Assembly: GCA_027325115.1 (NCBI GenBank) | Contig: DAHWFG010000348.1 | Coordinates: 1-60,202 of the forward strand | Origin: Isosphaeraceae bacterium | GTDB taxonomy: Bacteria > Planctomycetota > Planctomycetia > Isosphaerales > Isosphaeraceae | Length of the DNA: 60,202 nucleotides | Direction of reading: 5' to 3' | In this document: piece by piece, positions 1 through 60,202 of the stretch | Layout of the letters: every line of letters starts with the position of its first letter | How positions within the stretch are numbered: position 1 is the first letter of the stretch | Notes under the pieces: model-generated | What the model was told of the DNA's origin: nothing | What the model saw: the letters and a program-made list of their open reading frames with translations, nothing else | Database searches by the model: none | Translations under genes and position numbers: made by a program

Positions 1-1695
1 TCGCGCCAATTCCGAAAGTCGTAGCCGTTCGCGAACGCCTTCGAGATAGGCGCCGATGGCGTCGGCGACCTCGGCGGCGTCGCGAGGACGTTTCGCGGGA
101 TCGAACTCCAAACAGCGAAGCGCAATCGCTCGAATTTCCGAATCGGCGTCGCATATTTCGATCTGTTTACGCGTGATCGCGAGATCGTCGGTTCGAGCGG
201 ACCTGAGGATCGCGTCGCCCGATCCGCCGCCGCGCGGCGGCCGCCCCGTGAGGATCGCGCACAAAATCCCGCCGAGGCCGAAGACGTCGCAACGGGAATC
301 GAGCGATTCCACCTCGCCCCGCGCCTGCTCGGGAGACATGTAAGCGGGCGTTCCCAATATCGATCCCTCACGCGATTCGAATCCCGATCCCGATCCCGAT
401 CCCGGATCCGAACCCCCCTGCCCGCTTCGTGAGGTGACGATTCGGCTCACCTCGGCGACGGTATCGGCCGCGGCGCGATCGTCAAGCCGCAACGTCTCCG
501 TCGCGTTATGAATCGATATGTCATCAAGTAGAGTGCTATTATTATTATCGGTATCTAATTTATCTATATTTATTGAGACATTTTGCTCGGACACTTTGGC
601 GAGGCCCCAATCCATCACCTGCACCTCGCCGAAGGCGCCCGCCATGACGTTCGCGGGTTTAAGATCGCGATGGATCACGCCCCGCGCGTGCGCGTAGGCG
701 ATCGTTCGGCAAATCTGGTCGAAGATCGCCAGGAATCGAGGGAGATCGGCGGCGGGGTTGGGCCGTTCGGCCAGCATCGCCGCGAGCGTCCGCCCCTTGA
801 CGAGCTTCATCGTGAAATACGGACGACCGTCGTGGAGAACCCCCGCCTCGTGTACCGGCACGATCCCCGGATGCTGCAACTGACCGAGGATCTGCGCCTC
901 TTCAATAAAACGAAAAATCATTTCTGGTTTATGACGATGTGATTGTTTCAATACCTTGATCGCGAGCGAGCGGTTGAGGTCGATATCACGCACGCGATAA
1001 ATGATTCCCATGCCGCCGCGGGCGATTTCCCCTTCGACTTGGTAGTGCGAAAGCTCGATCGTTTCGGCATGGTCGTTTGAGATGATTGAACCGATCGATT
1101 CGCCGTCGTCGAGCATTTCGTCGCTCGGATCTTTGAGAGCGATTCGAGGGGTCCGCATATTACCGATAATCCGCGCGAGCGATGCGGCGAAATCGGACCG
1201 GGTGGAATCCCCCGGCACGGCCGTCGCGTTGGTTGCAACCGTTGCGTTCATCGTGGTCGTTGCGACCGTCGCGTTCCGCATTTCTTCTCGCGCGGCGACG
1301 ACCTTGGTATTGAATTCGGCATGATCCGCGAGCGATGACGCGACGGTCTGGGGAATGAGGACGTGCGTGTAGGGTTCATCTCGATTGTACGGGCGTTCCG
1401 TACCCGCGGCGCGTTCGGCGACTTGCGCCGCTTGGGAGGGGATCGAAGCCGTCGCGAGGGATGAGTTTTCGAACGACGCGTCGAGTTCGAACTCGCACGC
1501 TTCCAAATCGAACTCCGCTGAATGTACTGAAGAGGCTTCGAGGACGAAGGGGAGCTGGTCTCCAATCAGGTCGTCAAGAGCGATTGAGGGGTGCATCGCC
1601 ATACAAACCATCAGCATGCAACCCGGGCAAGGATCGTCGCCTCGATTTGATGCGCGCTCCAATCCACATGAATGACATTTGATAGATGATGACAT
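1..1695 (-). CDS. Hanks-type Ser/Thr protein kinase with an N-terminal CxxC-x12-CxxC zinc ribbon; partial, the C-terminus runs off the left edge
   Basis: Absent from the ORF track because there is no stop inside the window. Manual minus-strand translation from ATG 1695 gives MSSSIKCHSCGLERASNRGDDPCPGC. Kinase motifs follow: GEIARGGMGIIYRVRD (Gly loop), LAIKVLK (VAIK Lys), HARGVIHRDLKPANVM (catalytic loop), MDWGLAK (DFG-like) and GTPAYMSPEQ (APE). I checked every codon from 330 to 1 and the frame stays open. Confidence 0.85.
   Translation of the reverse strand, partial: MSSSIKCHSCGLERASNRGDDPCPGCMLMVCMAMHPSIALDDLIGDQLPFVLEASSVHSAEFDLEACEFELDASFENSSLATASIPSQAAQVAERAAGTERPYNRDEPYTHVLIPQTVASSLADHAEFNTKVVAAREEMRNATVATTTMNATVATNATAVPGDSTRSDFAASLARIIGNMRTPRIALKDPSDEMLDDGESIGSIISNDHAETIELSHYQVEGEIARGGMGIIYRVRDIDLNRSLAIKVLKQSHRHKPEMIFRFIEEAQILGQLQHPGIVPVHEAGVLHDGRPYFTMKLVKGRTLAAMLAERPNPAADLPRFLAIFDQICRTIAYAHARGVIHRDLKPANVMAGAFGEVQVMDWGLAKVSEQNVSINIDKLDTDNNNSTLLDDISIHNATETLRLDDRAAADTVAEVSRIVTSRSGQGGSDPGSGSGSGFESREGSILGTPAYMSPEQARGEVESLDSRCDVFGLGGILCAILTGRPPRGGGSGDAILRSARTDDLAITRKQIEICDADSEIRAIALRCLEFDPAKRPRDAAEVADAIGAYLEGVRERLRLSELAR
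383..400. repeat. Perfect hexanucleotide tandem repeat (CCCGAT)x3 inside the kinase CDS
   Basis: The repeat cccgat cccgat cccgat, followed by cccggatccg, is read directly. On the coding strand it encodes the GSGSGSG linker in the kinase activation-loop insert. Confidence 0.9.
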
Positions 1696-2347
1696 ATTAT
1701 GATGGAAATAGTAATGAACTCACGACGTCGACTCGGGTGGAGTGGCGGCGATCCCGAGACGGCGGCGCGAGGCTTGCGGCGCCGTCGCCGAATCGGATCT
1801 TCAAGCGGGTAAAGAAGCGATTTTACCAGCATGACGTCGTGAATTCCATACTTTTGGGGGATGTTTCGCTGTTGTGGTATTCGGCCGTGTCGCGTTTTTG
1901 CGACGGAGTGTCTGGGAAGGTGGGGGGCTTCCGGATCGAAGCGCGGTTGAACAAAACCGAACGGGTGAAGGCGCGGTGATCGTCGTCGGATCGTTACGAA
2001 CGGAGCGATCGTCGCAGGCGTCCGAAGCGGCCGCGGGAGCGTGATTTCGGCGCGAACCGACTGAGCCCGGCGACGACGGCGCGACGATATATCGCTCGGT
2101 TGATTCGCTTCGGAACTCGGGCTGGTGGGCTCGAAAGCGGAATGCGAATCGATCCCGGCTTCCGATCGATCGCTCCACGCCAAGGACCGTCATCTGCACG
2201 ACGAATCGGCGAATCGATCCGGGATTACGGCGGAAGATCGAGAAACCTCGGCCCGATGGTCGGGTCGAATTCACCGAGGGTGTCGAGTCGTTTCGGATCG
2301 GCTCAACAAGCGCGTTGGGCCGCCCGATGGCGCGGGAGGATCAGGAA

Positions 2348-2827
2348 GTGAACATCGTCACGACCCGGTTTGGATTGATTCACGCCGACGAAACGGATGT
2401 GATTCGAATCCCCGAAGGATTGGTGCGTTTTCGAAACGCGACGTTATTCGTGTTGTTTCCGGATCCCGAATCCGCCAGCTTGTATTGGCTTCAGAGTGTG
2501 ACGTCACCCGAGTTGGCGTTCGGTTTGGTGGCGCCGCCGATTGCGCTCGATGATTATCAGGTCGAGCTTCGGCCGGCCGATCGCTCGGCGCTCGAACTCG
2601 ACGATGAACGCGAGGCGCTCACATATCTCATTTTGAACCGAACCGAATCGGGAGTTCTGACGGTCAATTTGCAGGGACCGCTCGTTTTCAACCCGGTTCG
2701 ACGGTTGGGAAGGCAGCTCGTGTTGACTTCCAGTCGGCACGCCGTTCGATTCCCGCTCGAGCGCGACTTGAGCGAGCCCAGAATCGGCGTTCTGCAAGGT
2801 CCGTCGTCCTTGCGGGCCACCGCGTAA
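2348..2827 (+). CDS. fliW: Flagellar assembly factor FliW
   Basis: This is ORF 2315..2827. I prefer GTG 2348, which lies 7 nt after GGAGGA (2335-2340) and gives MNIVTTRFGLIHADETDVIRIPEGLVRF. The FVLFPDPE..LYWLQS..FGLVAP..Y and TVNLQGPLVFN pattern is typical of FliW. It sits directly upstream of csrA. Confidence 0.8.
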   Translation: MNIVTTRFGLIHADETDVIRIPEGLVRFRNATLFVLFPDPESASLYWLQSVTSPELAFGLVAPPIALDDYQVELRPADRSALELDDEREALTYLILNRTESGVLTVNLQGPLVFNPVRRLGRQLVLTSSRHAVRFPLERDLSEPRIGVLQGPSSLRATA

Positions 2828-2948
2828 GCGGGGGTTGAGGATCGGCCGAAGTTCCCGTGTTTTGACATAATTTCGATTGTTAGCGATCCCAGGCCACGTG
2901 ATCACGGACGGTCACGGATCTCGTTGGCGGGAAGTAAGGAGCACGAAG

Positions 2949-3212
2949 ATGCTGGTCCTGTCCCGACACCGCGACGAAAGCATCATCATCGGTGATGATA
3001 TCATCATCACCGTGGTGGATATCCGAGGCGACAAAGTGCGATTAGGAATCGCCGCTCCGATCGAAGTCTCGGTGCACCGGCAAGAGGTGTACGAGGCGAT
3101 CCAGCGCGAGAATCGCCAGGCGAGCCGTCTCGAACCCGAGGATGCTCGTCAGGTTGAACGTCTTGGAACCCCGCTCCGCCGCGAGATCCGCCGAACCCGC
3201 GACGACGTTTAA
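2949..3212 (+). CDS. csrA: Carbon storage regulator CsrA (translational repressor)
   Basis: An internal ATG at 2949 is preceded by AAGGAG. The product MLVLSRHRDESIIIGDDIIITVVDIRGDKVRLGIAAPIEVSVHRQEVY is the canonical CsrA core. Confidence 0.9.
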   Translation: MLVLSRHRDESIIIGDDIIITVVDIRGDKVRLGIAAPIEVSVHRQEVYEAIQRENRQASRLEPEDARQVERLGTPLRREIRRTRDDV

Positions 3213-3469
3213 GCCCTAGCCGCGCGTCTCGGATCGACGTGGTTCCCCCGAAAGCGGAACGTCAAACGGAAGCGGAGCGATCCGATCGGAACGTTTGCGG
3301 AGAATGACGCCACCGAGGCGCGACGCCGTCTCACGATTCGATTCGGCGATGATTGATGCGACGGGGGTTCGACGACCGAGCCCCCGTCTTCGCTTTCTCA
3401 ACGCGGTTATGAACACTTGGAATATCCCTAAAGGTGTTTTGATTGTTCAATAAAAATAATCTAAATATC

Positions 3470-4036
3470 TTAAAGTAAGTCGTCGAAGTTGATCATCGCG
3501 GCGTCGTCGTCGTCATCATCGTCGAGTTCCAGCTTGAGTTCTTTGGGGTCTTCGACAACCTGGGGCCAGGGGATTTCGTCGCTTGAATCGGCCCGCGGCG
3601 ATGCGGGTTTCGATTTGGCGGTGACGATGGGAACCTCGGGAGGCGAAGGCGCCGAAAAGCCTTCGTCCTCGATACCCCCCGACCCCGAACTCGATGCGCC
3701 GTTCCGCGCTGAGCTGAGTCGATCGTCGCGGTCGGCGGGGGAAGGCGCCTCGTCCGAGCCCAGATAAACGCGCACTTTATAAGCGCCGAACGTCACTTTA
3801 TCGTTGGGTAGAAGCGCCGCCCAGCGGATCCGCTGACCGTTCACTTTCGTTCCGTTCGTGGTCGCGAGATCGCGGATGATCAACAATCCGTCGGTCTTAA
3901 CGATCACGCAATGACGCTTGGACAGGCTGGGATCGTCGATGCGAATATCGCAGAAATCGCGCCGGCCAAGGACCGAAACGTCCTTGCCGATCGATATCGG
4001 TGGATCGCCGTTTAAAGGGACGAACGCAGCTTTCAT
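3470..4036 (-). CDS. FHA-domain protein with an acidic, disordered C-terminus
   Basis: The stretch ISIGKDVSVLGRRDFCDIRIDDPSLSKRHCVIV..LLIRDLATTNGTKVNGQRI matches the FHA fold signature (G-R...S-x-x-H...N-G). The start was chosen at MKAAF (4036); the ORF extends to 4102. The C-terminus contains a DDDDDDD run. Confidence 0.8.
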   Translation of the reverse strand: MKAAFVPLNGDPPISIGKDVSVLGRRDFCDIRIDDPSLSKRHCVIVKTDGLLIIRDLATTNGTKVNGQRIRWAALLPNDKVTFGAYKVRVYLGSDEAPSPADRDDRLSSARNGASSSGSGGIEDEGFSAPSPPEVPIVTAKSKPASPRADSSDEIPWPQVVEDPKELKLELDDDDDDDAAMINFDDLL

Positions 4037-4346
4037 GGAAGGAATCGCCTCAGGCATGTTTGAGCAATATTTTAACGCATAGGCTTCATACGGGCAAGAC
4101 AAAACGTGCTGCGAAAGACAAGATGAGTCCGACGCGGACCGAACGACCGAATCGCCGCGCCGCGCCGCCCCAAAGCGCCGTTCATGCGGATCTCCTCATG
4201 ATTCTCTCCGACCCGATTGCCGTGATCTCGTCGATCGCTTATCATCCAAAAGACGATTCGAGCGATCATTTCGGGAAGCGCGGCGTCGACGTGCCTCGGC
4301 CGCGGCGACCGCCCTGATCAAGGCGAGGCCGAGAAGTCCAACCAGC

Positions 4347-5132
4347 ATGATCGAACGCAATTATCTTTTTCCCGGTGTGATCGAGATGAACGTCCAGGCG
4401 CGGCGTCGGCTTGGGGTGAACGTTTATCTGATCGACGGCGGAAGTGAATACGCACTCATTGATGTCGGCTTTTTAGATGAATTGGGTGAGATCCTCGAAT
4501 TGATCCGCCAGATGGATTTTAGCCTCTCGGCTTGCAAGACGATCATCGCGACCCACGCCGACGCCGACCACGCGCAGGGGCTGGCGCGGGCGCGTGAGAT
4601 TCTTCGTTGTAAAGTCGCGGCGCATCCCGCAAGCGTCGATCCGCTCGAACAAGGAGACGAGATTCTCACATATGCTCGCATCGACGCTCAGAACATTCAC
4701 ATACCGATGCCGCGATGTAAGGTGGATTGGACGATCGACGAGGGGGATACGGTTGCAATCGGCGATAAAACGCTGGAGGTTTGGAGCACTCCGGGGCACA
4801 CCGCGGGGCAGCTCGCATTCCGAATGGGAGATCTGCTGTTTTCGGGCGACAACATCTTCCGTGACGGTTGCGTGGGAGTGATCGACGCACACCACGGATC
4901 GAATCTGCCTGATTTCATCGCCAGCCTCAAGCGCATTCGAGCGTGTGACGTCAATTATTTGCTGCCATCACACGGGCCGATCTTTCGTAAAGACAATGCG
5001 CTTTTGGACGCGACGATCACGCGACTCGAATCGTACACGCATATGGCCGATTTTGGAACGTGCGCCGTCGATTGGCCCCTGCTCGACGAATGGGACGACG
5101 AACTCGCGAGGGAGATTCCGCCGTTACTGTGA
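4347..5132 (+). CDS. MBL-fold metallo-hydrolase
   Basis: It carries the HxHxDH-type motif [13 protein letters not shown], then TPGHTAG and a later SHG, as in the metallo-beta-lactamase superfamily. Confidence 0.75.
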
Positions 5133-5418
5133 ATCGATCGGACGAAGCAATCCCGACGGCTCGCCGCGAGGTTCATCCTTCCAAATATAAAAGCGATCAT
5201 AAAATGATGCAGTTCAGCCGGAGATGGCCATAACAAATAGAAATACGATTGTAAGGCAATATTGATTCGCGGGAGATTCGCCCGTCCGCATTCTCATTCG
5301 ACTCGCTCCGAGATCGAAGGCGGCTAAGCCGCGACGTGCGCTTGGTTACGATTCATATCGATCGAAGTAGACGAGTCGCGGTCGGAGGCGGCTCCGAACG
5401 CGACTCGAAGAGCGTGTA

Positions 5419-6354
5419 TCAGCGAGAAGTCGGGGTGATCGGCGGGAAGGTTCGCGTCGTCGTGCTTGAAGTCGTGGAGGTGTTGCCGAAGATTCCCAAC
5501 GGATTGATGTTGATAAACTTCACACCGCGATACGCGAACGTGTAGTATTGAATACTGTTGACGACTGTAAAGAACGGCGAAGCCAACCGATCGAGGAAGA
5601 GCGTCGTGCGGACGATCGGGTCGCGGAAGACGACGATTCGATCGCCGGGCATGATTTGATAATTTGTGGTGGTGTCTCCCTGGTTGACGATCGCGGGAAG
5701 GTTGACGGGAAGAACTTGCTCACAGCATTGTCCCGGGGGCGCGGGGCGCACGAGCCTGATGTTCTGCGGCGCCGAAGTGGGAATCAGTCCCCCCGCGTTG
5801 TTAATCGCGTCGAGCACGGTTTCGTTCCCCTGACTCGGCATGCGCCCGGGGACCGAAACGTCCCCCTGCACATAATAAACCTTACTATTATATTCAAGGA
5901 TATCAATCATTAAATGATTGGAATCGCCGGGTTCCACCTCGATCGGCTCGCTGGTCTCGGGGTCTTCTTTAACCAAACCCAACGAGAAATCGGTGAGGTA
6001 TTTGCGGAGATGAAGCAGGATTTTTTCCTTGGCTTCGCGGAGGGTCAGTCCCGTGATGTAAACCTCGCCGTAGTAGCCGAGATTGACGGTTCCATCGGGC
6101 CGAACGAGAAATTCTCCCGAGAGCGGTCGTTCGGGAAGACCCATCAGTAATTCGATATTGAGTACGTCGGGAGGTTCGATGATATAAGGAGGAAACGACG
6201 TCATTTGCTTTTCACGCGGCATGCCGCTCGCAGCGATTTTCTCTTCCGGGGTTCGCACCGTCTGACATCCGCACGCCCAAAGCGCGGCGGTCGCGATCAG
6301 CGGTATCCAGCGCGCGACTCGACGTTCGCGATCCTTCGAGTTCGAGCGATCCAT
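5419..6354 (-). CDS. Polysaccharide export protein (Wza/Poly_export + SLBB-like), lipoprotein
   Basis: Lipoprotein signal: MDRSNSKDRERRVARWIPLIATAALWACGC. Poly_export-like region: PYIIEPPDVLNIE..LVRPDGTVNLGYYGEVYITGLTLREAKEKI. SLBB-like region: YYVQGDVSVPGR. The start was chosen at the internal Met (6354); the ORF extends to 6528. Confidence 0.7.
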   Translation of the reverse strand: MDRSNSKDRERRVARWIPLIATAALWACGCQTVRTPEEKIAASGMPREKQMTSFPPYIIEPPDVLNIELLMGLPERPLSGEFLVRPDGTVNLGYYGEVYITGLTLREAKEKILLHLRKYLTDFSLGLVKEDPETSEPIEVEPGDSNHLMIDILEYNSKVYYVQGDVSVPGRMPSQGNETVLDAINNAGGLIPTSAPQNIRLVRPAPPGQCCEQVLPVNLPAIVNQGDTTTNYQIMPGDRIVVFRDPIVRTTLFLDRLASPFFTVVNSIQYYTFAYRGVKFININPLGIFGNTSTTSSTTTRTFPPITPTSR

Positions 6355-6585
6355 CACCCGGCTCCTATCCGATCCTTGGACGACCGTTCCTTGGCAAAGC
6401 CCGCGGTCGAGCCTCGCGTCCACTACTCCGCTCGTCCCGTGCCGATTCGCCTTACGCATCCCGCGATCGAGAGTACGAATCTTTGGCCATTGAGCACGGG
6501 GGGAACCTTTCCGATTTCGATTTGACATCTATACAATCGGCACGAAACGACTCGGTCTCGAGTTTGATTCCGACAAGGGGTGCGA

Positions 6586-7116
6586 TTACCGCTTGGCGGG
6601 ATAAAACCGCGCCGCTCGACCGTAATAGTACGAGTAGACCGACCGCGTGGGCTTGGTTCGACCGACCGCCCGTTGCGAGCTGGATGTCCTCCGAGTCGCA
6701 CTCGACGACGAACCCGTGCCTGTCGACGACGCATCGACTTCGCCTCCCCTGACATTCGGCATTGCTCTCGTGCCGCTCATCATCCCCGAACCAATCCCCC
6801 CCTGCGCCGCCTGAGCCGTCGCCATTGAGCCGATGAAACCCGCTCGCCCTCCTCCCGGAAACATGCCGGGATATCCCCACGGTCCATAACCCATCATCAT
6901 CGAATTGCCGCCATACATCATCGGATTCGCGTTGAATCCTTGATTGATATAAGGGTTTGTGTATGGATTGGAGTACGGGTTGAGCATCACGCCCGGCGAA
7001 TACATTTGCGCCGCGTTTGATCCTCGCGGAACTCCCTGAGCTCGGCTTGATTTGCCGAACGTGAGAAGCATCATCATCGCTAAATAAATAACCAAACAAA
7101 CCAATCTTGATCGCAT
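6586..7116 (-). CDS. Secreted Gly/Met/Asn/Pro/Tyr-rich low-complexity protein (hypothetical)
   Basis: Signal peptide: MRSRLVCLVIYLAMMMLLTFGKSSRAQG. It is followed by NPYSNPYTNPYIN and MMYGGNSMMMGYGPWGYPGMFPGGG. No family was recognised. Confidence 0.45.
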   Translation of the reverse strand: MRSRLVCLVIYLAMMMLLTFGKSSRAQGVPRGSNAAQMYSPGVMLNPYSNPYTNPYINQGFNANPMMYGGNSMMMGYGPWGYPGMFPGGGRAGFIGSMATAQAAQGGIGSGMMSGTRAMPNVRGGEVDASSTGTGSSSSATRRTSSSQRAVGRTKPTRSVYSYYYGRAARFYPAKR

Positions 7117-7468
7117 GATTCGCTCCTCACTCGACCGTTTCGTTCGCGTCTCAATCAATCTCGAACGTTTCGCCCGTGTGCGGTGAACGTCAATCGGGTT
7201 GATCGGACGTTTTCTCTCGACTCAATCACTATTTTCGACAAAATCGGCGCCGCTCTCGCAACCCAAACAACCTAAATATCCAAAAAGCCCTTTCTAGCCC
7301 CAATCTTTTTATATTACGAAAATTTCCAAGATTTCCGGGTTTATTATTCGAGTGAACATCATTCGCGGCCCGATCGAAACCCATGTGAGGGCGAACGCGA
7401 CCGCTCGTGCCCCATTTGGTCAGCGAGCGCGGCGTTGGCTCGCGTGACGAGCAAGGCCAATTCAAAGG

Positions 7469-8332
7469 ATGCTCACGATGTTAATGAACCGTTCACGGAT
7501 GAGAATCGTCGGCGCGTTCGGCTTGTTTTTGTTGTTTGATTCGTGGGCTCAGGCGCAACACACGGGGCTCTTTCCCAACCTTTGGGTGCGGCGAGAACGC
7601 CAAGCTTGCCCCCAAGAAGCACCGGAATTTCGCCTCTATCGCCAGATGTACTACGGCGTGTACCCCACCTGCTGGCGCCGCTTTCCCCCGGGATGGGGAT
7701 GCGTCAGTCCCGACGCCCCCGACGCGGCGAAGTCGTTCCGGGAAATCCCCCGGATGATGCCGCCGCGAACGAATGCTTCCTCGGGTGACGAAGGCGATAT
7801 GACGAAATCCCCCGGAGAGGGAGGAGTGGAAGCCCCAGGCGAAGGAAGCCCACTTGATAACCGGATGCCGCCCCCAGAAGGCGCTCCCACGAGCCCCCTC
7901 GGCGAACCCGACGCCGTTCCTCCCAAACCGATCGCCCCCGATCCCAATGCAACGCCAGGTGTGGGGTTGAATGGATCGACGCGTTCGAACTTCTCACGGC
8001 GAGCCGCGTTGAACGTGCGTCAAAACCGAAGTTATGCCAATTCCACCAGGCCCAACACCGCGGTCAACAACGCCGTTTCGCTCGCTTCCGACACGACCGC
8101 GTCCGATCCCAACAACGGACCCGTCACCCCGGCGCTTTCGGTCGACGACCCCATGCTGAACTCGAACGTCGGTTCGCTTCCCCTCGAACCCCCGGCTCAG
8201 CCCGATCAAAACGGCGCCGCGGCCGGCTACGGAGCGAATCCCGCCCCCAATCAGTCCGCTCTCGCCGCTCCTCAACCACGCCGCGGAATCCTCGGTTTCT
8301 TCGGCGGACTCGGTAATCGATTTCGGCAGTAA
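7469..8332 (+). CDS. Secreted Pro/Asn/Ala-rich low-complexity protein (hypothetical)
   Basis: Signal peptide: MNRSRMRIVGAFGLFLLFDSWAQAQ. A Cys/Trp-containing block YYGVYPTCWRRFPPGWGC follows, then about 200 aa of Pro-rich sequence. It is divergent from 6586..7116. Confidence 0.5.
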   Translation: MLTMLMNRSRMRIVGAFGLFLLFDSWAQAQHTGLFPNLWVRRERQACPQEAPEFRLYRQMYYGVYPTCWRRFPPGWGCVSPDAPDAAKSFREIPRMMPPRTNASSGDEGDMTKSPGEGGVEAPGEGSPLDNRMPPPEGAPTSPLGEPDAVPPKPIAPDPNATPGVGLNGSTRSNFSRRAALNVRQNRSYANSTRPNTAVNNAVSLASDTTASDPNNGPVTPALSVDDPMLNSNVGSLPLEPPAQPDQNGAAAGYGANPAPNQSALAAPQPRRGILGFFGGLGNRFRQ

Positions 8333-8361
8333 TAAGAAATGATGTGACGACTTGATAGCCA

Positions 8362-9699
8362 TCAAAATCGAGTCATCTGTTTTTCCATGCCGTAAGGGAC
8401 GACTTTAAAACCGCGCCGCTTGCTCATACCAAGTAGTGCGGTTTTCATTTGCTTTTGTTCCTCGATGCGATCGGCACGACCGGAATGAGTGAGCGCGGCC
8501 TCACGAAGCCGCGCGATCGCCGATTCGCCGCCGACCTCTTCCAAATCGAGCAGGAACACGAGATCCCCTTGGGAGGGCTTAATCCGTTCGATCAATTCGA
8601 CGATTGATCGCACGTGCGCCTCGGATCGTTCCCTTCCTCCAGCGCCCGTAAGTACGAGCAAGTCGAGCGGAATCTCCGCCGCCTTAGCCGCCGTGATGAA
8701 CGAATCGAGCGAGGAATCGGCCCAGTCGCGTGCGAATACCGCTCGAATCAATCGATCCCCAGAAATCACACCGAGAGCCGTCCGATCGAGTCCTCGTTCA
8801 CGATAATCCGCGAGCCGATTTGGATCGGGAACCTCCGGCGAAAAATCGTCGATCAAACAACGCACGCTCACGGCGCGACCGCTCGCCGACGTCGCGTCTC
8901 GATCCCCCTCTGTTTCGAGGAGCGGGAATGATTCGGCGATCGCATCGAGATATCCAAAAATATCGGTGTACGGTCGCGTGAAGACGTCGCCCCCCGCCAG
9001 ATAGATGGATTTCGCCTGGAGAACCCGTCGGCCCCAGATCCGCGCGACGCGCTCGGCGTGAGCCTGAAAATCCTCGACGCTCCGCACGCGATGTGCGGGC
9101 ACGGTCGATCCACCGAATCCAACTCCTCGAGGATGTCCAATCGTCGCCTCGAGAACGATCGACCGCTCGCTTCCAGGTGGAAGAAACGGAGGATCGCCGA
9201 ATTGCTCGCGATACCGCTCGCGCTGGGCGAACCACGCAGCCGCATCCCAACGAGCCGCTCGATCTAGAACGACTGCCAATTCATCGAGTTCAAGCATTTG
9301 AACCCCGCCGGGAGGGCTCGCCGAATCGACGTGTTTGGATTCGATCGCCTCGAGCAGGTGAAGCGCAGTTGATCGCACAACGTCGTCGAATTCGGTCGCG
9401 TCGACATACGCCAGCTTGCGTCTTTTGAGCACGAGATTCGCGCCCTCGCGACCGCGATCCACCGCGGTCGTCATCGAGTCGAGCCCCTTGTAATAATGAA
9501 CCCCCGACACAAAAGCGTGCAGCCAACGACCTTCCAGATCGAAATGAAAAATCGGTTCGTCGCCGTAATAAAGTGATAATCCATCGGGCTTCATTCCCGC
9601 GAAAACGAGTTCGTTATCCTTGAGATGAAGGCCGATTCGCCGCGGAAACGCCGTTCCTGTCTCAAGCAAACATGCGGCCTCGGTGCGATGATCCCCCAT
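8362..9699 (-). CDS. Hypothetical 445-aa protein, no family recognised
   Basis: This is a long ORF with ordinary globular composition. The C-terminal half alternates beta and alpha segments like a TIM barrel (SIYLAGGDVF.., LDLLVLTGAGGRE.., DLVFLLDLEE). There is no CxxxCxxC cluster. Confidence 0.6.
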   Translation of the reverse strand: MGDHRTEAACLLETGTAFPRRIGLHLKDNELVFAGMKPDGLSLYYGDEPIFHFDLEGRWLHAFVSGVHYYKGLDSMTTAVDRGREGANLVLKRRKLAYVDATEFDDVVRSTALHLLEAIESKHVDSASPPGGVQMLELDELAVVLDRAARWDAAAWFAQRERYREQFGDPPFLPPGSERSIVLEATIGHPRGVGFGGSTVPAHRVRSVEDFQAHAERVARIWGRRVLQAKSIYLAGGDVFTRPYTDIFGYLDAIAESFPLLETEGDRDATSASGRAVSVRCLIDDFSPEVPDPNRLADYRERGLDRTALGVISGDRLIRAVFARDWADSSLDSFITAAKAAEIPLDLLVLTGAGGRERSEAHVRSIVELIERIKPSQGDLVFLLDLEEVGGESAIARLREAALTHSGRADRIEEQKQMKTALLGMSKRRGFKVVPYGMEKQMTRF

Positions 9700-9909
9700 A
9701 AGTCGTCCAAACTCCTCGTCTTTGCGATCGCTCTACCTCGGGCTTGGCCGCGAATTCGGCCTCAACGCCGTTCGACCGAACGATTATAATCCCGCCGCGA
9801 ACCGAATGGGATGGAGCCGACACGCCGTACGAGCCGCGGCCGACATTGCAAGGAACCCGCCGTGCCGAACGAATCGATATTCAGTCGGATCGATCGACCC
9901 ATTTTCCTG

Positions 9910-11607
9910 ATGAAGCGATCGATCGATCGCGCGATCCTCACCCACCCGCTTCGGCGGCTTTGGATCGAGGCCGCGTCGATCGTCACGGTCGCGCTGACAA
10001 TCGCGTTGGCGGGCAACGGACGTTCAAGCCTGTGGGATCGTGACGAGCCCCGCTTCGCGTGCGCGGTGCGCGAGATGCGCGCCCGCGGCGACTGGATCAC
10101 CCCGACGTTCAACGGCGAACCAAGATATAATAAACCAATACTTATTTATTGGTTGATGCGCGCCGCGACCTCGATCGCCGGCGACGGCCCCTTCGGCGCG
10201 CGGCTTGTCTCGGCGGTCGCGGGAACATGTACGTGTTTGTTGGTGTGGGGACTCGGTCGAAGATTACTAGGGCCCGAGGCGGGCTTGCTCGCGGCGTTTA
10301 TCCACGCAACCGCTCCGATCGCCGTGGTCGAGGCCAAATTGGCGACAGCCGACGCCGTGCTGGCTCTCTTGATCGTCGGGTGTCAATTTTGTTTATGGGA
10401 ACTGTCGAAGCGGCCGTCGCGAACGCTCGCGGCTCTGTTTTGGAGCCTCGCGGCGCTTGCGACATTGGACAAAGGCCCCGTCGGCCCCCTCCTGATCGCC
10501 GCCGCCGCGGTCGCCTCCATCCTTTTGGGCGGGTCGCGGACCGCAATCAAAAATCTATATCCACGATTCGGAATCCCTTTATTTGTCATGATCGTCGCGC
10601 CGTGGTTGATCGCGATCGGCGTGGTTTCACATGGCGAGTTTTTCCGCGTCGCGATCGCCGAGCAATTTTTGGGGCGCATCGCCAGGGGGGTTGAAAAGCA
10701 CGAAGGATTCCCAGGCTATTACGCCGCGGTCTCGATGATCGCGTATTATCCCTGGTCGGCGATTCTTCCCGCGGCGGTCGTTGCGATTTGGTCGAAACGA
10801 CGCGTTCGAGCCGAGGCGCCGTTCTTACTCGGCTGGATGATCGGCCCGTGGATTTTGCTGGAAATCCCCCGCACCAAGATTATTCATTATTATTTATCCT
10901 CTTATCCGGCGATCGCGTTGATCGCGGCGCGGCTGATCGTCGATCTGGCCGCCGATGTCGCCGATCTTCGGCGTCGGCCGCTCGGTCGGTTGTCGATCGG
11001 ACTGTTGGGAGGAGTAGGGATCGGTCTCGCGGTCGTGATCGTCGCCGCGGGTTTCGTTTTCCCTGATCCTTTAAAAATCCCTTGTATCATTATAGGATTG
11101 ATCGTACTTGTCGGGGTCGTCGCGGCGATGGCGCGATTTCAGGCGGGGCGCGGGTTCGCCGCGGCGTGGGGGCTTGTCGTAAGCTGGGGGCTGGCGACCG
11201 CGATCGCCGGCGGCTGGGCGATTCCCGCGGCCGAGCCTTTCCGTACGTCGCGCTCGGTCGCCGAGCGCCTTTCCGAATGGTCGAAACGAGAGAAGCTCGA
11301 ATGCGTCCTGGGATCGTATCAAGAGCCTGGAATCATTTATACGCTCGGCGAACCGACTCGGCTCGTTCGCGGCCGCGACGAATGGATCACGCTTTTGCGC
11401 GATCATAAGCCCGTCGTCGCCCCGCTGTTGCCGCTTGAGATGAGCGTGCTGAGGCGCGAGCCCGAGCTTTCTCTCGATGTCCTTGAGACGATGCGGATCT
11501 TCAATTTCACCCGCGCGCAAAGCGACGTCATCCAATTTGTTCGCGTCGGTCGCATCGAAAAATCCGCCGCGAATCGCACCAAAAATGCGCAGATTATTAA
11601 TAACTAA
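9910..11607 (+). CDS. Polytopic membrane glycosyltransferase, GT39/GT83 (ArnT/PMT-like)
   Basis: The first-loop signature LWDRDEPRFACAVREMRARGDWITPTFNGEPRYNKPILIYWLMRA is followed by at least 10 hydrophobic segments. The start was chosen at ATG 9910 (MKRSIDRA); the ORF opens at 9811. Confidence 0.7.
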   Translation: MKRSIDRAILTHPLRRLWIEAASIVTVALTIALAGNGRSSLWDRDEPRFACAVREMRARGDWITPTFNGEPRYNKPILIYWLMRAATSIAGDGPFGARLVSAVAGTCTCLLVWGLGRRLLGPEAGLLAAFIHATAPIAVVEAKLATADAVLALLIVGCQFCLWELSKRPSRTLAALFWSLAALATLDKGPVGPLLIAAAAVASILLGGSRTAIKNLYPRFGIPLFVMIVAPWLIAIGVVSHGEFFRVAIAEQFLGRIARGVEKHEGFPGYYAAVSMIAYYPWSAILPAAVVAIWSKRRVRAEAPFLLGWMIGPWILLEIPRTKIIHYYLSSYPAIALIAARLIVDLAADVADLRRRPLGRLSIGLLGGVGIGLAVVIVAAGFVFPDPLKIPCIIIGLIVLVGVVAAMARFQAGRGFAAAWGLVVSWGLATAIAGGWAIPAAEPFRTSRSVAERLSEWSKREKLECVLGSYQEPGIIYTLGEPTRLVRGRDEWITLLRDHKPVVAPLLPLEMSVLRREPELSLDVLETMRIFNFTRAQSDVIQFVRVGRIEKSAANRTKNAQIINN

Positions 11608-11615
11608 GTTAGTAT

Positions 11616-12941
11616 TTATTTGGATTGCTTAATCGCATCCAGACTTTTAGAAACATTCATTAATGCTCGCGAAGTGTGATAATTCGCCTTCCATGCGTCG
11701 GCTTTGGATTCGCCGTCGGTTTTTTTTCCGTCGCGGGTCGTTTGTCGCAGCCTGCCGCCGTGTTTGGAATCGATCATATGGCTTTCAATAAATTTCCATT
11801 GTTTGCGAAACGCGGCCGCGTAACGGTCGGTTTCGCGTCCGAATCGCGTATGCATCAGCGAAAGCGCGTTGAGTCCCTCGTCTTGCGTCCACCACACTTT
11901 TTCCAAAGCGAACGGTTCGCCCGCGATCGCTTCTCCCTTATCGTAAAACCCGCCGTATTTGTCGTCCCAGCCGTGAAACAGCGCGTGATCGACGAGATCG
12001 CGCGTAATGCGCCTGGTTTTGGGATCGTCGGCGATGTTCAATCCGCGTGCGGCCTCATCAAGCAGATACGCCGCCTCGACGTCGTGGCCGAACGAATCGT
12101 GCGCGGGGACGGCGCGCCAATCGACCGTGAAATACAAATTGAGCGCACCGGGCTCGACCGTGATCTTATCGCGAACAATCAAAAATAATTCATGAAATCG
12201 ATTCTGAACAACCTCGCGCTTATCGACGCGCGATAGAACCGTGAGAGCTTCTAGTAGATGAATATGTGAATTCATCGTTTTATAACCGCGGGGGATTCCC
12301 AGCCGATCGACCCGCGCCGATCGGGGCGCGGCGGGTTCGAGCTTGACGAGCGGAGTGCCGTCGCGTTCGAGCGCCTCAAAATAGCCGCCGTTCACCGCAT
12401 CGTGCGCGTGTGAATCGAGAAAATCGAAAGCGTCTCGCGCCGTTTTGAGAGCCGTTTCGTCGTGCGCGATTTCATAAACCGTCGCCGCGGCGTAGATCAC
12501 GAATGCGAGCCCGTACGCGTGCTTTTCGTGAGAATCGGCGTGATGGATTCGCCGCGAGCGATCGATTTCCCAAAAAAATCCGCCGTGATCACGATCGCGC
12601 ATCGCTCCATCAAGAAATGCGATCCCGTGCCGCGCGTAACCGAGATATTCGTCGCGATCCTCCGGCGAAAAAGCCGCGAACGCCGCCGCGGTCCACGTCA
12701 TTCGCGATTGATAGACGATCGACGCCTTGGGATCGGCAAGTAAAGTCCAATCGTCGGCCATGTTTTGATGAAACCCGCCCCGTTCGCGATCGACCGCGTG
12801 AGGATACCAGTGTGCTTTGAGATCGGATCGTAGCTCGGCGTCGATCTTCGGTTTCAGATCCGAAAGATCGTCGCCGCGCGATGTTCCCGATAAAAGCCGG
12901 ACCGCGAGGACGATCGAAATCCCGATCGCCCCGCGGCGCAT
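11616..12941 (-). CDS. AGE-family (N-acylglucosamine 2-epimerase-like) sugar epimerase/isomerase, secreted
   Basis: Supporting stretches are WYPHAVDRERGGFHQNM, DRDHGGFFWEID, AVNGGYFEAL, DDKYGGFYDKG and WWTQDEGLNAL. These form the repeated GG[FY] alpha/alpha-barrel pattern of the AGE family. Signal peptide: MRRGAIGISIVLAVRLLSG. Confidence 0.7.
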   Translation of the reverse strand: MRRGAIGISIVLAVRLLSGTSRGDDLSDLKPKIDAELRSDLKAHWYPHAVDRERGGFHQNMADDWTLLADPKASIVYQSRMTWTAAAFAAFSPEDRDEYLGYARHGIAFLDGAMRDRDHGGFFWEIDRSRRIHHADSHEKHAYGLAFVIYAAATVYEIAHDETALKTARDAFDFLDSHAHDAVNGGYFEALERDGTPLVKLEPAAPRSARVDRLGIPRGYKTMNSHIHLLEALTVLSRVDKREVVQNRFHELFLIVRDKITVEPGALNLYFTVDWRAVPAHDSFGHDVEAAYLLDEAARGLNIADDPKTRRITRDLVDHALFHGWDDKYGGFYDKGEAIAGEPFALEKVWWTQDEGLNALSLMHTRFGRETDRYAAAFRKQWKFIESHMIDSKHGGRLRQTTRDGKKTDGESKADAWKANYHTSRALMNVSKSLDAIKQSK

Positions 12942-13091
12942 AATCGCACGCCCCCAAGATCGAATGCGATCGGTCGAGCCGCGATGCGCGGTCGCGACCC
13001 CGCAAGCAACGGGTTGATTGCGCGTGTCGCACGACGCGGCGATCGATCGCAATCGACGGGTCCAATCCATGTTCGTTCCGTTCGTGACGGG

Positions 13092-13751
13092 TCAATCTTT
13101 CGCCTTGATCTCGATATCTTTGTATCGAACTTCCATCGGCGGCCCCACATGCACCTGAAGCGCGATCACGCCCCGTTTGTCGAATTTGGGATCGACGCGA
13201 TCGATAATCTTGACGCCGTTAAAGTGAATAATCACATGATCACCCTTGGCGTCGATCTCGAAATCGTTCCAATCTCCTTTTTTGACGAGTTTGTTCGCCT
13301 TTTCCTCGGGGTATCGTTCGAGAATCCCCCTGCCCCGTTCCTCATACAGGAGACCCCAGTAACCGTCGGCGACGTCGGCCTGCGGGCCCGACACCGCGCC
13401 GTCGGCGGCGCGCTTGCTGCGAAACTGGATCCCCGAGTTGCCGTTCTTGAATTTGACCTTCGCCTTCAGGACGAAATCGCCGTAATCCTTCGCCGTGACG
13501 AGGAATTCGTTCTTTTTGAGATCGCCCTTGGTGCGTCCCACGATCTCGTCGTTCTCGACGGTGAAGAGCATCTTATCATCGGGGGTCACCCAGCCCGTCA
13601 GGTCTTTGCCGTTGAAGAGGGGAGTGAAGGAGTCGTCGTCGGCCGCGGCGAAGACGTTCGCCGATCGCGCCCCCCGGCTTCCCACGATCAGCGCCCCCCC
13701 CGCAGGAACAAGCGCCGAGGCGCGGCTCAAGAAAAATCGTCGCGTGATCAT
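13092..13751 (-). CDS. DUF1080 (3-keto-disaccharide hydrolase-like) domain protein with a Tat-like signal
   Basis: N-terminus: MITRRFFLSRASALVPAGG. It is followed by FNGKDLTGW, NSGIQFRS, GYWGLLYEE and ALQVH..VRYKDIEIK, typical of the DUF1080 lectin-fold family common in Planctomycetes. Confidence 0.75.
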   Translation of the reverse strand: MITRRFFLSRASALVPAGGALIVGSRGARSANVFAAADDDSFTPLFNGKDLTGWVTPDDKMLFTVENDEIVGRTKGDLKKNEFLVTAKDYGDFVLKAKVKFKNGNSGIQFRSKRAADGAVSGPQADVADGYWGLLYEERGRGILERYPEEKANKLVKKGDWNDFEIDAKGDHVIIHFNGVKIIDRVDPKFDKRGVIALQVHVGPPMEVRYKDIEIKAKD

Positions 13752-14120
13752 GTTCTGTATCCGTTATTGTCGCGGGTATGAGATCAACCGCCGGCTCGCG
13801 TCGGCCATGGTGTGAAAATCGAATTGTGACGCGGCGGAGTTCGCGGGTCAACACTTCGCCGTGGGACGCATCGAACGCGCCGTTTTGAAACCGTCCTCAA
13901 CCATTTCGAAGCCATCGTATATTGATGTGTGTTGTTAATGTGGTGAGACGCAATTTCACAACAGCCGTCGATCGCGACGGGGCCGTTCATTTTCGGATTC
14001 GTGTACCGAACCAATCCGCGGGCGACTGGCCGATTCTTCCCGTTTTCGTTACACTTGAACTCGTGATTTCCCAAACCAAACCGATCCACACGCATTTGCG
14101 CAATCGAGAATCAAGCTTTG

Positions 14121-15092
14121 ATGTCATTCGCCGACGATCTGAAAGCTTTTGGACCCGATTCCACGCGATCGCTCACGCTCGCCGAAGCCAAACGCTACTG
14201 CGCGCAACTCGCCGCCAATCATTACGAGAACTTCAGCGTCGTTTCGTTTCTCACACCCCCCGAACTCCGCGAATCGTTTCAATGCGTTTACGCCTTCTGC
14301 CGCTGGTCCGACGACCTCGGCGATGAAATCGGCGACCCTGAACGGTCGCTTGAACTCCTCGCGTGGTGGCGCGGGGAACTCAACGCGATGTATGCGGGGT
14401 CTTCCAAACACCCCGTGATGATCGCGCTCGCCGAGACCGTTGAGAGCAAACGGATCCCGATCGATCCCTTCGAGGCGCTCATCTCGGCGTTTGAACAAGA
14501 TCAAACAGTTAACGAATACCAATCAATCGATCAACTGCTCGATTATTGCACCCGCTCGGCCGATCCCGTCGGTCGACTCGTCCTTTATCTGGGGGGCGTT
14601 TTCAACGACGAAAACGCGCGGCTGTCCGATCTCACATGTTCGGCGCTCCAATTGGCGAATTTTTGGCAGGACGTCGCTCGCGACCTGGCGATCGGACGGA
14701 TTTACCTCCCGCGCGACGATCGCGTCCGATTCGGGGTTTCCGAAGAAGAACTCAAGGCGCTGAAGTTCACCCCCGCGTTCGCCGAACTCCTCGCGTTCGA
14801 GGTCGATCGAGCCCGATGTATGCTGATACAAGGACGCGAGCTTATTCCCAGGCTCAAGGGACGATTCCGGCTCGCGGTCGATTTGTTCAATCGCGGCGGA
14901 TCGGCGATTTTGCACGCGATCGAACGCTCGGGCTTTGACGTTTTGACGGAACGCCCTCGGTTGTCCAAAATGGATAAGTTATATTTAATCATAAAAGCGA
15001 TTGTTGGTATCGAGCCGCGACCGATTCGGCGTTTGGAGATCCGCGACGATTGCGTGCGAGTCGCTTCGAGTCGAACGGGGGAGCGGGCGTGA
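14121..15092 (+). CDS. hpnC: Hydroxysqualene synthase HpnC (squalene/phytoene synthase family)
   Basis: Motifs are HYENFSV, the Asp-rich box WSDDLGDE and QDVARDLAIGRIYLP. It is the first of three overlapping genes. The start is ATG 14121, one codon after TTG 14118. Confidence 0.8.
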   Translation: MSFADDLKAFGPDSTRSLTLAEAKRYCAQLAANHYENFSVVSFLTPPELRESFQCVYAFCRWSDDLGDEIGDPERSLELLAWWRGELNAMYAGSSKHPVMIALAETVESKRIPIDPFEALISAFEQDQTVNEYQSIDQLLDYCTRSADPVGRLVLYLGGVFNDENARLSDLTCSALQLANFWQDVARDLAIGRIYLPRDDRVRFGVSEEELKALKFTPAFAELLAFEVDRARCMLIQGRELIPRLKGRFRLAVDLFNRGGSAILHAIERSGFDVLTERPRLSKMDKLYLIIKAIVGIEPRPIRRLEIRDDCVRVASSRTGERA

Positions 15093-15988
15093 ATCGCGAA
15101 TTGAAAGCGAGTTATCGCCATTGCGTCGGAGTCGCCCGGCGGGAGGCGCGCAATTTTTATCCGACGTTCTGGCTGCTCCCCCCCGAGAAAAGGCGCGGGA
15201 TGTGCGCTCTGTATGCTTTTATGCGTAAAACCGACGACATCGCCGACGACGAAGGCGACGACGACGCCAAGCGCGCGGCGCTCGACGCGTGGTCGCACGA
15301 ATTAACGTCGACCGCGACCGGGAGATTCGAGGGCTCTTGGCCGGGACGATTCGCCCTCGCCGATTGTATCGCTCGGCATCAAATGCCGGCCGATCTCCTC
15401 GCCGCGACGATCAAAGGCGTGCGAATGGACGTCGATCGTCGTAAATATCAAACATTTGATGATCTTTATGATTACTGTTATCATGTCGCGTCGGTCGTCG
15501 GGATCGCGTGCTTGTATGTTTGGGGTTTTGATCGAACGGGGGATTCGGCGATTCGTCGTGCCGAGGCGTGCGGAATCGCGCTCCAGTTGACGAACATCCT
15601 TCGCGACGTGCGCGAGGACGCCGACCGCGGCCGCGTTTATTTACCCGCCGAGGATCTCGATCGATTCGGCGTTTCGGTCGACGAGCTGCGCGGCGATCGG
15701 CCGGGAGATAAGGCGCGTTCGCTTTTCGCGTTTGAGGCCGATCGCGCCTACAGCTATTATGAACGCGCGCGCGGGCTCGACCGGTTCGTCGACCCCGTCG
15801 GCAGGCCGATTTTGCGGGCGATCTCGGGGGTTTATCGGGCGTTGCTCGACGAAATCCGGGCGCGCGATTACGAAGTTCTCAAGGGAAAGATCTCGCTTTC
15901 TCGCGGACGCAAGCTGCTGATCCTGGCACGATCGCTGGGGACTCGGTTCCAACGCGTCCAAACCGCCGCGGAGCCCGAATTCGGATGA
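15089..15988 (+). CDS. hpnD: Presqualene diphosphate synthase HpnD
   Basis: Motifs are ARNFYPTFWLL, YAFMRKTDDIADD and LRDVREDADRGRVYLP. GTG 15089 overlaps the hpnC stop (GTGA). The ORF track starts it at 15050. Confidence 0.8.
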   Translation: MNRELKASYRHCVGVARREARNFYPTFWLLPPEKRRGMCALYAFMRKTDDIADDEGDDDAKRAALDAWSHELTSTATGRFEGSWPGRFALADCIARHQMPADLLAATIKGVRMDVDRRKYQTFDDLYDYCYHVASVVGIACLYVWGFDRTGDSAIRRAEACGIALQLTNILRDVREDADRGRVYLPAEDLDRFGVSVDELRGDRPGDKARSLFAFEADRAYSYYERARGLDRFVDPVGRPILRAISGVYRALLDEIRARDYEVLKGKISLSRGRKLLILARSLGTRFQRVQTAAEPEFG

Positions 15989-17475
15989 AAACGGTTACTC
16001 ACTTACCTACGTCCGTCAACTTTGATCGTCCCGCGCCTCCTCGCGTTGTGATCGTGGGGGGAGGCCTCGCGGGGCTCGCCGCCGCCGCGGCGCTTACCGG
16101 TCACGATCTCCAGATCACGCTGCTCGAAAGCCGACCCAGGCTGGGAGGGAGAGCCGGATCGTTCGTCGACCCCGCGTCGGGAGAGCTTGTCGATAATTGC
16201 CAACATGTCGGTATGGCTTGCTGTGTGAATCTGATCGATTTTTGCGAGCGAGTGGGCGTCGCCGATCTGTTCAAACGCGATCCCGTCATCGTCTTCGTGG
16301 GGCCCGACGGCCGCGTTTCCAAGATGAGCGCGGGGCGCATTCCCGCGCCGTTTCATTTAACGGCAAGTATGCTCAAGCTTTCGTTCTTAACATTCCTGGA
16401 TAAATTAAGAATCGCTTACGGCATGGCGCGATTACGGTTCGACGCCGCGGGTAAGCCGGGAGAAACGTTTGAATCCTGGCTCAAAAGACATGCGCAAAAC
16501 GACAGGACGATTGAACGGTTTTGGGGCTCGGTGCTCGTCTCGGCGCTCAACGAACGGCTCGATCGGATGGATATATTCCACGCCAGGAAAGTGTTTTTTG
16601 AGGGGTTTCTCGAAAATCGACAAGGCTACGCGCTCGATATCCCCGCGGCGCCCCTCGGTGAAATTTACGGAGTGAGGATGGAGGAATGGCTGGCGCGCAG
16701 AGGGGTCGAGGTTCGGCTCAAAACGGGCGTCAAACGCGTTGAGATCGATCACGAGTCATCGGTACAAAGCGTGATTCTACGTTCTGGAGAACGCCTTGAG
16801 GCCGATTTCGTGATCGTATCCGTCCCGTTCGATCGAATCGCCGACATGTTTCAAGCCGACGCGAACGGAAACTCCCCCGCTCCCAAATCGATCGAATCGA
16901 TCGAGGCTTCGCCGATTACGGGCGTTCATTTGTGGTTTGATAAACCCGTCTTTCCGTTCGCCCACGCTGCGATCGTCGGCAAAACGATTCAATGGGTGTT
17001 CAATCATACCGAACTGCAAGGTCGCGAGCCCGCCGGGCAGTATTTGCAGGTGGTGATCAGCGCGTCGTACGATCTCGTCGGTCGCGATAATGAATCAATC
17101 AAAGATCTTGTGCTTCAAGAATTGAGCGAACTTTGGCCCGAAGCCTCCGGGGCGAGTCTCAAGCGGTATCGAGTCGTGATCGAGCACGGAGCGACGTTCG
17201 CGGTTCGTCCCGGTATCGAAGCGCTCCGACCTCCTCAGCGAACCGCGGTCGACGGCCTCTTCTTCGCGGGCGATTGGACCGATACGGGCTGGCCCGCAAC
17301 GATGGAAGGCGCGGTTCGGAGCGGATATTTGGCGGCGGAAGGCGTCCTCGACGACCTCGGCAGGGCGCGCCGACTGCTCAAGCCCGATCTCCCCGCGGGC
17401 GCGCTCGCGCGATTCCTCCTGGGTCGAAAACCCGTCAATCGCACCATCCCCGGAGAATCGCGATCCAAACTCTAG
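15985..17475 (+). CDS. hpnE: Hydroxysqualene dehydroxylase HpnE (FAD-dependent amine-oxidase fold)
   Basis: It has the dinucleotide motif VVIVGGGLAGLAAAAAL..LLESRPRLGGR and the C-terminal FFAGDWT motif. Its start overlaps the hpnD stop (ATGA). Confidence 0.8.
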   Translation: MKTVTHLPTSVNFDRPAPPRVVIVGGGLAGLAAAAALTGHDLQITLLESRPRLGGRAGSFVDPASGELVDNCQHVGMACCVNLIDFCERVGVADLFKRDPVIVFVGPDGRVSKMSAGRIPAPFHLTASMLKLSFLTFLDKLRIAYGMARLRFDAAGKPGETFESWLKRHAQNDRTIERFWGSVLVSALNERLDRMDIFHARKVFFEGFLENRQGYALDIPAAPLGEIYGVRMEEWLARRGVEVRLKTGVKRVEIDHESSVQSVILRSGERLEADFVIVSVPFDRIADMFQADANGNSPAPKSIESIEASPITGVHLWFDKPVFPFAHAAIVGKTIQWVFNHTELQGREPAGQYLQVVISASYDLVGRDNESIKDLVLQELSELWPEASGASLKRYRVVIEHGATFAVRPGIEALRPPQRTAVDGLFFAGDWTDTGWPATMEGAVRSGYLAAEGVLDDLGRARRLLKPDLPAGALARFLLGRKPVNRTIPGESRSKL

Positions 17476-17687
17476 ATACTAGAATGCGTATATCAAGATA
17501 ATAAATATTAGCTTCATGATTTAAGATCGATCGAATCCGACGCGCCCCCGATCGTCGAGTTCTTTAAGATTCTTTTTGCATCTCTGTGCGCCGGATTGTT
17601 AAGATCTGTTCGACGGCTTGTATTGATGGACGAGACTCGGCCGTTTCGTGCGATCCGTTTGGTTGAAATCCGGCGGGAATCGATCCC

Positions 17688-19553
17688 ATGATCCGTTCGA
17701 TGATCGGTGGGGCCGCGTTTTTCGGTTCGATCGTGCTCGCTTTCGCATGCGGATTAACTGCGAGCGTATCGGCCGGCGAGGGCCGGTTTATGGAACGGCT
17801 CGGACGCGGAGTCGTCGCGATTCCAGAAGATTCGGGCAAGGTTTTCCTATCATGGCGGCTGCTGGGAACCGATCCCGACGCGATCGCCTTCAACGTATAT
17901 CGCAAGCCCGCGAACGATTCGCCGAAGAAGCTTAACGAATCGCCGATCACAAACGCGACATCGTTCGTCGATTCATCCGCCGATCTCACGCACGAGAACA
18001 CATATTTTGTACGTCCCATCGTCGAAGGCAAAGAACTTGATCCGAGCGGGACGTTCACGATCAAGCCGGGAAATAAGAATCAATATTTATCGATACCGCT
18101 ACGAACCCCCGCGGGCTACGAGCCGAACGATATTGCTCCGGGGGATCTCGACGGCGACGGCGAATACGAGTTCGTTCTTCATCAAGCGTCGAAGGGACGC
18201 GATAATTCGCAAAAAGGCGCGACGGGCGAGCCGATCCTCGACGCCTACAAGCTCGACGGTACGCATCTTTGGCGGATCAACCTAGGTAAAAATATACGCG
18301 AAGGCGCGCATTACACGCAATTTTTGGTTTATGATTTTGACGGCGACGGCAAGGCCGAGGTCGTTTGTAAAACGGCCGACGGTACGGTCGACGGCGCGGG
18401 TGTTATTCTGGGAGATCCCCAAGCCGATTACCGCAATCCCGCGGGATACGTGCTCGACGGTCCCGAATTCCTTACAGTGTTCGACGGATTAACGGGGAAG
18501 GCGCTCGCGACGACTCCTTACATCCCGCCGCGAGGCAGGGTTTCGGACTGGGGGGACGGCTACGGCAATCGAGTCGATCGCTTCCTCGCGTGTGTCGCGT
18601 ATCTCGACGGCGAACGGCCGAGCATCGTGATGTGCCGCGGTTATTACACACGGACGGTTCTCGCCGCGTTCAACTGGCGTGCGGGCAGGTTATCTCATGT
18701 GTGGACATTTGATACCGATAAGTTAGGTCGGGTCGGTACGAATTATCGCGGTCAGGGGAATCATAATTTGAGCGTCGGCGACGTCGACGGCGACGGCAAG
18801 GATGAAATTGTGTACGGAGCATGCTGTATTGATGATAACGGCAAGGGGCTTTATTCGACGGGTTGGGGGCACGGCGACGCGCTTCATCTTTCCGACATCG
18901 ACCCCGCGCGACCCGGGCTTGAGGTGTTTGATATTCACGAGCGGCCCAGGCATCCCAACGGCGCCGAATTCCGCGACGCGCGAACGGGGAAGCTCATTTG
19001 GGGGAAGCAAAGCCCCGACGTCGGTCGGGGCGCGGCGTTCGATATCGATCCGCGTCATCCGGGATACGAGATGTGGGCCTCGGGGGCCGGATTGACCGGG
19101 GTTTGGAATGTTAAGGGAGAAATCGTTTCGGAAAGCAAACCGCGATCGTGCAATTTCGGCGTCTGGTGGGACGGCGACGCGTTGCGCGAGCTTTTGAACT
19201 CGAACCGTGTGACGAAATGGAACTGGAACGACGCGACCGAATCGACTCTCCTGACCGATCCCGCTTGCACCTCGAACAACGGCAGTAAATCGACCCCCTG
19301 CCTCTGCGCCGATATTTTGGGAGACTGGCGTGAAGAGATAATTTGGCGTAATAAAAATAACAACGAACTACGCATTTACACGACGACGATTCCGACCGAT
19401 CTTCGGTTATACACGTTGATGCATGATCCGCAATATCGGTTGAGCGTCGCGTGGCAAAACGTCGGCTACAACCAACCGACTCAGCCCGGCTTTTACCTGG
19501 GAGCGGGGATGAAACCGCCGCCTCGGCCGAGGATTCGCACCGATTCGCCTTGA
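17688..19553 (+). CDS. Secreted polysaccharide lyase family 11-like (rhamnogalacturonan lyase YesW-like) beta-propeller
   Basis: Signal peptide: MIRSMIGGAAFFGSIVLAFACG. Repeated Ca-binding blades: DLDGDGEYEF, YDFDGDGKAEV, DVDGDGKDEI. The C-terminus LRIYTTT..LYTLMHDPQYRLSVAWQNVGYNQPTQPGFYLG is what I recall from PL11 enzymes. Confidence 0.6.
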   Translation: MIRSMIGGAAFFGSIVLAFACGLTASVSAGEGRFMERLGRGVVAIPEDSGKVFLSWRLLGTDPDAIAFNVYRKPANDSPKKLNESPITNATSFVDSSADLTHENTYFVRPIVEGKELDPSGTFTIKPGNKNQYLSIPLRTPAGYEPNDIAPGDLDGDGEYEFVLHQASKGRDNSQKGATGEPILDAYKLDGTHLWRINLGKNIREGAHYTQFLVYDFDGDGKAEVVCKTADGTVDGAGVILGDPQADYRNPAGYVLDGPEFLTVFDGLTGKALATTPYIPPRGRVSDWGDGYGNRVDRFLACVAYLDGERPSIVMCRGYYTRTVLAAFNWRAGRLSHVWTFDTDKLGRVGTNYRGQGNHNLSVGDVDGDGKDEIVYGACCIDDNGKGLYSTGWGHGDALHLSDIDPARPGLEVFDIHERPRHPNGAEFRDARTGKLIWGKQSPDVGRGAAFDIDPRHPGYEMWASGAGLTGVWNVKGEIVSESKPRSCNFGVWWDGDALRELLNSNRVTKWNWNDATESTLLTDPACTSNNGSKSTPCLCADILGDWREEIIWRNKNNNELRIYTTTIPTDLRLYTLMHDPQYRLSVAWQNVGYNQPTQPGFYLGAGMKPPPRPRIRTDSP

Positions 19554-19610
19554 TCCGGCGGCGAAGGGGTTCGATCTATCTACGAATTCACACATTTTAT
19601 GATTAGTAAT

Positions 19611-19649
19611 CGACGATTCGCGGCGGTCTCATCGGCTCGCGAATCGTCG
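19611..19649. terminator. 12-bp perfect inverted repeat (CGACGATTCGCG / CGCGAATCGTCG) with a 15-nt loop between convergent genes
   Basis: The arms, read directly, are 19611-19622 and 19638-19649. The repeat lies between the PL11 stop (19553) and the oxidoreductase stop (19761). There is no U-tract. Confidence 0.35.
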
Positions 19650-19760
19650 ACGATTCAACGATTTGATATGAGCGGAAATCGAGCTACGAAATCTCCCGCG
19701 CCGCGTTTGAGATCGGATCGGCCGGAATGGCGGCGCGGTCGAGGGAGTTCGCGGCTCGAA

Positions 19761-20867
19761 TTAAAGCGTTGGAATCAGCATTTTCTCACCGTTTTTCATC
19801 GCCGATTGGTGCGCGCAGATTCCCACCATCGTCCAATTCGCCGAGGTTTCGGCGTCGGGGAGCGCGGGACGATCGCCTTTGATCGCCGAAAGCCACGCGT
19901 GCGCGAGATGAGGATGCGATCCCCCGTGCCCGCCCCCCTGAATGAACGAGAGGTGCTGCTCGTCTTCGACGTTGTAAACGCCCTTCGTGGTGAAGCGACG
20001 GATCGGCTCGGGGAGCAGGTGCGCGAAATCGGGAACGTGAACGCGCTCGGGGATCTCTCCTTTGTGCAGAACGGGTTCTTCGCCTTCGATCTGCTGCCAC
20101 TCGAAGCTCGCCTTATCGCCGTAAACGTCAAAACTTTCGCGATATTGCCGCGCCGTTTCAAACAGGCTTCGCGTGACCTCGGCGGCGAGGTTGGAATCTT
20201 TGAGCTTCAGCGTCGCGGTTTCGATCGCGAACGGAGAGCCGTATTTGGATGTGAGCGAATCGCTGATCTTGCCCGACCCGTGACAAACGACGTGTTCGGC
20301 CAATTTACCGGGCAAGGCGAGGCACGGACTGACGCAGTGCGTCGCGTAATGCATCGGCGGCAGCCCCTCCCAATAGCCCGGCCAACCCGCCATTTCTTGC
20401 TGGTGCGAGCCGCGAAGGAACTGAATCCGTCCGATCGTCCCTTCTTCGTACAAATGTTTGACGAAGAGGTATTCGCGGCTGTAGACGACGGTTTCCATCA
20501 TCATATAAATTTTATCGGCGGCGCGGCGGGCCTCGACGATCGCTCGGCAATCTTCGATCGAGGTGGCCATCGGGACGGTGCACGCGACGTGCTTGCCCGC
20601 CTTGAGCGCCGCGAGCGATTGCGAAGCGTGATCCTGGATCGGCGAATTGATGTGCACGGCGTCGACGTTCGGATCTTTAAGCATGTCTTCAAACGACGTG
20701 TAACGAGCCTTGATTCCCCAGCGGTCGCCGCATTCCTCCAGGTCCTTCCGCGAGCGGCGACAGATCGCGTACATCTCGGCGTCGGGGTGATTTTGGTAGA
20801 TCGGAATGAATTCGGCGCCGAAGCCTAAACCGACGATCGCGACCCGGATTTTGGACTCTTTCGCCAT
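19761..20867 (-). CDS. Gfo/Idh/MocA-family NAD(P)-dependent sugar oxidoreductase
   Basis: It has the N-terminal Rossmann motif KIRVAIVGLGFGAEF and the EKP-like region LKAGKHVACTVPMA. The length and layout are typical of the family. Confidence 0.75.
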   Translation of the reverse strand: MAKESKIRVAIVGLGFGAEFIPIYQNHPDAEMYAICRRSRKDLEECGDRWGIKARYTSFEDMLKDPNVDAVHINSPIQDHASQSLAALKAGKHVACTVPMATSIEDCRAIVEARRAADKIYMMMETVVYSREYLFVKHLYEEGTIGRIQFLRGSHQQEMAGWPGYWEGLPPMHYATHCVSPCLALPGKLAEHVVCHGSGKISDSLTSKYGSPFAIETATLKLKDSNLAAEVTRSLFETARQYRESFDVYGDKASFEWQQIEGEEPVLHKGEIPERVHVPDFAHLLPEPIRRFTTKGVYNVEDEQHLSFIQGGGHGGSHPHLAHAWLSAIKGDRPALPDAETSANWTMVGICAHQSAMKNGEKMLIPTL

Positions 20868-21150
20868 GGCGCAAGTCCCTTTATGAGCTTAAGGTTGAGG
20901 GAATCGATAACGAACGACGCGCGATTCTCTTGGACCCGAAATCGCACGCCGATTAGCAGAATAGTTGGTTTGCGCGTTGAAAACAAGTAAGCTGATCGTA
21001 CGACTCGGACGCGTCGGGGCGATTCTCCCGCGATCGACGCTGATTTCCTTAAAACGATTTCGCGTCGTCGGCTCTCTCCCGCTCGGACGCCTCCGTCCGC
21101 GTCGCATGATCAAAGATGTTCAATTGTATAACAATGGGAGATCGTCATCG

Positions 21151-22935
21151 ATGATTCGAATTCGTTCGGCCTGTTTGCCGATCGCCGCGGCGCGGATCGC
21201 GTGTCTTTTGGGCCTGGCGGCGAGCTCGCTTTCGGCGCAAACCGCCGCGCCCGAGAATCCGAGCCGGTTGCGCGTTCAAAAAAGCGAATCGAGCTACATC
21301 TTATTAAGTGAGCCGTCTCACGTGACGCCCTTGCCGTCGGCGACGTCCAATATCGAAGCCGTGGCTCGGATCAAGGACGAGGGGCTCAAACGTTCTCAAG
21401 TGATGAAAACGCTTAGTTATCTAACCGACGTGATCGGTCCCAGGCTCACGGGATCCGCCAATCTCAAACGCGCCAATCAGTGGACGCGCGACAAGATGGT
21501 TGAATGGGGGCTCTCGAACGCTCACCTCGAGGCGTGGGGGCCGTTCGGCAGGGGCTGGACGCTCAAACGATTCTCGGCTCAGGTCGTCGATCCGCAATGC
21601 ATCCCGTTGATCGCGTATCCGCGAGCGTGGTCGCCCGGAGTCAAGCTCGACAACGCCCCCGTCGTTTACTTCGACGCCAAAACCGAGGCCGATTTCGCCA
21701 AATATCACGGCAAGCTCAGCGGCGCGATCGTCCTCACGGGTCAGCCCAGAACGCTTAAGGCGCATTTTGAGCCCGAAGGCAAACGCAAGACCGACTCCGA
21801 ACTCCTCAAGCTGGCCGACGATCAAGAACGTGAAGGGCGCAATAACATCAACCGACGGAACATCCGTAACAATCCCAGATATCTTGCGCGTCAGCTTCAG
21901 GCGAAGAAAGTCGCGTTCTTGGCGGCCGAATCGCCGGCTTTATTGATCGATCCCAGCTCGATCGGCGACGGCGGCACGCTCTTCGTCGACTCGGCGACCG
22001 TCCCCGCTCCCCCGTCGACCGCTCCCGGATCGCGTCCCCGTCCCTGGCAAAAAAACGCCCCCGCGATCGTTCCCCAAATCGTGATGGCGACCGAACATTA
22101 CAATCGACTCGTCCGGATGATCCAACAGGGTGAAAGCCTGAAAATGTCGGTTGATATTGATGTCTCGTACGAAGATTCAGACGCCATGGCGTACAACACG
22201 ATCGCCGAGATTCCCGGAACCGATCTCAAAGATGAGATCGTGATGTTGGGAGGGCATATGGATTCTTGGCATTCGGGAACGGGGGCGACCGACAACGGCG
22301 CGGGGATCTCGGTCGCGATGGAGGCCGCGAGGATCATCAAGGCCTCGGGTCTCAAGCCGCGACGTACGATCCGCGTCGCGCTTTGGTCGGGCGAGGAACA
22401 GGGGCTTTATGGATCACGTGCTTACGTAAAAGAACATTTCGGATCGATTCACGAGAAAAAGCTGATCAATTTCGTTCGGCTCGTCTCGGGGGATAAACCC
22501 CTCCCGTCGCTCGAGATTAAACCTGAACATGAAAAGCTCTCGGTCTATTTCAATCTCGATAACGGCACGGGAAAGATCAGGGGCGTTTATCTCCAGGGGA
22601 ACGAGGCGGCTCGGCCGATCTTCCGCGAATGGCTCAAGCCGTTCGCCGACATGGGGGCGAGCACGCTGGCGATCTCGGATACAGGGGGAACCGATCACCT
22701 CTCGTTCGACGCGATCGGTCTTCCCGGCTTCCAATTCATCCAGGACGAGATCGAATACAACGCGCGCACGCACCATTCGAACCAGGATGTGTTCGATCGC
22801 ATTCAGGAAGACGATCTCAAGCAGGCGTCGGTCATCATGGCGACGTTCGTTTATAACGCCTCGACGATGAACGTACGATTCCCCCGCAAGCCTCTTCCCA
22901 AGGAAGACGCAATGTCGGTTTTCGATCTGTTCTGA
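21151..22935 (+). CDS. Secreted M28-family Zn aminopeptidase with a PA-domain insert
   Basis: Signal peptide: MIRIRSACLPIAAARIACLLGLAASSLSAQT. Metal-ligand blocks: GGHMDSWHSGTGATDNGAG, ALWSGEEQGLYGS and GGTDHLSF. The start was chosen at 21151; the ORF opens at 20965. Confidence 0.75.
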   Translation: MIRIRSACLPIAAARIACLLGLAASSLSAQTAAPENPSRLRVQKSESSYILLSEPSHVTPLPSATSNIEAVARIKDEGLKRSQVMKTLSYLTDVIGPRLTGSANLKRANQWTRDKMVEWGLSNAHLEAWGPFGRGWTLKRFSAQVVDPQCIPLIAYPRAWSPGVKLDNAPVVYFDAKTEADFAKYHGKLSGAIVLTGQPRTLKAHFEPEGKRKTDSELLKLADDQEREGRNNINRRNIRNNPRYLARQLQAKKVAFLAAESPALLIDPSSIGDGGTLFVDSATVPAPPSTAPGSRPRPWQKNAPAIVPQIVMATEHYNRLVRMIQQGESLKMSVDIDVSYEDSDAMAYNTIAEIPGTDLKDEIVMLGGHMDSWHSGTGATDNGAGISVAMEAARIIKASGLKPRRTIRVALWSGEEQGLYGSRAYVKEHFGSIHEKKLINFVRLVSGDKPLPSLEIKPEHEKLSVYFNLDNGTGKIRGVYLQGNEAARPIFREWLKPFADMGASTLAISDTGGTDHLSFDAIGLPGFQFIQDEIEYNARTHHSNQDVFDRIQEDDLKQASVIMATFVYNASTMNVRFPRKPLPKEDAMSVFDLF

Positions 22936-22950
22936 TTCCAGAGCACGGTG

Positions 22951-22968
22951 TTCCAACACGTGTTGGAA
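22951..22968. terminator. Perfect 18-nt palindrome TTCCAACACGTGTTGGAA between convergent operon ends
   Basis: The palindrome was read directly and is its own reverse complement. It lies 16 nt after the peptidase stop and 25 nt after the stop of the last BMC-operon gene. There is no U-tract. Confidence 0.4.
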
Positions 22969-22992
22969 ATCGTCTCTGTTATGGATGTTTGA

Positions 22993-24402
22993 TTAAGACC
23001 CCAGTCCCAGTCGCTTGCGGTGATACGAGAGCCTCTGGGACGGGTTCATTTTGGCGAAATCGGGCCTGCCGTCGGGGAGGGTCGGATACGTTCGCTCGGA
23101 ACCCGCCGAAACGGCCTCGACGCTCGGCTGAAAGGCGCGCGACGCGCTTTGCGTCACGCGTGGAGCGAACAAGATCGATCCCGCGGAGGCCGAGACGACC
23201 GACCCGTTTGATGAAGGTTCGTTCGCATGCTTTTCGTGGCATCGGCACGCATGCGTTGATGATTGGTTTCCCGGCTCGGCCGACGTCGATCGGGTTGCGA
23301 TCGATCCATTCGCGCTCGCTTGTGAAACCGACGATGAAGCGGATTCATTTTTTTGAGCGACGACCGAGGTCGAAGACGATCCGTAGCTCATCGAAGCCGA
23401 TTGATGTTTGAGGTCGTCTTCGAGCGATCGATGCGGGCGTACGCCCAGTTTGGAAAGCACCGCGTGGTACGCCTTGACGGCGTCGACCGGGCCGATCACT
23501 CCGTCGACGATCAGGCGAAGGAAGTGGACGAACGCGAGCTGATTTTCGGCGTTGTTGATCTTTCGGCCGAAGAGCGCAACCTTCGCCCCGTATTTCTGAG
23601 CGTCGTAGAGGAGTTGGAACGCGTCGAGCGTCGTCCCCGAAGCGCCTCCCAAAATACCGATCACAAGTTTGGGATCAAAACGAAACAATTCTTCCATCGC
23701 CCGCGGTCCGTGATACACCATCTTGAGGAATTGGGGACGTCCCGCGGGGGCGACACCGGCGAGCATGCGCGTGATCATATCATTGATATAACCAGGCAAA
23801 AGATCGGGAGCGACCGCGCCCGGAATGTTGGGATCGAACACCTCGAGAAAATAGCGAAAGCCTTTGCGTTCGGCCTCGATGCGGAATTCATGAAAGCGTT
23901 CGAGCGTTTCCTGGTCGCGATCGAGATCGTTGTTGAAGGTGACGCTATAAAGCCCCAGGTTCGCCCCCAGCGAGCGTTCTTGGTCGGCGCAATCTTCGTG
24001 TCCGCATTGGATATGATCAATCGTCGCCGAGCGGAACGGACGCGAGGGGCTCGAAGAATACCGCGATCCGCGCGCCAGGTGAATGTCGGTCGTATCGTTG
24101 GCGCGGACCGCGGGAGTTACGTGTGATTGTTCGAACAAACGTTCTTCAATCGTGAGCGCATGATTGTTATAAGCCGACATCAACATGATATCGACAAATC
24201 CCTGGCGGGTGATCGCGCGGATGTTCTCGCGATAATCCTCGAGAGTTTTGAAGCGAGCCTCGCCGCCGAGCGATTCAGGGGATTTTCCCGGAGCGCCCAG
24301 GCCGAAGGCCATGTCGCCGTCTTTGGCGTCGGCAAGGATGAACTCGCGACAGTTCGGGTCGGCGTCGATGAGCGCCAATTTTCGGTCGAGCGATTTATCC
24401 AT
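22993..24402 (-). CDS. Class-I-aldolase-like (DhnA/FbaB/LacD-type) TIM-barrel protein with a ~135-aa Ser-rich C-terminal tail; last gene of the BMC operon
   Basis: FILADAKDGDM, RYFLEVFD, PQFLKMVYHG (candidate Schiff-base Lys strand) and VIGILGGASGTT..GAKVALFGRKINN resemble the phosphate-binding end of class I aldolases. From about aa 334 the protein is Ser-rich low complexity. The start overlaps the upstream stop by 8 nt. This is a motif-level call only. Confidence 0.45.
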   Translation of the reverse strand: MDKSLDRKLALIDADPNCREFILADAKDGDMAFGLGAPGKSPESLGGEARFKTLEDYRENIRAITRQGFVDIMLMSAYNNHALTIEERLFEQSHVTPAVRANDTTDIHLARGSRYSSSPSRPFRSATIDHIQCGHEDCADQERSLGANLGLYSVTFNNDLDRDQETLERFHEFRIEAERKGFRYFLEVFDPNIPGAVAPDLLPGYINDMITRMLAGVAPAGRPQFLKMVYHGPRAMEELFRFDPKLVIGILGGASGTTLDAFQLLYDAQKYGAKVALFGRKINNAENQLAFVHFLRLIVDGVIGPVDAVKAYHAVLSKLGVRPHRSLEDDLKHQSASMSYGSSSTSVVAQKNESASSSVSQASANGSIATRSTSAEPGNQSSTHACRCHEKHANEPSSNGSVVSASAGSILFAPRVTQSASRAFQPSVEAVSAGSERTYPTLPDGRPDFAKMNPSQRLSYHRKRLGLGS

Positions 24403-25513
24403 TGCGGCCGTTTCCTCCGCGTCCCGAGATCGTCACTCGAGAACTCGAACTTCCCGCGGAACTCGTCGTCACCCGCACCGATCCCGCGGGCTTTGAGTTC
24501 GACGAGCTTTTCGGGCTCGCCGCCGCGGCCGATCCGTTCGTCGAAGACGCTGAGATATTTGATTTTGCCTGTGCGTTAGCGCCGTCGGAACCGAGCACCT
24601 GAGCGATCGTTTGTTTGAGCGTTTCGGCCGATCGCCGGAGCGCGGCGATCTCGGCGGGCCAAAGCTCGATTTCCAGGTGTTTCACGACCCCCGCTCGGCC
24701 GACGACCGTGGGAACCGAGAGGCTCACGTCGCGGATTCCGTAAGTTCCCAACACGAGCGACGAGACGGGGAGAATTCGTTTGAGATCGAGCGCGATCGCG
24801 TGGACGACATCGCGAATCGCGATCCCGACGGCGAAGCCCGCGCCTCCTTTGAGCTTGATCACCTCGGCGCCGCTTCCCTTCGTCTTTTGAAAGAGCGTGT
24901 CGGCGAGCGTGCGCGACCAACCCGGATATTTGTCGAGCGGAAGCCCCGCGATTTGCGCCGACGACCAGATCGGAACCATGCTGTCGCCGTGCTCGCCCAG
25001 AATGAGAGCGTTCACCTGCGTCGGGGGGGCGTCGAGCGCCTCCGCGATGATCCCGCGAAACCGAGCCGTGTCGAGCTGCGTCCCAAGCCCAATGACTTGC
25101 GTAAGAGGGATCGGCAGTTTTTTGGCCGCGAGATACGTTAAAACGTCGACCGGATTCGAGACGACGAGAATCACCGCGTCATTCTTGAGCCCCGCCTTAT
25201 GAATTTGCTCAAGAATACCCAGAAACAACGCGACGTTGCGATTGATCAGATCGAGTCGGCTCTCGTCGGGCTTGCGGCGCAACCCCGCGGTGATCACGAC
25301 GACGTCGCTTGTCGGGATCTCTTCATATCCCGACGAATAGATTTTTTGATCGGCGACGAGCGCGGCGCCGTGGAGCAGGTCGAGCGCCTGGCCTCGACAA
25401 AGATCGGCGCCGATATCGATGAGAGCGATTTCGCTCGCCACCGCGCCGCACTGAAGCGCAAACGCCGCGCACGATCCGACGAGCCCTCCGCCGCCGATGA
25501 TGCTTACTTTCAT
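24395..25513 (-). CDS. LDH/MDH-family 2-hydroxyacid dehydrogenase with a 64-aa Ser-rich C-terminal tail
   Basis: Motifs: MKVSIIGGGGLVGS (Rossmann), ITAGLRRKPDESRLDL (Arg at the Q/R102 specificity position, plus R109), SNPVDVLTY, GTQLDTARFR (D168, R171) and ILGEHGDS (H195). The tail SNISASSTNGSAAAASPKSSSNSKPAGSVRVTTSSAGSSSSRVTISGRGGNGRNG is not part of the LDH fold. Confidence 0.85.
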   Translation of the reverse strand: MKVSIIGGGGLVGSCAAFALQCGAVASEIALIDIGADLCRGQALDLLHGAALVADQKIYSSGYEEIPTSDVVVITAGLRRKPDESRLDLINRNVALFLGILEQIHKAGLKNDAVILVVSNPVDVLTYLAAKKLPIPLTQVIGLGTQLDTARFRGIIAEALDAPPTQVNALILGEHGDSMVPIWSSAQIAGLPLDKYPGWSRTLADTLFQKTKGSGAEVIKLKGGAGFAVGIAIRDVVHAIALDLKRILPVSSLVLGTYGIRDVSLSVPTVVGRAGVVKHLEIELWPAEIAALRRSAETLKQTIAQVLGSDGANAQAKSNISASSTNGSAAAASPKSSSNSKPAGSVRVTTSSAGSSSSRVTISGRGGNGRNG

Positions 25514-25551
25514 ATCTTCAGATCCTTAAAAATGAATGAGCGGTTGGATCG

Positions 25552-26448
25552 TCAAGCCGGAACGCCCGCGAGCGCCCGCATCACCTGATCGGTGATCGCC
25601 GCGACGAGCGATTCGACGTCTCCGCCGGCCGCTTGATCGGCATGAGCCGACCCCGTCGATCGCTGTTGATCTTGATATTTGGCGGGAATGAACGCGTGCG
25701 GCTCGGGTTTGAAATCGGAATACCCCTCGCGAAACAGGCTGTTGCCGCAGAGGTCGCAATTTTCGAGCCCGCGTTCGAGCCGCGCGTCGCGAATGCCGAG
25801 ACCAGGCTTGATTTTGATCAGCTCGGCGGCTTTTTCATCCGAGTAATAATTCACTCGACCAAGCTGTTTGGTGAGGATCAAGATGCGGCAGTAGCCGTCG
25901 ATGATCTCGGTTTTGAAATACGCGTCTTCGAGGTCGACTCCCGCGGTGATCGTCCCGTGATTCGCGAGGATGATCGTATCGGTATCTTTGATGTAAGGCA
26001 GCACGGTGTTCGCGAACGCCTGTGTACCAGGGGTTTCGTAAGGGGTGATCGCCACCTCGCCGAGGAAGACCTCGAACTCGGGCATCGTGCACTTGGGGAT
26101 CGGCTCGTGCGCCACGGCGAACGCCGTCGCGTGAGGGGGATGACAATGAACGCACGAATTGACGTCGGGTCGCGCTTTGAGAATCGACAAGTGAAGGAGA
26201 ATCTCACTCGACCGTTTTCGCGTTCCCGCGAGCTGATTCCCCTCGAGATCGACGATGCAAAGATCGTCGGGCTTCATAAACCCTTTCGATACCCGCGTGG
26301 GGGTGCACAAGACGCGATTTTCACCGAGTCGCATCGAGATGTTGCCGTCGTTCGCCGCGGCGAAACCCTTGGCGTAAACGCGTCTGCCGATCTCGCACAT
26401 CCGCTCGCGCAGCTTCCATTCGCTCATCAAAGTTCCATTGGCGCTCAT
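25552..26448 (-). CDS. Class II aldolase (L-fuculose/L-rhamnulose-1-phosphate aldolase-like) with a C-terminal extension and encapsulation-peptide-like helix
   Basis: Fold motifs: AANDGNISMRL, the Zn ligands VHCHPPHATAF and ILANHGTITAG. An ~80-aa extension ends in DVESLVAAITDQVMRALAGVPA. ATG 26448 is preceded by AGGAG 9 nt upstream; the ORF track start at 26508 would overlap the upstream gene. Confidence 0.85.
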   Translation of the reverse strand: MSANGTLMSEWKLRERMCEIGRRVYAKGFAAANDGNISMRLGENRVLCTPTRVSKGFMKPDDLCIVDLEGNQLAGTRKRSSEILLHLSILKARPDVNSCVHCHPPHATAFAVAHEPIPKCTMPEFEVFLGEVAITPYETPGTQAFANTVLPYIKDTDTIILANHGTITAGVDLEDAYFKTEIIDGYCRILILTKQLGRVNYYSDEKAAELIKIKPGLGIRDARLERGLENCDLCGNSLFREGYSDFKPEPHAFIPAKYQDQQRSTGSAHADQAAGGDVESLVAAITDQVMRALAGVPA

Positions 26449-26477
26449 ACCGACGTTCTCCTGTGATCTCTTATGTA

Positions 26478-26759
26478 TTATGAACAATGAATATGATCGA
26501 TCAGACACGCGCAGTACGCGTCGACGGGTTTCACGTCTTTGCCGAACGGGTTCGCGGCTTCGCCTCCCTCGCTCAGCCCGATCCGGTCGCCGGGGCTCGC
26601 ACCGAGGTCGTCGTAGGCGATCACCTCTTCGCCGCGGCGGGGCGACCCGGCGACGAGAGCCTCCCTGGGCATCGGCGCCGCGATCACGAACCGAGCCCCC
26701 TTAAGCGAGGGATGCGCCCGCGACAAAACGACCTTGCCGATCACCTCGGCGATCCTCAT
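26478..26759 (-). CDS. BMC-P pentameric vertex protein (EutN/CcmL family), paralog 3
   Basis: The product MRIAEVIGKVVLSRAHPSLKGARFVIAAP..VIAYDDLGASPGDRIGLSEGGEA has the EutN/CcmL layout. ATG 26759 is preceded by GGAG. Confidence 0.8.
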   Translation of the reverse strand: MRIAEVIGKVVLSRAHPSLKGARFVIAAPMPREALVAGSPRRGEEVIAYDDLGASPGDRIGLSEGGEAANPFGKDVKPVDAYCACLIDHIHCS

Positions 26760-26850
26760 CGAAAACGCTCCCATAAAGCCGTCAAAACGATATCAAGGGA
26801 TCGAAGCGATCGACCGATTTCGAGACTCGCGGTTATGCAACTGAGATTGA

Positions 26851-27105
26851 TCATGTGTTAGGAAGTCCCAAAACGCTCCAGCGACCGGGGGTGTCGCGAC
26901 CGATCATCTCTTGGAGAATCTTGCCGTCGTTGGTGAGCAGAACGGTCTCCCCCCTCCCCGCCCCGAGCCGATCGAACGCGAGCACGGGTTCGCCGTCGTC
27001 CCCCCCTTCGCTCGTAAGCAATTGGACGACGAGCAAACGCTCCCCCTGGAACGTCTTATGCTTCACGGTCGACGTCGCCGTTCCGATCACCACTCCGAGC
27101 TGCAC
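26851..27105 (-). CDS. BMC-P pentameric vertex protein (EutN/CcmL family), paralog 2
   Basis: The product is MQLGVVIGTATSTVKHKTFQGERLLVVQLL..VLAFDRLGAGRGETVLLTNDG, 84 aa. This is the classic EutN/CcmL N-terminus and size. Confidence 0.85.
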   Translation of the reverse strand: MQLGVVIGTATSTVKHKTFQGERLLVVQLLTSEGGDDGEPVLAFDRLGAGRGETVLLTNDGKILQEMIGRDTPGRWSVLGLPNT

Positions 27106-27135
27106 GCGTATTGATCCTTATCGAATGAAAGATTA

Positions 27136-28569
27136 TTAAACAAAACGGAACCCGCCGACGATCGAGGTTCGTCGTTGTCGGCAGAACGTCAACGGAGTCG
27201 TCACACCTTCGCCCGTCGGTCCCGCGATCGAGAACGAAAGCGATCCCTCGCCCCCCAGGCCTAGACCCGCGACGCTTGGGCCGTTGACGACGAAAATCGT
27301 GCAATCCATCGCCTTCCCCATGCGAGTCATCGTTCCCGTATCGCGCGAGTGCAAAATCGCGGTGTGGCCGTAGCCGTGTTCCGACGATTTGGCGAGTTCG
27401 ATCGCTCGATCGACGTTCTCGACGCGCACAAATGGAATAAACGGCATCATCTGTTCATGATCGACGAACGGATGATCCGCCGACGTTTCGCCGAAGAGAA
27501 TCTGTGTACCCTCGGGAACACGCACCCCCGCATGTTCTCCCAGGATCGCGGGATCTCGCCCCACGAGATCTTTATCGACGACGAGTCTCCCTTTATCGTC
27601 TTTTTTGAACGCGGCTCGCGTGAGCGCGGCGATCCGTTCCGAGTCGATTCGGAAGCCGCCGTGCCGAGAGACCGCGTCCATCAGTTTGTCGAAAATCGAA
27701 GCGACCGCGAACACCTGCTTTTCACCGATACATAGCAGGTTATTATCAAACGCCGCTCCTTCGACGATCGATTTGGCGGCGAGTTCGAGATCGGCGGTCG
27801 TATCGACGACGACGGGGGGATTTCCGGGGCCCGCGACGATCGCGCGGCGGTTGCTCGCGAGCGCCGCCCTGGCGACCGCGGGACCTCCCGTGACAACGAG
27901 CAAACGAACGCCTCGATGTTCAAATAATGCTGATGCCGATTCGAGCGTCGGTGGATCGATGATCGTCAGCAGGTCGTCGAGGCCGATCGCTTCGCGAATC
28001 GCCTGATTGAACCGGCGAACCCCCTCGGCGGCGACTTTCGCTCCCGAAGGATGCGCGTTGAACACGACGGTATTTCCCGCGGCGAGCATGTTGATCGCGT
28101 TGCCCGCGAGCGTGGGCAAGCTGTGCGTGACGGGGGTGATCGCGCCGATCACGCCGAAGGGCGCATAATCGGTGAGAGTCAGTCCCGCGTCACCCGACAC
28201 GTTCTCGGTGCGGAGGAATTCGACCCCGGGAACACGTTCGGCGGCCACTTTGAGCTTGGCGATCTTATGATCAAGCCGGCCGATTTTGGTTTCATCGAGC
28301 TCCATCCTGCCGAGTTCCTCGGCCTGATCGAGACAGATTGCGCGGATTCGATCAATCGCCGTGCGACGGTCTTCGAGCGGTCGCGTTCGGAACGCCTGAA
28401 AGGCTCGTTCCGCCGCGGCCACCGCGGAATCGGCGTCGCGATACACCCCGTTCGACCCGCGTCCGCCTCGGCAAGGTCGACCCGCGCCGGTCTCCGCCGG
28501 CGCAACCTCGCCGATCCGGCTCAGCACCTCTTGAACGACGCCTCGAATAAGATCCTCGCTTAATTGCAT
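27136..28569 (-). CDS. CoA-acylating aldehyde dehydrogenase (PduP/EutE-like) with an N-terminal encapsulation peptide
   Basis: N-terminal amphipathic helix: MQLSEDLIRGVVQEVLSRIG, followed by a Gly/Pro linker. Catalytic Cys context: AAFDNNLLCIGEKQVF. The 477-aa length fits BMC AldDHs. Confidence 0.85.
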   Translation of the reverse strand: MQLSEDLIRGVVQEVLSRIGEVAPAETGAGRPCRGGRGSNGVYRDADSAVAAAERAFQAFRTRPLEDRRTAIDRIRAICLDQAEELGRMELDETKIGRLDHKIAKLKVAAERVPGVEFLRTENVSGDAGLTLTDYAPFGVIGAITPVTHSLPTLAGNAINMLAAGNTVVFNAHPSGAKVAAEGVRRFNQAIREAIGLDDLLTIIDPPTLESASALFEHRGVRLLVVTGGPAVARAALASNRRAIVAGPGNPPVVVDTTADLELAAKSIVEGAAFDNNLLCIGEKQVFAVASIFDKLMDAVSRHGGFRIDSERIAALTRAAFKKDDKGRLVVDKDLVGRDPAILGEHAGVRVPEGTQILFGETSADHPFVDHEQMMPFIPFVRVENVDRAIELAKSSEHGYGHTAILHSRDTGTMTRMGKAMDCTIFVVNGPSVAGLGLGGEGSLSFSIAGPTGEGVTTPLTFCRQRRTSIVGGFRFV

Positions 28570-28636
28570 GATCGATTCTTCTCCCGTTTTCCAGCGTCGA
28601 TCGGAACGACGCGCAATTTCTCATGTGTGTATTCGA

Positions 28637-28954
28637 TTAGTGATTCGTCAGTTTCGAATAAATCGTTCGCCCTTCGACGTCGACGGTGTCGACGAGGCCG
28701 ATGATGACGGCGTCGACGGGGAGTTTCTCGGTCTCGGGGGTGAGCCTGGCGCTCGATCCCTGACAGATCAAAACATAATCTCCGAGCCCCGCTCCGAGCG
28801 CGTCGACGACGATAAACGTCCGTCCTGTAGGCGCAAGTCGATCCCTCGTCTTTTCGTCGACGCGGTACGGCTCGACCGCGAGAAGCTTGCGTCCCGTCAT
28901 CGAAGCGACCTTTTGGGTGGCGACGACGACGCCTGTCACTTTGGCGACGAACAT
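28637..28954 (-). CDS. BMC-P pentameric vertex protein (EutN/CcmL family), paralog 1
   Basis: The product is MFVAKVTGVVVATQKVASMTGRKLLAVEPY..FIVVDALGAGLGDYVLICQGSSAR. It begins 3 nt after the ackA stop. Confidence 0.85.
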   Translation of the reverse strand: MFVAKVTGVVVATQKVASMTGRKLLAVEPYRVDEKTRDRLAPTGRTFIVVDALGAGLGDYVLICQGSSARLTPETEKLPVDAVIIGLVDTVDVEGRTIYSKLTNH

Positions 28955-28957
28955 CGA

Positions 28958-30154
28958 TCAGCCTCCCGAGGCCAGTAGGTCGCGCGCCTGGCGAGCGACG
29001 ACGATTTCCTCGTTCGTGGGAACTGTCCAAATTTGAACGCGCGAATGATCGCTTGATACGACCGATTCATCTTTCGCGGCGGCGTTGCGTTCGGGGTCGA
29101 GCTCGATCCCGAACCAGGAGAGATCGCGGCAAACCCCCTCGCGAATCCATCGGGAGTTTTCGCCGATTCCTCCCGTGAAGACGATCGCGTCGGCGCCGCC
29201 AAGTTCGACGAGATACGCCCCGAGATAATGACGTATCGACGCGATATAAACATCGATTGCGAGTCGAGCTCGGGAGTCTCCCTGATGCGCCGCGGTTTCG
29301 ATGTCGCGGAGGTCGCGGCTTGTTCCGCTTAGCCCTTCAAGGCCCGAGCGATTCGCGAGCGTATCGAGAATTTTCTCAAGCGGAAGCCCGGTCTCACGCA
29401 TCAACAGCGGCAAAGCGAAGACGTCGAAATCCCCCACGCGGTTGTTCTGCGGCAGCCCCGATTGCGGGCTCATCCCCAGGCTGCACGCGACCGACTTCCC
29501 GTTCCTGATCGCGCACAACGACGAGCTTCCTCCCAAATGACATGAAATGACTTTTATGTCGTTGCGATTGAGAATTTCGCTCATTCGGCCGGCGATGTAG
29601 CGATGACTTGCTCCGTGGAAACCCCAGCGGACGACGCCGAATTGCGTCGCCCATTCGTCGGGGATCGCATAACGTTTATTGGCTTGGGGGATCGTTTCGT
29701 GGAAGCCGGTTTCGAACGACGCGACCAGAGGTAGGTCGGGGAAGCGTTTGGCGAGCGAGCGCATCGCACGGATGTAAGGGGGATTGTGCGCCGGCGCGAC
29801 CTCGGCGAACGAGTCCATAACATCTAATAATTTAGACGTAATGCGATGAGCGCCCGTGATTTTACCCGCGTGGACCGCCTTGAAGCCGATCGCCGCGATC
29901 TCGGCCTCGCTTTCGATGACGCCGAGCTTGGGGTCGGTCAACTGTTCGAGGCAAATGCTCACCGCGACGGCGTGATCGGGTATCGGCTCGACGAGGTCGA
30001 TCTGGCGTTTGGGCGACCAGATCGTCACCTTGGCTTGATCGGACCCGATCCGTTCGACCGAGCCTTTGGCGAGGAGCGGTTCGGCGGGATCTCCCAGGTC
30101 GTAAAGCCGATACTTGAAGCTCGTGCTGCCGAGATTGGCGACGAGGATTTTCAA
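28958..30154 (-). CDS. ackA: Acetate/propionate-family kinase
   Basis: Motifs MKILVANLGSTSFKYRLYDL, RWGFHGASHRYI, ISCHLGGSSSLCAI and IVFTGGIGENS are canonical acetate-kinase motifs. Confidence 0.9.
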   Translation of the reverse strand: MKILVANLGSTSFKYRLYDLGDPAEPLLAKGSVERIGSDQAKVTIWSPKRQIDLVEPIPDHAVAVSICLEQLTDPKLGVIESEAEIAAIGFKAVHAGKITGAHRITSKLLDVMDSFAEVAPAHNPPYIRAMRSLAKRFPDLPLVASFETGFHETIPQANKRYAIPDEWATQFGVVRWGFHGASHRYIAGRMSEILNRNDIKVISCHLGGSSSLCAIRNGKSVACSLGMSPQSGLPQNNRVGDFDVFALPLLMRETGLPLEKILDTLANRSGLEGLSGTSRDLRDIETAAHQGDSRARLAIDVYIASIRHYLGAYLVELGGADAIVFTGGIGENSRWIREGVCRDLSWFGIELDPERNAAAKDESVVSSDHSRVQIWTVPTNEEIVVARQARDLLASGG

Positions 30155-30179
30155 GGTTACATCTCCCGAAACGAGAACG

Positions 30180-30497
30180 TCAGCCGCCGATGAATGTTTG
30201 AACGACGACGTTTTGAGGTCTGGGGATCACGTGCGCCGCGATCAATTGGCCCCCCCTCGCCGCGGCGTCGGCGCCGGCCTCGACCGCGGCGCGAACGCTT
30301 GAAACGTCCCCCTGAACCATTACGCTTACGAGCCCGCCGTCGAGCTTGATTACCGAGCTCGCGAGCGTCACGTTCGCCGCCTTGAGCATCGCGTCGATTC
30401 CCTGGATCAGGCCGACGAGCCCCATCGTCTCGATCATGCCGATCGCCGAGCCGTTATTCACGGTCGTCACCCTTTCAAATTCATAAGATGCGAACAT
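30180..30497 (-). CDS. BMC-H hexameric shell protein (Pfam00936-type single domain), paralog 3
   Basis: The core reads [72 protein letters not shown] 30497 was chosen; a TTG at 30542 would add 15 aa. Confidence 0.85.
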   Translation of the reverse strand: MFASYEFERVTTVNNGSAIGMIETMGLVGLIQGIDAMLKAANVTLASSVIKLDGGLVSVMVQGDVSSVRAAVEAGADAAARGGQLIAAHVIPRPQNVVVQTFIGG

Positions 30498-30569
30498 GCG
30501 ATTTGGCCTCGCCGATGCGAAGCCGAGTCCGCTTCGGATCAACCGTCGATAAAGAACGCTTACGTTCGA

Positions 30570-30893
30570 TCACTTGACGTACGTTTCGAGGATCGTCCGA
30601 TCGGGGCGGGGAATCACGTGAGCCCCGACGAGTTCGCCCACCTTGGACGCGGCGTCGGCGCCGGCTTCGACCGCGGCGCGGACGCTGCCGACGTCTCCTT
30701 TGACGAGAGTCGTCACATACCCCGCGCCGATGCCCACGCGTCCCGCGAGCGTCACGTTCGCGGCCTTAAGCATCGCGTCGGTCGCCTCGATCAAGCCGAC
30801 GAGCCCCTTCGTCTCGATCAGGCCGAGCGCGTCGCCGTTCGATCCATTGGAAGATACATTCATTTTTGAACCTTTTTGGTGTGCGGTCGCCAT
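30570..30893 (-). CDS. BMC-H hexameric shell protein, paralog 2
   Basis: The core reads [71 protein letters not shown] 30893 lies 2 nt after the upstream stop and has GGAG 9 nt upstream. An alternative start is 30863. Confidence 0.85.
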
Positions 30894-30897
30894 GATG

Positions 30898-31227
30898 TCA
30901 CGCTCCGTCGTTTCGGGTCGCTGCGGGAGCGGCCGCGGGCTTCTTGGCGAACGGCAAAACGCCCCCCAGATCCTCGTGAGGTCGAGGAATCACTTGAACG
31001 CTAATCACTTCGCCGATGCGACCCGCCGCCGCGGCGCCCGCGTCGACCGCGGCCTTCACCGCCGCGACGTCTCCCGCGACGAACGCCGTCACGAGCCCGC
31101 TTCCCACTTTATCCCAGCCGACCAACTCGACGTTGGCGGCCTTCACCATCGCGTCGCTCGCCTCGACGAGCGCGATGAATCCCTTGCACTCGATCATGCC
31201 GAGCGCTTCCAGGGACGCGTTTGCCAT
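30898..31227 (-). CDS. BMC-H hexameric shell protein, paralog 1 (PduA/EutM-like, with an Ala/Pro-rich C-terminal tail)
   Basis: The product begins [76 protein letters not shown]. The tail is [15 protein letters not shown]. Confidence 0.9.
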
Positions 31228-31301
31228 CGGTCAACTCCTCATCCAAATCAGAAAACGTGAGAATCAATAGACGCTAGTACGCCGGCAAAAACTTCGATCG
31301 A

Positions 31302-31994
31302 TCACCCGCGCGGCCTCACGAGCTCGACTTTCGTCGCGTGAGCCAGATCGCAGCAGTTCGCTTCGTCGGTGTCGATATGAACCTCGAGCTTCCAATCGTC
31401 GTGGGTCCGCACGAGCAGCCCCTCGAGCACGGTCGGACACGAGCCCTCGACCCGCATATCAAGACGATCCTTGTGCTTCACTCCGTAATAACGCGCATCT
31501 TTCGGCCCCATATGAACATGACGTTCGGCGCGGATCACTCCGCGGGGCAATACCAAACTCCCCTTCGGTCCGATCAACAGGCATCCCGGAGTCCCTTCGA
31601 TCTCTCCCGAAAGCCGCACCGGAAGTTCGATTCCCAGGCTGATCGCATCGGTGAACGCAAGTTCAACCTGGCTGAATTGTCGGCAAGGACCGAGAATCCG
31701 AACGCTCGGAATCATCCGCCGCCTTGGCCCGACGACCGCGACGGTCTCGTTCGCGGCGAAATCGGTCGATTGATAAAGAGTCCGCATCGGCGTTAACTGA
31801 TATCCCGATCCAAAAAGAACGTCGACGTCGGCTTGCGTTAAATGACAATGACGCGCCGAGATGTTGACGACAAGGTTCGGTCGATAAGACGGTTCGACTT
31901 GATGGGCCGAGCGGCCGTTCAGTCCACCCAGCCGATCGATCAAAATCGATCGGACGATCCCCTCCACCTGATCTCGAGCGATCGCCGTCGTCAT
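31302..31994 (-). CDS. pduL: PduL-type phosphate acyltransferase (phosphotransacylase) with an N-terminal encapsulation peptide
   Basis: N-terminal helix: [17 protein letters not shown]. The duplicated PduL signatures are [19 protein letters not shown] and [18 protein letters not shown]. Confidence 0.85.
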
Positions 31995-32818
31995 GAACCT
32001 CTCCTTGTCGCTTCGTCGCGAGTTTGTCCGTTGAACGATTCGGCGAACGGATCAGGTTCCAACTCGGCGAACAACACGTCCACGTTCTTATCGCGCAACA
32101 TGCTTCGATGTTCCTCGCTCAATCCGGAGTCGACGACGATCGTGCGCACGCTTTCGAGACCGCACAGCCACGCGAGCGCCGGCTTGCCGAATTTGGTGTG
32201 ATCGGCGACGACGAACACCTCCTGGGCGCACGCCGTCATTCGCCTCTGAGTCTCTACTAATAATAAATTGTGATTATAGATACCGTCCGCGATGATTCCG
32301 CCGGCGCCCATGATCGTCTTCCGCACCCTGACGTCTTTCATCCCGTCGATCGCGATCGGGCCGAGCGCCACCCCCGTTTTGGGGTAAACGTAGCCGCCGA
32401 TCAGAATCAAATCGGTCTCTTTGCTCGCGGCGATCAGCGATGCGATCGGCAGGCTGTTCGTCACGATCTGCACGGGTCGGCCGACGAGAGCGCGAGCGAC
32501 CTCGAGCGTCGTCGTTCCGCCGTCAAGAAGGATCGATTCGCCGTCTTCGATCAAAGACGCGACGAGGCGACCGATCGCACGCTTTTCCGCCGCCGAAGTC
32601 GCTGCACGATCCTCGAGAGCCGGAAGCGACTTCATCTCCGCAACGCTCACGGCGCCGCCGTAAACCCGCTTGATTAGCCCCGCGTGATCGAGAGCTTCCA
32701 GATCGCGGCGAACCGTACTCTCAGAGGCGCCCAACGAAGCCGCAACCCCGGTCAGGCTCGCGAAACCATCGCGACCGATCCGTTCCAGCAGCAATCGACG
32801 ACGCGTCTCTTGATTCAT
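31991..32818 (-). CDS. DeoR-family transcriptional regulator (first gene of the BMC operon)
   Basis: N-terminal HTH: [51 protein letters not shown]. The C-terminus is a DeoR-C sugar-phosphate-binding-type domain. The stop overlaps the pduL start (ATGA). The start was chosen at MNQETRRR (32818). Confidence 0.8.
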
Positions 32819-32919
32819 GATCGATTCGACTCGAAGTCCTTCGCACGCCACGAATGCTATTCTTCAATCTCGAACAGAGTCTGTCAAGAACCCGGAGAAC
32901 TCTTTTCGTCATTTTGAAC

Positions 32920-32936
32920 GATTATGGCGGATTATG
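32920..32936. promoter_or_regulatory. Direct repeat GATTATG-N3-GATTATG (10-bp period) in the deoR/mutM divergent region; candidate operator
   Basis: Both copies, 32920-32926 and 32930-32936, were read directly. They lie about 100 nt upstream of the deoR start. There is no experimental or comparative support. Confidence 0.2.
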
Positions 32937-33116
32937 TGGAAGAAATCTTTCAGTGTGTCTTGAGATTTGGTGTGTTTTTAACCGAGATCGGTCATTCGCG
33001 GCGTGGTTACGGGATCTCGAGGGATCGATTGTGACGAGGTTGCCCGTCGCGCGGAGTCGCGTTACGATCGGTTCGCAACATCCTGATCGATCCCCGAGTG
33101 GTGAAAGGATCGCTTC

Positions 33117-33995
33117 GTGCCCGAGCTTCCCGAGGTCGAGACGATGGTTCGCGGGCTAAGGCCCGTGATGGAGGGTTTCTCGCTCGTTGAGCTTGAAATA
33201 CATGATCCGTCTTTGATCCGGGGGATCGAACCCGATCGATTAATCGACCGGGTTGCGGGATCTCGGATCGATCGGATCGAGCGGCGAGGCAAGTGGGTTG
33301 TTTTTCATCTCGCTCTCGACGCGGGTATTATCGTCGTTCAGCCGCGGATGACGGGAGGATTTTGGCTCATTTCCCCGGCTCGAATCGATCATGCGCGCCT
33401 CACGTTTCGGTTAAGGGAACCCGAGCGGTCGGTGTGGTACTGCGATGCGCGCCGATTGGGGAGAATTCATTGGTTTGCATGTCTCGAAGACGCTTTACGG
33501 GCGTTCACGCGATCGCACGGACCCGATGCGATCGCGATTGAGATCGACGAACTCGTCGTGCGTCTCAAGGGGACGAATCGAGGAATCAAGCCGACATTGA
33601 TGGATCAAAAAATCCTGGCGGGTGTCGGCAACATCTACGCCGACGAGATCTTATTCTCCGCCAAGATTCATCCCCAGCGGAAAGCGTCGTCGCTCAATTC
33701 CAAGGAAATCGAACGGATTCATGATTCGATCGGCGTGGTGCTGGCGAAGGCGATCGCGGCCGAGGGTTCGAGCTTCGACGCGGGTTATCGGACCGTCCTC
33801 GGCCTTGAAGGGGGCTTTTTGGCGATGAACGCGGTTTATGGACGCGAAGGCGCCCCCTGCCCCGATTGCGGCTCGGCGATCATCAAAGGGAAAATTCAGG
33901 GCCTGATCGGCAGACCGACGTATCACTGCCCTCATTGTCAGGTGCTTGGTCGCGCCCGGAAAAAACGCTCGACGCTCGCCGAACCCAAAGCGTGA
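33117..33995 (+). CDS. mutM: Formamidopyrimidine-DNA glycosylase (Fpg/MutM)
   Basis: A GTG start is preceded by AAAGGA. The N-terminus (M)PELPEVETMVRGL carries the catalytic Pro2 and Glu3. Other motifs are the H2TH region and the C-terminal zinc finger CPDCGSAI..YHCPHCQ. Confidence 0.9.
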   Translation: MPELPEVETMVRGLRPVMEGFSLVELEIHDPSLIRGIEPDRLIDRVAGSRIDRIERRGKWVVFHLALDAGIIVVQPRMTGGFWLISPARIDHARLTFRLREPERSVWYCDARRLGRIHWFACLEDALRAFTRSHGPDAIAIEIDELVVRLKGTNRGIKPTLMDQKILAGVGNIYADEILFSAKIHPQRKASSLNSKEIERIHDSIGVVLAKAIAAEGSSFDAGYRTVLGLEGGFLAMNAVYGREGAPCPDCGSAIIKGKIQGLIGRPTYHCPHCQVLGRARKKRSTLAEPKA

Positions 33996-34064
33996 AATCG
34001 CTTAATTTTTATTTTCTTGATCATATCTAAGCATAGCGTTGAGTCGTGTCCTCATGCGGATTCA

Positions 34065-35096
34065 TCAGGCTTTTGTCGCCATGACCGCATCGAGCGGGAC
34101 GCCGCCCGGGAGCGATTGGTGCTCGACTTTGGCGAAGCCTATGCTTTTAAGCAACAACTCATACTCTTGCGCGGTCCGTTCGCGTCCCTCGGTATAAATC
34201 AACATGCCGAGATGTTGCATCAGAGCCCAGCGCGGCCCCGATCGATCGGAATCGATCAGCTTTTCGGCGATGAGGACTGAGCCTCCGCTCGGCAAACGAT
34301 CATAAATACGTTTTAAAAGGACAAGGATTTTTTGCTCGGTCCAATCGTGGAGGATGCGACCGAGAGCGAAGACGTCGCCTTCGGGGAGGGGATCGACGAA
34401 GAAATCGCCTGCGAGGATCTCGATCCGCGAAACCGCGGGGGATTTGCCGACGATCTCGCGGGTCAACGGAACGACGTCGGCGAGGTCGAAAACCGTCGCG
34501 TGCAAATTCGGATAACGCTCGCACGCTGCGACCGCGAGATGCCCCGTCGCGCCGCCGAGATCGACGAACCGTTTTCTCGATCGCAGGTCGAACGCCGCGA
34601 CGACCTCGGGAGAACTGATTAATCCATATCCGTGCATTCCCATTAGAAATTCACGTTTGGATTCCTCGGTGCGAAAGAAATTCGCGAAGATCGGCGCGTC
34701 CCAGCCGAACGTTTCCTTCCAGCGGTGGGTTCCCTCGCGAACGGCGCCTTCGAGATTCGCCCACATCTTCCAGAGGACGTCGTTCGAGTAGCCGATGTAA
34801 CCCGTGAGGCGACGCGGACTCGCGCTCGTTAAATACGTTTGCGCGACCCGAGCGTTCGCGTAGTGATCGGCCGATTTTTCGAGCAGTTTCAGGCAAACGC
34901 AAGCGTCGAGCAGCCTGCCGAGCGCGTCGGCGTGAAGCCCGAGAGTTTCGGCGAGCGATTCGGCGGTCGCGGGCTCTTTTTCCAGGGCGTCGAAAATCCC
35001 CAGTGAAACCGCGGCGAACATCGTCTTGGAACGACGGTACGATTCGATCAGATCGAGGACGATCGCGGGATCGGCGACGAAAGGAAGTTCCGACAT
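34065..35096 (-). CDS. Class I SAM-dependent O-methyltransferase (Methyltransf_2/COMT-like)
   Basis: It has an N-terminal dimerisation-like helix region, SAM motif I (FVDLGGATGHLAV) and FDLADVV..ILAGDFF..LGRILHDW. Confidence 0.75.
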   Translation of the reverse strand: MSELPFVADPAIVLDLIESYRRSKTMFAAVSLGIFDALEKEPATAESLAETLGLHADALGRLLDACVCLKLLEKSADHYANARVAQTYLTSASPRRLTGYIGYSNDVLWKMWANLEGAVREGTHRWKETFGWDAPIFANFFRTEESKREFLMGMHGYGLISSPEVVAAFDLRSRKRFVDLGGATGHLAVAACERYPNLHATVFDLADVVPLTREIVGKSPAVSRIEILAGDFFVDPLPEGDVFALGRILHDWTEQKILVLLKRIYDRLPSGGSVLIAEKLIDSDRSGPRWALMQHLGMLIYTEGRERTAQEYELLLKSIGFAKVEHQSLPGGVPLDAVMATKA

Positions 35097-35236
35097 AATG
35101 AAACCTCTTAAGAGTGCTTACATGTTAATTAAGTGTCGGGTGAAGATCGTCGGTCGACGATCGGGAGTGCGGCGACGCCGCCTTCGTTCGCATCCGGAAC
35201 GATCCGTTTCACCGATCTTCGGTTGTAAAAACACTT

Positions 35237-36088
35237 TCAATCTTCGATCGAAGAATCGTCCTCGGGGATGAAGCCGAGCAGTTCCTCGGCGGCGGTCAGA
35301 TCCCAGCGCGAGCCCCGGTTGTTGGAAAGCCCGTTGACCACGACGAACGAAAGCGCGTCGAAATCGGCCTCGACGGCTCGTCCGAAGAGCCGGACGAGGT
35401 CTTTATTGGAGAGCCAAAGCGATCGCGCCCATGGATCGGGGAGCGTGGCGGGGGAGTTCCTGCCGATTTGAACCCAACCGAGCCGAAGCGCGACGAACGT
35501 CATATCAAACGCTCGGGCGAAGCTTTTCCCCAGCCGTTCTCCCATCCATTTCGACGCTCCATACGCGTTATCGGGTCGAGGCGGAAGTTCGACCGTGATC
35601 GGCATATCGTCATATTCGCGGTATCCCCCCATGACGTGGTTCGAGCTCGCGAACACGACGCGTTCGACTCCCGCGAGCGCCGCGGCGTTAAGCACGTTCG
35701 CAATCGCGTCGAGATTCGGCCCCTCGAGTTCGTGCCAAGGGGCGAATTCGTTCGAATCGGCCGCCAGATGCACGACCGTATCGACCTCCTCAAAATAGGA
35801 AGCCCATTCTTCATCATAAATCGATAAGTCGGCGACGTAGATCTCTCCGGTGTCGTCGTCGTTACGATCAATAAGCACAAGATCATAAAGATCGGCCCAC
35901 GCGACGCGGAGCTTGCGGCCGATATCGCCGCAGGCGCCCGTGATCAGCACCGAACGCCGCGCGTCGTCGAATTCGTCGTCATCGAACTCGTCGTCGATCT
36001 CCTCGGCGGCGATCACCGTCAACTCGGGCAATTTCCGATTCGGCGTCGCCGTGGTTTCATCGATCGCGTCGGGATCGTCGCCGTTCAT
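35237..36088 (-). CDS. NAD-dependent epimerase/dehydratase (extended SDR) with an acidic N-terminal extension
   Basis: It has the Rossmann motif VLITGACGDIG and the catalytic YxxxK in NAYGASKWMGE. The N-terminal ~45 aa are Asp/Glu-rich (EEIDDEFDDDEFDD). Confidence 0.75.
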   Translation of the reverse strand: MNGDDPDAIDETTATPNRKLPELTVIAAEEIDDEFDDDEFDDARRSVLITGACGDIGRKLRVAWADLYDLVLIDRNDDDTGEIYVADLSIYDEEWASYFEEVDTVVHLAADSNEFAPWHELEGPNLDAIANVLNAAALAGVERVVFASSNHVMGGYREYDDMPITVELPPRPDNAYGASKWMGERLGKSFARAFDMTFVALRLGWVQIGRNSPATLPDPWARSLWLSNKDLVRLFGRAVEADFDALSFVVVNGLSNNRGSRWDLTAAEELLGFIPEDDSSIED

Positions 36089-36147
36089 GGCCTTTTTTCC
36101 TCAAAGGATGACCGACCCGCGAATCGCGATCCGCGAGCGTCGAATCG

Positions 36148-37119
36148 TCATGTGACTGCGCAGAGAGTTCGTGCCGATTGAATTTGCCGCGAGAACGGCT
36201 CCCACCATTCACCCGCGTTGCGGGTTCGCCACATCTCTCCCGAATCGAACGCCACGAGCGCGAATTCGGTCGCCGCGGAATCGTGGCGAATGTCGATGAT
36301 GGAATCGAACTCGAGCCGCTCGGGGAATCCCCTGCGAACATGACTCCACGTTTTGCCGCGATCCTTCGATTCGTAAAGCGCGAATCCGAGGGGAACCTTT
36401 TTGCCGGGGGACGACGCTTCGATTCCCCCCTTGGGCGCCGCACCCGCGAGCAAGAGATTGGGGTCGTCGGGATCGATCGCGACGACGCGCGCGTATCGCG
36501 CCGATTCAAGCCCTTTGCTTCGATCAGCCCACGTTTCGCCGCCGTCTTCGCTGATCCAAACGCCGTCGCTCGTCGCCGCGACGACGAGCCCCGCTCCCTC
36601 TCCCGCGACTCGAACCGAGAAAATGTCGTTCGGCAAGCCGGCGCACGGCTTCCAAGAGGCGCCCGAATCGCCGCTCCGCCAGAGGCCTTTGCCGCTAATC
36701 GCCGCGTACCAAACCGCGGAATCGGGCTTGCCCTGCGTCAGAACCCGCACAAACGGAGGAGGGCTTGATGAATCGGGCTCGATCGCGGGCTCGGGGAGCT
36801 TCGTCCACGCCTTCGCGGAACCGAACACGCGAAAGTAAAGCGAAAGCGGCTTGAACGCGACGACGATGGGAGCTTCGAGACCGCTTCCCGTCGCGATCGC
36901 GGTCGGTCGCGTCGTTCCCTCAGGCGCGGGAATCACTCGCCAAGAGAGACCGTTGTCGCGACTTTCCAAAATCGCGCCCCCGTCGTCGATCACCGTGAGC
37001 GACCCGCCCCCCGACGACGCCATGTGCTTGATCGCGCGGTGCTGCAGGCTGTGAAAGACGGGCCAAGGCCCTCCCTGAAACCAACGATGAATTCCGTCGT
37101 CCGTTCCAATTAAAATCAT
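36148..37119 (-). CDS. BNR/Asp-box repeat beta-propeller protein
   Basis: It has five Asp-box-like repeats: SRDNGLSW, SGDSGASW, SEDGGETW, SKDRGKTW and TRNAGEWW. Confidence 0.7.
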   Translation of the reverse strand: MILIGTDDGIHRWFQGGPWPVFHSLQHRAIKHMASSGGGSLTVIDDGGAILESRDNGLSWRVIPAPEGTTRPTAIATGSGLEAPIVVAFKPLSLYFRVFGSAKAWTKLPEPAIEPDSSSPPPFVRVLTQGKPDSAVWYAAISGKGLWRSGDSGASWKPCAGLPNDIFSVRVAGEGAGLVVAATSDGVWISEDGGETWADRSKGLESARYARVVAIDPDDPNLLLAGAAPKGGIEASSPGKKVPLGFALYESKDRGKTWSHVRRGFPERLEFDSIIDIRHDSAATEFALVAFDSGEMWRTRNAGEWWEPFSRQIQSARTLCAVT

Positions 37120-37131
37120 GTGATAGCGCCC

Positions 37132-38190
37132 TTAGGTTTTTGATGCAAGCCACTGTTTGAGCTGTGCGAACGCCGCCGCCCCCTGAAACACATGCGCCGC
37201 CGAGAAAAACGCCGAGGCGAAGTTCTCCTCGACGCCGATCGCGCGAAACGCGCGTGACGTTTCAAAGATCGCCGCGTCGACCCCCGCTTTGGGAAAGATC
37301 GGATCCTCGAGCCCGCTCTCACAAAAGAGCCGCCGCGGAGCGATCAGCGACGCCACGTCCGAAGCCTCAAAATATTGAAGAATCCTGGGTACGTAATTAT
37401 CAATACAATGATTGAGGCTGAAGATCGAATCGCGGTACGTGCAAAACGACCCCGAGAGGACGGTCGAATGCACGCGAAGATCGAGCGCGGCGGAGTATAA
37501 CGCCACGGCGCCACCTCCCGATATCCCCATCAAAACGATCTTCTCGCGATCAACCTCGGGACGTGTCGACAGCAGATCGATCGCCTTGAGGACATCCCAA
37601 ACCCGCCAGCCGATCATCGATTCGCCAAGCAAGAGCGCCGCACCCGACGCCGTTTGACAACTGCTCGTCGACGCTCCCGCCCGGCACGACGCGGAATCAC
37701 GCCGATGACCGAATCCAAGCATCTCGAGAGCGAATGTCACGTAACCACGATCCACACATTGCAGCGCAAAATCATGTTGATATCCGTCGTAATGATCGCG
37801 CTCGTCGCCGTTTTCCTCGATCCCCACGATCTCGTCGATTCCGCGACCGTGACCGGGAAGGCAAATGACCGCGGGGCTCGGCTTCACGACCGAATCGGGT
37901 ATAAGAAGATAACCGATCGCTGATAGGTTCAATCGCGTGTTGAACGTCACCAATCGCCGCGTATAACCCTTTTTCTTCACGGGCGTTTCAAACCGAGCGT
38001 CGAGATCGATCGTTTTCTCGGGAAACGATCCGATCAGATCGACGAGCTTGGCTCGCGCCTCGTTTTGCCAAACGTAAGCGTCGGCCGCGGTCTGGGCGCG
38101 GAACGCCATCTTTCTCGTCGTTTCGCGATAACGCGAAAGTGCGTAGGCGAGCGAGTCAAAACGATCAGATCGAGGAGTCGGACCAGGCAT
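37132..38190 (-). CDS. Alpha/beta hydrolase (acetyl-xylan-esterase/dienelactone-hydrolase-like)
   Basis: It has the nucleophile elbow VLMGISGGGAVAL, an oxyanion region VICLPGHGRG and a C-terminal His region. The start is 12 nt from the downstream gene. Confidence 0.65.
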   Translation of the reverse strand: MPGPTPRSDRFDSLAYALSRYRETTRKMAFRAQTAADAYVWQNEARAKLVDLIGSFPEKTIDLDARFETPVKKKGYTRRLVTFNTRLNLSAIGYLLIPDSVVKPSPAVICLPGHGRGIDEIVGIEENGDERDHYDGYQHDFALQCVDRGYVTFALEMLGFGHRRDSASCRAGASTSSCQTASGAALLLGESMIGWRVWDVLKAIDLLSTRPEVDREKIVLMGISGGGAVALYSAALDLRVHSTVLSGSFCTYRDSIFSLNHCIDNYVPRILQYFEASDVASLIAPRRLFCESGLEDPIFPKAGVDAAIFETSRAFRAIGVEENFASAFFSAAHVFQGAAAFAQLKQWLASKT

Positions 38191-38675
38191 GGCGAGGTTT
38201 CATTTCCCTATATCGAGCCCGGGGGGAAGCGCTCGTCTCAAATCGACCTGAAGCATAACGCAAGCCGCTTGCGTGGGCAAGGACGAGAACGAACTCGACC
38301 TGTTATCCCGGTTTCCGGGCGCGATTCTCGGGTCGGTCGAGATCGTTCGGAGGCGACTTACGGTATTTGGAGTCGCGCCTCGATCGTTCCAGAAGGCGAT
38401 GCGTCGACGCCGCGCTCCCGACCTCCAATGATGTGGAATCGCGGCGTGATAAATGCCATCATCCAAACCTATCGTCGATCGGAATCGATGCGAACGACGT
38501 CCGGATCATTCGCTCCAAGCCGAGCGATGATCAATCGATCCACGATCGACGCGCCATCGATCGTTGCGGCGCCGAATACGAGACCGTCCGGAATGAAAAC
38601 CGCTGATTCGGCGGGTTTAGACCAATCTTTAATCGTAAGATCATGTAAGTGTTATATTGATAATTAAATATATTT

Positions 38676-38963
38676 ATGCAATTCATACTCATCCAGGCGA
38701 TTCAAAACCCCCTACAATTCGGCATGACCAAAATCCAGCACGATCGGATTCCCGAGGATCGACAAGCAATGATCAGCCTGCCGATCATGAGTTATTCTCA
38801 CGATTCGGGTACAACGATCAGCGAACCGATCGGAACACTTGCACTTGAAACGTCGACGCATCCGGCCGATACTCAATGGATGGAACAAGGCTTTCAGGTT
38901 TCGGAGAATGTGTCGAAACGCCTCGCTCTCTGGGAAACTGTGATTCGTCGGCTCCTCAATTGA
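38676..38963 (+). CDS. Small hypothetical ORF (95 aa) in a lower-GC island
   Basis: This is an ATG ORF after an AT-rich stretch, with no clear RBS. Third-position GC is about 50% by hand count, below the neighbours. No family was recognised. Confidence 0.2.
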   Translation: MQFILIQAIQNPLQFGMTKIQHDRIPEDRQAMISLPIMSYSHDSGTTISEPIGTLALETSTHPADTQWMEQGFQVSENVSKRLALWETVIRRLLN

Positions 38964-38993
38964 TGAGATCTGTTCCGTTCTGGAGGAATCGCC

Positions 38994-39224
38994 ATGTCCG
39001 ACCCCGTTGTTGACGCTTCGGAATCATATCGCGAACCCGATCGCGACCGTACCCGAACCGATTCGTCCGATCAACATAGATATATAGACGAATACGGTCT
39101 GCGGCTTCCTGGACCGGGACATCTTCCAACCAAGGAAATCTCACCGGGAGTTTATCTCGTCACGGAAGATTTTTACAAGCCGACGAGCTATTTCGCACCG
39201 GCTCGACATGCCGCTCACAAATAA
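38994..39224 (+). CDS. Small hypothetical ORF (76 aa)
   Basis: Its ATG is preceded by GGAGG with a 6-nt spacer, and it sits in tandem 30 nt after the previous small ORF. No family was recognised. Confidence 0.25.
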   Translation: MSDPVVDASESYREPDRDRTRTDSSDQHRYIDEYGLRLPGPGHLPTKEISPGVYLVTEDFYKPTSYFAPARHAAHK

Positions 39225-39680
39225 CGGTAACCGAAATCGTCATCTCGTCGACGGTTCGGCGTGGAGGAATCGCGACGATAACGGAACTTCCGGCCGGCGC
39301 GGAACTTTCGGCGGACGTGCGGCAAATCTGGGCCGCATGAACAGGTTACAAGGCCTACGACGATCGCCGATCGCGGGATGGAGAAGGCGCTCGCCGATTT
39401 GCCCGATGTGCTTCTGAGAGATTGGGGTTAATGCAATCTGGATCGGTTTGTGGCGAGTCGTCGTGCGGACCTTTCGCAACCGGGTGGATCGGTCGGCGGC
39501 GGTTTGTGAAAATACGTAGAAGGGGAGCGTCTCGGACGATCGTTCCGGTGAAGGTTTGTTTGTCATGTCGCCCAAGCGACGTGCGGAATCGGCGTTACGA
39601 TCTTGCCGGATTTGACCGTGACGACTATGATTATCATGAAGTCGCCCGTTCCACCCTTCCTTACTTGCGGAAGTCTCACA

Positions 39681-41768
39681 ATGCCGAAGATTCCCTTCCG
39701 TCGACCGAGGGTTTGGATCGTTTCCGGGGTGCTGATCGCGGTTGTCGTCGCGATCATCGGCGCTCAGGCCCCTCCGCTCCAAGACACCCCGATCGATCAG
39801 CTTACGGCGAACATCGTCGTCTCGCTGCTTACCAAAAATCATCTGTCCAAGCCCAAACTTGACGATGAAATCTCGCAGCGTTGGTTCAAAAATTTCCTCA
39901 AAGCTCTCGACCCTCAAAAGTATTACTTTGAAACCGCCGATCTTGAACGCTTTCAGGCGATGTCGACGAAGCTCGACGATCAGATCAAGACGGGGGATCT
40001 TTCGTTCGCCAAAGACGTGTTCCGGGTTTTCGTCGATCGATCCGACGAACGTTATGCGCTCGTTCAAAAGTTGCTGAAGGAGAAGCCTGATTATTCGATC
40101 GATGAATCGATCGTCGACGATCATGACAAGCTTGAATACGGCGATAAGAAGTCGGTCGAGGATCGGTGGCGGAAGCGGATCAAGCTCGATCTTCTTGAAC
40201 TCAAGGTCGATGGCGTCGACTCCGCCGAGGCCGTCAAGAAAATGTCGGTACGCTATCACGATCGCAATCGAGCCGTGCATCAGATCGACATGACGGATCT
40301 TCTTGAGATCTATCTGACGAGTCTGGCGACATCGCTCGACGCGCATTCAAGCTACATGGGTTCGAAGACGGTTGAAGACTTGATGCAGCAATTGCATCTT
40401 TCGCTCGAAGGGATTGGCGCGTCGTTGATGTCTGAGGACGGGTTCGCTGTCGTCGCCGAGGTGATACCCGGCGGCGCCGCGGACCGCGACGGCCGGCTTC
40501 AAACCGAGGACAAGATCGTCGCGATCCAGAAAGACGACGGCGAGGAGATTGATCTCGTCGAGAAGAAGCTGAGCGACGTCGTGCGGCACATTCGCGGCAA
40601 ACGAGGCACCAAGGTTCGCCTCGTCGTTCAACCATCGGGAACGAAAGAACGGAAGATTTACGAGATCACCCGCGACGTTGTGCAACTGAGCGACGCGCAC
40701 GCCAAATCGAAGATCGTCACGGCGAAGGGTGAAGCGGGCAAAGAAGTTAAGATCGGCGTGATCAGCCTCCCCTCGTTTTACGGCGATAACGAAGGGTTGC
40801 GAAACAACGACCCCGCCGCGGTTAGCGCCACCAAGGATTGCCGAGCATTCCTCGAAGAGTTCAAGAAAGCGAAAGTGGACGCGGTTTTGATCGATCTGCG
40901 GGGTAACGGCGGCGGGCTATTGACCGAGGCGATCTCGCTTTCCGGCCTGTTCATCAACAGCGGGCCGGTTGTTCAGGTGCGCGACGCTCAAAACTTGAAG
41001 GAGCTCGACGACGACGACGACGCGATCACTTACACCGGTCCGCTCGCGGTGTTGATCGATCATCAGAGCGCCAGCGCCTCGGAGATTTTCGCCGGCGTGA
41101 TTCGCGATTACGGCCGAGGATTGATCGTCGGAGATTCGAGCACGTTCGGCAAAGGGACGGTTCAAAGTATTATTGATTTAAGTGAACGTCTTCGCGATCA
41201 AGGGATTCCCAACCTGGGCGCGCTCAAGCTGACGATTCAGCAGTTTTATCGAGCCAACGGCGAGAGCACGCAAATCAAAGGCGTTCCCCCGCACATTCAT
41301 CTTCCTTCGTTGCTCGATCATCTCGATTTCGGCGAAGGCAAGATGGATAACGCTCTCAAGTATGATAAGATCAAAGCGCTTCAGCATGAGAAATTCGACC
41401 GTACGCCCGCCGATCTCGTGACCGAGCTTGACGCACGATCGGCCGAGCGACGGAAGTCGAACGAGAAGTTCCAGAAGCTCGACGATCAGATCAAAAAACT
41501 GACGGCTCGGAAGGAGCGGCACACGATCTTTTTGAACGAGGCGAAGTATCGCGCCGAATACATTTCTCCCGACGACAATCCGACGGGGCCGGGGCAGCAC
41601 TCGACCAAACCGGGAGAGAAAGACAAACCGAAAAAACGCTTCACCGATCGGGTCGCCTGGGAATCGAACTTCTATAACGATGAAGTCTTATCGATCGTCG
41701 CCGATTACGTCACCCTTGGGGCGAAACACATCGCGGCGACGGGTGTGAAGCCCAGCGATAAGAATTAA
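39681..41768 (+). CDS. S41-family carboxy-terminal processing (tail-specific) protease with a PDZ domain
   Basis: Signal anchor: MPKIPFRRPRVWIVSGVLIAVVVAIIG. A PDZ-like region is followed by LIDLRGNGGGLL, DHQSASASEIFAG (catalytic Ser) and SSTFGKGTVQ (catalytic Lys). The start was chosen at 39681. Confidence 0.85.
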   Translation: MPKIPFRRPRVWIVSGVLIAVVVAIIGAQAPPLQDTPIDQLTANIVVSLLTKNHLSKPKLDDEISQRWFKNFLKALDPQKYYFETADLERFQAMSTKLDDQIKTGDLSFAKDVFRVFVDRSDERYALVQKLLKEKPDYSIDESIVDDHDKLEYGDKKSVEDRWRKRIKLDLLELKVDGVDSAEAVKKMSVRYHDRNRAVHQIDMTDLLEIYLTSLATSLDAHSSYMGSKTVEDLMQQLHLSLEGIGASLMSEDGFAVVAEVIPGGAADRDGRLQTEDKIVAIQKDDGEEIDLVEKKLSDVVRHIRGKRGTKVRLVVQPSGTKERKIYEITRDVVQLSDAHAKSKIVTAKGEAGKEVKIGVISLPSFYGDNEGLRNNDPAAVSATKDCRAFLEEFKKAKVDAVLIDLRGNGGGLLTEAISLSGLFINSGPVVQVRDAQNLKELDDDDDAITYTGPLAVLIDHQSASASEIFAGVIRDYGRGLIVGDSSTFGKGTVQSIIDLSERLRDQGIPNLGALKLTIQQFYRANGESTQIKGVPPHIHLPSLLDHLDFGEGKMDNALKYDKIKALQHEKFDRTPADLVTELDARSAERRKSNEKFQKLDDQIKKLTARKERHTIFLNEAKYRAEYISPDDNPTGPGQHSTKPGEKDKPKKRFTDRVAWESNFYNDEVLSIVADYVTLGAKHIAATGVKPSDKN

Positions 41769-41819
41769 ACCGACGCCGCGGCGATAAGTTCATTTCGCCG
41801 AGGGTTCGAGATTCATCAA

Positions 41820-41846
41820 GGGGACGCATGAGACGTCCCCTTTTTT
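41820..41846 (+). terminator. Rho-independent terminator after the protease gene
   Basis: The stem is GGGGACG (41820-41826) paired with CGTCCCC (41834-41840), with a 7-nt loop and then TTTTTT (41841-46). It lies about 50 nt after the stop. Confidence 0.75.
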
Positions 41847-42076
41847 ATTATGTTCGAGGAGGGTGAAGATTCGCCGGTCAAAAAGAATTCTTTATGCCGT
41901 CATAATATTATAGAATTGTATAAAATCGATTAAAAGCCCCTCGCTTGTGCTTCGGGTCGGTATTTCGGGTTTGATTTTCGGAAGGCGAGCGTTCGATCAT
42001 TTCGCATTCATAACGCTTTTTAGTGATCGGCGACGCCGGCCCGATATGAACATAATCGCCGTTGAAACGCCGTCGG

Positions 42077-45000
42077 TTACTTCGAATCGGCGGTATCGGA
42101 TTTTGATCCACCGCGGATAAATGCGATCAGGTCGGCGAGATCGCTCTTCGAGACGTCTTTCTCGAGCCCCTCGGGCATCAGCGATACGCCCGACGACCTG
42201 ATCTCGGCGATCCGCGATCGAGGGATTTCGTCGCGAACCCCCTCGGCTCGTCTGAGCGTGATCGAGCCCGGCGATTCGGCGGCGATGATCCCCGTGATCA
42301 CGACCCCGTCGGTCGTCGCAACCGTGTAATTGAGATATACCGGTGCGACTTCGCGATTCGGATCGAGGATGTGAATCAATAGATCGTCTCCCGATCGCGC
42401 CGCGACCGTCGCCAGATCGGGACCGACGTCCTTTCCTTCTCCTTGTGATTTATGACATGTCGAACACACTTTCATGAACACTAGACGCCCCCGTTTCGAA
42501 TCGGCGGGAAGCGAGAGAGCGTCGCGGTAGGATGCGATCGCTTTCAAACGAGCGTCGCGGGTTGCGGGTTCGAACAGCTTGGCGGCGCGCGTTCGAATCG
42601 CCGGATCGGCGTGCTCGCGGAGCGATCGTCGCCGCGTCGGATCGATCTCGGCCGCGGCGATCCGTTTCATTTCGATCGCATCAAGCAGTGAAACGATCCG
42701 CTCCTTCCTCGCGAACAGCGTCTCCAACGCCTCGCGACGCACCGCGGGACTGAGAGCCGGCTCGCGCTCGATCAGAATCGAGGCGACGCTCGGATCGCGC
42801 TCTCGACCCAAGATTCGGATCGCCTCGAGTTGAACGTCGATCGAACGCGAGGCGTCAATGAGCCGGGGAACTTCGGCCAAAACCGTCTCGGAGGGAGCGA
42901 ATGCGATCGTCCGCAACGCCGATAATAAATCCGTTTCAGATTCGGCTATTTTTAAAAAATGAACCGCTTGTTTGATCATTGGTTCTAATAAATGTCGATC
43001 CTCACGATCGACGATCGCACGTAGCGATCCCCCCGCTCTTGCGGCGCCTCGATTCAATCCCTCGGCGATCTCAAGCGTCAATCGCGACGATAACGCGGGA
43101 TTCGCTTGAATCCGCTCAAGCGTCCCAACGATCGTGCGGGGATCGCCTTCGAAGCCGATCAGCGAACAGCATTCCCCGGCGAGGCGTAACCCGGCGGGAG
43201 AGTTCATCCATTTGGAGTCATGCTTAATTAAGGCGAATAAAAATGTATCGGCTCGTCGCTTGAGGCCGGTTTGGATCGCCGTTCGGGTCCACGCATCGTC
43301 GCCGGCTTGAATCGCGATTCGCGCGAGCGCTTCGACAGCGTCGGTTCCCTCGAGATCGCCGATCGAGAGCGCCGCCTGGAAACGAACCGACGCGTCGGCG
43401 TCCAGGGCGGTCTTCAAAAGCGATCGTCGCACGCGAACGTCGCTCGTCGCGAACTTGCGCGCAAGGATAACAGCCTGCTCGCGAACGAGTTCGTCGGAAT
43501 CATCGAGTGTGGAAATCAAATCATCTGGAATCAATCCGTTAAACACATCTAAAAGCCAAATGGATTCAATGCGTGCGATTGCGTTATTACGAATGCGCAA
43601 CGCTTTACGCAGCATTGGAATCGTCGCGGGGTCGCTGCGTTCGGTTAAGAGTCGCCTGGCGATTTCGCGTCGCCTTCCGTTCGGATCGCCCAGCATGTCG
43701 ACGAGTAGGGCGGCGTCGGCCGACCCGAGCCGAAGCGGCGCGGGATGGCGGAATCCGTCGGGAACGATCCTGTAAATCCGTCCGCGATCGCGTCCGCTCG
43801 TCAGGTCAAGATGTTTTTTAATCGGCTCGGGGATTGATTCAGGATGCTCGATCGTCTCGCGATACATGTCGATTACATACAAAGTCCCATCTGATGCGTT
43901 ATAAAAATTCACAGGTCGAAACCAATTATCGGTCGATGCGAGAAATTCGACGCCGGGGTCGGCTCGACGCGCCGCGGGAATCGCTCCCGCGGGTTCGATG
44001 ATTTTACGATGAACCAGATTTCCGCCGACGTCTCCGATAAATGCGTTTCCCCGGTAACTCTCGGGAAACGCCGATCCGCGATAGATCGTCACTCCGGTCG
44101 CCGATGTGAAGAACCCGGTCGCGACGAGTTCGGTGGGGGGCAAGCGTTTGGCGAATGCGGGATCGGCGGCGCGTTCGCGTGTACGGACGACGCGCCACGG
44201 CTCGGCGGCGCTGATCCGAAAAACGGGCGCGGCGCCCCCTTCGACCGCGATATCGGCGATCACCCCGATCGATGTGAACGCGGGATTCCGCGCCGCGTCG
44301 CGGGCTTCAATCGTTATCATCCGGATATGATTGCTATTATTGCACGTGAAGCGTCGTCCGCGATCATCGAACGCGTGACCGAATTGCCCCCCTCCCGAGA
44401 TCGCCTCGAACGCCGATCCGTCGGGCTTGAAGCGAAAATCACGACCTCGAACCGAAACGGGGGGACGATCGGGGTGCGCAAGATCGCGGATTTCGCCGCC
44501 GTTCCCGCCCGACACCCCGTAAATCCATCCGTCGTGTCCCCATAATAAACCATTCAGCAATCCTTGAACATTTTGGGTTCCGAATCCCGTATAAACCTTT
44601 TTATGTACATCGGCAATTCCATCGCCGTCGCGATCTTTGGCGTAAAGGATATCGGGCGCGGCGGCGATGAAAACGCCTCCGTCGTAAACGACGACCGAAG
44701 TGGGCCACGACAATCCGTCCAGGAACGGTTGACTCGTTTCGTATCGACCGTCGCCGTCGCGATCATCGAGCAAACGCACTCCGCCGGTCGGCTTCGTTTC
44801 AGGAAATGGATATCCGCGCATCTCGACGACGTAGAGGCGACCGTTCTCGTCTTCGTCGACCGCGACGGGATCGGCGACCTCGGGCTCGGAGGCGGCGACT
44901 TCGAGCGAAAAGCCGCGATGAATCCGCATCGACGCGAGCGCCTCAACGACCGACTTGCCCGGGATCCTCATCGAACCGCGCGCCGGGGCGATCTCCGCAG

Positions 45001-45115
45001 CGGGAATCGATTTGGTATCGCGAGCCGGTTCGTCGTCGGCGACGTTACCGACGGCTCGATCGAACAATGATAAACCAATCAAGATTAAAAAGGCGAAAAA
45101 TATGTTTCGATTCAT
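42077..45115 (-). CDS. PVC-type heme-binding CxxCH protein (dehydrogenase-like beta-propeller + HEAT repeats + C-terminal cytochrome c)
   Basis: Signal peptide: MNRNIFFAFLILIGLSLF. The C-terminus FMKVCSTCHKSQGEGKDVGPDL...GVSLMPEGLEKDVSKSDLADLIAFI is the Planctomycete cytochrome c domain. The central region is HEAT-like helical. The start was chosen at 45115. Confidence 0.8.
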   Translation of the reverse strand: MNRNIFFAFLILIGLSLFDRAVGNVADDEPARDTKSIPAAEIAPARGSMRIPGKSVVEALASMRIHRGFSLEVAASEPEVADPVAVDEDENGRLYVVEMRGYPFPETKPTGGVRLLDDRDGDGRYETSQPFLDGLSWPTSVVVYDGGVFIAAAPDILYAKDRDGDGIADVHKKVYTGFGTQNVQGLLNGLLWGHDGWIYGVSGGNGGEIRDLAHPDRPPVSVRGRDFRFKPDGSAFEAISGGGQFGHAFDDRGRRFTCNNSNHIRMITIEARDAARNPAFTSIGVIADIAVEGGAAPVFRISAAEPWRVVRTRERAADPAFAKRLPPTELVATGFFTSATGVTIYRGSAFPESYRGNAFIGDVGGNLVHRKIIEPAGAIPAARRADPGVEFLASTDNWFRPVNFYNASDGTLYVIDMYRETIEHPESIPEPIKKHLDLTSGRDRGRIYRIVPDGFRHPAPLRLGSADAALLVDMLGDPNGRRREIARRLLTERSDPATIPMLRKALRIRNNAIARIESIWLLDVFNGLIPDDLISTLDDSDELVREQAVILARKFATSDVRVRRSLLKTALDADASVRFQAALSIGDLEGTDAVEALARIAIQAGDDAWTRTAIQTGLKRRADTFLFALIKHDSKWMNSPAGLRLAGECCSLIGFEGDPRTIVGTLERIQANPALSSRLTLEIAEGLNRGAARAGGSLRAIVDREDRHLLEPMIKQAVHFLKIAESETDLLSALRTIAFAPSETVLAEVPRLIDASRSIDVQLEAIRILGRERDPSVASILIEREPALSPAVRREALETLFARKERIVSLLDAIEMKRIAAAEIDPTRRRSLREHADPAIRTRAAKLFEPATRDARLKAIASYRDALSLPADSKRGRLVFMKVCSTCHKSQGEGKDVGPDLATVAARSGDDLLIHILDPNREVAPVYLNYTVATTDGVVITGIIAAESPGSITLRRAEGVRDEIPRSRIAEIRSSGVSLMPEGLEKDVSKSDLADLIAFIRGGSKSDTADSK

Positions 45116-45178
45116 GATCGATCTCGGCGGGAATGACGCGCGGGGGCGAACGATATAAATATACAAATACTTAAACCG

Positions 45179-46168
45179 TTATTCGATTTTCACGCCAAGG
45201 AGTTTGGCGGCGTTCTCGCGTTCGATTTTGGCTCGAATCGCGCCGGGAAGGTCGATTCGAGCCAGGACGTCGAACTGGGGGACGTCTTGACCGGGTTTGA
45301 GGTAATCGGTGCCGAAGAGCAAGCGATCGGCGCGGCGGATGAGGAAATCCCGAGCGAATTGATCGTCTCTTGAGAGCGCGTTCGCTCCCGATCCCGCCGA
45401 AAGATCGCCCCATAAGTTGGGGTAACGCTCAAACAAGTGATCAATCGCTCCTCCGGGCTTGACGCGTCCCTTGGGATATCCTCCCAGGTCGATTTGCGCG
45501 ACGTTCGCCGAGATCGAAGCCCAGAACCCGGGACCGTGACCGATAAACGGAAGCGTGGCAAATTCTTTGAGCACGCGTTCAAGACCGGGGAGGCCGGGCT
45601 TGTCGGTCCCGCGTTCGTTATCGCAATGAAACAACACGGGGAGCTTGAGATCGGCGCACGCGGCGTAAAGCGCTTTCATCCGCGGGTCGTCGATCGGCAA
45701 GCCGGCCTTGTGCTCGCCGAAACCCTTCGCTCCCTGATCCACGTATTCTTGAATCATCATCCGTAAGCCTTTCGCCCCGCCGCCGTAAGACGTGCGGGGA
45801 TCGACGCAACAAAACGGGATGAACCTGTCGGGTCGCCGCCGCGCCGCTTCGAGAGCGCGTTCGTTCGTGTTGAGATAGCTCGACGATTCGGGAGAGACGA
45901 GAGGGAGCAACACCGCCTTAATGACGTTATGTTCGTCCATGAACTTGAGGAGGGCGTCTTCGGTAAGAGGAGGGTCGGTGTTCCACACCCGGCCGATGTG
46001 CGTGTGAACGTCGATATACGGTCCCCCCGCGATTACCCGCGCGTCGTTCGTCAAATCGCGGTGCGCAAGCGCCGGTCGAATCGCCGACGCCGCGACGGCC
46101 AACCCGCCGGCGCACGCCCTAAAAAATCCGCGGCGATCGCATCGACTGTGAACGACGTCTGTATTCAT
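45179..46168 (-). CDS. Amidohydrolase-family (TIM-barrel metal-dependent hydrolase) protein with a Tat signal
   Basis: It has the Tat signal RRGFFRACAGGLAVAASAIRPALA and the HxH metal motif YIDVHTHIG, followed by later HCD and GTDY motifs. Confidence 0.7.
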   Translation of the reverse strand: MNTDVVHSRCDRRGFFRACAGGLAVAASAIRPALAHRDLTNDARVIAGGPYIDVHTHIGRVWNTDPPLTEDALLKFMDEHNVIKAVLLPLVSPESSSYLNTNERALEAARRRPDRFIPFCCVDPRTSYGGGAKGLRMMIQEYVDQGAKGFGEHKAGLPIDDPRMKALYAACADLKLPVLFHCDNERGTDKPGLPGLERVLKEFATLPFIGHGPGFWASISANVAQIDLGGYPKGRVKPGGAIDHLFERYPNLWGDLSAGSGANALSRDDQFARDFLIRRADRLLFGTDYLKPGQDVPQFDVLARIDLPGAIRAKIERENAAKLLGVKIE

Positions 46169-46202
46169 AGTATTTCCTTATCTAAGAAAACTCTTGATAA
46201 GA

Positions 46203-48014
46203 TCATCCTTGGATGGCATTGGTGCGACCGAGAGCGATGTCGAAATCGCCGACCGCGGGGACGAGCATCGCCAACAGTGCAAATCCGTAGATCCCGAAGC
46301 TGACGAGAAACGCGGCCATCGCCTGCACGTTGATCATGCTGATCACGCAATAAAACGACCAAAACGGAGTGAGGAGGGCGACGAGAGCGATCGCCTGCGA
46401 AGGATTACGCGAACCCATCGATCCGAACAACGCCACGCTCCCCGCGCCGATGAAAATCAAAAAACTAAGTAATTGTCTGCTGAATTGCTGATCTCCAAGA
46501 ATGATCAAGAACGCGCAGATCAAAATCCCCACCATCAGGAAAAAGATCGTCCCCAGGCTGTTGGCGACCGCGGTTCGGCTGTTCGTGTAGGTGATCGCCG
46601 AATGGAGTCCGAGCATCGCCGAAAAATGGACGAGGAGCGCGAAATCGATCACAATGAACAGAGCGATTTCCCCCGTGATCGCTCCGGTGATCGCCATCCA
46701 GATCGTCAACAACAACGGCGCGGCGATCATCTCTTTGGTGTTATATAAAACGCCGTGAAGCTTGCCGAAGATAAACTCCCTCGGTTTGATCTCGGTGACG
46801 AGCAGAAGATCGAGAGCCCCCGTATCGCGCTCGCTCGTCAGCGAAGTCACCCCCTGCGCGTTGACGAGCAACAAGCTCAGAATCGCCATCGGAATAAGCG
46901 TGAACGCCGGCCGCCATGCGCTGCGGCTATCAGTCGGATTTAAGTAAAAATACGCGACGGCAAGCGCGAAAAAGAGGACATATGCGCCTTTAATGATGAG
47001 CGGTTTGGCGCCGTACGCGCGGGTTTTGAATTCGCGCCAGAGGATCGGATTGGCCCAGGGCTTGCGGTAAACGCCCGCGGCGCGGGAGACCCGGCGATGC
47101 GAACGACGCGGTACGTGCAAACCCGACGACGTTTCAGGACCCGCTTGCGCAAGCGCGGGTTCGGACACCTGGATTAACGATTCGGCGGCGATCTCTTCGG
47201 TTTCTCCTTCGCGTTGCTCGCGCGGTTCATTCCTTCCAGGATTCCAGATCCGCAGCATGCGAATCGAGACCGCGTTAAGAATGAGTGCGAGCGCGGTTGA
47301 GGTCGCGGTGAAGATCAAAGCGGTGTGCGTAGCGCCCGTCGTGCTGGGTCGAAGAACCGAACGGACGGCGCGGAACGGATTGAACGCCTCATTGAATGAA
47401 GATCCGGCGATCGAACCGTCGGGTACGAAATACGAGATCGCCTCGATCCCCGCGATTGTCAGCACGATTGCCAGCACGGTCATCGCCAACGATTGAAAAG
47501 TCCGATCTCGCCATAACGCCACCAGTAGACCGAGCGACCCTCCCGCGAAACCCGCCGCCGCCGTGATCCCAAGAATCTGCAACACCTGGGTCGACGATAC
47601 CCCGCCAAGCAACAGGCAGATGAAGAACACAGGCGCAACCGTCCCCAGTAACGTGAACGTTTGCAGCAATCCCGCGACCAGCTTACCGATAATAATCTCG
47701 GTATCGCTTAGATCCGTCATTAATAATAATACAAACGTGCGTCTATCTTTCTCGTGCGCGATCGTGGTCGCGGCCGCGAGGGGCGCGAAAAAGAGCATGA
47801 CGACGAGCTGAACGACGACGAAAAATTGGAAGAGGACGCCGCCGAAGCGGGCGATCAGCCCGATATCGCGGATGTCCTCCCAGCCGACGAGCGATTGCCA
47901 CGCCGTCCACATCAGAATAAAAAAGAGCCCCGCGTACGCGGCACGTGTGACGTAATATCGAATCGGCCGAGGCGACGTCGTCACCTCGCGCGCGATGATC
48001 GGTCCTGCGAACAA
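46203..48014 (-). CDS. ABC-2-type transporter permease, internally duplicated (two six-helix-like halves)
   Basis: The N-terminal half contains FFAPLAAATTIAHEKDRRTFVLLLMTDLSDTEIIIGKL. A second half begins around KPLIIKGAYVLFF and contains TSERDTGALDLLLVTEIKPREFIFGKL, the same motif repeated. The protein has many hydrophobic segments. Confidence 0.65.
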   Translation of the reverse strand: MFAGPIIAREVTTSPRPIRYYVTRAAYAGLFFILMWTAWQSLVGWEDIRDIGLIARFGGVLFQFFVVVQLVVMLFFAPLAAATTIAHEKDRRTFVLLLMTDLSDTEIIIGKLVAGLLQTFTLLGTVAPVFFICLLLGGVSSTQVLQILGITAAAGFAGGSLGLLVALWRDRTFQSLAMTVLAIVLTIAGIEAISYFVPDGSIAGSSFNEAFNPFRAVRSVLRPSTTGATHTALIFTATSTALALILNAVSIRMLRIWNPGRNEPREQREGETEEIAAESLIQVSEPALAQAGPETSSGLHVPRRSHRRVSRAAGVYRKPWANPILWREFKTRAYGAKPLIIKGAYVLFFALAVAYFYLNPTDSRSAWRPAFTLIPMAILSLLLVNAQGVTSLTSERDTGALDLLLVTEIKPREFIFGKLHGVLYNTKEMIAAPLLLTIWMAITGAITGEIALFIVIDFALLVHFSAMLGLHSAITYTNSRTAVANSLGTIFFLMVGILICAFLIILGDQQFSRQLLSFLIFIGAGSVALFGSMGSRNPSQAIALVALLTPFWSFYCVISMINVQAMAAFLVSFGIYGFALLAMLVPAVGDFDIALGRTNAIQG

Positions 48015-48355
48015 ATCGAAACCCTCCCAACCCGGGACAAGAGCGATACACGATCGATCAAGGCGGCGATCTCATCGACGCCGAATCGCGTCATGAGCGC
48101 GATAACGCCTTTTTATCGGTCTGCAAACAACCGAGTCAGTCCGCCGAAGCCCCGGGCGAAACCTCTGAATGAAAAAACCAGGATGAATCCGCGCCGTCGA
48201 CGCGCGACAAACGCACCTCGCGCTTTCGATGAACGCGCGAGATAGACCTTCATTATAACGACACCGCGATCCCGCTTACAGCGGGACGGTTATGATCGAA
48301 GATCACAGGAAAAAGCGCGAGCCGGCGATCGAGCGTTCGCGAAACCGTCCCGCCG

Positions 48356-48874
48356 CTACCGCGTTCGCTCGCGCTCCTGCTCGCGATGAAGCGCCGCGTG
48401 CTCCGCGTCGTCGACGGGGCGCGTATCGCGCCCTTTGCGAATCGTTAATTCAATTCGTGAAAGATATTTCACGTTTGCGCATTCGTCGAGCTCGGACGAG
48501 CGGCACGCCTTGGGATCGCGGATCAGGAACCGGATCGGTCCTCCTCGATCGGGGCTTAACCCGCGCGCCCCCGAGCGATATAAGACGAGCCCCTGATCGC
48601 GCAGATCGGCGAGCGGAACCGAGACGTGAAAGTCGTCGCGGTAGGCGTGAAGCGTCACGTAATTCGCGTCCGATCGGGGTGACGCCGTGCGAAGAATCGC
48701 CGCGAACGTAACCGCGTCGCCCGATCGCCCCGCGTGGAACCGCGATACGTCCTCAACCTGATCGTCTTGCGGAAACGCGAGCAAATCGACAAACCCGAGC
48801 GAAAGCGGCCGTTCAACCGCTCCATCGACGATCAATAACGGTTCGGCGATCAGCGTTTGATCGTGTTCATTCAT
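48356..48874 (-). CDS. Small molybdopterin-binding oxidoreductase-domain protein (sulfite-oxidase-fold, YedY/MsrP-like core)
   Basis: IVDGAVERPLSLGFVDLLAFP... and GGPIRFLIRDPK..CANVKYLSRIEL resemble the Oxidored_molyb domain. This is a motif-level call. Confidence 0.55.
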   Translation of the reverse strand: MNEHDQTLIAEPLLIVDGAVERPLSLGFVDLLAFPQDDQVEDVSRFHAGRSGDAVTFAAILRTASPRSDANYVTLHAYRDDFHVSVPLADLRDQGLVLYRSGARGLSPDRGGPIRFLIRDPKACRSSELDECANVKYLSRIELTIRKGRDTRPVDDAEHAALHREQERERTR

Positions 48875-48943
48875 GTTTGCACCATTGGATCTAGATATCC
48901 GGTATTCATCCGATCGGTTAAATACAACTTATAATCGTATTTA

Positions 48944-50764
48944 CTAGTGATTTGTCGGCGTATCTCGGACGTTGAATTCGAGTTTCCATTCGCCCGGATC
49001 GCGCGTCGAGCGGCACCAGAGTTCGAGCGAGCCGACTTCCGTCACCTTGGTTTTGAGTCGAACGGGAACGGTTTGGCCTTGCGACCGTCCCGAGCCCGCT
49101 TCAAGCGTCGTTTCAAGCGGAGCGAGCTCGGCGATCTCGTCGGGGATCACGCGTTCAATCACGGCGCCGATCGTGTCGTCGCGGCGGGTCGTCGAGCCGA
49201 AAAAGCGGAACTCCGCGGGCTCGCCGACGACGAGTCCAAACTCCGATCCGGGGACGTCGGCTTCGGTCCCTTCCTCCATCCCCATCGGCACGACACACAC
49301 CGCTTTGATCGGCGGGACGACTCCTGGAACCGCGGGCGCCGAAGCCTCGACGCCGATGTAATACGACCGTGAGACGCCGCCTCGAATACGTATCCCGCTC
49401 CCTTTTTTGACGAGCCCAAGATACGCCGCGCCACGAGCCACCGCGAGATTGAGATCAGCCGCATCGAGAATTGACACGGCTTTGCCCGCCCAATCGCTTA
49501 GCACTCGAACGATCCGTTCGCGCAGCTCCCCCGCCTGAAAAACACCGCCGTTGAACAGCACCGCCGAAGGATGGAGCGACCCCGCCGCGGCGTGCAACGA
49601 TTCGGCCTGCAAACCCAAAAAACGAGCCAGATGCCGCGTGATCGCGGGATCGCTCGCGTACGGCAGGCCGATTTCGGTGAGCCCCACGCGCTTGCCCCGA
49701 GCGGGATGATCGGTCGGCGCACAGATCGGGAAAAATCCGTCGAGCAGCACGGTACGGAGCGTATCGCGATCGAGCGCCGTTTTGAGCGTTCCGCCGATCA
49801 CTCTCGAACCGCGTCCCAGTACCGTCACCGGAACCGAACTCTTATCAGGGTCCGAAAAGAGGATCTCCTTGGCGTCGCGGCACGCGTGTACGAGGCCGAT
49901 CTTCCGGGTCGCGTCGAACGTATCGAAACCGCCGGGAAGCGTCGCCGCGACCGCGTGGGCGAGCGCCAGGTCCATGTTGTCGCCGCCCAAAAGGATATGT
50001 TCACCGACCGCGAGCCGTGTGAGATCAAGATCTCCGTCACGTTCGGAAACGCCGATCAGAGTGAAGTCGGTCGTGCCGCCGCCGACATCACAAACTAGTA
50101 TGATATCTCCAACATTTACTTTCTTGCGCCAGTCGTCTCCTTGCGCGGCGAGCCAGGCGTAGAATGCGGCCTGGGGTTCTTCGAGGAGGTTGACGATTTC
50201 GATTCCCGCGGCCCGCGCCGCTTCGATCGTCAATTCGCGCGCCGCGGCGTCGAACGACGCGGGGACGGTGAGGAACACTTCCTGGCGTTCGAGACGATCC
50301 TCGGCGTTTTTCCGCGCGATCTTATGATTCCAAAAATCGCGCAGGTGGATCAAATACGCCGCCTCGGCTTCGACAGGGGAAAGCCGCATGACGTCGGGAG
50401 GCGCAGTGAACGGAAGGAGCCCCGATCGGCGGTCGACTCCGTCGAGCGCGAGACTGCTTTTAGCCGACGAGACGAGCCTCCCGGGAACCTTCCCGCCGTG
50501 ATCGCGCGCGAACTCGCCGATTAAGCGATCGACCTTCTTTTGCCAGGGTAAAGCGATCGCCCCCTCGGCGAATTCGTTGTCGGCGGGCAGATAGAGGAAC
50601 GAAGGCAGAACCGAGCGATCGGCGGTTTCCCCCGCCGCGACGCACTGCGTGATCGCGGGAGTTTCGATCGCCGCGACCCCGCCGGGCGCGGAAGCCGCGG
50701 GCTCGGCGTATGCGAGCGCGCTGTTCGTCGTCCCAAGATCAATACCAATGACGTATTTTGACAT
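48944..50764 (-). CDS. Hsp70-family ATPase (non-DnaK paralog)
   Basis: It has YVIGIDLGTTNSALAY (phosphate-1), LVCDVGGGTTDFTLI (phosphate-2) and VLFNGGVFQ (adenosine motif). The C-terminal substrate-domain-like region lacks a DnaK EEVD-type tail. Confidence 0.85.
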   Translation of the reverse strand: MSKYVIGIDLGTTNSALAYAEPAASAPGGVAAIETPAITQCVAAGETADRSVLPSFLYLPADNEFAEGAIALPWQKKVDRLIGEFARDHGGKVPGRLVSSAKSSLALDGVDRRSGLLPFTAPPDVMRLSPVEAEAAYLIHLRDFWNHKIARKNAEDRLERQEVFLTVPASFDAAARELTIEAARAAGIEIVNLLEEPQAAFYAWLAAQGDDWRKKVNVGDIILVCDVGGGTTDFTLIGVSERDGDLDLTRLAVGEHILLGGDNMDLALAHAVAATLPGGFDTFDATRKIGLVHACRDAKEILFSDPDKSSVPVTVLGRGSRVIGGTLKTALDRDTLRTVLLDGFFPICAPTDHPARGKRVGLTEIGLPYASDPAITRHLARFLGLQAESLHAAAGSLHPSAVLFNGGVFQAGELRERIVRVLSDWAGKAVSILDAADLNLAVARGAAYLGLVKKGSGIRIRGGVSRSYYIGVEASAPAVPGVVPPIKAVCVVPMGMEEGTEADVPGSEFGLVVGEPAEFRFFGSTTRRDDTIGAVIERVIPDEIAELAPLETTLEAGSGRSQGQTVPVRLKTKVTEVGSLELWCRSTRDPGEWKLEFNVRDTPTNH

Positions 50765-50828
50765 TGCTTTCGCCCTGATTGATCACGCGGGAGAGGGCCG
50801 ACGTCTTGAAATCAGCGTCATCCAAATA

Positions 50829-51407
50829 TCACGGGATTTCGATCTCAGCGGGAGACAGGACGGGTTGGGCGCCGGAGCGGGGAAGCGAGTCGGGGAGCCG
50901 TACCGCTTCGACCTTCCAACCGTGGTGTTTGAGAACTCCGCGAAACGGCGGCGACCCCGCGACGTTCCCAGTCAGGCGAATCGCGGCGGGGTTGAAACCC
51001 GCATCGACGACGACCGACGCCCCTTCGGCGGCCGTATGAATCGGCTTAATCGACAGATATTCGCGCAAAACCTTGGCGCAGCCTCGATGAATATCGCGCA
51101 CCGCGGCGCCGATCTGAGCGTCGCCGTAGCCGTCGATCTCTTCCTCGAGAAAGTCAATCAAACGACCGTCACGCTGGAGCAAATTGAGAATGCGTAGATC
51201 GGGACCGATTTCATCGGGTTTGAGCGCGTTCGCCACCCGCTCGGCGAGATCGCGATTCGTCAGGCACATCCAGAACGCGCGCAAGGCCAGGAGAAGTCGA
51301 TTCAAGGCGCAGACTCCCGCGGTCGGCTCGAGAAAAACCGTTTGGAACGCATTTCGAACGCGCGGGTTAAGATAATGCAATCGGCGTCGGCTAGCAACCC
51401 GCCCCAC
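50829..51407 (-). CDS. DUF2760-like protein (the family usually found next to atypical Hsp70 genes)
   Basis: LNLLQRDGRLIDFLEEEIDGYGDAQIGAAVRDIHRGCAKVLREY matches my recollection of the DUF2760 core. The true start is uncertain: GTG 51407, or TTG near 51305. Confidence 0.5.
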   Translation of the reverse strand: MGRVASRRRLHYLNPRVRNAFQTVFLEPTAGVCALNRLLLALRAFWMCLTNRDLAERVANALKPDEIGPDLRILNLLQRDGRLIDFLEEEIDGYGDAQIGAAVRDIHRGCAKVLREYLSIKPIHTAAEGASVVVDAGFNPAAIRLTGNVAGSPPFRGVLKHHGWKVEAVRLPDSLPRSGAQPVLSPAEIEIP

Positions 51408-51457
51408 GAGCCGTTCGCTTGAACAAGTGCGAATCGCCCGAGCCCGAATCGGCTCGG

Positions 51458-51709
51458 TTAAAACGCGGGAGGATCCTTATCGATCGCGCCGTGATCGACG
51501 ATCGCCGATTTGGTGGGAGGGGTGAGCTTCGTCGAGGAGGCGGTTTTCGCCGATCCCGGTCGCGAACGCGCGACGGTTCCCGAGGCGTTTGTCCGATTCG
51601 ATTCCAGCACCTCGCGAGAATGCGCGCAGCCGAACGGAGCGATTGCGATCAAAACGAGCGGAAAAATCCGTTTCCATTTCCATAACAAAAGGGACCGGGT
51701 GCGCGGCAT
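51458..51709 (-). CDS. Small putative lipoprotein (83 aa)
   Basis: MPRTRSLLLWKWKRIFPLVLIAIAPFGCAHS has a basic n-region, a hydrophobic core and a lipobox-like FGC. The rest is Ser/Thr/Ala-rich. It lies upstream of the DUF2760 gene on the same strand. Confidence 0.3.
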   Translation of the reverse strand: MPRTRSLLLWKWKRIFPLVLIAIAPFGCAHSREVLESNRTNASGTVARSRPGSAKTASSTKLTPPTKSAIVDHGAIDKDPPAF

Positions 51710-51856
51710 AATACACGTCCAGGGAGAAAATCTTGGGTAGTTCGTCGGGACATCCACGTTTTCTTGTAAAGTATATCATGAGATTCGGCTCGGCCTGAAA
51801 ATCGTCGTTCGGCGAGCGGACGACGCGACGGTCGTTTTTGGGGAGGGTTCGCCAAG

Positions 51857-52216
51857 ATGGGACGCCTGAACGTGGAGCGGGAATCCGAAGTGACGATTGT
51901 AACGATCACCGACACGTCGGGATTCGACAATCCCAATTCCGACGCATTCCGTACCTCGATCTTGAGCGTCGTCTCTCCCGATCAAGCCGAACGTCTCGCG
52001 CTCGATCTCGGCAAGCTCGACACGGTTTCAAGTTCGGGTATCGTCGCGCTTTTAAGTCTTAAGCGGGTGATCGAGGCCAACCAGGGGAGGTTGGTTTTAT
52101 TCGGTCTCGAGCCGAGCGTTCGGCAGGTGTTCAAAGTATTGGGTTTGGCCGATTTTTTTACGATCGTCGTCGACCGCGCCGCGGCGATCGAACGACTTCG
52201 CCCCGCGGTCGCTTAA
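51857..52216 (+). CDS. STAS-domain protein (anti-sigma-factor antagonist-like)
   Basis: At 119 aa, it carries LDLGKLDTVSSSGIVALLSLKRVIEANQGRLVLFGLEPSVRQVFKVLGLADFF, the SpoIIAA/STAS pattern including the conserved Ser. Confidence 0.75.
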   Translation: MGRLNVERESEVTIVTITDTSGFDNPNSDAFRTSILSVVSPDQAERLALDLGKLDTVSSSGIVALLSLKRVIEANQGRLVLFGLEPSVRQVFKVLGLADFFTIVVDRAAAIERLRPAVA

Positions 52217-52522
52217 ATATAATAAGGCCGGCATATGTGATTTGGGCCGGAACGGCGAATCGGACGCGCCTTCGTTTTCGCCTTTTCCGGTTACTTTCGC
52301 GGCGGCCGCCGCACCGCGGACGATGAACGTTTCCGCCCAAGCGGGTTTGTAATATCGCGGCTCGACGCGAGGTCGTCCATTCAAAAAACAAATGCTAATA
52401 CAAATATATAAAAATACAATTTACAGCGAGGTTTAGTGTCGTAAATAATTATACAGGTCTAAAATCAGAAGAGAACTCGATTCGTCGATTGCAGCGGATC
52501 GCTCCACCGGCGATTCCTTGGA

Positions 52523-53551
52523 TCAAAGCGGTGAACGACCGAGCGACGCGTGGAGCGCGAGGCGGACGCGGACGAGACGAGGCGAATCGGCGGCGCCGAT
52601 CGCGATTCGACTTAACGCCGCGGGATCGCTCCTCCGACAGTCGATCGGTCCCGTCGTCGCGGTGAATCCCACACGATAACCGCTCTCGATCGCGAGCCTT
52701 GTCGTCGCGGGGTGAAGCGTCTCGGGTCGACCAAACGGATAAGCGATCGCCTCGATCTTGGTTCCCAGCGCTCGTTCGATCGATCCCTTCGATCGGTGGA
52801 ATTCATCACGAATCTCGGCCTCGGTCAATCGGCTCAATTCACGATGCGTGTGCGAGTGCGAACCGAAGCTCATCCCGGCCGCGGCCATCTCGCGCGCTTG
52901 ATCCCAATTCATAAACAATCCCTCCCCCAAATCCCCCAGATCGTAATCAACTCCCGCTCGGTCGCTTAAATGAATGAGCCAGGAGGAAATATCGAGATCT
53001 CGATGCGAAAAAACGATCTCGACGAGCCTGCGGATCAATCCGTCGCGCCCCAGTTGGGAACGATCAAGCTTCATTTCCTGGGGATGATCAAGCGTAATCG
53101 TGTGTTTAGTCATCGCTTTCACAATATAAGCGATTCGATCCCACCAGGGGATCTCCGAGCCTCCGATGAAGCGTGTGGGAAGAAAAAACGTCGCGGGGAC
53201 GCCGAGGTCGCGTAGGATGGGAAAGGCGATGTCATAATGATCGCGATACCCGTCGTCGAATGCGATCAAAACCGCGGCTTCACCGAGCGGCGCGGCTCGA
53301 TCAATCATATCTATTAATTCAGCAAGCGTGATGATCCGATAACGATCGCGGAGAATACGGAGTTGCGCGGCGAACGCTTCGGGGGTCGCCGAGAAGACGA
53401 GGTCGTAAAACGGCTGGTTCTCGCTGACTCCAATCCGATGATGCGTCGCGACGAGGATGCGACCTCGCCTCGCGGCGCGCTCGATCAGATGGATGAAACG
53501 CGAATCTGCGATCAGCCGAGCGATCGACTCGCGTTTGTTACGTATACGCAT
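52523..53551 (-). CDS. Polysaccharide deacetylase (NodB-homology, CE4-like)
   Basis: Motifs are VLIAFDDGYRDHY (motif 1), ATFFLPT and FGSHSHTHRELS (His-His metal motif). Confidence 0.8.
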   Translation of the reverse strand: MRIRNKRESIARLIADSRFIHLIERAARRGRILVATHHRIGVSENQPFYDLVFSATPEAFAAQLRILRDRYRIITLAELIDMIDRAAPLGEAAVLIAFDDGYRDHYDIAFPILRDLGVPATFFLPTRFIGGSEIPWWDRIAYIVKAMTKHTITLDHPQEMKLDRSQLGRDGLIRRLVEIVFSHRDLDISSWLIHLSDRAGVDYDLGDLGEGLFMNWDQAREMAAAGMSFGSHSHTHRELSRLTEAEIRDEFHRSKGSIERALGTKIEAIAYPFGRPETLHPATTRLAIESGYRVGFTATTGPIDCRRSDPAALSRIAIGAADSPRLVRVRLALHASLGRSPL

Positions 53552-54584
53552 AATCGGCTTCCAAAGGCGTCATATAAAAAGGGTTATCGCGCGTGATGAG
53601 TTTTTTTCGATCGCGCAAATGAAAGCTCGCGAATCCCGCTCGATCATATCCCGCTTGTTCGAGAGCGATCGCGAGATCGGAGTCGCTCGCCCAGCATTCG
53701 GCGAAATCCGCCCCCTTGGCTTTGAGCGTCGTGGTAAGCGCGACGATCGCTCGCCGGGTATCGTCGATCGAATCGCCCAGATCTCGACATTCGACGATCT
53801 TACCCGCCAGCACGCGACCCCGGGGAACGACGCTTACGATCCCGCAGCCCGCGGGTTCGCCTCGCTCGACGAAGAGCCGCCCCGTGATCGATCCTTCGGG
53901 AAATCGGAGCAGATAATTGAGCATATCGGCCGATCGGCTCATTTGAATCGCTCGGCGCGATCTCCGGTTCCAGAAATCGACGATCTCTTCGCCGAATCGA
54001 TCGACTCGGCGAGAATCAAGGTCGCTTTTGCCGGGAGCGGGTCGGACGAGCAGGCGAGCCGCGTCGCGCGCCGCTCGCGCCGAACGCTTCCAAAGCGGGG
54101 CGTCGCTTTCGCGAAGCCGATACATGGGATTAAATGTTCGCCGATATATTGGTATTTCGTGAATCAGTTGATAATCAAACGCCTCTCCAACTTTGCGCGC
54201 CGCCGCGGTCGTTCCCAGGCCGAACTGGGTGTCGGCGTGCCTGTGCGCGCGCATCATCAGTCGGGCGCCGAGGCCGCGGTGTTCGGGAAGCGCCAGCCAA
54301 TCGATGATGTGCAGGGTCGAGACCTCATAAAACCCTGGATCGTCGCCTGGTTTGGGTACGACAAACGACGCGGTGCGAAAGCCGACATGGCCGACGATCT
54401 TGCCCCCCGCGCGCGCCACGTAGCCGCGCGGCGAATCGACCGACGCGGGCTTGTCAAGGTATTTCCAGCGGAGGATCTCGGGACGGGCGAACCGCGCGTC
54501 CGAAGGGGCGCCGAAGCCCTCGGTCAAAAACCGACTCAGCTCGGGAACGTCGGACGAGCGATGAGGTTCGATCCGGATATCCAT
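53538..54584 (-). CDS. GNAT-family N-acetyltransferase (long form)
   Basis: It has the acetyl-CoA-binding R-x-x-G-x-G/A motif in LPEHRGLGARLM and the N-terminus MDIRIEPHRSSDVPELSRFL. Its 3' end overlaps the deacetylase start by 14 nt. Confidence 0.65.
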   Translation of the reverse strand: MDIRIEPHRSSDVPELSRFLTEGFGAPSDARFARPEILRWKYLDKPASVDSPRGYVARAGGKIVGHVGFRTASFVVPKPGDDPGFYEVSTLHIIDWLALPEHRGLGARLMMRAHRHADTQFGLGTTAAARKVGEAFDYQLIHEIPIYRRTFNPMYRLRESDAPLWKRSARAARDAARLLVRPAPGKSDLDSRRVDRFGEEIVDFWNRRSRRAIQMSRSADMLNYLLRFPEGSITGRLFVERGEPAGCGIVSVVPRGRVLAGKIVECRDLGDSIDDTRRAIVALTTTLKAKGADFAECWASDSDLAIALEQAGYDRAGFASFHLRDRKKLITRDNPFYMTPLEADYAYT

Positions 54585-54687
54585 CGATCACTAACTAATA
54601 ATGTTTAAATATTATAAAAAAAGCCGTTCACCCTTCCCGGCCCGAATCGAGCGGATTCGGCGCGTGAACGAGCGCGCCGATTCCATC

Positions 54688-55287
54688 CTAAAGCACCCCT
54701 TTGGTCGATGGAACCGAGGTCGAGCGGGGATCGCGTTCGACCGCGTCGCGAAGTGCGCGGGCGATCCCCTTGAAAATCGCCTCAGCTATGTGATGACTAT
54801 TTTGTCCATAATGGAGATTCACATGAAGGTTCAATTTGGCCGTGGTCGCGACGGCGTGCCAGAATTCGGCGACGAGTTCGGAATCGAAATCGCCGATCTT
54901 GGCGGCGGGTATCGGCGCATGCCAAACCCGGTAAGCCCTCCCCGACAGATCGACCGCGCAGGAAACGAGCGTCTCGTCCATCGGCAAAAGCGCATGCCCG
55001 TAGCGCCGGATCCCGGCTTTATCGCCGAGCGCGCGTTCGATCGCCGTCCCGAGGCAAATGCCGATGTCTTCGGTCGAGTGGTGCGCATCGACGTGAAGAT
55101 CTCCGAGGCATCGCACGTTGAGGTCGAACAGCGCGTGCCGGGCGAATAGCTCGAGCATATGATCGAGAAAACCGATCCCCGTGGCGAGATCGCAACGACC
55201 TTCGCCGTCGAGAGAGAGGGTGAGTTTGATTTCGGTTTCGCGTGTTTTACGCTGGATTTCGGCGGATCGCGCCGGCGCCGGAGTCAT
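54688..55287 (-). CDS. hisB: Imidazoleglycerol-phosphate dehydratase
   Basis: RKTRETEIKLTLSLDG, GIGFLDHMLELFARH, DAHHSTEDIGICLG and GQNSHHIAEAIFKGIARALRDA are canonical HisB motifs. Confidence 0.92.
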   Translation of the reverse strand: MTPAPARSAEIQRKTRETEIKLTLSLDGEGRCDLATGIGFLDHMLELFARHALFDLNVRCLGDLHVDAHHSTEDIGICLGTAIERALGDKAGIRRYGHALLPMDETLVSCAVDLSGRAYRVWHAPIPAAKIGDFDSELVAEFWHAVATTAKLNLHVNLHYGQNSHHIAEAIFKGIARALRDAVERDPRSTSVPSTKGVL

Positions 55288-55524
55288 ATCAATCGCCTTT
55301 TAGGAAACGAGACCTCGGCGTCGCCGCACGGCGGACGTCGGTTCGTCGCTCGTCAGTATAGCATGAACCAATCGCGCGGTCGCGTCGCCACGGCGATTTC
55401 GATCGTCGATCGCTCCTCCGTATCCGGTCGCATCACCCCGCGACGATGCGACCGCGAGGCGCGAACGACGCCGCGGCTCAATCCATATATTCCAATAGAT
55501 TTGCACTACTTTCAGATCTTTGTA

Positions 55525-57312
55525 TTAGAATCGCCAAATAAACGGAATAATCGCGCAAGCGGAGATCCACATCAGAAGATTCAGGGGCAAGCCGACGCGG
55601 ACGAAATCGGAGAACCGATATCCCCCTGGTCCGTACACCATCATGTGCGTTTGGTAGCCGATCGGCGAGGCGAACGCGAACGACGCCGCGAGCGCCACCG
55701 CGATCGCGAACGGCCGCGACGACACGTCGAGCACTCTCGCCGTTTCAATCGCCAGCGGAAACGCCAGCACCGCCGCGGCGCTGTTCGTAATCAGCTCGTT
55801 TAAAAGCATCGTACCCAGATAAATCGCCGCGAGCGTCGCGGTCGGCCCGAATGGACGTGTGCCAATTACTAAGACATGAGCAAATTGACGAGCGATCCCC
55901 GTCTTTTCGATCGCGACTCCCAGGCCGAACGCCGAAGCGATCGTCAGCAACGTCGTCCATTCGACCGTTTTTCGCGCCTCCGCGGCGGAAATGCAGCGGG
56001 TCGCCACCATCAACCCCGCGGCGAGGAACGCGAGCAGCACCGGCTCGGCGACTCCCGCGGCCATCGCCGCAATCAAACCTCCCAGCACAGCGATCGAAAT
56101 CCACGCGCGTTCGCGCCTCAGCGGACGCGAGTTTTCGACGTCGCTCACCAAATAAAAGTCGGGATTATTGCGATAAGCGCGGGAAAAATGCGCTCCCGTT
56201 TGAAGCAGCAACGTATCCCCTGCGCGAAGCACAATCTCGCCAATCTTATTCGTCAACCGCGATCCGTTGCGATGCACCGCGACGACCGCGGCGTCGTATA
56301 ACGACCGGAAATCGGCGTTCCGAACATCCTTGCCGATCAAAGGCGAGGTCGCGCTGATCACCGCCTCGCACATCCGTCTACCCCGCCGCGATGTCGGCGA
56401 AAGATCGTACGATTCGTCCGCAGCCGGAATGAAACCGGGAATCTTTTCCAGATCAACAATCGTACCTACAATACCTGTGAATATAAGCCGATCATTCGCC
56501 TGCATCACCTCGTCGGGACGCGCCGGAGCGATGATTTCTTCGCCCCGGTCGATTTCAATCAAAAAGAGCCCGGGCAACTGGCGCAGCCCCGCGGTTTCAA
56601 CCGTTTGGCCGATCAGCCGGCACCCCGGTGTCACTTTCATCTCCACCAGATATTCGCGCCGCGATTCGCCCAGTTGTTCGATCAGTTCCTTGCGGTCGGG
56701 AAGCAGTTTGCGGCCGATCGTCAGCATATATACCACGCCGATTAGCGCGCAGGGAACCGCGGCTAAGCTGATCTCGAACAGGCTCATGCCGGGCATCTTC
56801 GCTTTTGTCATCAGCCCGTTCACGACCAGATTCGTGCTCGTGCCGATCAGCGTGCACGCTCCGCCGAGGATCGTCAAGAATGATAAAGGAATCAACAATT
56901 TCGAAGGCGATATATGCCGCTTACGACACCAATCGAGCACGATCGGCATCAGCATCGCCACGATCGGCGTGTTGTTTAACACCGCCGAAAGAGGCAGAAC
57001 GAGCATCGTCAGGCGCGAGAGTGCGCCGATCTCGGTTTTGATGTTCCCCATGAACCGATGACCGACCCAATCGAGAACCCCCGTCTCATGAAGCCCCGCG
57101 ACGACGACGAATAACGCGGCCACCTCCAGGACCGACTCGTTCGAGAATCCCGCGAACGCCTCTTCGAGCGTGATCACCCGACAGAGCCCGAGAATAACGA
57201 TCGCCCCCATGAAGAGGACGTCGGGAGGCGCGAGCTCACGCGCCAGCGCGTAAAGAATCATCAAGGTCATCACGACCGTGATCCAGGGCTTCCAAAGTTC
57301 ATAATCCATCAC
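55525..57312 (-). CDS. SLC13/DASS-family anion permease with two central TrkA-C (RCK_C) domains
   Basis: It has hydrophobic N- and C-terminal halves. The two RCK_C-like blocks are VEMKVTPGCRLIGQTVETAGLRQ..FLIEIDRGEE and CEAVISATSPLIGKDVRNADFRSLYDAAVVAVHRNG. Confidence 0.8.
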   Translation of the reverse strand: MMDYELWKPWITVVMTLMILYALARELAPPDVLFMGAIVILGLCRVITLEEAFAGFSNESVLEVAALFVVVAGLHETGVLDWVGHRFMGNIKTEIGALSRLTMLVLPLSAVLNNTPIVAMLMPIVLDWCRKRHISPSKLLIPLSFLTILGGACTLIGTSTNLVVNGLMTKAKMPGMSLFEISLAAVPCALIGVVYMLTIGRKLLPDRKELIEQLGESRREYLVEMKVTPGCRLIGQTVETAGLRQLPGLFLIEIDRGEEIIAPARPDEVMQANDRLIFTGIVGTIVDLEKIPGFIPAADESYDLSPTSRRGRRMCEAVISATSPLIGKDVRNADFRSLYDAAVVAVHRNGSRLTNKIGEIVLRAGDTLLLQTGAHFSRAYRNNPDFYLVSDVENSRPLRRERAWISIAVLGGLIAAMAAGVAEPVLLAFLAAGLMVATRCISAAEARKTVEWTTLLTIASAFGLGVAIEKTGIARQFAHVLVIGTRPFGPTATLAAIYLGTMLLNELITNSAAAVLAFPLAIETARVLDVSSRPFAIAVALAASFAFASPIGYQTHMMVYGPGGYRFSDFVRVGLPLNLLMWISACAIIPFIWRF

Positions 57313-57587
57313 GCGGTCGGCTCTCGATCTCTCATGGCGGCCGGCGTCGTGGACCGCGCGGCTTCGACTGTCAATCGGGTCAATTCACGCCCAAACCGCC
57401 ACGACGCGATGTCGACGGTTTCGGTGTGCTCTCGATCAATCCGAGACGCAACATCTTTATAGCGTGAAATCGCCGAGATCGGATCGAGTTTCGGCAAGAA
57501 AGTAAAAAATCGGATCGAGCGAGGGCGGCTGATTGTAAGGATTCAAGCAATCGTGTTCGGGTCGCGGCTTGCTTTCGATAGCTCGCT

Positions 57588-59702
57588 TCAAGGAGCTTGT
57601 TTTGGGCCGGAAGCGATGATTCCCGCGGTTTGTCGCGCGATCGATTGATCGCGCGAAGTCTCGTTGGTGATGAACGCATAATCGAACAGTTCGAGAAGTC
57701 GACCGACTTGTTCGAGATCGTTCCGAGGAGTCAATTTTTGGGATGAGCCGTTCGGTCGCTCGTTCGAATTCGCACTTTCCCCCTCTCCCTTCGCCTTCGC
57801 GCCCGGCCTTGTTCCCGCGTGATCTTGGGGGCGCCGCGATTGTTCCACAGTTTCGGCGATTCTTTTATCTCGCGGTTTTTGGTCGTTTTCTCCGGAGGCC
57901 GCTGCGCCTTCGATCGCAACATCTTCGGCCTCGCCGGCGCGCCGCGCAATCCAATCATGTAATGATCGGGTGTCGAGAAAAATCAATTGTTCAACCGTGT
58001 TCGGACGCGATCGTCGGAAGCGTTCAAATCGTGAAGTGTTCTCATGATTGTTATCAAAAGCGCATGCGCGTTCGACGATGTCGGCCGTCGAGCCGACGAC
58101 GAAAACCGTTCGATCGCGAGCGAACGCGGGCCTCGCATTTCCTTGGACTCCGTCGATCCGATGTACTTTCGCCGATCCGATCGATCGTTCCGCGAGCTTC
58201 GACGACGGGTCGGTCGTCAGGGCCAAGAAGGCGAGCGTGGATTCCAGCAGATTCTCGATCGCGGCGACCGCGCCGCGGGGCGCTTCCTCGTCGCCGGTCG
58301 TCTGAAGGATCCCCAAAAGTTGAAACGGTAAGTCCGAATCGGAAGCCGAAGCCCGTCGATCGTCGCGGGTTACGCGCGCCGCGGGTTTCGATGATCGCGA
58401 CGAATCCTGATCCGCCTCTTCGCGCGCGTGTTTCGAGGGTCGGTCCAAATCGCGACGCGTCGAAGCTTGATACTCGTTCGCAACAACGATCATTCCCGAT
58501 CGAATCGCGGGGAGGATCGATGTTTTGAGGTCGTTACCGAGCAGCATCCCTTTCACAAACGCGTGACCGAGATCAATCGCCTCGCGCTCGTCGTCGTCGA
58601 GAAGATCGAGCACCGCCGATCCGGTTGCAACCCAATCGATCCGTCCCGCCGCAATCAGCAACGGCTCGCCGGGGATTCGTTTGGAGAGATCGTCAAGTTT
58701 GAATTCGGCGTCGGCCGCGGGGAGGGCGACCTTGGAAGGCTTGACGCGATCGACGATCTCGCGCGCGTCGAGAACCGGGCCTTCGCGCCAAGAGATCGCC
58801 GCAGCGGCGTAACGGATCGGCTCGAGCAACGCGAGCAGAAATCGAATCCCTTTATCGCCGTCGCGATCGATTTTATGTTGCGCTTTCAGCAGTTTTTTCA
58901 AGAACGTCGGCTCGACGAAAATTTGGATCAAAGAATCGCCGGGTAAGTCGCTTCGAACCGCCTGGAACAACGGGTTATCGCCCAACCCTTTCGGCGCCTC
59001 GCGGTGATCGCGGTCGATCGCGCGCTTCAGCCAGGCTTCGTTGTTGCTCCAAACGAGCGTGCCGCCGGGTAAGATCGCTAAATAATCATCGGGCCGAGTT
59101 CCATTCACGAATGTACGACGCGAATATTCAATTGATCCAATATGTTTTAGATCGATCGAAACGAGCGATTTATCGCGGCGTCGCGCGTCGTTCGCGTTCT
59201 TCACCGCCGATTCGAGGATTTTGAGATTGCGAGCTCGAAGCATGATTAAACCGCGAGGCGCGTCGTGCGGCGCTCCGGGATCGAAAGCGAACGCGGCGAC
59301 GACCGCGTCCCCAAAAACCTCGTCGCGCAAGGTACGCCAGGGATATCCCAAGGAACGTTCGATCTGATCACGCGCCGAGAGGATCTTCGCCCTTCCTTCG
59401 GCTTTCCACCACATGCGCACCATCGGCAATTCACAAAGTCGCTTGACGATCGGCGATTCGAGCACGATCGGCGCCCGCTCGCGAAGATTCTCGACCGTCG
59501 CGACGATCGCCGCGTCGGCGGGCGCCATCCGCAACAATTCGTCCGCGACGCGTCGCGAATCGGCGTCGCCCGACCGAGCGATCGGCGCGAAAAAAAACAA
59601 CGCGGCCCCCAAAAATATCCAGATTCGTGTCGATATCAAAATCGAATTCATCATAATTCTCTTGCGTGATGAAATCGGCGAATTTTCAAATAATGATCGC
59701 AT
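57588..59702 (-). CDS. Large secreted/anchored hypothetical protein with a charged, disordered C-terminal third
   Basis: The signal/anchor is MNSILISTRIWIFLGAALFFFAPIARSG, and possible starts are 59702 or 59654. A globular N-terminal ~450 aa is followed by Arg/Asp/Glu/Ser-rich segments. The ORF track opens at 59939, but that Arg-rich leader looks non-coding. Confidence 0.6.
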   Translation of the reverse strand: MRSLFENSPISSRKRIMMNSILISTRIWIFLGAALFFFAPIARSGDADSRRVADELLRMAPADAAIVATVENLRERAPIVLESPIVKRLCELPMVRMWWKAEGRAKILSARDQIERSLGYPWRTLRDEVFGDAVVAAFAFDPGAPHDAPRGLIMLRARNLKILESAVKNANDARRRDKSLVSIDLKHIGSIEYSRRTFVNGTRPDDYLAILPGGTLVWSNNEAWLKRAIDRDHREAPKGLGDNPLFQAVRSDLPGDSLIQIFVEPTFLKKLLKAQHKIDRDGDKGIRFLLALLEPIRYAAAAISWREGPVLDAREIVDRVKPSKVALPAADAEFKLDDLSKRIPGEPLLIAAGRIDWVATGSAVLDLLDDDEREAIDLGHAFVKGMLLGNDLKTSILPAIRSGMIVVANEYQASTRRDLDRPSKHAREEADQDSSRSSKPAARVTRDDRRASASDSDLPFQLLGILQTTGDEEAPRGAVAAIENLLESTLAFLALTTDPSSKLAERSIGSAKVHRIDGVQGNARPAFARDRTVFVVGSTADIVERACAFDNNHENTSRFERFRRSRPNTVEQLIFLDTRSLHDWIARRAGEAEDVAIEGAAASGENDQKPRDKRIAETVEQSRRPQDHAGTRPGAKAKGEGESANSNERPNGSSQKLTPRNDLEQVGRLLELFDYAFITNETSRDQSIARQTAGIIASGPKQAP

Positions 59703-59710
59703 GGATATCC

Positions 59711-60202
59711 TCAGACGCCTTCGTCGTTCGCTCGTCGCTCGACGTCTTGATGCGGGTTCGGGTTCGTGTTGGAATCGAGCAAGAATCCGAAGGCGCGACG
59801 AGCCGGACTTGAAAGCGGCTCGACTCCCGCCTGCACACCGTCGCCCAGTTTGCGCCAAAACTTCGACGCCGATCGGCCGAGCGAAACGCGTTCGACGACC
59901 CGGTGCGAATCGAGTTCGACGGCGTTCGTTCGGAACCATTCCCCGCCGAGACGCGCCGCGGGCGCCGAAGCTAGCCGCGCCAGTTCGAGCGTCGCCGACG
60001 TCGCTTCGGCGATCGAATCCTCTCCAAGAGGCGCCACCGCGTTCGAAACGCGCCCAACCGTCGCGGGTTTTGATATGTCATCATTAATAAACGCTGTTTT
60101 GCTTTGTTGATCCTTGATATGATGCGGCCCGGCTTGGAATTGGAACGTCGCGACGACCGCGACCAGCACGCCCGCGGCCGCGGCCACAACGATCGCCCAG
60201 GG
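59711..60202 (-). CDS. Hypothetical membrane-anchored protein, 5'-partial (start beyond the right edge)
   Basis: The frame is open to the window end and reads PWAIVVAAAAGVLVAVVATFQFQ, a TM helix. The stop at 59711 is 8 nt before the next gene's start. Confidence 0.5.
   Translation of the reverse strand, partial: PWAIVVAAAAGVLVAVVATFQFQAGPHHIKDQQSKTAFINDDISKPATVGRVSNAVAPLGEDSIAEATSATLELARLASAPAARLGGEWFRTNAVELDSHRVVERVSLGRSASKFWRKLGDGVQAGVEPLSSPARRAFGFLLDSNTNPNPHQDVERRANDEGV

Follow-up and report, generated by a model that had tools for sequence, protein, structure and literature searches.

A probable PVM-type metabolosome operon in an uncultured Isosphaeraceae-like planctomycete and its unnamed, class-I-aldolase-like last gene

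Judging from its sequence, the minus-strand region 22993-32818 of the window (the whole stretch of DNA analyzed, 60,202 nucleotides, hereinafter the 60 kb window) is very likely one operon for a metabolosome of the PVM (Planctomycetes-Verrucomicrobia) type, with a last gene that would be its unnamed, Schiff-base-aldolase-like member. The sequence-only reading had assigned the locus to the PVM type, and the signature and core enzymes, the triplet of BMC-P genes, the encapsulation peptides (EPs), the colinearity with other loci, and the planctomycete host all agreed with this assignment. The features of the region were as follows.

32859..32887, minus strand: sigma-70-like promoter candidate, TTGACA-17-AAGAAT, 10/12 matches, just upstream of the DeoR gene
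31991..32818, minus strand: DeoR-family regulator, pvmA-like (PF08220, 2e-14; PF00455, 7e-43)
31302..31994, minus strand: PduL-type phosphotransacylase, pvmB-like (PF06130, 7e-71; domain from aa 43)
30898..31227, minus strand: BMC-H 1 (PF00936, 2e-28); pore motif VGSGL, short C-terminal extension
30570..30893, minus strand: BMC-H 2 (PF00936, 2e-26); 20-aa N-terminal extension
30180..30497, minus strand: BMC-H 3 (PF00936, 4e-24); ORF extendable to a TTG at 30542
28958..30154, minus strand: acetate/propionate-family kinase, pvmG-like (PF00871, 3e-107, over aa 2-388 of 398)
28637..28954, minus strand: BMC-P 1, pvmH position (PF03319, 1e-26)
27136..28569, minus strand: CoA-acylating aldehyde dehydrogenase (AldDH), pvmJ-like (PF00171, 2e-34)
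26851..27105, minus strand: BMC-P 2, pvmK position (PF03319, 3e-19)
26478..26759, minus strand: BMC-P 3, pvmM position (PF03319, 4e-20); alternative ATG at 26774
25552..26448, minus strand: class II (FucA/RhaD-like) aldolase, pvmN-like, the PVM signature enzyme (PF00596, 9e-49)
24395..25513, minus strand: LDH/MDH-family dehydrogenase, pvmO-like (PF00056 and PF02866)
23398..24402, minus strand: last gene, catalytic domain, aa 1-335; Pfam-less (beta/alpha)8, class-I-aldolase-like
23071..23397, minus strand: last gene, linker, aa 336-444; disordered, Ser/Ala-rich, with HACRCH and PRVTQS motifs
22993..23070, minus strand: last gene, conserved C-terminal peptide DGRPDFAKMNPSQRLSYHRKRLGLGS plus stop codon; candidate targeting/encapsulation peptide

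The host is an uncultured Isosphaeraceae-like planctomycete. All 13 co-directional ORFs were present and intact, in the order DeoR, PduL, three BMC-H, acetate kinase, BMC-P, AldDH, two BMC-P, class II aldolase, LDH/MDH-like protein, and Pfam-less protein. When the likeliest start codons were used, the intergenic gaps were -4, 74, 4, 72, 25, 3, 67, 30, 91, 29, 38, and -8 nt, so that the contiguity claimed earlier (-8 to about +90 nt) was reproduced with a recomputed spacing of -8 to +91 nt. GGAG-like (Shine-Dalgarno-like) motifs were found ahead of all 13 start codons, and two stop/start pairs overlapped, including the DeoR stop and the PduL start (by 4 nt). For DeoR, the ATG at 32818 was preferred over an upstream GTG at 32851. 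The promoter candidate was the sole good match upstream of the operon, but it is weak evidence because the number of promoter-like matches in the region (3) was not above the shuffle mean (2.4). A divergent fpg gene neighbors the operon, and a gene for a PL11 rhamnogalacturonan lyase lies 3.4 kb from it; isomerase and kinase genes to feed the organelle were not found in the 60 kb window. Chance is not viable as an explanation of the operon, since the same gene string was found again in dozens of planctomycete genomes.

Families were assigned by Pfam and NCBIfam profile searches against curated cut-offs, and 12 of the 13 proteins were recognizable by family, with scores far above these cut-offs. 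PduL reached 242 bits against NF011652 (cut-off 209), the acetate kinase 355 bits against TIGR00016 (cut-off 293), and AldDH 586 bits against PRK15398 (cut-off 403). The profile matches of PduL, the class II aldolase, and AldDH to PF06130, PF00596, and PF00171 upheld the enzyme set proposed from the sequence. Predicted amphipathic EPs were identified at the N-terminus of PduL (aa 4-24, 31923-31985; hydrophobic moment in the 96th percentile of the protein), at the N-terminus of AldDH (aa 2-20, 28510-28566; amphipathic helix in the 95th percentile), of which the catalytic domain begins at about aa 43, and at the C-terminus of the class II aldolase (DVESLVAAITDQVMRALA, 25567-25620; hydrophobic moment in the 97th percentile). 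The C-terminal aldolase motif LVxxITDQVMxAL was kept in about 50 related loci. These predicted terminal helices match published EP positions, and for class II aldolases of BMCs an EP at the C-terminus has already been published (PMC4594438). The acetate kinase has a TTG start and is without a terminal extension.

Of the six small proteins, three matched PF00936 and three matched PF03319, as expected from the three single-domain BMC-H and three BMC-P genes proposed before. BMC-H 2 was 57% identical to BMC-H 1 and 62% to BMC-H 3, and BMC-P 2 was 36% identical to BMC-P 1 and 30% to BMC-P 3. Three BMC-H genes were likewise present in the Isosphaeraceae loci L001-L014. No BMC-T or any further shell gene was detected in the 60 kb window. 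The absence of BMC-T thus held for the locus itself, but it is not a strict PVM signature as had been proposed, because BMC-T proteins are listed in PVM loci of Phycisphaeraceae and Planctomycetaceae in the 2021 catalogue (Sutter 2021) and a related locus, L024, carries PduS and a BMC-T.

The gene content, order, and assigned functions of the PVM cluster have been published (PMC11958385, PMC4207490, PMC6620236, PMC8857213, Sutter 2021 Suppl. Data 6), and the 2021 catalogue (Sutter 2021) counts 285 PVM loci. The present locus was colinear with catalogued PVM loci. The enzyme set and order were the same as those of the Planctopirus limnophila cluster pvmABDEGHIJKLMNO, as far as Erbilgin et al. 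(2014) is represented by its citation in PMC11958385 and PMC4207490; the BMC-P triplet, EP termini, and planctomycete host were common to both. The P. limnophila cluster has two BMC-H genes, whereas the operon described here has three, and it contains pvmI and pvmL (PF02441 flavoprotein), both absent here: only 76-91 nt lie between BMC-P 2 and BMC-P 3, leaving no pvmL. The instance, called complete in the sequence-only reading, has 13 intact ORFs but does not reproduce the whole P. limnophila cluster. Colinearity extended to Singulisphaera acidiphila, Symmachiella macrocystis, and about 50 other planctomycete genomes. In S. acidiphila DSM 18658 (L001) and Symmachiella macrocystis (L089) the order was alike gene for gene, including the terminal aldolase-like gene, except that both have a gene of 223-240 aa between BMC-P 2 and 3 (pvmL position) that is absent here. 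In S. acidiphila there is, moreover, a third BMC-H, a tail on PvmO, and a divergently oriented fpg neighbor.

The PvmO-like protein scored below both the L-LDH and MDH NCBIfam cut-offs, and its loop GLRRKPDESRLDL was kept in 41 of 43 orthologues. An Arg occupies the LDH-family substrate-preference position, where it makes enzymes of this family prefer oxaloacetate; the published assignment of PvmO as a lactaldehyde reductase is unproven for this reason. In comparison with P. limnophila, the protein bears a C-terminal tail of about 65-66 aa (24398-24595), which is Ser/Gly-rich, contains two RVT motifs, and was confined to Isosphaeraceae among the related loci compared. The sequence-only reading had counted two extra tailed enzymes at the distal end. 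This number is reduced to one: the LDH/MDH-like gene is the canonical PvmO, predicted to be the dehydrogenase that recycles NAD+ for the cluster (PMC4207490; Sutter 2021 Suppl. Data 6), and was rejected as an addition, its lineage-specific part being the tail only, while the class-I-aldolase-like gene after pvmO is indeed added relative to the named P. limnophila cluster.

The last ORF (minus strand, 22993-24402) encodes 469 aa. Pfam and NCBIfam searches of the protein gave no match, the family did not match PF01791 (the DhnA/DeoC/LacD model), and the gene is given no name in the accessible literature. Structure prediction and a search for similar folds upheld the earlier label of a class-I-aldolase-like TIM protein: the AF2 model of the catalytic domain had a pLDDT of 91.2, and its best Foldseek matches were MJ0400, LsrF, Thermoproteus tenax fructose-bisphosphate (FBP) aldolase (TM 0.70-0.76), and LacD. 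The family profile matched LsrF at 1e-5. K227, on strand beta-6, is invariant, FLK227 falls no more than one residue from LsrF Lys203 in the alignment, and the GG and GR loops on beta-7 and beta-8 are conserved and aligned to LsrF. These similarities make it most likely that the last gene encodes a Schiff-base (class I) sugar-phosphate aldolase producing or using DHAP. The linker (pLDDT <50; 26% Ser, 15% Ala) varies in length and sequence among homologues and has one CxC motif here and two in many relatives. The C-terminal peptide, predicted to be helical (pLDDT 76-86), was near-invariant in 32 Isosphaeraceae homologues, and the motif PDFxxM..E(R/K)LxY(H/N)..R was present in most of about 78 full-length homologues from 80 genome loci. 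The linker and this peptide probably attach the protein to the organelle or direct it inside.

The last gene directly followed PVM genes in 55 of 75 species genomes, and its C-terminal peptide also occurred on 20 apparently stand-alone copies. The gene is no peculiarity of this locus, since it terminates most PVM operons of planctomycetes, and its genomic distribution marks it as a conserved member of such operons that has yet to be named. The terminal proteins of S. acidiphila and Symmachiella macrocystis were about 67% identical to it over the full length and about 80% in the catalytic domain. In L024, L026, and L043, the homologue follows BMC-P genes and no class II aldolase is present in the locus; in the L024 and L026 operons it is the only aldolase-like gene. 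In L080, it adjoins an AldDH whose N-terminal peptide is EP-like. Tail-less homologues sit in sugar-uptake/kinase modules, with a ROK regulator, a sugar ABC transporter and PfkB, or polyol dehydrogenases; a PfkB sugar kinase gene came after them in four of five contexts, and one homologue was fused to PfkB. This pairing resembles LacC-LacD and YihV-YihT, which are kinase-aldolase pairs. Homologues beside PfkB in bacteria that have no PVM locus lacked the tail, which was seen across the whole planctomycete set. Near the last gene, planctomycetes showed neither a kinase nor an isomerase partner, and no lsr-type neighbors were found in any context examined.

The class I aldolases MJ0400 ADH synthase, E. 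coli LsrF, T. tenax FBP aldolase, LacD (tagatose-bisphosphate aldolase), and YihT share the (beta/alpha)8 fold with the last-gene protein (TM 0.68-0.76), but identity was 12-17%, and the latter has no Pfam assignment. Its domain exceeds the archaeal class I aldolases by about 60 aa in length, and the planctomycete form adds a tail of 60-130 aa, unlike archaeal/DhnA-type class I aldolases. In SPU (sugar-phosphate utilization) microcompartments, a PF01791 DeoC/LacD-family class I aldolase is the signature enzyme (Sutter 2021; PMC11585597). The likeness to SPU lies in a TIM barrel of the class I aldolase superfamily with a terminal extension, the gene for which shares a metabolosome locus with those for AldDH and three BMC-P proteins; however, SPU EPs are N-terminal rather than C-terminal, the SPU aldolase matches PF01791 whereas the protein described here does not, SPU has a PF02502 isomerase partner lacking here, and the last gene here accompanies the class II aldolase instead of replacing it. 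By its described architecture, the MUF2 protein (Sutter 2021, Suppl. Data 2) is also comparable, with an aldolase-related domain, a Cys-rich middle, and a C-terminal EP, and no AldDH is more closely related to that of PVM loci than the MUF2 enzyme (Sutter 2021). The N-terminal domain of the MUF2 protein relates to PF00701 (DHDPS-type), unlike the last gene, and six Cys are conserved in its middle domain, compared with one CxC motif in the linker here.

Other readings of the last gene were considered. It is possible that the organelle handles a substrate other or broader than fucose and rhamnose, with the last gene as a second signature enzyme cleaving a ketose phosphate into DHAP and an aldehyde that the same AldDH/PduL/kinase core would consume. 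The sugar-uptake/kinase modules of the homologues, the L024 and L026 operons that hold this aldolase alone, and the precedent of SPU, where a class I aldolase is already the signature enzyme (Sutter 2021), favor this reading, but the planctomycete gene is without a nearby kinase or isomerase partner, the window contains an intact canonical class II aldolase with an EP, and a class II aldolase could sit elsewhere in the L024 and L026 genomes. Rather doubtful is a cytosolic DhnA-like fructose-bisphosphate/triose-phosphate aldolase, not organelle cargo, that would be co-expressed to pass the DHAP set free from deoxyhexoses to gluconeogenesis and would use its tail for, e.g., oligomerization or regulation. 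Relatives are named "DhnA-type fructose-1,6-bisphosphate aldolase" by UniRef and JGI, an archaeal FBP aldolase is among the nearest folds, tailed copies also exist away from shell genes, and the amphipathicity of the C-terminal peptide is weak, in contrast to that of the operon's three canonical EPs. Against it stand the missing PF01791 match, the restriction of the tail described above, the three loci in which the homologue takes the class II aldolase position, and the AldDH neighbor in L080.

An LsrF-like CoA-dependent thiolase/transferase, converting a phosphorylated diketone to DHAP and acyl-CoA, appears improbable: a CoA-using enzyme would suit an organelle with internal CoA recycling, and LsrF was the best sequence-profile match and among the best folds, but MJ0400 and FBP aldolases had equally good fold scores, identity was low (12-17%), and lsr-type neighbors were absent. 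The absence of both pvmI and pvmL could point to a decaying or non-functional remnant; this is very improbable, given that all 13 ORFs are intact with Shine-Dalgarno-like motifs, that the pvmL-less layout is common to the nearest relatives (L004, L006, L008, L011, and L012), and that pvmI was present in just 6 of about 40 loci. Among 49 related loci, pvmL was missing in 11.

Under the favored reading of a PVM metabolosome, each step of the proposed mechanism follows by homology to the P. limnophila system, in which PvmA mediates rhamnose-inducible expression (PMC11958385). A deoxyhexose or its phosphate would cause the DeoR regulator to free the operon. The three BMC-H paralogues would form the shell facets, and the three divergent BMC-P paralogues would cap the vertices. 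The encapsulated class II aldolase, carrying its C-terminal peptide, would cleave L-fuculose-1-P or L-rhamnulose-1-P into DHAP and L-lactaldehyde; AldDH, with its N-terminal peptide, would convert lactaldehyde, CoA, and NAD+ to lactyl-CoA and NADH; PduL, also with an N-terminal peptide, would make lactyl-phosphate and recycle CoA; and the acetate-kinase homologue would yield lactate and ATP. The LDH-like PvmO is thought to regenerate NAD+, with a second lactaldehyde going to 1,2-propanediol.

The locus represents an already-described planctomycete organelle type for the use of fucose and rhamnose and is an ordinary example of it apart from the unnamed last gene, the product of which probably serves as a second aldehyde-generating enzyme.

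Thirteen consecutive ORFs were found on the minus strand between 22993 and 32851 by ORF listing of the window, and the intergenic gaps ranged from -8 to +91 nt when the most plausible starts were used, in agreement with the tightly spaced 13-gene run described in the sequence-only reading. Two gene pairs overlapped (DeoR/PduL by 4 nt, and the LDH-like gene and the last gene by 8 nt), and a GGAG-type motif was present ahead of all 13 starts. Pfam and NCBIfam scans identified 12 of the 13 proteins well over curated cut-offs, including all six small proteins read as shell components, each of which matched PF00936 or PF03319. The three BMC-P proteins were divergent from one another, with pairwise identities of 30-36%.

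Operon genes and their profile matches
DeoR regulator, minus strand, PF08220/PF00455
PduL phosphotransacylase, minus strand, PF06130 (7e-71)
Three single-domain BMC-H, minus strand, PF00936 (E 4e-24 to 2e-28)
Acetate kinase, minus strand, PF00871 (3e-107)
Three BMC-P, minus strand, PF03319 (E 3e-19 to 1e-26)
EutE/PduP-like acylating aldehyde dehydrogenase (AldDH), minus strand, PF00171; PRK15398 (586 bits vs the 403 cut-off)
Class II aldolase, minus strand, PF00596 (9e-49)
24395-25513, minus strand, LDH/MDH-family dehydrogenase (PvmO), PF00056 and PF02866
22993-24402, minus strand, last gene, no Pfam/NCBIfam match

The DeoR start (ATG, 32818) is closely preceded by one good sigma-70-like site (TTGACA-17-AAGAAT), although such sites are no rarer in shuffled sequence; likewise, a terminator scan returned a count no greater than in shuffled sequence. 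Beyond the promoter-like site, about 30 nt upstream of its -35 element, a direct repeat, CACATAATCCGCCATAATCG (CATAATC twice; 32900-32945, minus strand), is a possible DeoR operator. Long antisense ORFs were also present, at 19599-20828 on the plus strand and opposite operon genes (e.g., 23353-24126, 25633-26466, and 30643-31260). In this sequence of 58-60% GC, those lying opposite well-supported genes are most likely shadow ORFs.

The operon was compared with the Planctomycetes-Verrucomicrobia microcompartment (PVM) cluster of Planctopirus limnophila, given as pvmABDEGHIJKLMNO in PMC11958385. According to Sutter 2021 (Suppl. Data 6) and PMC6620236, PvmB is PduL, PvmD/E are BMC-H, PvmG is acetate kinase, PvmH/K/M form the BMC-P triplet, PvmJ is AldDH, PvmL is a PF02441 flavoprotein, PvmN is the class II aldolase, and PvmO is an LDH-like dehydrogenase. 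Gene by gene, the window locus runs in exactly the published order, with pvmI and pvmL lacking. The same gene string was found in Singulisphaera acidiphila, the source of the closest named homologue, together with the divergent fpg neighbor, and in the cultured Symmachiella macrocystis, and the gene order was colinear with about 50 other genomes besides these two. The closest homologues all belonged to Isosphaeraceae (about 65-70% identity, plus one metagenomic fragment at 94%), and these and the syntenic loci included Singulisphaera, Paludisphaera, and Tundrisphaera. This makes the host an uncultured organism within or close to Isosphaeraceae.

Encapsulation peptides (EPs) have been published at the N-termini of PduL and AldDH and at the C-terminus of the aldolase (PMC4594438), and amphipathic terminal helices were found at exactly these termini in the window proteins, with helical hydrophobic moments in the 95th-97th percentile within each protein. 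In PduL and AldDH, the N-terminal helix (QLSEDLIRGVVQEVLSRIG in AldDH) was followed by a 20-aa linker. The C-terminal peptide of the aldolase, DVESLVAAITDQVMRALA, followed a linker and ranked in the 97th percentile, and its motif was kept in about 50 loci.

The PVM-type assignment proposed from the sequence thus holds: the shell genes with their BMC-P triplet, the class II aldolase with its EP, AldDH and PduL with theirs, the ancillary genes, and the planctomycete host all agree with it, and the gene order matches catalogued PVM loci. The operon as a whole very probably encodes a DeoR-controlled PVM metabolosome that would confine lactaldehyde, each step being drawn from homology, with DeoR, acetate kinase, and the LDH/MDH-family dehydrogenase (the presumed NAD+ recycler) in the roles given in PMC4207490. 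This organelle type is established and the locus is unsurprising to a specialist: genetic characterization dates from 2014, the 2021 catalogue (Sutter 2021) lists 285 loci, and rhamnose-induced bodies in Limisphaera are a later sighting. The window contributes a PVM locus that is both compact and intact, from an Isosphaeraceae lineage not in culture, and this helps to narrow down which genes the organelle minimally needs.

The locus departs from the model cluster in several respects. The P. limnophila cluster has two BMC-H genes, whereas the window has three, like all close Isosphaeraceae loci. In addition, pvmI and pvmL of P. limnophila were both missing; only 67 nt and 76-91 nt, respectively, separate the flanking genes at these positions, and no PvmL (PF02441) homologue was found anywhere in the window. 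Since pvmL was absent from 11 of 49 related loci, the nearest relatives among them, and pvmI was present in only 6, both genes are accessory, not defining. No further shell gene, BMC-T gene, or paralogue of an operon member was detected elsewhere in the 60 kb window. The lack of BMC-T that the sequence-only reading took as part of the PVM signature therefore stands for this locus, but not as a general mark: BMC-T occurs in some PVM loci (Sutter 2021) and in a related locus (L024), and its absence is typical of PVM loci rather than defining.

Sugar-related genes were also found near the operon. A PL11 rhamnogalacturonan lyase (17688-19553, plus strand; PF21348, 4e-233) was encoded 3.4 kb beyond the operon end, which fits a rhamnose-releasing lifestyle. 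Between this gene and the operon was a GFO/IDH/MocA oxidoreductase gene (19761-20867, minus strand), and GFO/IDH/MocA genes are likewise located downstream of the operon in S. acidiphila. Fucose or rhamnose isomerase and kinase genes, needed to feed the organelle, were found nowhere in the window. About 10 kb from the operon (11616-13751, minus strand), a gene for a GlcNAc 2-epimerase-family protein (PF07221), a family that also takes in aldose-ketose isomerases such as YihS, adjoined one for a 3-keto-disaccharide hydrolase (PF06439); both are possibly sugar-processing genes. Further, at 14118-17475 on the plus strand, a flavin amine-oxidase-family gene came after a tandem pair of squalene/phytoene synthase-family genes, a layout that we take to resemble HpnC/HpnD/HpnE squalene synthesis.

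The LDH/MDH-family enzyme, counted as an extra in the sequence-only reading, proved to be the canonical PvmO (PMC4207490), described there as "the only gene that could regenerate NAD+." Its putative function as a lactaldehyde reductase is an inference of the literature. The protein reached neither the L-LDH nor the MDH cut-off of NCBIfam. Its substrate loop, GLRRKPDESRLDL, was kept in 41 of 43 orthologues and read GLRRKP(D/E)ESRLDL across the orthologues in the compared loci (L001-L083); the loop Arg presumably occupies the LDH/MDH specificity position, which is Gln in LDHs and Arg in MDHs. The window PvmO also carried a tail of 66 aa, rich in Ser and Gly, in which RVT motifs occur twice (VRVT... 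and SRVTISG). This tail was confined to Isosphaeraceae; that of Gemmataceae differed, and the orthologues of Planctomycetaceae and Pirellulales had none. Hydrophobic moment analysis detected no amphipathic helix in it.

RVT-type motifs were found in both the PvmO tail (24398-24595) and the linker of the last gene (23071-23397), as VRVTTS, SRVTIS, and PRVTQS. The motif [RL]VT[EQMIT][SG] occurred four times in a six-frame translation of the whole window, with three of the four in these two adjacent tails; its significance is unproven because the pattern was defined after the tails had been seen. In Isosphaeraceae relatives, PvmO tails carried VRVTMG/SRVTISG and last-gene linkers carried RPLVTES. 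In Isosphaeraceae, a short RVT-type motif common to both tails may be used in tethering.

The product of the last gene (469 aa) was the only operon protein without a Pfam or NCBIfam match. Together with 18 diverse homologues, it failed to match any Pfam model, PF01791 included, at E <= 0.1, and it is therefore not placed in the PF01791 family. The family is nevertheless large, with at least 8000 database homologues, and an HMMER search of 1.84 billion cluster representatives matched 1063 clusters, with E values under 1e-30 for 226. When 32 close homologues were aligned, the protein fell into three parts: a highly conserved domain of 335 aa, a variable linker rich in Ser, Ala, and Pro, and a C-terminal peptide of 25 residues that hardly varies (DGRPDFxRMDVAQRLAYHRxRLGLGR). 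The linker contained one or two CxC motifs in 30 of 81 sequences.

A first AF2 model, built from close homologues only, reached a pLDDT of 58 and showed a confident short helix in the C-terminal peptide (aa 454-464). When 64 sequences including distant tail-less homologues were used, the domain was modeled as a regular (beta/alpha)8 barrel (domain pLDDT 91.2, pTM 0.90). Foldseek against the PDB ranked the class I aldolase-type structures MJ0400 ADH synthase, LsrF, and Thermoproteus tenax FBP aldolase highest (TM 0.70-0.76), with the tagatose-bisphosphate aldolase LacD and YihT also among the top ranks; E values were 1e-9 to 1e-7 for MJ0400, LsrF, the T. tenax enzyme, and LacD, with TM up to 0.76. 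The earlier description of a class-I-aldolase-like TIM protein is thereby upheld. In a profile search against the PDB, the family matched LsrF (1e-5) across the beta-7/beta-8 phosphate-binding loops. K227, in strand 226-229 (beta-6), was invariant in the 64 sequences and absent from two very distant members. A second profile placed FLK227 one residue off LsrF Lys203, the residue changed to Ala in entry 4P2V, in a low-confidence stretch of the alignment. We conclude that the last gene product belongs, as a distant member, to the class I aldolase superfamily, with K227 as its putative Schiff-base lysine. A relation to DHDPS suggested by a single-sequence PDB search was rejected as being at chance level (E 0.15).

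The aldolase-like gene closes most planctomycete PVM operons. When one genome per GTDB species was scanned, a relative of the last gene turned up in at least 540 species; contexts were counted in the best 80 loci by mapping the 13 window proteins with tblastn, and 75 contexts were determinable. The best 80 came from Isosphaeraceae, Planctomycetaceae, Pirellulales, Gemmataceae, Thermoguttaceae, and Phycisphaerae, along with a few MAGs labeled as other phyla, and no Planctopirus entry was present among the best 120 homologues. In 55 of the 75 contexts, the gene came straight after PVM genes and on their strand. Thereof, 43 copies came after the LDH-like gene, nine came after the class II aldolase in loci without pvmO, and three (L024, L026, and L043) came after the third BMC-P in loci from which both the class II aldolase and LDH were absent. 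The C-terminal motif was found on most complete copies, both within operons and outside.

The latter three loci (L024 3069-13103, L026 3991-11188, and L043), all from uncultured planctomycetes, show a PVM-like variant with the order DeoR, PduL, two BMC-H, AckA, BMC-H, BMC-P, AldDH, BMC-P, a pvmL-like gene, BMC-P, and the aldolase-like gene. Downstream of the aldolase-like gene, L024 also encoded a homologue of PduS and a BMC-T with tandem domains. Assignment of L024 as an SPU-type locus was rejected, the PF02502 match of the gene at the pvmL position being below cut-off.

The remaining 20 copies were stand-alone, and no recurring neighbors were found among them. One stand-alone copy (L044) had an LDH-like fragment 10 kb off. 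In a MAG labeled Cytophagia (L080, 3416-7164), a tailed aldolase-like gene counted among the 20 lay between a class II FBA/tagatose-bisphosphate aldolase-like gene (assigned by eye) and an acylating AldDH with a clear EP-like N-terminal peptide, MASIDSTLVERIVRQVVTELEQ; this contig, at 7.7 kb, is too short to judge shell genes.

Tail-less homologues (328-341 aa) were common in Alphaproteobacteria and lay outside the PVM-bearing lineages. A PfkB sugar kinase was encoded 3-20 nt downstream in four of five contexts examined (L084-L088), a ROK regulator and a sugar ABC transporter preceded the gene in two, and polyol dehydrogenases and an FGGY kinase surrounded it in one. Another homologue (P0127, 727 aa) consisted of an aldolase-like domain fused to a PfkB domain. 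The alphaproteobacterial gene pair looks like an uncharacterized kinase-aldolase sugar catabolic module. These contexts argue for cleavage or formation of a phosphorylated ketose as the ancestral function. They also speak for a tail acquired in the lineage in which the gene became part of the microcompartment operon.

For the last gene, we tentatively favor, at somewhat less than even odds, a second aldolase that would generate aldehyde and be tethered or encapsulated by way of its tail. Its peptide is placed as an EP might be, after a linker and at the terminus, with a predicted helix at aa 454-464, and its hydrophobic moment was unremarkable. A cargo role is weakened because this terminal peptide is only weakly amphipathic, and also because 20 tailed copies lie away from shell genes. 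A co-expressed cytosolic DHAP/FBP aldolase is unlikely. Somewhat unlikely as well is that the gene widens the substrate range of the organelle as an alternative signature enzyme, a reading that overlaps with the cargo one. An LsrF-like CoA-dependent thiolase is very improbable.

The cargo reading, extended to the group, would be that planctomycete PVM organelles hold a second cargo, a Pfam-less class I sugar-phosphate aldolase brought in via its own non-canonical C-terminal peptide. It would be the sole aldehyde source in lineages of the L024/L026 type, and the compartment would be a dual-aldolase or wider-substrate one; we hold this broader proposal as a conjecture somewhat short of even chances. 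The terminal gene goes unmentioned in the searchable text of Axen 2014, Sutter 2021 with its supplements, Aussignargues 2015, Ravcheev 2019, and Orellana 2021, and a targeted literature search for aldolases of class I or DhnA type in PVM loci gave nothing relevant. As far as found, it is thus unnamed in the microcompartment literature, and earlier notice is possible.

Within the window locus, the terminal aldolase-like gene is the sole part meriting follow-up. If its product is cargo, the enzyme inventory of the organelle, its cofactor-recycling scheme, and the rules for EPs would need revision, and the C-terminal peptide would provide a new targeting tag for engineered compartments.

What the first reader, a model, noticed from the sequence alone, without database searches (positions are those of the whole stretch)
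24395..25513. LDH/MDH-family dehydrogenase inside the BMC operon, with Arg at the lactate/malate specificity position
Seen: the full LDH/MDH catalytic set is present. This comprises R109 and D168/R171 (GTQLDTARFR) and H195 (GEHGDS). The residue that distinguishes lactate (Gln) from malate (Arg) dehydrogenases reads Arg (GLRRKPDESR). The gene lies 38 nt downstream of the signature aldolase and overlaps the next gene by 8 nt, so it belongs to the operon. Established: aldehyde-oxidising metabolosomes need an internal NAD+/NADH recycling partner, normally an Fe-alcohol dehydrogenase such as PduQ or EutG. No such gene is present here. Inference: this enzyme could be the cofactor-recycling partner or could oxidise the lactate end product. 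An MDH-type specificity residue is unexpected for either role, so the substrate is genuinely unclear.
Basis: partly seen in the sequence, partly recalled or inferred. Interest (0 to 1): 0.65.

Follow-up and report, generated by a model that had tools for sequence, protein, structure and literature searches.

The report
Microcompartment operon's malate-type dehydrogenase PvmO
The gene is the known last enzyme (PvmO) of the planctomycete fucose/rhamnose microcompartment operon; its sequence, and apparently a published assay of its Planctopirus counterpart, say it reduces oxaloacetate to malate, which does not fit the lactaldehyde-reducing role that the microcompartment literature gives it.

Summary
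A 372-aa LDH/MDH-fold gene lies on the minus strand at 24395-25513, 38 nt after the class II aldolase, and overlaps the next gene by 8 nt. It carries R109, D168, R171 and H195, with Arg at position 102.

It is not a chance neighbour. In 77 of 80 planctomycete genome loci the orthologue directly follows the aldolase in the same operon order. H68, R101, R102, M199, A246 and V250 are invariant or nearly so in 309 sequences. The three substrate-discriminating positions (102, 199, 246) are all malate-type.

The gene is already known as PvmO. The microcompartment literature assigns it lactaldehyde reduction to 1,2-propanediol, or lactate oxidation. A separate enzyme-evolution literature reports a Planctopirus limnophila enzyme (D5SXK9) as a non-allosteric malate dehydrogenase. 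Accession arithmetic from PvmA (D5SXM1) and the 13-gene operon places D5SXK9 at PvmO. I found no held paper linking the two literatures.

My best reading is that PvmO regenerates NAD+ for the lactaldehyde dehydrogenase by reducing oxaloacetate to malate, as in a peroxisome-like redox shuttle. Malate dehydrogenase activity is well supported. The shuttle role and encapsulation are inferred. An Isosphaeraceae-only C-terminal tail is unexplained.

The parts
24395..25513 (-). pvmO-type CDS, 372 aa, LDH/MDH superfamily
   Evidence: ORF list and translation. Pfam PF00056 and PF02866. Scores fall below the cut-off of every NCBIfam LDH and MDH equivalog.
24584..25513 (-). Catalytic LDH/MDH fold, residues 1-310
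   Evidence: AlphaFold2 pLDDT is mostly above 90 over residues 1-310. Foldseek TM-scores of about 0.9 to both LDHs and archaeal MalDHs.
25256..25285 (-). Mobile substrate loop GLRRKPDESR: R101, R102 (nt 25274-25276) and R109
   Evidence: Alignment to 1a5z. Invariant in 309 sequences. Coordinates checked.
25370..25372 (-). His at position 68, the LDH-type or intermediate-type residue
   Evidence: Signature scheme from PMC9486893.
25055..25084 (-). GTQLDTARFR: D168, R171 and R173
24977..24997 (-). GEHGDSM: catalytic H195 and Met199, the MalDH-type residue
24824..24850 (-). KGGAGFAVG: Ala246 (MalDH-type) and Val250 (neither Pro nor Ile)
24395..24583 (-). Ser/Ala/Gly-rich C-terminal tail (residues 311-372 plus stop), found only in Isosphaeraceae-type orthologues
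   Evidence: Tail present in Isosphaeraceae loci and absent (proteins of 310-315 aa) elsewhere. pLDDT below 50. No amphipathic helix; hydrophobic moment 0.25.
24422..24478 (-). Conserved tail motifs VRVT...SRVTISG (residues 346-364)
   Evidence: Conserved in close homologues. Found only in this protein within the loci scanned. AlphaFold2 places two short strands on them at low confidence.
25514..25551 (-). 38-nt aldolase-pvmO intergenic spacer with an AAGGA ribosome-binding motif
   Evidence: No terminator-like site on the minus strand there.
25552..26448 (-). Class II aldolase (signature enzyme, PvmN-type) with a C-terminal amphipathic encapsulation-peptide-like helix
   Evidence: Pfam PF00596. 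NCBIfam fuculose-phosphate aldolase-like hits. Terminal helix with moment 0.51.
26478..27105 (-). Two BMC-P (EutN/CcmL) shell genes (26478-26774 and 26851-27105)
   Evidence: Pfam PF03319.
27136..28569 (-). CoA-acylating aldehyde dehydrogenase (PvmJ-type), the NADH producer, with an N-terminal encapsulation-peptide-like helix
   Evidence: Pfam PF00171. NCBIfam PRK15398 scores 585.7, above the cut-off of 403. Helix.
28637..28954 (-). BMC-P shell gene
   Evidence: Pfam PF03319.
28958..30154 (-). Acetate/lactate kinase (PvmG-type)
   Evidence: Pfam PF00871.
30180..31227 (-). Three BMC-H shell genes (30180-30542, 30570-30893, 30898-31227)
   Evidence: Pfam PF00936.
31302..31994 (-). PduL-type phosphotransacylase (PvmB-type) with an N-terminal encapsulation-peptide-like helix
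   Evidence: Pfam PF06130. NCBIfam PRK15070. Helix.
31991..32851 (-). DeoR-family regulator (PvmA-type), first gene of the cluster
   Evidence: Pfam PF08220 and PF00455. A promoter-like site at 32887-32859 matches 10 of 12 positions, but the overall site count is at chance level.
22993..24402 (-). Conserved 469-aa protein of unknown function, translationally coupled to pvmO by the 8-nt overlap ATGGATAA
   Evidence: Searches gave no family or structure hit. An orthologue follows pvmO in 27 of 27 Isosphaeraceae-type loci and 21 of 53 other loci.

Best explanation
The gene encodes the PvmO enzyme of a Planctomycetes-type (PVM) fucose/rhamnose microcompartment. I read it as an NAD-dependent L-malate dehydrogenase, working as an oxaloacetate reductase, and not as a lactate dehydrogenase or a dedicated lactaldehyde reductase.

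Proposed mechanism: the class II aldolase releases lactaldehyde. The CoA-acylating aldehyde dehydrogenase oxidises it to lactyl-CoA and makes NADH. PvmO re-oxidises that NADH by reducing oxaloacetate to malate. Malate leaves and is re-oxidised in the cytoplasm. Reducing power is thus exported as in the peroxisomal or mitochondrial malate shuttle, and every lactaldehyde can go on to lactate plus ATP.

Shown: fold, catalytic residues, malate-type specificity residues, and strict operon linkage. Taken from the literature: the P. limnophila counterpart is a malate dehydrogenase. Inferred: that counterpart is PvmO (accession arithmetic), PvmO works inside or on the compartment, and oxaloacetate is the physiological acceptor.

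I put malate dehydrogenase activity at about 0.85. The shuttle role is about 0.45-0.5.
For: Residues and fold. The LDH/MDH fold carries R109, D168, R171 and H195. R102, M199 and A246 are the MalDH type 3 residues at the three substrate-discriminating positions in PMC9486893. Together with H68 and V250 they are invariant or nearly so in 309 non-redundant clade members. T246, the pyruvate-permissive residue, is absent.

Literature. PMC10583557 lists the P. limnophila enzyme D5SXK9 as a tetrameric, non-allosteric MalDH. [quoted passage not shown] PMC11958385 gives PvmA as D5SXM1 and describes a 13-gene pvmA-O operon. D5SXM1 minus 12 accessions is D5SXK9, the 13th gene.

Operon linkage. 77 of 80 genome loci from five or more planctomycete families have the gene directly after the aldolase in the same order. 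The other three contigs start at the gene. A marine locus shows the same arrangement.

Conservation. PvmO is the best conserved enzyme of the operon. Median identity to distant loci is 70%, against 55-58% for the aldolase, AldDH, PduL and AckA.

Phylogeny. In bootstrapped neighbour-joining the clade is monophyletic in 100 of 100 replicates. Its sister group is entirely R102 in 99 of 100. A 45%-identical R102 relative lies between an isocitrate-dehydrogenase-family gene and fumarase genes.

No competitor. No other NADH-consuming enzyme is encoded in the operon or the window.
Against: - PvmO has no canonical amphipathic encapsulation peptide, unlike the aldolase, AldDH and PduL of the same operon. 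Most lineages have no extension at all. Encapsulation is therefore unproven.
- Passage of oxaloacetate and malate through the shell pores is untested.
- By my own knowledge, free oxaloacetate is scarce in cells.
- The identity of D5SXK9 with PvmO rests on accession order, not on a sequence I could read. A search meant to surface the Planctopirus protein failed.
- The published model has lactaldehyde reduced to 1,2-propanediol. Neither Erbilgin 2014 nor the Biochimie 2021 paper is held. I could not check whether propanediol was measured or whether lactaldehyde was ever tried as a substrate.
- My neighbour-joining placement among R102 sequences does not obviously match the phrase 'LDH toward MDH'.
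Confidence: 0.5

Rival explanations
1. This is the published microcompartment model. PvmO is the 'alcohol dehydrogenase' of the core: it reduces lactaldehyde to 1,2-propanediol inside the compartment. Half of the aldehyde is spent to regenerate NAD+.
For: PvmO is the only candidate NADH oxidiser in the locus. This is the argument used in PMC4207490 and PMC6620236, and my scans confirm it. An uncharged aldehyde needs no extra metabolite traffic through the shell. Lactaldehyde may never have been tested on the enzyme.
Against: The full 2-oxo-acid binding set is invariant in 309 sequences: R171 for the carboxylate, R109, and R102 for a second carboxylate. Selection for a neutral C3 aldehyde would not be expected to keep it. 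All three discriminating residues are MalDH-type. The Planctopirus enzyme is reported as a MalDH. As far as I know, no LDH-fold lactaldehyde reductase has been described.
Confidence: 0.2
2. PvmO is a cytoplasmic L-lactate dehydrogenase. It oxidises the lactate that leaves the compartment to pyruvate.
For: This role is proposed for the LDH-family gene in verrucomicrobial loci (PMC8857213 supplement). The best NCBIfam and PDB matches are L-LDHs. H68 and the 'SRLDL' loop are LDH-like. There is no encapsulation peptide.
Against: Q102, D/E199 and T246, which define pyruvate/lactate use, are all replaced by the MalDH residues. An R102 enzyme of the intermediate group shows no detectable pyruvate activity (PMC9486893, Table 1). 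The TIGR01771 score of 283.8 is below the cut-off of 303.55. By my own knowledge, NAD-linked lactate oxidation is thermodynamically poor for growth.
Confidence: 0.1
3. PvmO is a malate dehydrogenase (or acts on another negatively charged 2-oxo acid) that works in the cytoplasm. It is co-induced with the operon for carbon or redox balance during growth on deoxy-sugars, for example anaplerosis from lactate or pyruvate. It has no direct link to the compartment lumen.
For: The residue evidence for MalDH activity is the same as above. There is no encapsulation peptide. The nearest relatives outside the clade are not next to shell genes.
Against: Every clade member with flanks lies inside the shell operon. 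The clade is isolated from all other sequences, with 46% identity or less. PvmO is more conserved than the encapsulated enzymes. A housekeeping-like role would not predict any of these. This reading also leaves the compartment without an NAD+ recycling route.
Confidence: 0.2

Closest known systems
PvmO of the Planctopirus limnophila pvmABDEGHIJKLMNO operon (PVM microcompartment; Erbilgin 2014, as cited in PMC4207490, PMC6620236 and PMC11958385)
   Same: Last enzyme gene of the same operon, directly after the class II aldolase. The gene set is the same: DeoR, PduL, BMC-H, kinase, BMC-P, AldDH, BMC-P, aldolase. The Pfam pair is the same.
   Different: The window gene has a roughly 62-aa Isosphaeraceae-specific tail. 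It is followed by a coupled 469-aa unknown gene. I could not obtain the Planctopirus sequence itself.
Planctopirus limnophila MalDH D5SXK9 (Brochier-Armanet & Madern 2021, as cited in PMC10583557)
   Same: An LDH-like sequence with malate dehydrogenase function. R173 is present and the FBP-site His188 is absent, as in the PvmO clade. The accession position matches PvmO.
   Different: Identity with PvmO is inferred, not read from sequence. The enzyme papers seen here do not mention the microcompartment.
MalDH 'intermediate group' between MalDH type 3 and canonical LDH (for example the A. fulgidus, I. islandicus, M. kandleri and M. jannaschii MalDHs)
   Same: Mixed signature: R102, M199 and A246 (MalDH-like) with H68 (LDH-like). 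Structural similarity is equal to that with LDHs.
   Different: Position 250 is Val, not Pro or Ile. R101 is also Arg. The clade is dedicated to an organelle operon, not to the TCA cycle.
PduQ / EutG Fe-alcohol dehydrogenases of PDU/EUT metabolosomes
   Same: Same proposed job: re-oxidising the NADH made by the acylating aldehyde dehydrogenase.
   Different: Unrelated fold (PF00465 against PF00056/PF02866). They use the pathway's own aldehyde as acceptor. PvmO's residues point to an external dicarboxylic acceptor.
Peroxisomal / glyoxysomal malate dehydrogenase (for example yeast Mdh3; from my own knowledge)
   Same: An MDH placed with an NAD-impermeable organelle to re-oxidise NADH and export reducing power as malate. 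This is the working analogy for the proposed mechanism.
   Different: A different MDH subfamily and a membrane-bound organelle. No evidence yet that PvmO is inside the protein shell.

Membership tests
LDH/MDH superfamily | Ldh_1_N and Ldh_1_C domains; catalytic H195-D168 pair; R171 and R109 | tested here: met
   Pfam 3e-34 and 1.4e-31. Residues aligned to 1a5z. Conserved in 309 sequences.
Canonical L-lactate dehydrogenase | Q102, D/E199, T246 and I250 (PMC9486893); score above the TIGR01771 cut-off | tested here: not met
   The residues are R102, M199, A246 and V250. TIGR01771 scores 283.8, below 303.55. Only H68 is LDH-like.
MalDH type 3 (LDH-like tetrameric MDH) | R102, M199 and A/S246 | tested here: met
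   All three are present and invariant.
MalDH type 3 (LDH-like tetrameric MDH) | P250 and D/Q68; score above the TIGR01763 / NF004863 cut-offs | tested here: not met
   The residues are V250 and H68. TIGR01763 scores 220.9, below 351.85. NF004863 scores 275.7, below 283.
MalDH intermediate group (Brochier-Armanet & Madern) | [quoted passage not shown] | tested here: inconclusive
   The signature is mixed. The neighbour-joining sister group is all R102 in 99 of 100 replicates. There were no labelled reference sequences and no maximum-likelihood tree. The literature phrase 'LDH toward MDH' suggests another placement.
Malate dehydrogenase activity (EC 1.1.1.37) | NADH-dependent oxaloacetate reduction with discrimination against pyruvate | not testable with these tools
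   Reported for D5SXK9 in PMC10583557. The link to PvmO is by accession arithmetic.
PvmO (PVM microcompartment locus component) | LDH/MDH-Pfam gene in an operon with the class II aldolase, acylating AldDH, PduL, kinase, BMC-H, BMC-P and a DeoR regulator | tested here: met
   Window annotation. Synteny in 77 of 80 loci. Locus L086.
Encapsulated BMC cargo with an encapsulation peptide | Terminal amphipathic helix of about 17 residues joined by a poorly conserved linker (PMC4594438) | tested here: not met
   The tail has a helical hydrophobic moment of 0.25, against 0.51-0.56 for the aldolase, AldDH and PduL termini. AlphaFold2 gives no helix in residues 311-372. Most orthologues have no extension. 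Piggy-back encapsulation is not excluded.
Fe-alcohol dehydrogenase core enzyme (PduQ/EutG) | PF00465 domain | tested here: not met
   PF00465 is absent from this protein and from all large ORFs of the window.

The most novel reading that the evidence does not exclude
The PVM microcompartment would be the first bacterial protein organelle found to balance its internal NAD+/NADH pool with a malate/oxaloacetate shuttle, as peroxisomes and mitochondria do. It would not sacrifice half of its aldehyde as an alcohol. In Isosphaeraceae, a non-helical C-terminal tail with twin 'RVT' motifs might serve as a new kind of targeting or tethering signal for this enzyme.
Probability: 0.35. Interest if true: 0.75.

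Novelty: new member of a known kind. Interest (0 to 1): 0.45.

Why it matters
PVM microcompartments are widespread in Planctomycetota and Verrucomicrobiota that degrade fucose- and rhamnose-rich algal and plant polysaccharides. How they recycle NAD+ has only been guessed from gene content.

If PvmO is a malate dehydrogenase, the textbook scheme changes. In that scheme half of the lactaldehyde goes to 1,2-propanediol. In the revised one all lactaldehyde could yield lactate and ATP, and reducing power would be exported to respiration as malate. That fits an aerobic organelle.

Two consequences follow. The shell would have to pass dicarboxylates. Engineered metabolosomes would also gain a cofactor-recycling module that does not consume pathway intermediates.

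The point is directly testable with one purified protein and one deletion mutant in a genetically tractable species.

Tried and rejected
- **Papers not held.** I could not read Erbilgin 2014 (PMC3993161) or the Biochimie 2021 paper.
- **Planctopirus sequence.** A third homologue search, using a 'Planctomycetaceae' orthologue as query, was meant to surface the Planctopirus protein and its accession. It returned only Pirellulales-type sequences. Cluster look-ups of the nearest non-PVM relatives gave almost no names.
- **Transcription.** No RNA-seq run holds the gene. DNA runs show only that the organism comes from mine-drainage metagenomes.
- **Promoters and terminators.** Site counts are at chance level, so operon structure rests on spacing and synteny.
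- **Structure comparison.** Foldseek cannot separate LDH from MalDH neighbours.
- **Downstream 469-aa protein.** There were no Pfam, NCBIfam or significant PDB hits, even with a 24-sequence profile. The single-sequence model is unusable, with pLDDT 35.
- **Housekeeping MDH.** I considered and rejected this because the clade is found only in the shell operon.
- **Nesting in LDHs.** I considered that the clade is nested in Q102 LDHs. Bootstrapped neighbour-joining does not support it, but this was not tested by maximum likelihood.
Full report
**1. The observation**

The ORF at 24395-25513 is on the minus strand, starts with ATG and encodes 372 aa. Pfam finds both LDH/MDH domains.

The HMMER alignment to Thermotoga maritima LDH 1a5z places 'GLRRKPDESR' on 'GVPQKPGETR'. 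The second Arg is therefore position 102 and the last is R109. 'GTQLDTARFR' carries D168 and R171, and 'GEHGDS' carries H195. I checked all coordinates by translation.

The aldolase stop lies 38 nt upstream. That spacer has an AAGGA motif and no terminator-like site on that strand. The stop codon overlaps the ATG of the next ORF in 'ATGGATAA'. No Fe-alcohol dehydrogenase domain occurs in any large ORF of the window. The description is correct; only the strand was left unstated.

About 62 C-terminal residues lie beyond the fold. AlphaFold2 models residues 1-310 confidently and residues 311-372 at pLDDT below 50.

**2. The surroundings**

The minus strand from 32851 down to 22993 carries, in order:
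- a DeoR regulator
- a PduL-type phosphotransacylase
- three BMC-H genes
- an acetate-kinase-family gene
- a BMC-P gene
- a CoA-acylating aldehyde dehydrogenase (PRK15398, 585.7 bits)
- two BMC-P genes
- a class II aldolase
- this gene
- a 469-aa protein with no family match

This is the PVM (Planctomycetes-Verrucomicrobia) fucose/rhamnose metabolosome locus described in PMC4207490. A family-11 rhamnogalacturonan lyase lies 3.4 kb beyond the locus.

**3. Conservation elsewhere**

A scan of one genome per species returned 565 relatives. The best 80 are all Planctomycetota: Isosphaeraceae, Pirellulales, Planctomycetaceae, Gemmataceae and Thermoguttaceae. In 77 of the 80 the aldolase lies directly upstream, and the whole gene order is the same wherever the contig reaches. 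The other three contigs begin at the gene. A marine metagenome locus shows the same arrangement.

Against distant, non-Isosphaeraceae loci the protein keeps a median 70% identity. The aldolase, aldehyde dehydrogenase, PduL and kinase keep 55-58%. Only one shell protein is better conserved.

In a library clustered at 50% identity the clade has one full-length representative. Everything else is 46% identical or less.

In 309 non-redundant members, R101, R102, R109, N140 and R171 are present in all. H68, D168, H195, M199, A246 and V250 are present in 308.

**4. What the residues mean**

PMC9486893 summarises the discriminating positions of this superfamily:
- Canonical LDH: H68, Q102, D/E199, T246, I250.
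- Tetrameric MalDH type 3: D/Q68, R102, M199, A/S246, P250.
- An 'intermediate group' mixes the two sets.

Position 102 is the main specificity residue. T246 is the pyruvate-permissive residue. An R102 intermediate-group enzyme shows no detectable pyruvate activity.

The clade here is H68 / R102 / M199 / A246 / V250. All three substrate-discriminating positions are malate-type, on a scaffold with some LDH-like features. This explains three results:
- NCBIfam scores fall just below every LDH and MDH cut-off.
- PDB sequence hits are led by LDHs.
- Foldseek scores LDHs and archaeal MalDHs equally.

In bootstrapped neighbour-joining on 111 sequences (the query, three close homologues and the nearest full-length 50%-cluster representatives) the clade is monophyletic in 100 of 100 replicates. 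Its sister group consists only of R102 sequences in 99 of 100. One such relative, 45% identical, lies between an isocitrate-dehydrogenase-family gene and fumarase genes, a TCA-cycle setting. Other near relatives are not next to shell genes.

**5. What is already published**

The gene is PvmO. [quoted passage not shown] The model has one lactaldehyde reduced to 1,2-propanediol for each one oxidised (PMC6620236). A study of Verrucomicrobiota instead calls it the lactate dehydrogenase that converts the lactate product to pyruvate (PMC8857213 supplement).

[quoted passage not shown] It lists that enzyme, UniProt D5SXK9, as a tetrameric, non-allosteric MalDH with hyperbolic kinetics.

PMC11958385 gives PvmA as Plim_1758 = D5SXM1 and describes a 13-gene operon pvmABDEGHIJKLMNO. 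Counting accessions, D5SXK9 is twelve steps before D5SXM1. That is the position of the thirteenth gene, PvmO.

I regard this identification as very likely but not proven, because I could not retrieve the sequence. No held paper connects the MalDH result with the microcompartment.

**6. Mechanism**

Best reading: PvmO is an oxaloacetate-reducing malate dehydrogenase dedicated to the organelle. It re-oxidises the NADH made by the lactaldehyde dehydrogenase, and reducing equivalents are exported as malate.

- Shown: the fold, the catalytic and specificity residues, the strict operon linkage, the strong purifying selection, and the lack of any other NADH oxidiser in the locus.
- Taken from the literature: the malate dehydrogenase activity of the Planctopirus enzyme.
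- Inferred: that this enzyme is PvmO, that PvmO acts in or on the compartment, that oxaloacetate and malate cross the shell, and that this rather than propanediol formation is the physiological route.

The main weakness concerns encapsulation. The aldolase C-terminus and the AldDH and PduL N-termini carry clear amphipathic helices (hydrophobic moment 0.51-0.56). PvmO does not (0.25), and most orthologues end at about 311-315 aa with no extension. PduQ-like piggy-backing remains possible.

**7. The tail**

Only Isosphaeraceae-type orthologues carry the Ser/Ala/Gly-rich tail. It ends in the conserved motifs 'VRVTMG...SRVTISG'. Those motifs occur nowhere else in the window or in eight Isosphaeraceae-type loci scanned for them. 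AlphaFold2 places two three-residue strands on them at low confidence. Their function is unknown. A lineage-specific tether or targeting signal is speculation.

**8. Verdict**

The feature is real and non-random. It is a new member of a known gene family, PvmO.

Its malate-type active site is not new to enzymologists. It does contradict the role assigned to the gene in the microcompartment field. That mismatch, not the gene itself, is what deserves follow-up.

Noticed in passing
window 22993-24402 (-): A 469-aa protein of unknown function is translationally coupled to pvmO. An orthologue follows pvmO in 27 of 27 Isosphaeraceae-type loci and 21 of 53 other loci. It has invariant Lys residues (K227 in 'FLKxVYHGP', K281 in 'GRKINN'), a Cys-rich 'HDCGCGG..CxC' stretch and a conserved C-terminal 'PDFxxMxxxEKLAY' segment. 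Only weak dihydrodipicolinate-synthase-like similarity was found (E 0.15-0.5). There are no Pfam, NCBIfam or PDB matches.
   Followed up: partly
L003:10001-12523: In one long-read MAG the pvmO orthologue and the downstream unknown gene read as a single 840-aa ORF. The Gly-rich tail is in another frame. This is probably an indel error rather than a true fusion.
   Followed up: no
L001, L004, L009 and others (between the 2nd and 3rd BMC-P genes); L086:7925-8653: Many PVM loci have about 900 nt, or a 242-aa gene without a Pfam hit, between the last two BMC-P genes. The window has only a 76-nt gap there (26775-26850), so that extra gene is missing here.
   Followed up: partly
window 14118-17475 (+): Two adjacent squalene/phytoene-synthase-family genes are followed by a flavin amine-oxidase-family gene. 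The layout resembles HpnC/HpnD/HpnE (squalene or C30 carotenoid synthesis).
   Followed up: no
window 17688-19553 (+): A rhamnogalacturonan lyase family 11 gene (Pfam E 4e-233) lies close to the microcompartment operon. This is consistent with rhamnose-rich pectin as a substrate source.
   Followed up: no
L081:9183-10915: One of the closest non-PVM relatives of PvmO (P0130, 45% identity, RR/A246 signature) overlaps an upstream 273-aa unknown gene. It sits among fucosidase and other glycoside-hydrolase genes, without shell genes.
   Followed up: partly
window 24000-27200: Near-identical DNA occurs almost only in mine-drainage and mine-tailings metagenomes (up to 96% of sampled words in one run). 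The organism is probably an acid-mine-drainage planctomycete related to Isosphaeraceae.
   Followed up: partly
window 42077-45166 (-): A 1029-aa protein combines DUF7133, HEAT repeats and a C-terminal cytochrome c domain.
   Followed up: no

Follow-up and report, generated by a model that had tools for sequence, protein, structure and literature searches.

Gene order at the end of a fucose/rhamnose microcompartment operon

The window, meaning the whole stretch of 60,202 nucleotides that was analyzed, carries on its reverse strand an operon for a fucose/rhamnose microcompartment (BMC), and the final gene of this shell-gene operon encodes an aldolase-like protein. The genes located 5′ of the aldolase-like gene make up a full PVM-type BMC set, with three BMC-H and three BMC-P genes in total. 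The genes and the features of the last junction are listed below.

26478-32851, reverse strand: remainder of the PVM operon, comprising two BMC-P genes, an aldehyde dehydrogenase gene, a BMC-P gene, an acetate kinase gene, three BMC-H genes, a PduL gene and a DeoR regulator gene (Pfam, BMC-H paralogy)
25552-26508, reverse strand: class II aldolase of the PvmN type, the known signature enzyme, with a CDLC motif and a C-terminal encapsulation peptide (Pfam Aldolase_II, tail conservation)
24395-25513, reverse strand: LDH/MDH-like dehydrogenase of the PvmO type, directly upstream of the aldolase-like gene (Pfam Ldh_1_N and Ldh_1_C)
24413-24418, reverse strand: Shine-Dalgarno-like GGAGGA, 10 nucleotides 5′ of the aldolase ATG and within the coding end of the LDH/MDH-like gene
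24395-24402, reverse strand: 8-nucleotide overlap of the LDH/MDH stop with the aldolase start, ATGGATAA
22993-24402, reverse strand: aldolase-like gene, 469 amino acids, arranged as barrel, linker and tail (list of open reading frames, homologues; no Pfam or NCBIfam family)

The ATG of the aldolase-like open reading frame lies at 24402-24400 and the TAA stop of the LDH/MDH-like gene, for which the name PvmO was taken from the supplement of PMC8217296, at 24397-24395. A start codon inside the end of the LDH/MDH-like gene, with an overlap of 8 nucleotides, had been reported by an earlier sequence-only reading of this DNA and was confirmed. The corresponding junction spanned −8 to +5 nucleotides in intact related BMC loci, and GGAGG-like sites were found at the equivalent place in related BMC loci. 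We conclude that the aldolase-like gene is translationally coupled to the LDH/MDH-like gene and is a member of the BMC operon.

In 23 other BMC loci the aldolase-like gene stood at the corresponding place in the operon, and the BMC-linked copies were monophyletic, forming one Isosphaeraceae-like clade of 23 loci. None of the 36 PVM loci of other lineages (0 of 36) carried the gene, which indicates that it is an accessory rather than a core component, and that absence, together with a P. limnophilus gene set that ends at PvmO (PMC8217296 supplement), argues that the core pathway does not need it. Papers on BMC taxonomy and the BMC catalogue make no mention of a gene after PvmO. Most family members, which were found in Planctomycetota, Verrucomicrobiota and some Proteobacteria, lay outside BMC loci. 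Thus, the earlier suggestion of a BMC-associated enzyme holds for the clade, in which the gene recurs in other BMC operons, but not for the family, which is mostly non-BMC and often linked to PfkB kinases. We conclude that the gene was probably recruited to a BMC operon a single time, in one planctomycete clade, where it would have joined the 3′ end of the PVM operon in translational coupling with the LDH/MDH-like gene.

Other surroundings were surveyed as well. No homologue of a PfkB- or FGGY-type kinase or of an isomerase was found in the 60-kb window or, at the BMC-linked loci, anywhere within 10 kb, no TPI gene was detected by Pfam in the BMC operon, and no homologues of the E. coli rha or fuc genes were found in the window. 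Downstream genes were considered as a functional clue and set aside: an S15 peptidase recurs in the BMC loci and an M28 peptidase is present in the window, and both look unrelated. A scan for terminators and promoters around the aldolase-like gene returned no informative sites. Sequencing runs with matches to the aldolase-like sequence were all DNA metagenomes, from mine drainage and tailings, and none was an RNA run.

Fold, candidate active site and C-terminal extension

The aldolase-like protein has more than 8000 homologues, counted as clusters at 90% identity in the protein database (1085 clusters at 50% identity), and for that reason we regard it as the product of a real, conserved gene. 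Family members are labeled "hypothetical protein" by NCBI, and public automated names for homologues include "DhnA family fructose-bisphosphate aldolase class Ia." Direct assignment from sequence failed. The protein matched no Pfam family at E values up to 1 and no NCBIfam model (PRK07226 gave 12.5 bits against a cut-off of 241), as anticipated by the sequence-only reading, which could place it in no named family. Moreover, a PDB search with the single sequence gave nothing significant, and ten diverse homologues gave no Pfam aldolase match; one homologue had a weak match to ADH synthase (TIGR01949, E 1e-4). The best sequence-level matches were LsrF and ADH synthase, and similarity to known aldolases was marginal, with a best PDB profile E value of 0.02, over the β7-β8 region, and an hhalign E value of 0.0065. 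The assignment of the family therefore required a structure model and a fold search, and the resulting protein features are given below.

23398-24402, reverse strand: catalytic (β/α)8 barrel, residues 1 to 335 (AlphaFold2 model, Foldseek)
23722-23724, reverse strand: codon for K227 at the end of strand β6, in FLKMVYHG, the candidate Schiff-base lysine (invariant; aligns with K203 of LsrF)
23635-23649, reverse strand: GGASG, residues 252 to 256, after β7, a phosphate-binding loop by alignment (with AGG of LsrF and MJ0400)
23551-23568, reverse strand: GRKINN, residues 279 to 284, after β8, a phosphate-binding loop by alignment (with GRNI of LsrF and MJ0400)
23083-23397, reverse strand: Ser/Ala/Pro low-complexity linker, residues 336 to 440, predicted to be disordered and variable in length and sequence (pLDDT 34 to 38, alignments)
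23236-23247, reverse strand: CRCH, residues 386 to 389, a CxC motif (C386 and C388 at least 90% conserved)
22996-23082, reverse strand: conserved basic C-terminal tail, residues 441 to 469, TLPDGRPDFAKMNPSQRLSYHRKRLGLGS, with a predicted helix at 454 to 464 (pLDDT about 91, alignments)

In the AlphaFold2 model, helices alternated with eight β strands between residues 22 and 299, in agreement with the strand/helix alternation seen earlier in the letters, and pLDDT was mostly 75 to 97 across the barrel. The top 50 Foldseek matches in the PDB were all class I aldolases of the DhnA/LacD type, as the earlier comparison with DhnA, FbaB and LacD had proposed, with E values down to 1e-8 (1.3e-8) and TM scores of about 0.70 normalized to the target. 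The matches included the ADH synthase of M. jannaschii, the DhnA-type FBP aldolase of T. tenax, LacD, LsrF and a sulfohexulose-1-phosphate aldolase, and the barrel was superimposable on DhnA/FbaB/LacD structures. Because the protein did not reach the PF01791/COG1830 sequence-model threshold, we file the family as a separate one within the same superfamily and not as a member of PF01791. We conclude that the protein has a class I aldolase fold and that its family, by sequence and model, is a distinct, divergent and remote relative of the DhnA/FbaB/LacD/LsrF group and very probably adds a new branch to the Schiff-base aldolases.

The residues expected of such an enzyme were conserved. K227, which the sequence-only reading had singled out within FLKMVYHG, lies at the C-terminal end of β6 and was paired with LsrF K203 by hhalign (pairwise E 0.0065), and the distance from the lysine to the GG pair, counted from the alignments, was 25 residues compared to 24 in LsrF. 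The GGASG and GRKINN segments, likewise picked out earlier as resembling a phosphate-binding motif, aligned with the GG loop after β7 and the G-R loop after β8 of LsrF and MJ0400. All three motifs were invariant or nearly so among 86 close and 20 diverse homologues, and D25, D28, D71, R100, N102, E187, K227, G252, G253, G279 and R280 were invariant in 20 sequences with identity down to 42%. The β6 lysine was missing from the alignment in two divergent members, P0171 and P0212.

Beyond the barrel, the protein ends in a linker-plus-tail extension that had not been noticed earlier. Encapsulation peptides are terminal amphipathic helices of about 15 to 18 residues, preceded by a poorly conserved linker and missing in non-BMC homologues (PMC4594438). 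The architecture of the extension, a linker followed by a conserved terminal helix, resembles that arrangement, but the composition and distribution of the tail do not. The tail had a hydrophobic moment of 0.33, an aliphatic content of 14% and a net charge of +4, compared to 0.51 to 0.56, 36 to 43% and −2 to 0 for the three canonical encapsulation peptides of the operon. Moreover, the tail was carried by Thermoguttaceae, Anammoximicrobium and one verrucomicrobial homologue; none of these loci had a BMC gene within 10 kb. On these grounds of composition, hydrophobic moment and occurrence without nearby BMC genes, the tail was rejected as a canonical encapsulation peptide, and it was also rejected as a portable module, as its motif occurred once per locus and solely in the aldolase-like gene. 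The CxC motif, present in one or two copies per protein, was restricted to the BMC-linked clade. The Cys-containing linker and the tail may tether the enzyme to the organelle core.

An extension of this kind raises the alternative that the protein has no catalytic activity and serves as a scaffold or assembly factor whose aldolase fold and tail organize the organelle core. The long linker, the conserved terminal peptide and the lack of an aligned β6 lysine in P0171 and P0212 are in its favor, and other BMCs offer a precedent in inactive enzyme paralogues that bear encapsulation peptides (PMC11585597, discussion). Nevertheless, the residues proposed for catalysis and phosphate binding are invariant here and in all close relatives, and the barrel is 50 to 60% identical to kinase-coupled, presumably active homologues, such that we consider a dead scaffold extremely improbable.

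Kinase partnership and the proposed reaction

Outside BMC loci, a PfkB sugar kinase adjoined the gene in 27 of about 55 loci, and two natural fusions of aldolase and kinase were found (P0127, 727 amino acids, and P0175, 674 amino acids). An adjacent or fused PfkB kinase is thus a feature of the family and not of the aldolase-like gene in the window. Compact operons had the order aldolase, kinase, sugar-binding protein, permease and ATPase, one locus encoded a XylA-like isomerase followed by the aldolase and the kinase, and at L074 the neighbor was of the Pfam Khk "prokaryotic ketohexokinase" type. Family members on plasmid-like replicons of Shinella were accompanied by sugar ABC transporters and regulators. 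The partner kinases resembled IolC and ribokinase, scoring best against the IolC N-terminal domain, and reached 37 to 58 bits against the 1-PFK/PfkB/LacC subfamily, for which the cut-off is 216. We argue that the substrates are monophosphates because the kinases are like IolC and ribokinase and not like 1-PFK or LacC, and the compact operons and fusions with a single kinase imply the same. Literature searches yielded no characterized class I aldolase of this type that is coupled to a kinase. We conclude that the family is associated with sugar kinases and that, given this pairing elsewhere, the protein in the window is probably a second sugar-phosphate-splitting enzyme in the organelle pathway.

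One alternative is a DhnA/FbaB-like FBP aldolase that drains the pathway, in the cytosol or the lumen, by condensing DHAP derived from the class II aldolase with glyceraldehyde 3-phosphate, formed via TPI, to FBP for gluconeogenesis on fucose or rhamnose. The automated DhnA names of homologues would fit such an enzyme, as would the archaeal FBP aldolase structures 1w8s and 1ojx among the closest folds and the role of FbaB as the gluconeogenic isozyme in E. coli. DHAP is the sole direct entry from the organelle pathway into central metabolism (PMC4207490), and in some SPU BMC subtypes, where FBP formation was proposed, encapsulation peptides are predicted on a TPI and on an aldolase (PMC11585597); both points are compatible with drainage. 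The family, however, is patchy and accessory and extends to the Shinella replicons, unlike an enzyme of central metabolism, the partner kinases fall outside the bisphosphate-forming 1-PFK/PfkB/LacC subfamily, the single kinase of each compact operon or fusion points to a monophosphate substrate, and the operon lacks a TPI gene. We consider an FBP aldolase unlikely.

Another alternative is non-aldolase chemistry on a Schiff-base scaffold, either an LsrF-like thiolase, which would convert a phosphorylated diketone and CoA to DHAP and acyl-CoA, or an ADH-synthase-like transaldolase. LsrF and ADH synthase were the best matches by sequence and among the best by structure, and acyl-CoA formation would suit a CoA-centered metabolosome with PduL and acetate kinase. 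Among the neighbors scanned, however, no LsrG- or LsrK-type genes and nothing lsr-like were found, and the main context of sugar transporter and sugar kinase favors a simple logic of phosphorylation followed by cleavage, which leaves such chemistry very unlikely.

The gene could also encode a cytosolic sugar-phosphate aldolase of some other pathway that merely shares the DeoR-controlled BMC transcript and has no direct metabolic tie to the organelle. That most of the family has no connection with BMCs, that most PVM loci lack the gene, that the tail is unlike an encapsulation peptide and occurs outside BMC loci, and that the peptidases downstream in BMC loci are likewise unrelated would all be expected if so. 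The strict position and tight coupling across the 23 loci of a monophyletic clade argue otherwise, and the BMC-clade-specific CxC motif parallels the Cys motif of PvmN. Moreover, in some loci of Verrucomicrobia the gene independently adjoined a PvmN-type (fuculose-phosphate-type) class II aldolase and a rhamnulokinase: L059 and L055 contained a two-gene unit of class II aldolase and aldolase-like gene, and L063 and L085 had the order aldolase-like gene, PvmN-like aldolase, rhamnulokinase. Apart from that rhamnulokinase in L063 and L085, no homologues of the E. coli rha or fuc genes were found near family loci. We conclude that the family has ties in two phyla with the fucose/rhamnose pathway, and we regard mere cotranscription as quite unlikely.

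The reading we favor, though tentatively, is that the protein is a catalytically competent Schiff-base ketose-1-phosphate aldolase, which produces DHAP and an aldehyde and was recruited as an accessory second aldolase of the PVM organelle. K227 at the end of β6 would form an imine with the C2 carbonyl of the ketose 1-phosphate, the GG loop after β7 and the GR loop after β8 would grip the C1 phosphate, and an acid/base residue, probably the invariant E187 on β5, would promote C3-C4 cleavage to DHAP and the aldehyde. Across the family, the substrate would be a free sugar phosphorylated by an adjacent or fused sugar kinase, usually of the PfkB type and once of the ketohexokinase type. In the organelle, the most likely role would be cleavage of a sugar phosphate that is a poor substrate for the class II aldolase PvmN; the aldehyde product would go to the aldehyde dehydrogenase of the organelle. 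The enzyme may feed or drain the organelle, as the sequence-only reading had suggested. To our knowledge, all known class I DHAP aldolases give 3S products, and fuculose-1-phosphate and rhamnulose-1-phosphate are 3R, so the natural substrate is probably neither of these two.

A bolder form of the ketose-1-phosphate aldolase reading, which we find rather doubtful, is that the PVM organelle of this clade has two mechanistically unrelated signature aldolases, with the class I enzyme packaged by a new module of Cys-x-Cys linker, possibly metal or disulfide linked, and basic peptide. The organelle would then accept a wider range of sugar phosphates, for example, 3S deoxy-ketose 1-phosphates, which would be cleaved to an aldehyde and DHAP.

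The analysis delineates a large family for which there is no Pfam or NCBIfam model, and its coupling to kinases and transporters implies an uncharacterized sugar catabolic route in major polysaccharide degraders. The PVM microcompartment is an important means by which fucose and rhamnose are turned over in soils, peat and oceans, and the organelle is not uniform, as one lineage has a second, predicted aldolase with a Cys-containing extension of its own. If the enzyme is encapsulated, microcompartment engineering would gain a targeting element of a new kind, together with a second entry reaction; if it is not, the enzyme would still identify what enters or leaves the organelle pathway in these bacteria.

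Comparison with known aldolases and kinase-aldolase systems

The DhnA/FbaB-type class IA aldolases and the ADH synthase MJ0400 (PF01791, COG1830; PDB 2qjg, 1w8s and 1ojx) have the same fold as the aldolase-like protein and gave the best structural matches, with the lysine at the end of β6 and the GG and GR loops after β7 and β8 in the same register. The protein differs from them in having only about 14% identity and no HMM match, in a barrel about 70 residues longer and in the C-terminal linker and tail. At the β5 position it has Glu (E187), where the archaeal enzymes have Tyr.

Sulfofructose kinase and sulfofructose-1-phosphate aldolase (YihV and YihT), like LacC and LacD, resemble the family in placing a PfkB kinase beside a class I aldolase of the same fold. 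In these systems isomerase, kinase and aldolase act in turn to yield DHAP and an aldehyde, and some family loci also encode an isomerase. Structural matches to the aldolase-like protein included LacD and the sulfohexulose-1-phosphate aldolase 8tnf, but by sequence YihT and LacD belong to another aldolase family, and the gene in the window has no kinase nearby. The bifunctional IolC-aldolase proteins (NF047869, 5-dehydro-2-deoxygluconokinase/aldolase) are fusions of a PfkB kinase with an aldolase that cleaves the kinase product. P0127 and P0175 have the opposite domain order, in which the aldolase forms the N-terminal part, and the aldolase domain studied here did not match the NF047869 model.

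DERA, which belongs to the class I aldolases of the related family PF01791, is the assayed signature enzyme of SPU BMCs (PMC11585597). It provides a precedent both for a Schiff-base TIM-barrel aldolase as the aldehyde source of a metabolosome and for a nonstandard terminal extension proposed as a targeting element (PMC11585597). DERA is a clear PF01791 member, has its extension at the N terminus and defines its BMC type, whereas the aldolase-like protein is a putative enzyme with an accessory place in a BMC equipped with a signature aldolase of its own.

That signature aldolase, PvmN, is encoded in the same operon, occurs in all PVM loci and is unrelated in fold and mechanism (Zn-enolate compared to a predicted Schiff base), whereas the aldolase-like gene is limited to one clade. 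PvmN ends in a canonical amphipathic encapsulation peptide, and the tail of the aldolase-like protein is basic and weakly amphipathic. The extension of PvmN, CDLC plus encapsulation peptide, is BMC specific; in the aldolase-like protein the CxC motif is confined to the BMC clade, but the tail is also found in some non-BMC homologues. The BMC-linked copies of both enzymes nonetheless have in common a C-terminal extension that includes a Cys motif together with a conserved terminal helix, and genes for the two enzymes are neighbors outside BMC operons too.

The aldolase-like gene and its operon

ORF reading found the gene where the sequence-only reading had placed it, and the proposed translational coupling was borne out: the ATG (24402-24400) lies within the final codons of the upstream dehydrogenase gene, with which it shares 8 nt (ATGGATAA). 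A GGAGGA site is located 10 nt 5′ of that ATG. The same strand carries, progressively further upstream of the dehydrogenase gene, a class II aldolase, two BMC-P (EutN-type) genes, a CoA-acylating-type aldehyde dehydrogenase, a third BMC-P, acetate kinase, three BMC-H paralogues, PduL and a DeoR regulator. This operon matches the PVM gene set of the fucose and rhamnose microcompartment (PMC4207490, PMC8217296). The nomenclature in the supplement of PMC8217296 runs from PvmB (PTAC) to PvmO (LDH-like) and names no gene beyond PvmO, so the aldolase-like gene is an addition to the described locus. The window has three BMC-H genes whereas the P. limnophilus locus has two, with three BMC-P genes (PMC8217296 supplement), and the interval between the last two BMC-P genes of the window operon showed no PvmL-like flavoprotein fragment.

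Genes of the window
14118-17475, plus: two tandem squalene/phytoene synthase genes, then a flavin amine-oxidase-type gene
17688-19553, plus: PL11 rhamnogalacturonan lyase (775 bits), 3.4 kb past the operon end
19761-20867, minus: GFO/IDH/MocA-family oxidoreductase
22993..24402, minus: aldolase-like gene, 469 aa
24395..25513, minus: LDH/MDH-family dehydrogenase (PvmO type), directly upstream of the aldolase-like gene
25552-26508, minus: class II aldolase (PvmN); C-terminal part 25552-25800 with conserved GLENCDLCGNSLFREGY (CxxC) and a variable linker
26478-28954, minus: BMC-P triplet
30180-31227, minus: three BMC-H paralogues, mutually 51-61% identical
42077-45166, minus: 1029-aa protein with DUF7133, HEAT repeats and a cytochrome c domain

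The GTG start listed for PvmN at 26508 is probably too far upstream, because it creates a 31-nt overlap with the preceding BMC-P gene and homologues align from about residue 21. The PL11 lyase could plausibly supply the PVM pathway with rhamnose-containing oligosaccharides, and the genes at 14118-17475 resemble an HpnC/HpnD/HpnE-like set for squalene synthesis.

A scan of one genome per species gave 518 loci of relatives, the best 80 of which were examined. Of these 80, 23 from Isosphaeraceae and allied planctomycete MAGs (59-97% identity) carried a complete PVM operon whose LDH-like gene was directly followed by a homologue, and one more short contig kept the order class II aldolase, LDH, aldolase-like gene. 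The distance from LDH stop to homologue start was -8 to +5 nt in intact BMC loci, and the BMC-linked copies formed a single clade in a neighbour-joining tree. A rival explanation of this arrangement is co-transcription with the BMC operon and nothing more. The roughly 55 remaining loci of the best 80 (50-65% identity; Thermoguttaceae, Pirellulaceae, Verrucomicrobiota, Granulosicoccaceae, Shinella and other Proteobacteria) had no BMC genes within 10 kb. The earlier suggestion of a BMC-associated enzyme holds for the 23 loci that share the operon position but not for these relatives. To sample other lineages, 80 metagenomic loci around PvmN-like aldolases were collected; 59 had two or more BMC genes, and among these 59 there were 36 that reached at least 3 kb past the aldolase. 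The aldolase-like gene was found in none of the 36. Given this absence, we conclude that the gene is an accessory, gained once in one planctomycete clade, and not a core PVM component.

The nearest genome locus among the best 80 was L001, from the MAG 'Planctomycetota bacterium FK2.bin68' (97% identity over the aldolase-like domain). A mine-drainage metagenome run contained 96% of the words sampled from the window sequence, and mine-tailings runs covered part of it; all runs with the sequence were DNA metagenomes, and none was an RNA run. The aldolase-like or LDH gene was frameshifted or truncated in seven long-read MAG loci (L003, L020, L036, L054, L058, L070 and L080), and out-of-frame stretches occurred in five representatives of 50%-identity clusters (P0129, P0170, P0174, P0183 and P0206); these seem to be assembly errors and not pseudogenes.

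Fold and candidate active site

The protein had no Pfam match even at E = 1, no significant match among PDB sequences, and in NCBIfam only a 12.5-bit trace to ADH synthase. Homologues numbered more than 8000 in a clustered protein database, the nearest from Isosphaeraceae such as Singulisphaera, and when representatives of 50%-identity clusters were scanned in full with HMMER, 1085 clusters were returned at E <= 1e-3. Alignments resolved a strongly conserved N-terminal portion of some 340 residues, followed by a variable Ser/Ala/Pro-rich linker and a conserved tail of about 28 residues with the consensus DGRPDFxRMxxxQRLAYHRxRLGLGR. An AlphaFold2 model built from 86 homologues predicted a (beta/alpha)8 barrel with strands at residues 22-26, 72-75, 96-100, 149-155, 183-189, 225-229, 247-251 and 273-278. 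When the model was compared with the PDB by Foldseek, the top 50 matches were exclusively DhnA/LacD-type class I aldolases and their relatives, including M. jannaschii ADH synthase (E 1.3e-8, TM 0.70 on the target), S. pyogenes tagatose-1,6-bisphosphate aldolase LacD, T. tenax FBP aldolase, E. coli LsrF and a sulfohexulose-1-phosphate aldolase. The class I aldolase-like barrel suggested earlier is therefore supported.

The motifs picked out by eye also found counterparts. In a comparison of profiles that took in E. coli LsrF, FbaB and YihT, K227, the candidate Schiff-base lysine of FLKMVYHG, fell opposite Schiff-base K203 of LsrF (FLKM against IIKT). Against PDB sequences, the family profile matched LsrF (E 0.02) and MJ0400 (E 0.16) in the beta7-beta8 region, with the putative phosphate loops GGASG and FGRKI opposite AGG and GRNI. 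Among the alternatives to a sugar-phosphate aldolase is LsrF- or ADH-synthase-like chemistry. Another is a catalytically dead scaffold, against which stands the invariance of the putative catalytic residues. K227, E187 (beta5), D25 and D28 (beta1), D71, R100, N102, G252-G253 and G279-R280 were unchanged in 20 sequences down to 42% identity. We note that two divergent representatives, P0171 and P0212, read FVE and FTL in one alignment (A3) where FLK is expected, such that the beta6 lysine is apparently absent; a shift in the alignment could explain this, or the two may be pseudoenzymes. P0212 retains a PDF..M...KLAY tail. Homologues are publicly named 'hypothetical protein' (NCBI) or, via COG-type annotation, 'DhnA family fructose-bisphosphate aldolase class Ia'. 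Because the protein fails the sequence models of the known family, we file it as a separate, unnamed family within the DhnA/LacD class I aldolase superfamily.

C-terminal extensions of the aldolase-like protein, PvmN and PvmO

Kinase-adjacent homologues (333-350 aa) end just past the barrel. The tail motif PDFxxM(S/T)xx(E/Q)(K/R)Lx(Y/W)(H/N)..R was found in the BMC clade, in P0212 (34% identity), and in Thermoguttaceae, Anammoximicrobium and one verrucomicrobial homologue; the last three lack nearby BMC genes, and thus the tail is not BMC specific. Only in the BMC clade does the linker bear CxC motifs, one or two per protein (CRCH, aa 386-389, in the window). A GFO/IDH/MocA-family oxidoreductase occurred at or near tail-bearing homologues in three clades, being present in the window, in L019 (5782-7212) and in Thermoguttaceae loci such as L021 (1132-2511), and such a gene was conserved 3 kb from the homologue in L001, L017 and L056. 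Given the very high abundance of this oxidoreductase family in Planctomycetes, the recurrence could be chance.

Judged by the PMC4594438 criteria, the tail is atypical for an encapsulation peptide (EP): its best 14-residue hydrophobic moment (0.33) lay below the shuffle mean, it was 14% aliphatic and its net charge was +4. The operon's three canonical EPs, at the C terminus of PvmN and the N termini of the aldehyde dehydrogenase and PduL, had moments of 0.51-0.56, 36-43% aliphatic residues and charges of -2 to 0. Non-BMC homologues of PvmN (L055 and L059, about 255 aa) lack three features that PvmN has in BMC loci: the conserved CDLC motif, the linker and the canonical amphipathic EP (DVESLVAAITDQVMRALAG in the window). 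The PvmO-type protein carries a Ser/Gly/Asn-rich C-terminal extension of about 60 aa (24395-24590, minus strand), in which two short motifs, VRVT(M/T)G ... SRVT(I/V)SG.G..GRR, were conserved in all intact BMC loci; it is non-amphipathic (moment 0.25) and may be a further non-canonical cargo extension. In the AlphaFold2 model of the aldolase-like protein, the linker was disordered (pLDDT about 35), and the tail (pLDDT about 91) formed a helix at 454-464 and beta-bridges at 441 and 447. The high confidence and the bridges suggest that the tail docks on the barrel or a neighbouring subunit. The tail motif occurs only once per locus. Encapsulation of the protein in the microcompartment is a tentative possibility, falling a little short of probable.

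Kinase neighbours, putative reaction and precedent

A PfkB-family sugar kinase directly adjoined the homologue in 27 of the roughly 55 non-BMC loci among the best 80. The gammaproteobacterial unit comprised aldolase, kinase, sugar-binding protein, permease, ATPase and a ROK regulator. One verrucomicrobial locus held an XylA-like isomerase, aldolase, kinase and glycoside hydrolase, another an aldolase, MFS sugar transporter and kinase, and in a third the neighbour matched Pfam Khk, 'prokaryotic ketohexokinase'. Natural fusions of an N-terminal aldolase-like domain to a C-terminal PfkB kinase were found in P0127 (727 aa) and P0175 (674 aa). Together, adjacency and fusion indicate that the family would act on the product of a sugar kinase. 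Partner kinases gave their highest scores with IolC-N and ribokinase models and low ones with the 1-phosphofructokinase/tagatose-6-P kinase subfamily, such that they probably phosphorylate a free sugar and leave a monophosphate as the aldolase substrate. The rival reading of a gluconeogenic FBP aldolase that drains DHAP is opposed by this kinase type and by the operons and fusions with a single kinase.

Outside BMC operons, verrucomicrobial homologues also adjoined a class II aldolase of PvmN-like type, as a two-gene unit in L055 and L059 and, in L063 and L085, in the order homologue, class II aldolase, rhamnulokinase (475 bits on TIGR02627). No PfkB, FGGY kinase, RhaA, FucI or XylA-like gene was found in the 60-kb window; in the BMC clade, the kinase for the aldolase substrate would be encoded elsewhere. 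Likewise, rhamnulokinase, RhaA and FucI were not found near the Isosphaeraceae-type operons that bear the aldolase-like gene. Metagenomic PVM loci of other lineages had rhamnulokinase homologues, RhaA or FucI within 10 kb (L106, L111, L114, L115, L119, L131, L133, L137, L144 and L163), with RhaA in L114 and L163 and FucI in L139.

In the proposed aldolase mechanism, K227 would form an imine with the C2 carbonyl of a ketose 1-phosphate, the GG and GR loops, whose conservation and alignment were observed, would bind the phosphate, and E187 would serve as acid/base, a role modelled on LacD and muscle aldolase. Cleavage would yield DHAP and an aldehyde, the latter passing to the aldehyde dehydrogenase, PduL, acetate kinase and LDH-like core. 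Known class I DHAP aldolases give 3S products, and L-fuculose-1-P and L-rhamnulose-1-P are 3R. By this analogy, it is more likely that the enzyme handles a sugar phosphate other than the two classical PVM substrates, complementing PvmN.

The finding is real and its sequence-only interpretation is supported. Neither the fold nor the probable chemistry is of a new kind, at which automated COG-type annotation ('DhnA-like') already hints. What is new is a distinct, large, uncharacterised family systematically coupled to sugar kinases, its joining to the PVM operon through translational coupling in one planctomycete clade, and the Cys-containing linker of the BMC-linked copies together with a conserved basic tail common to some non-BMC homologues. 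DERA of SPU microcompartments (PMC11585597) offers the closest precedent for a metabolosome that is served by a class I aldolase.
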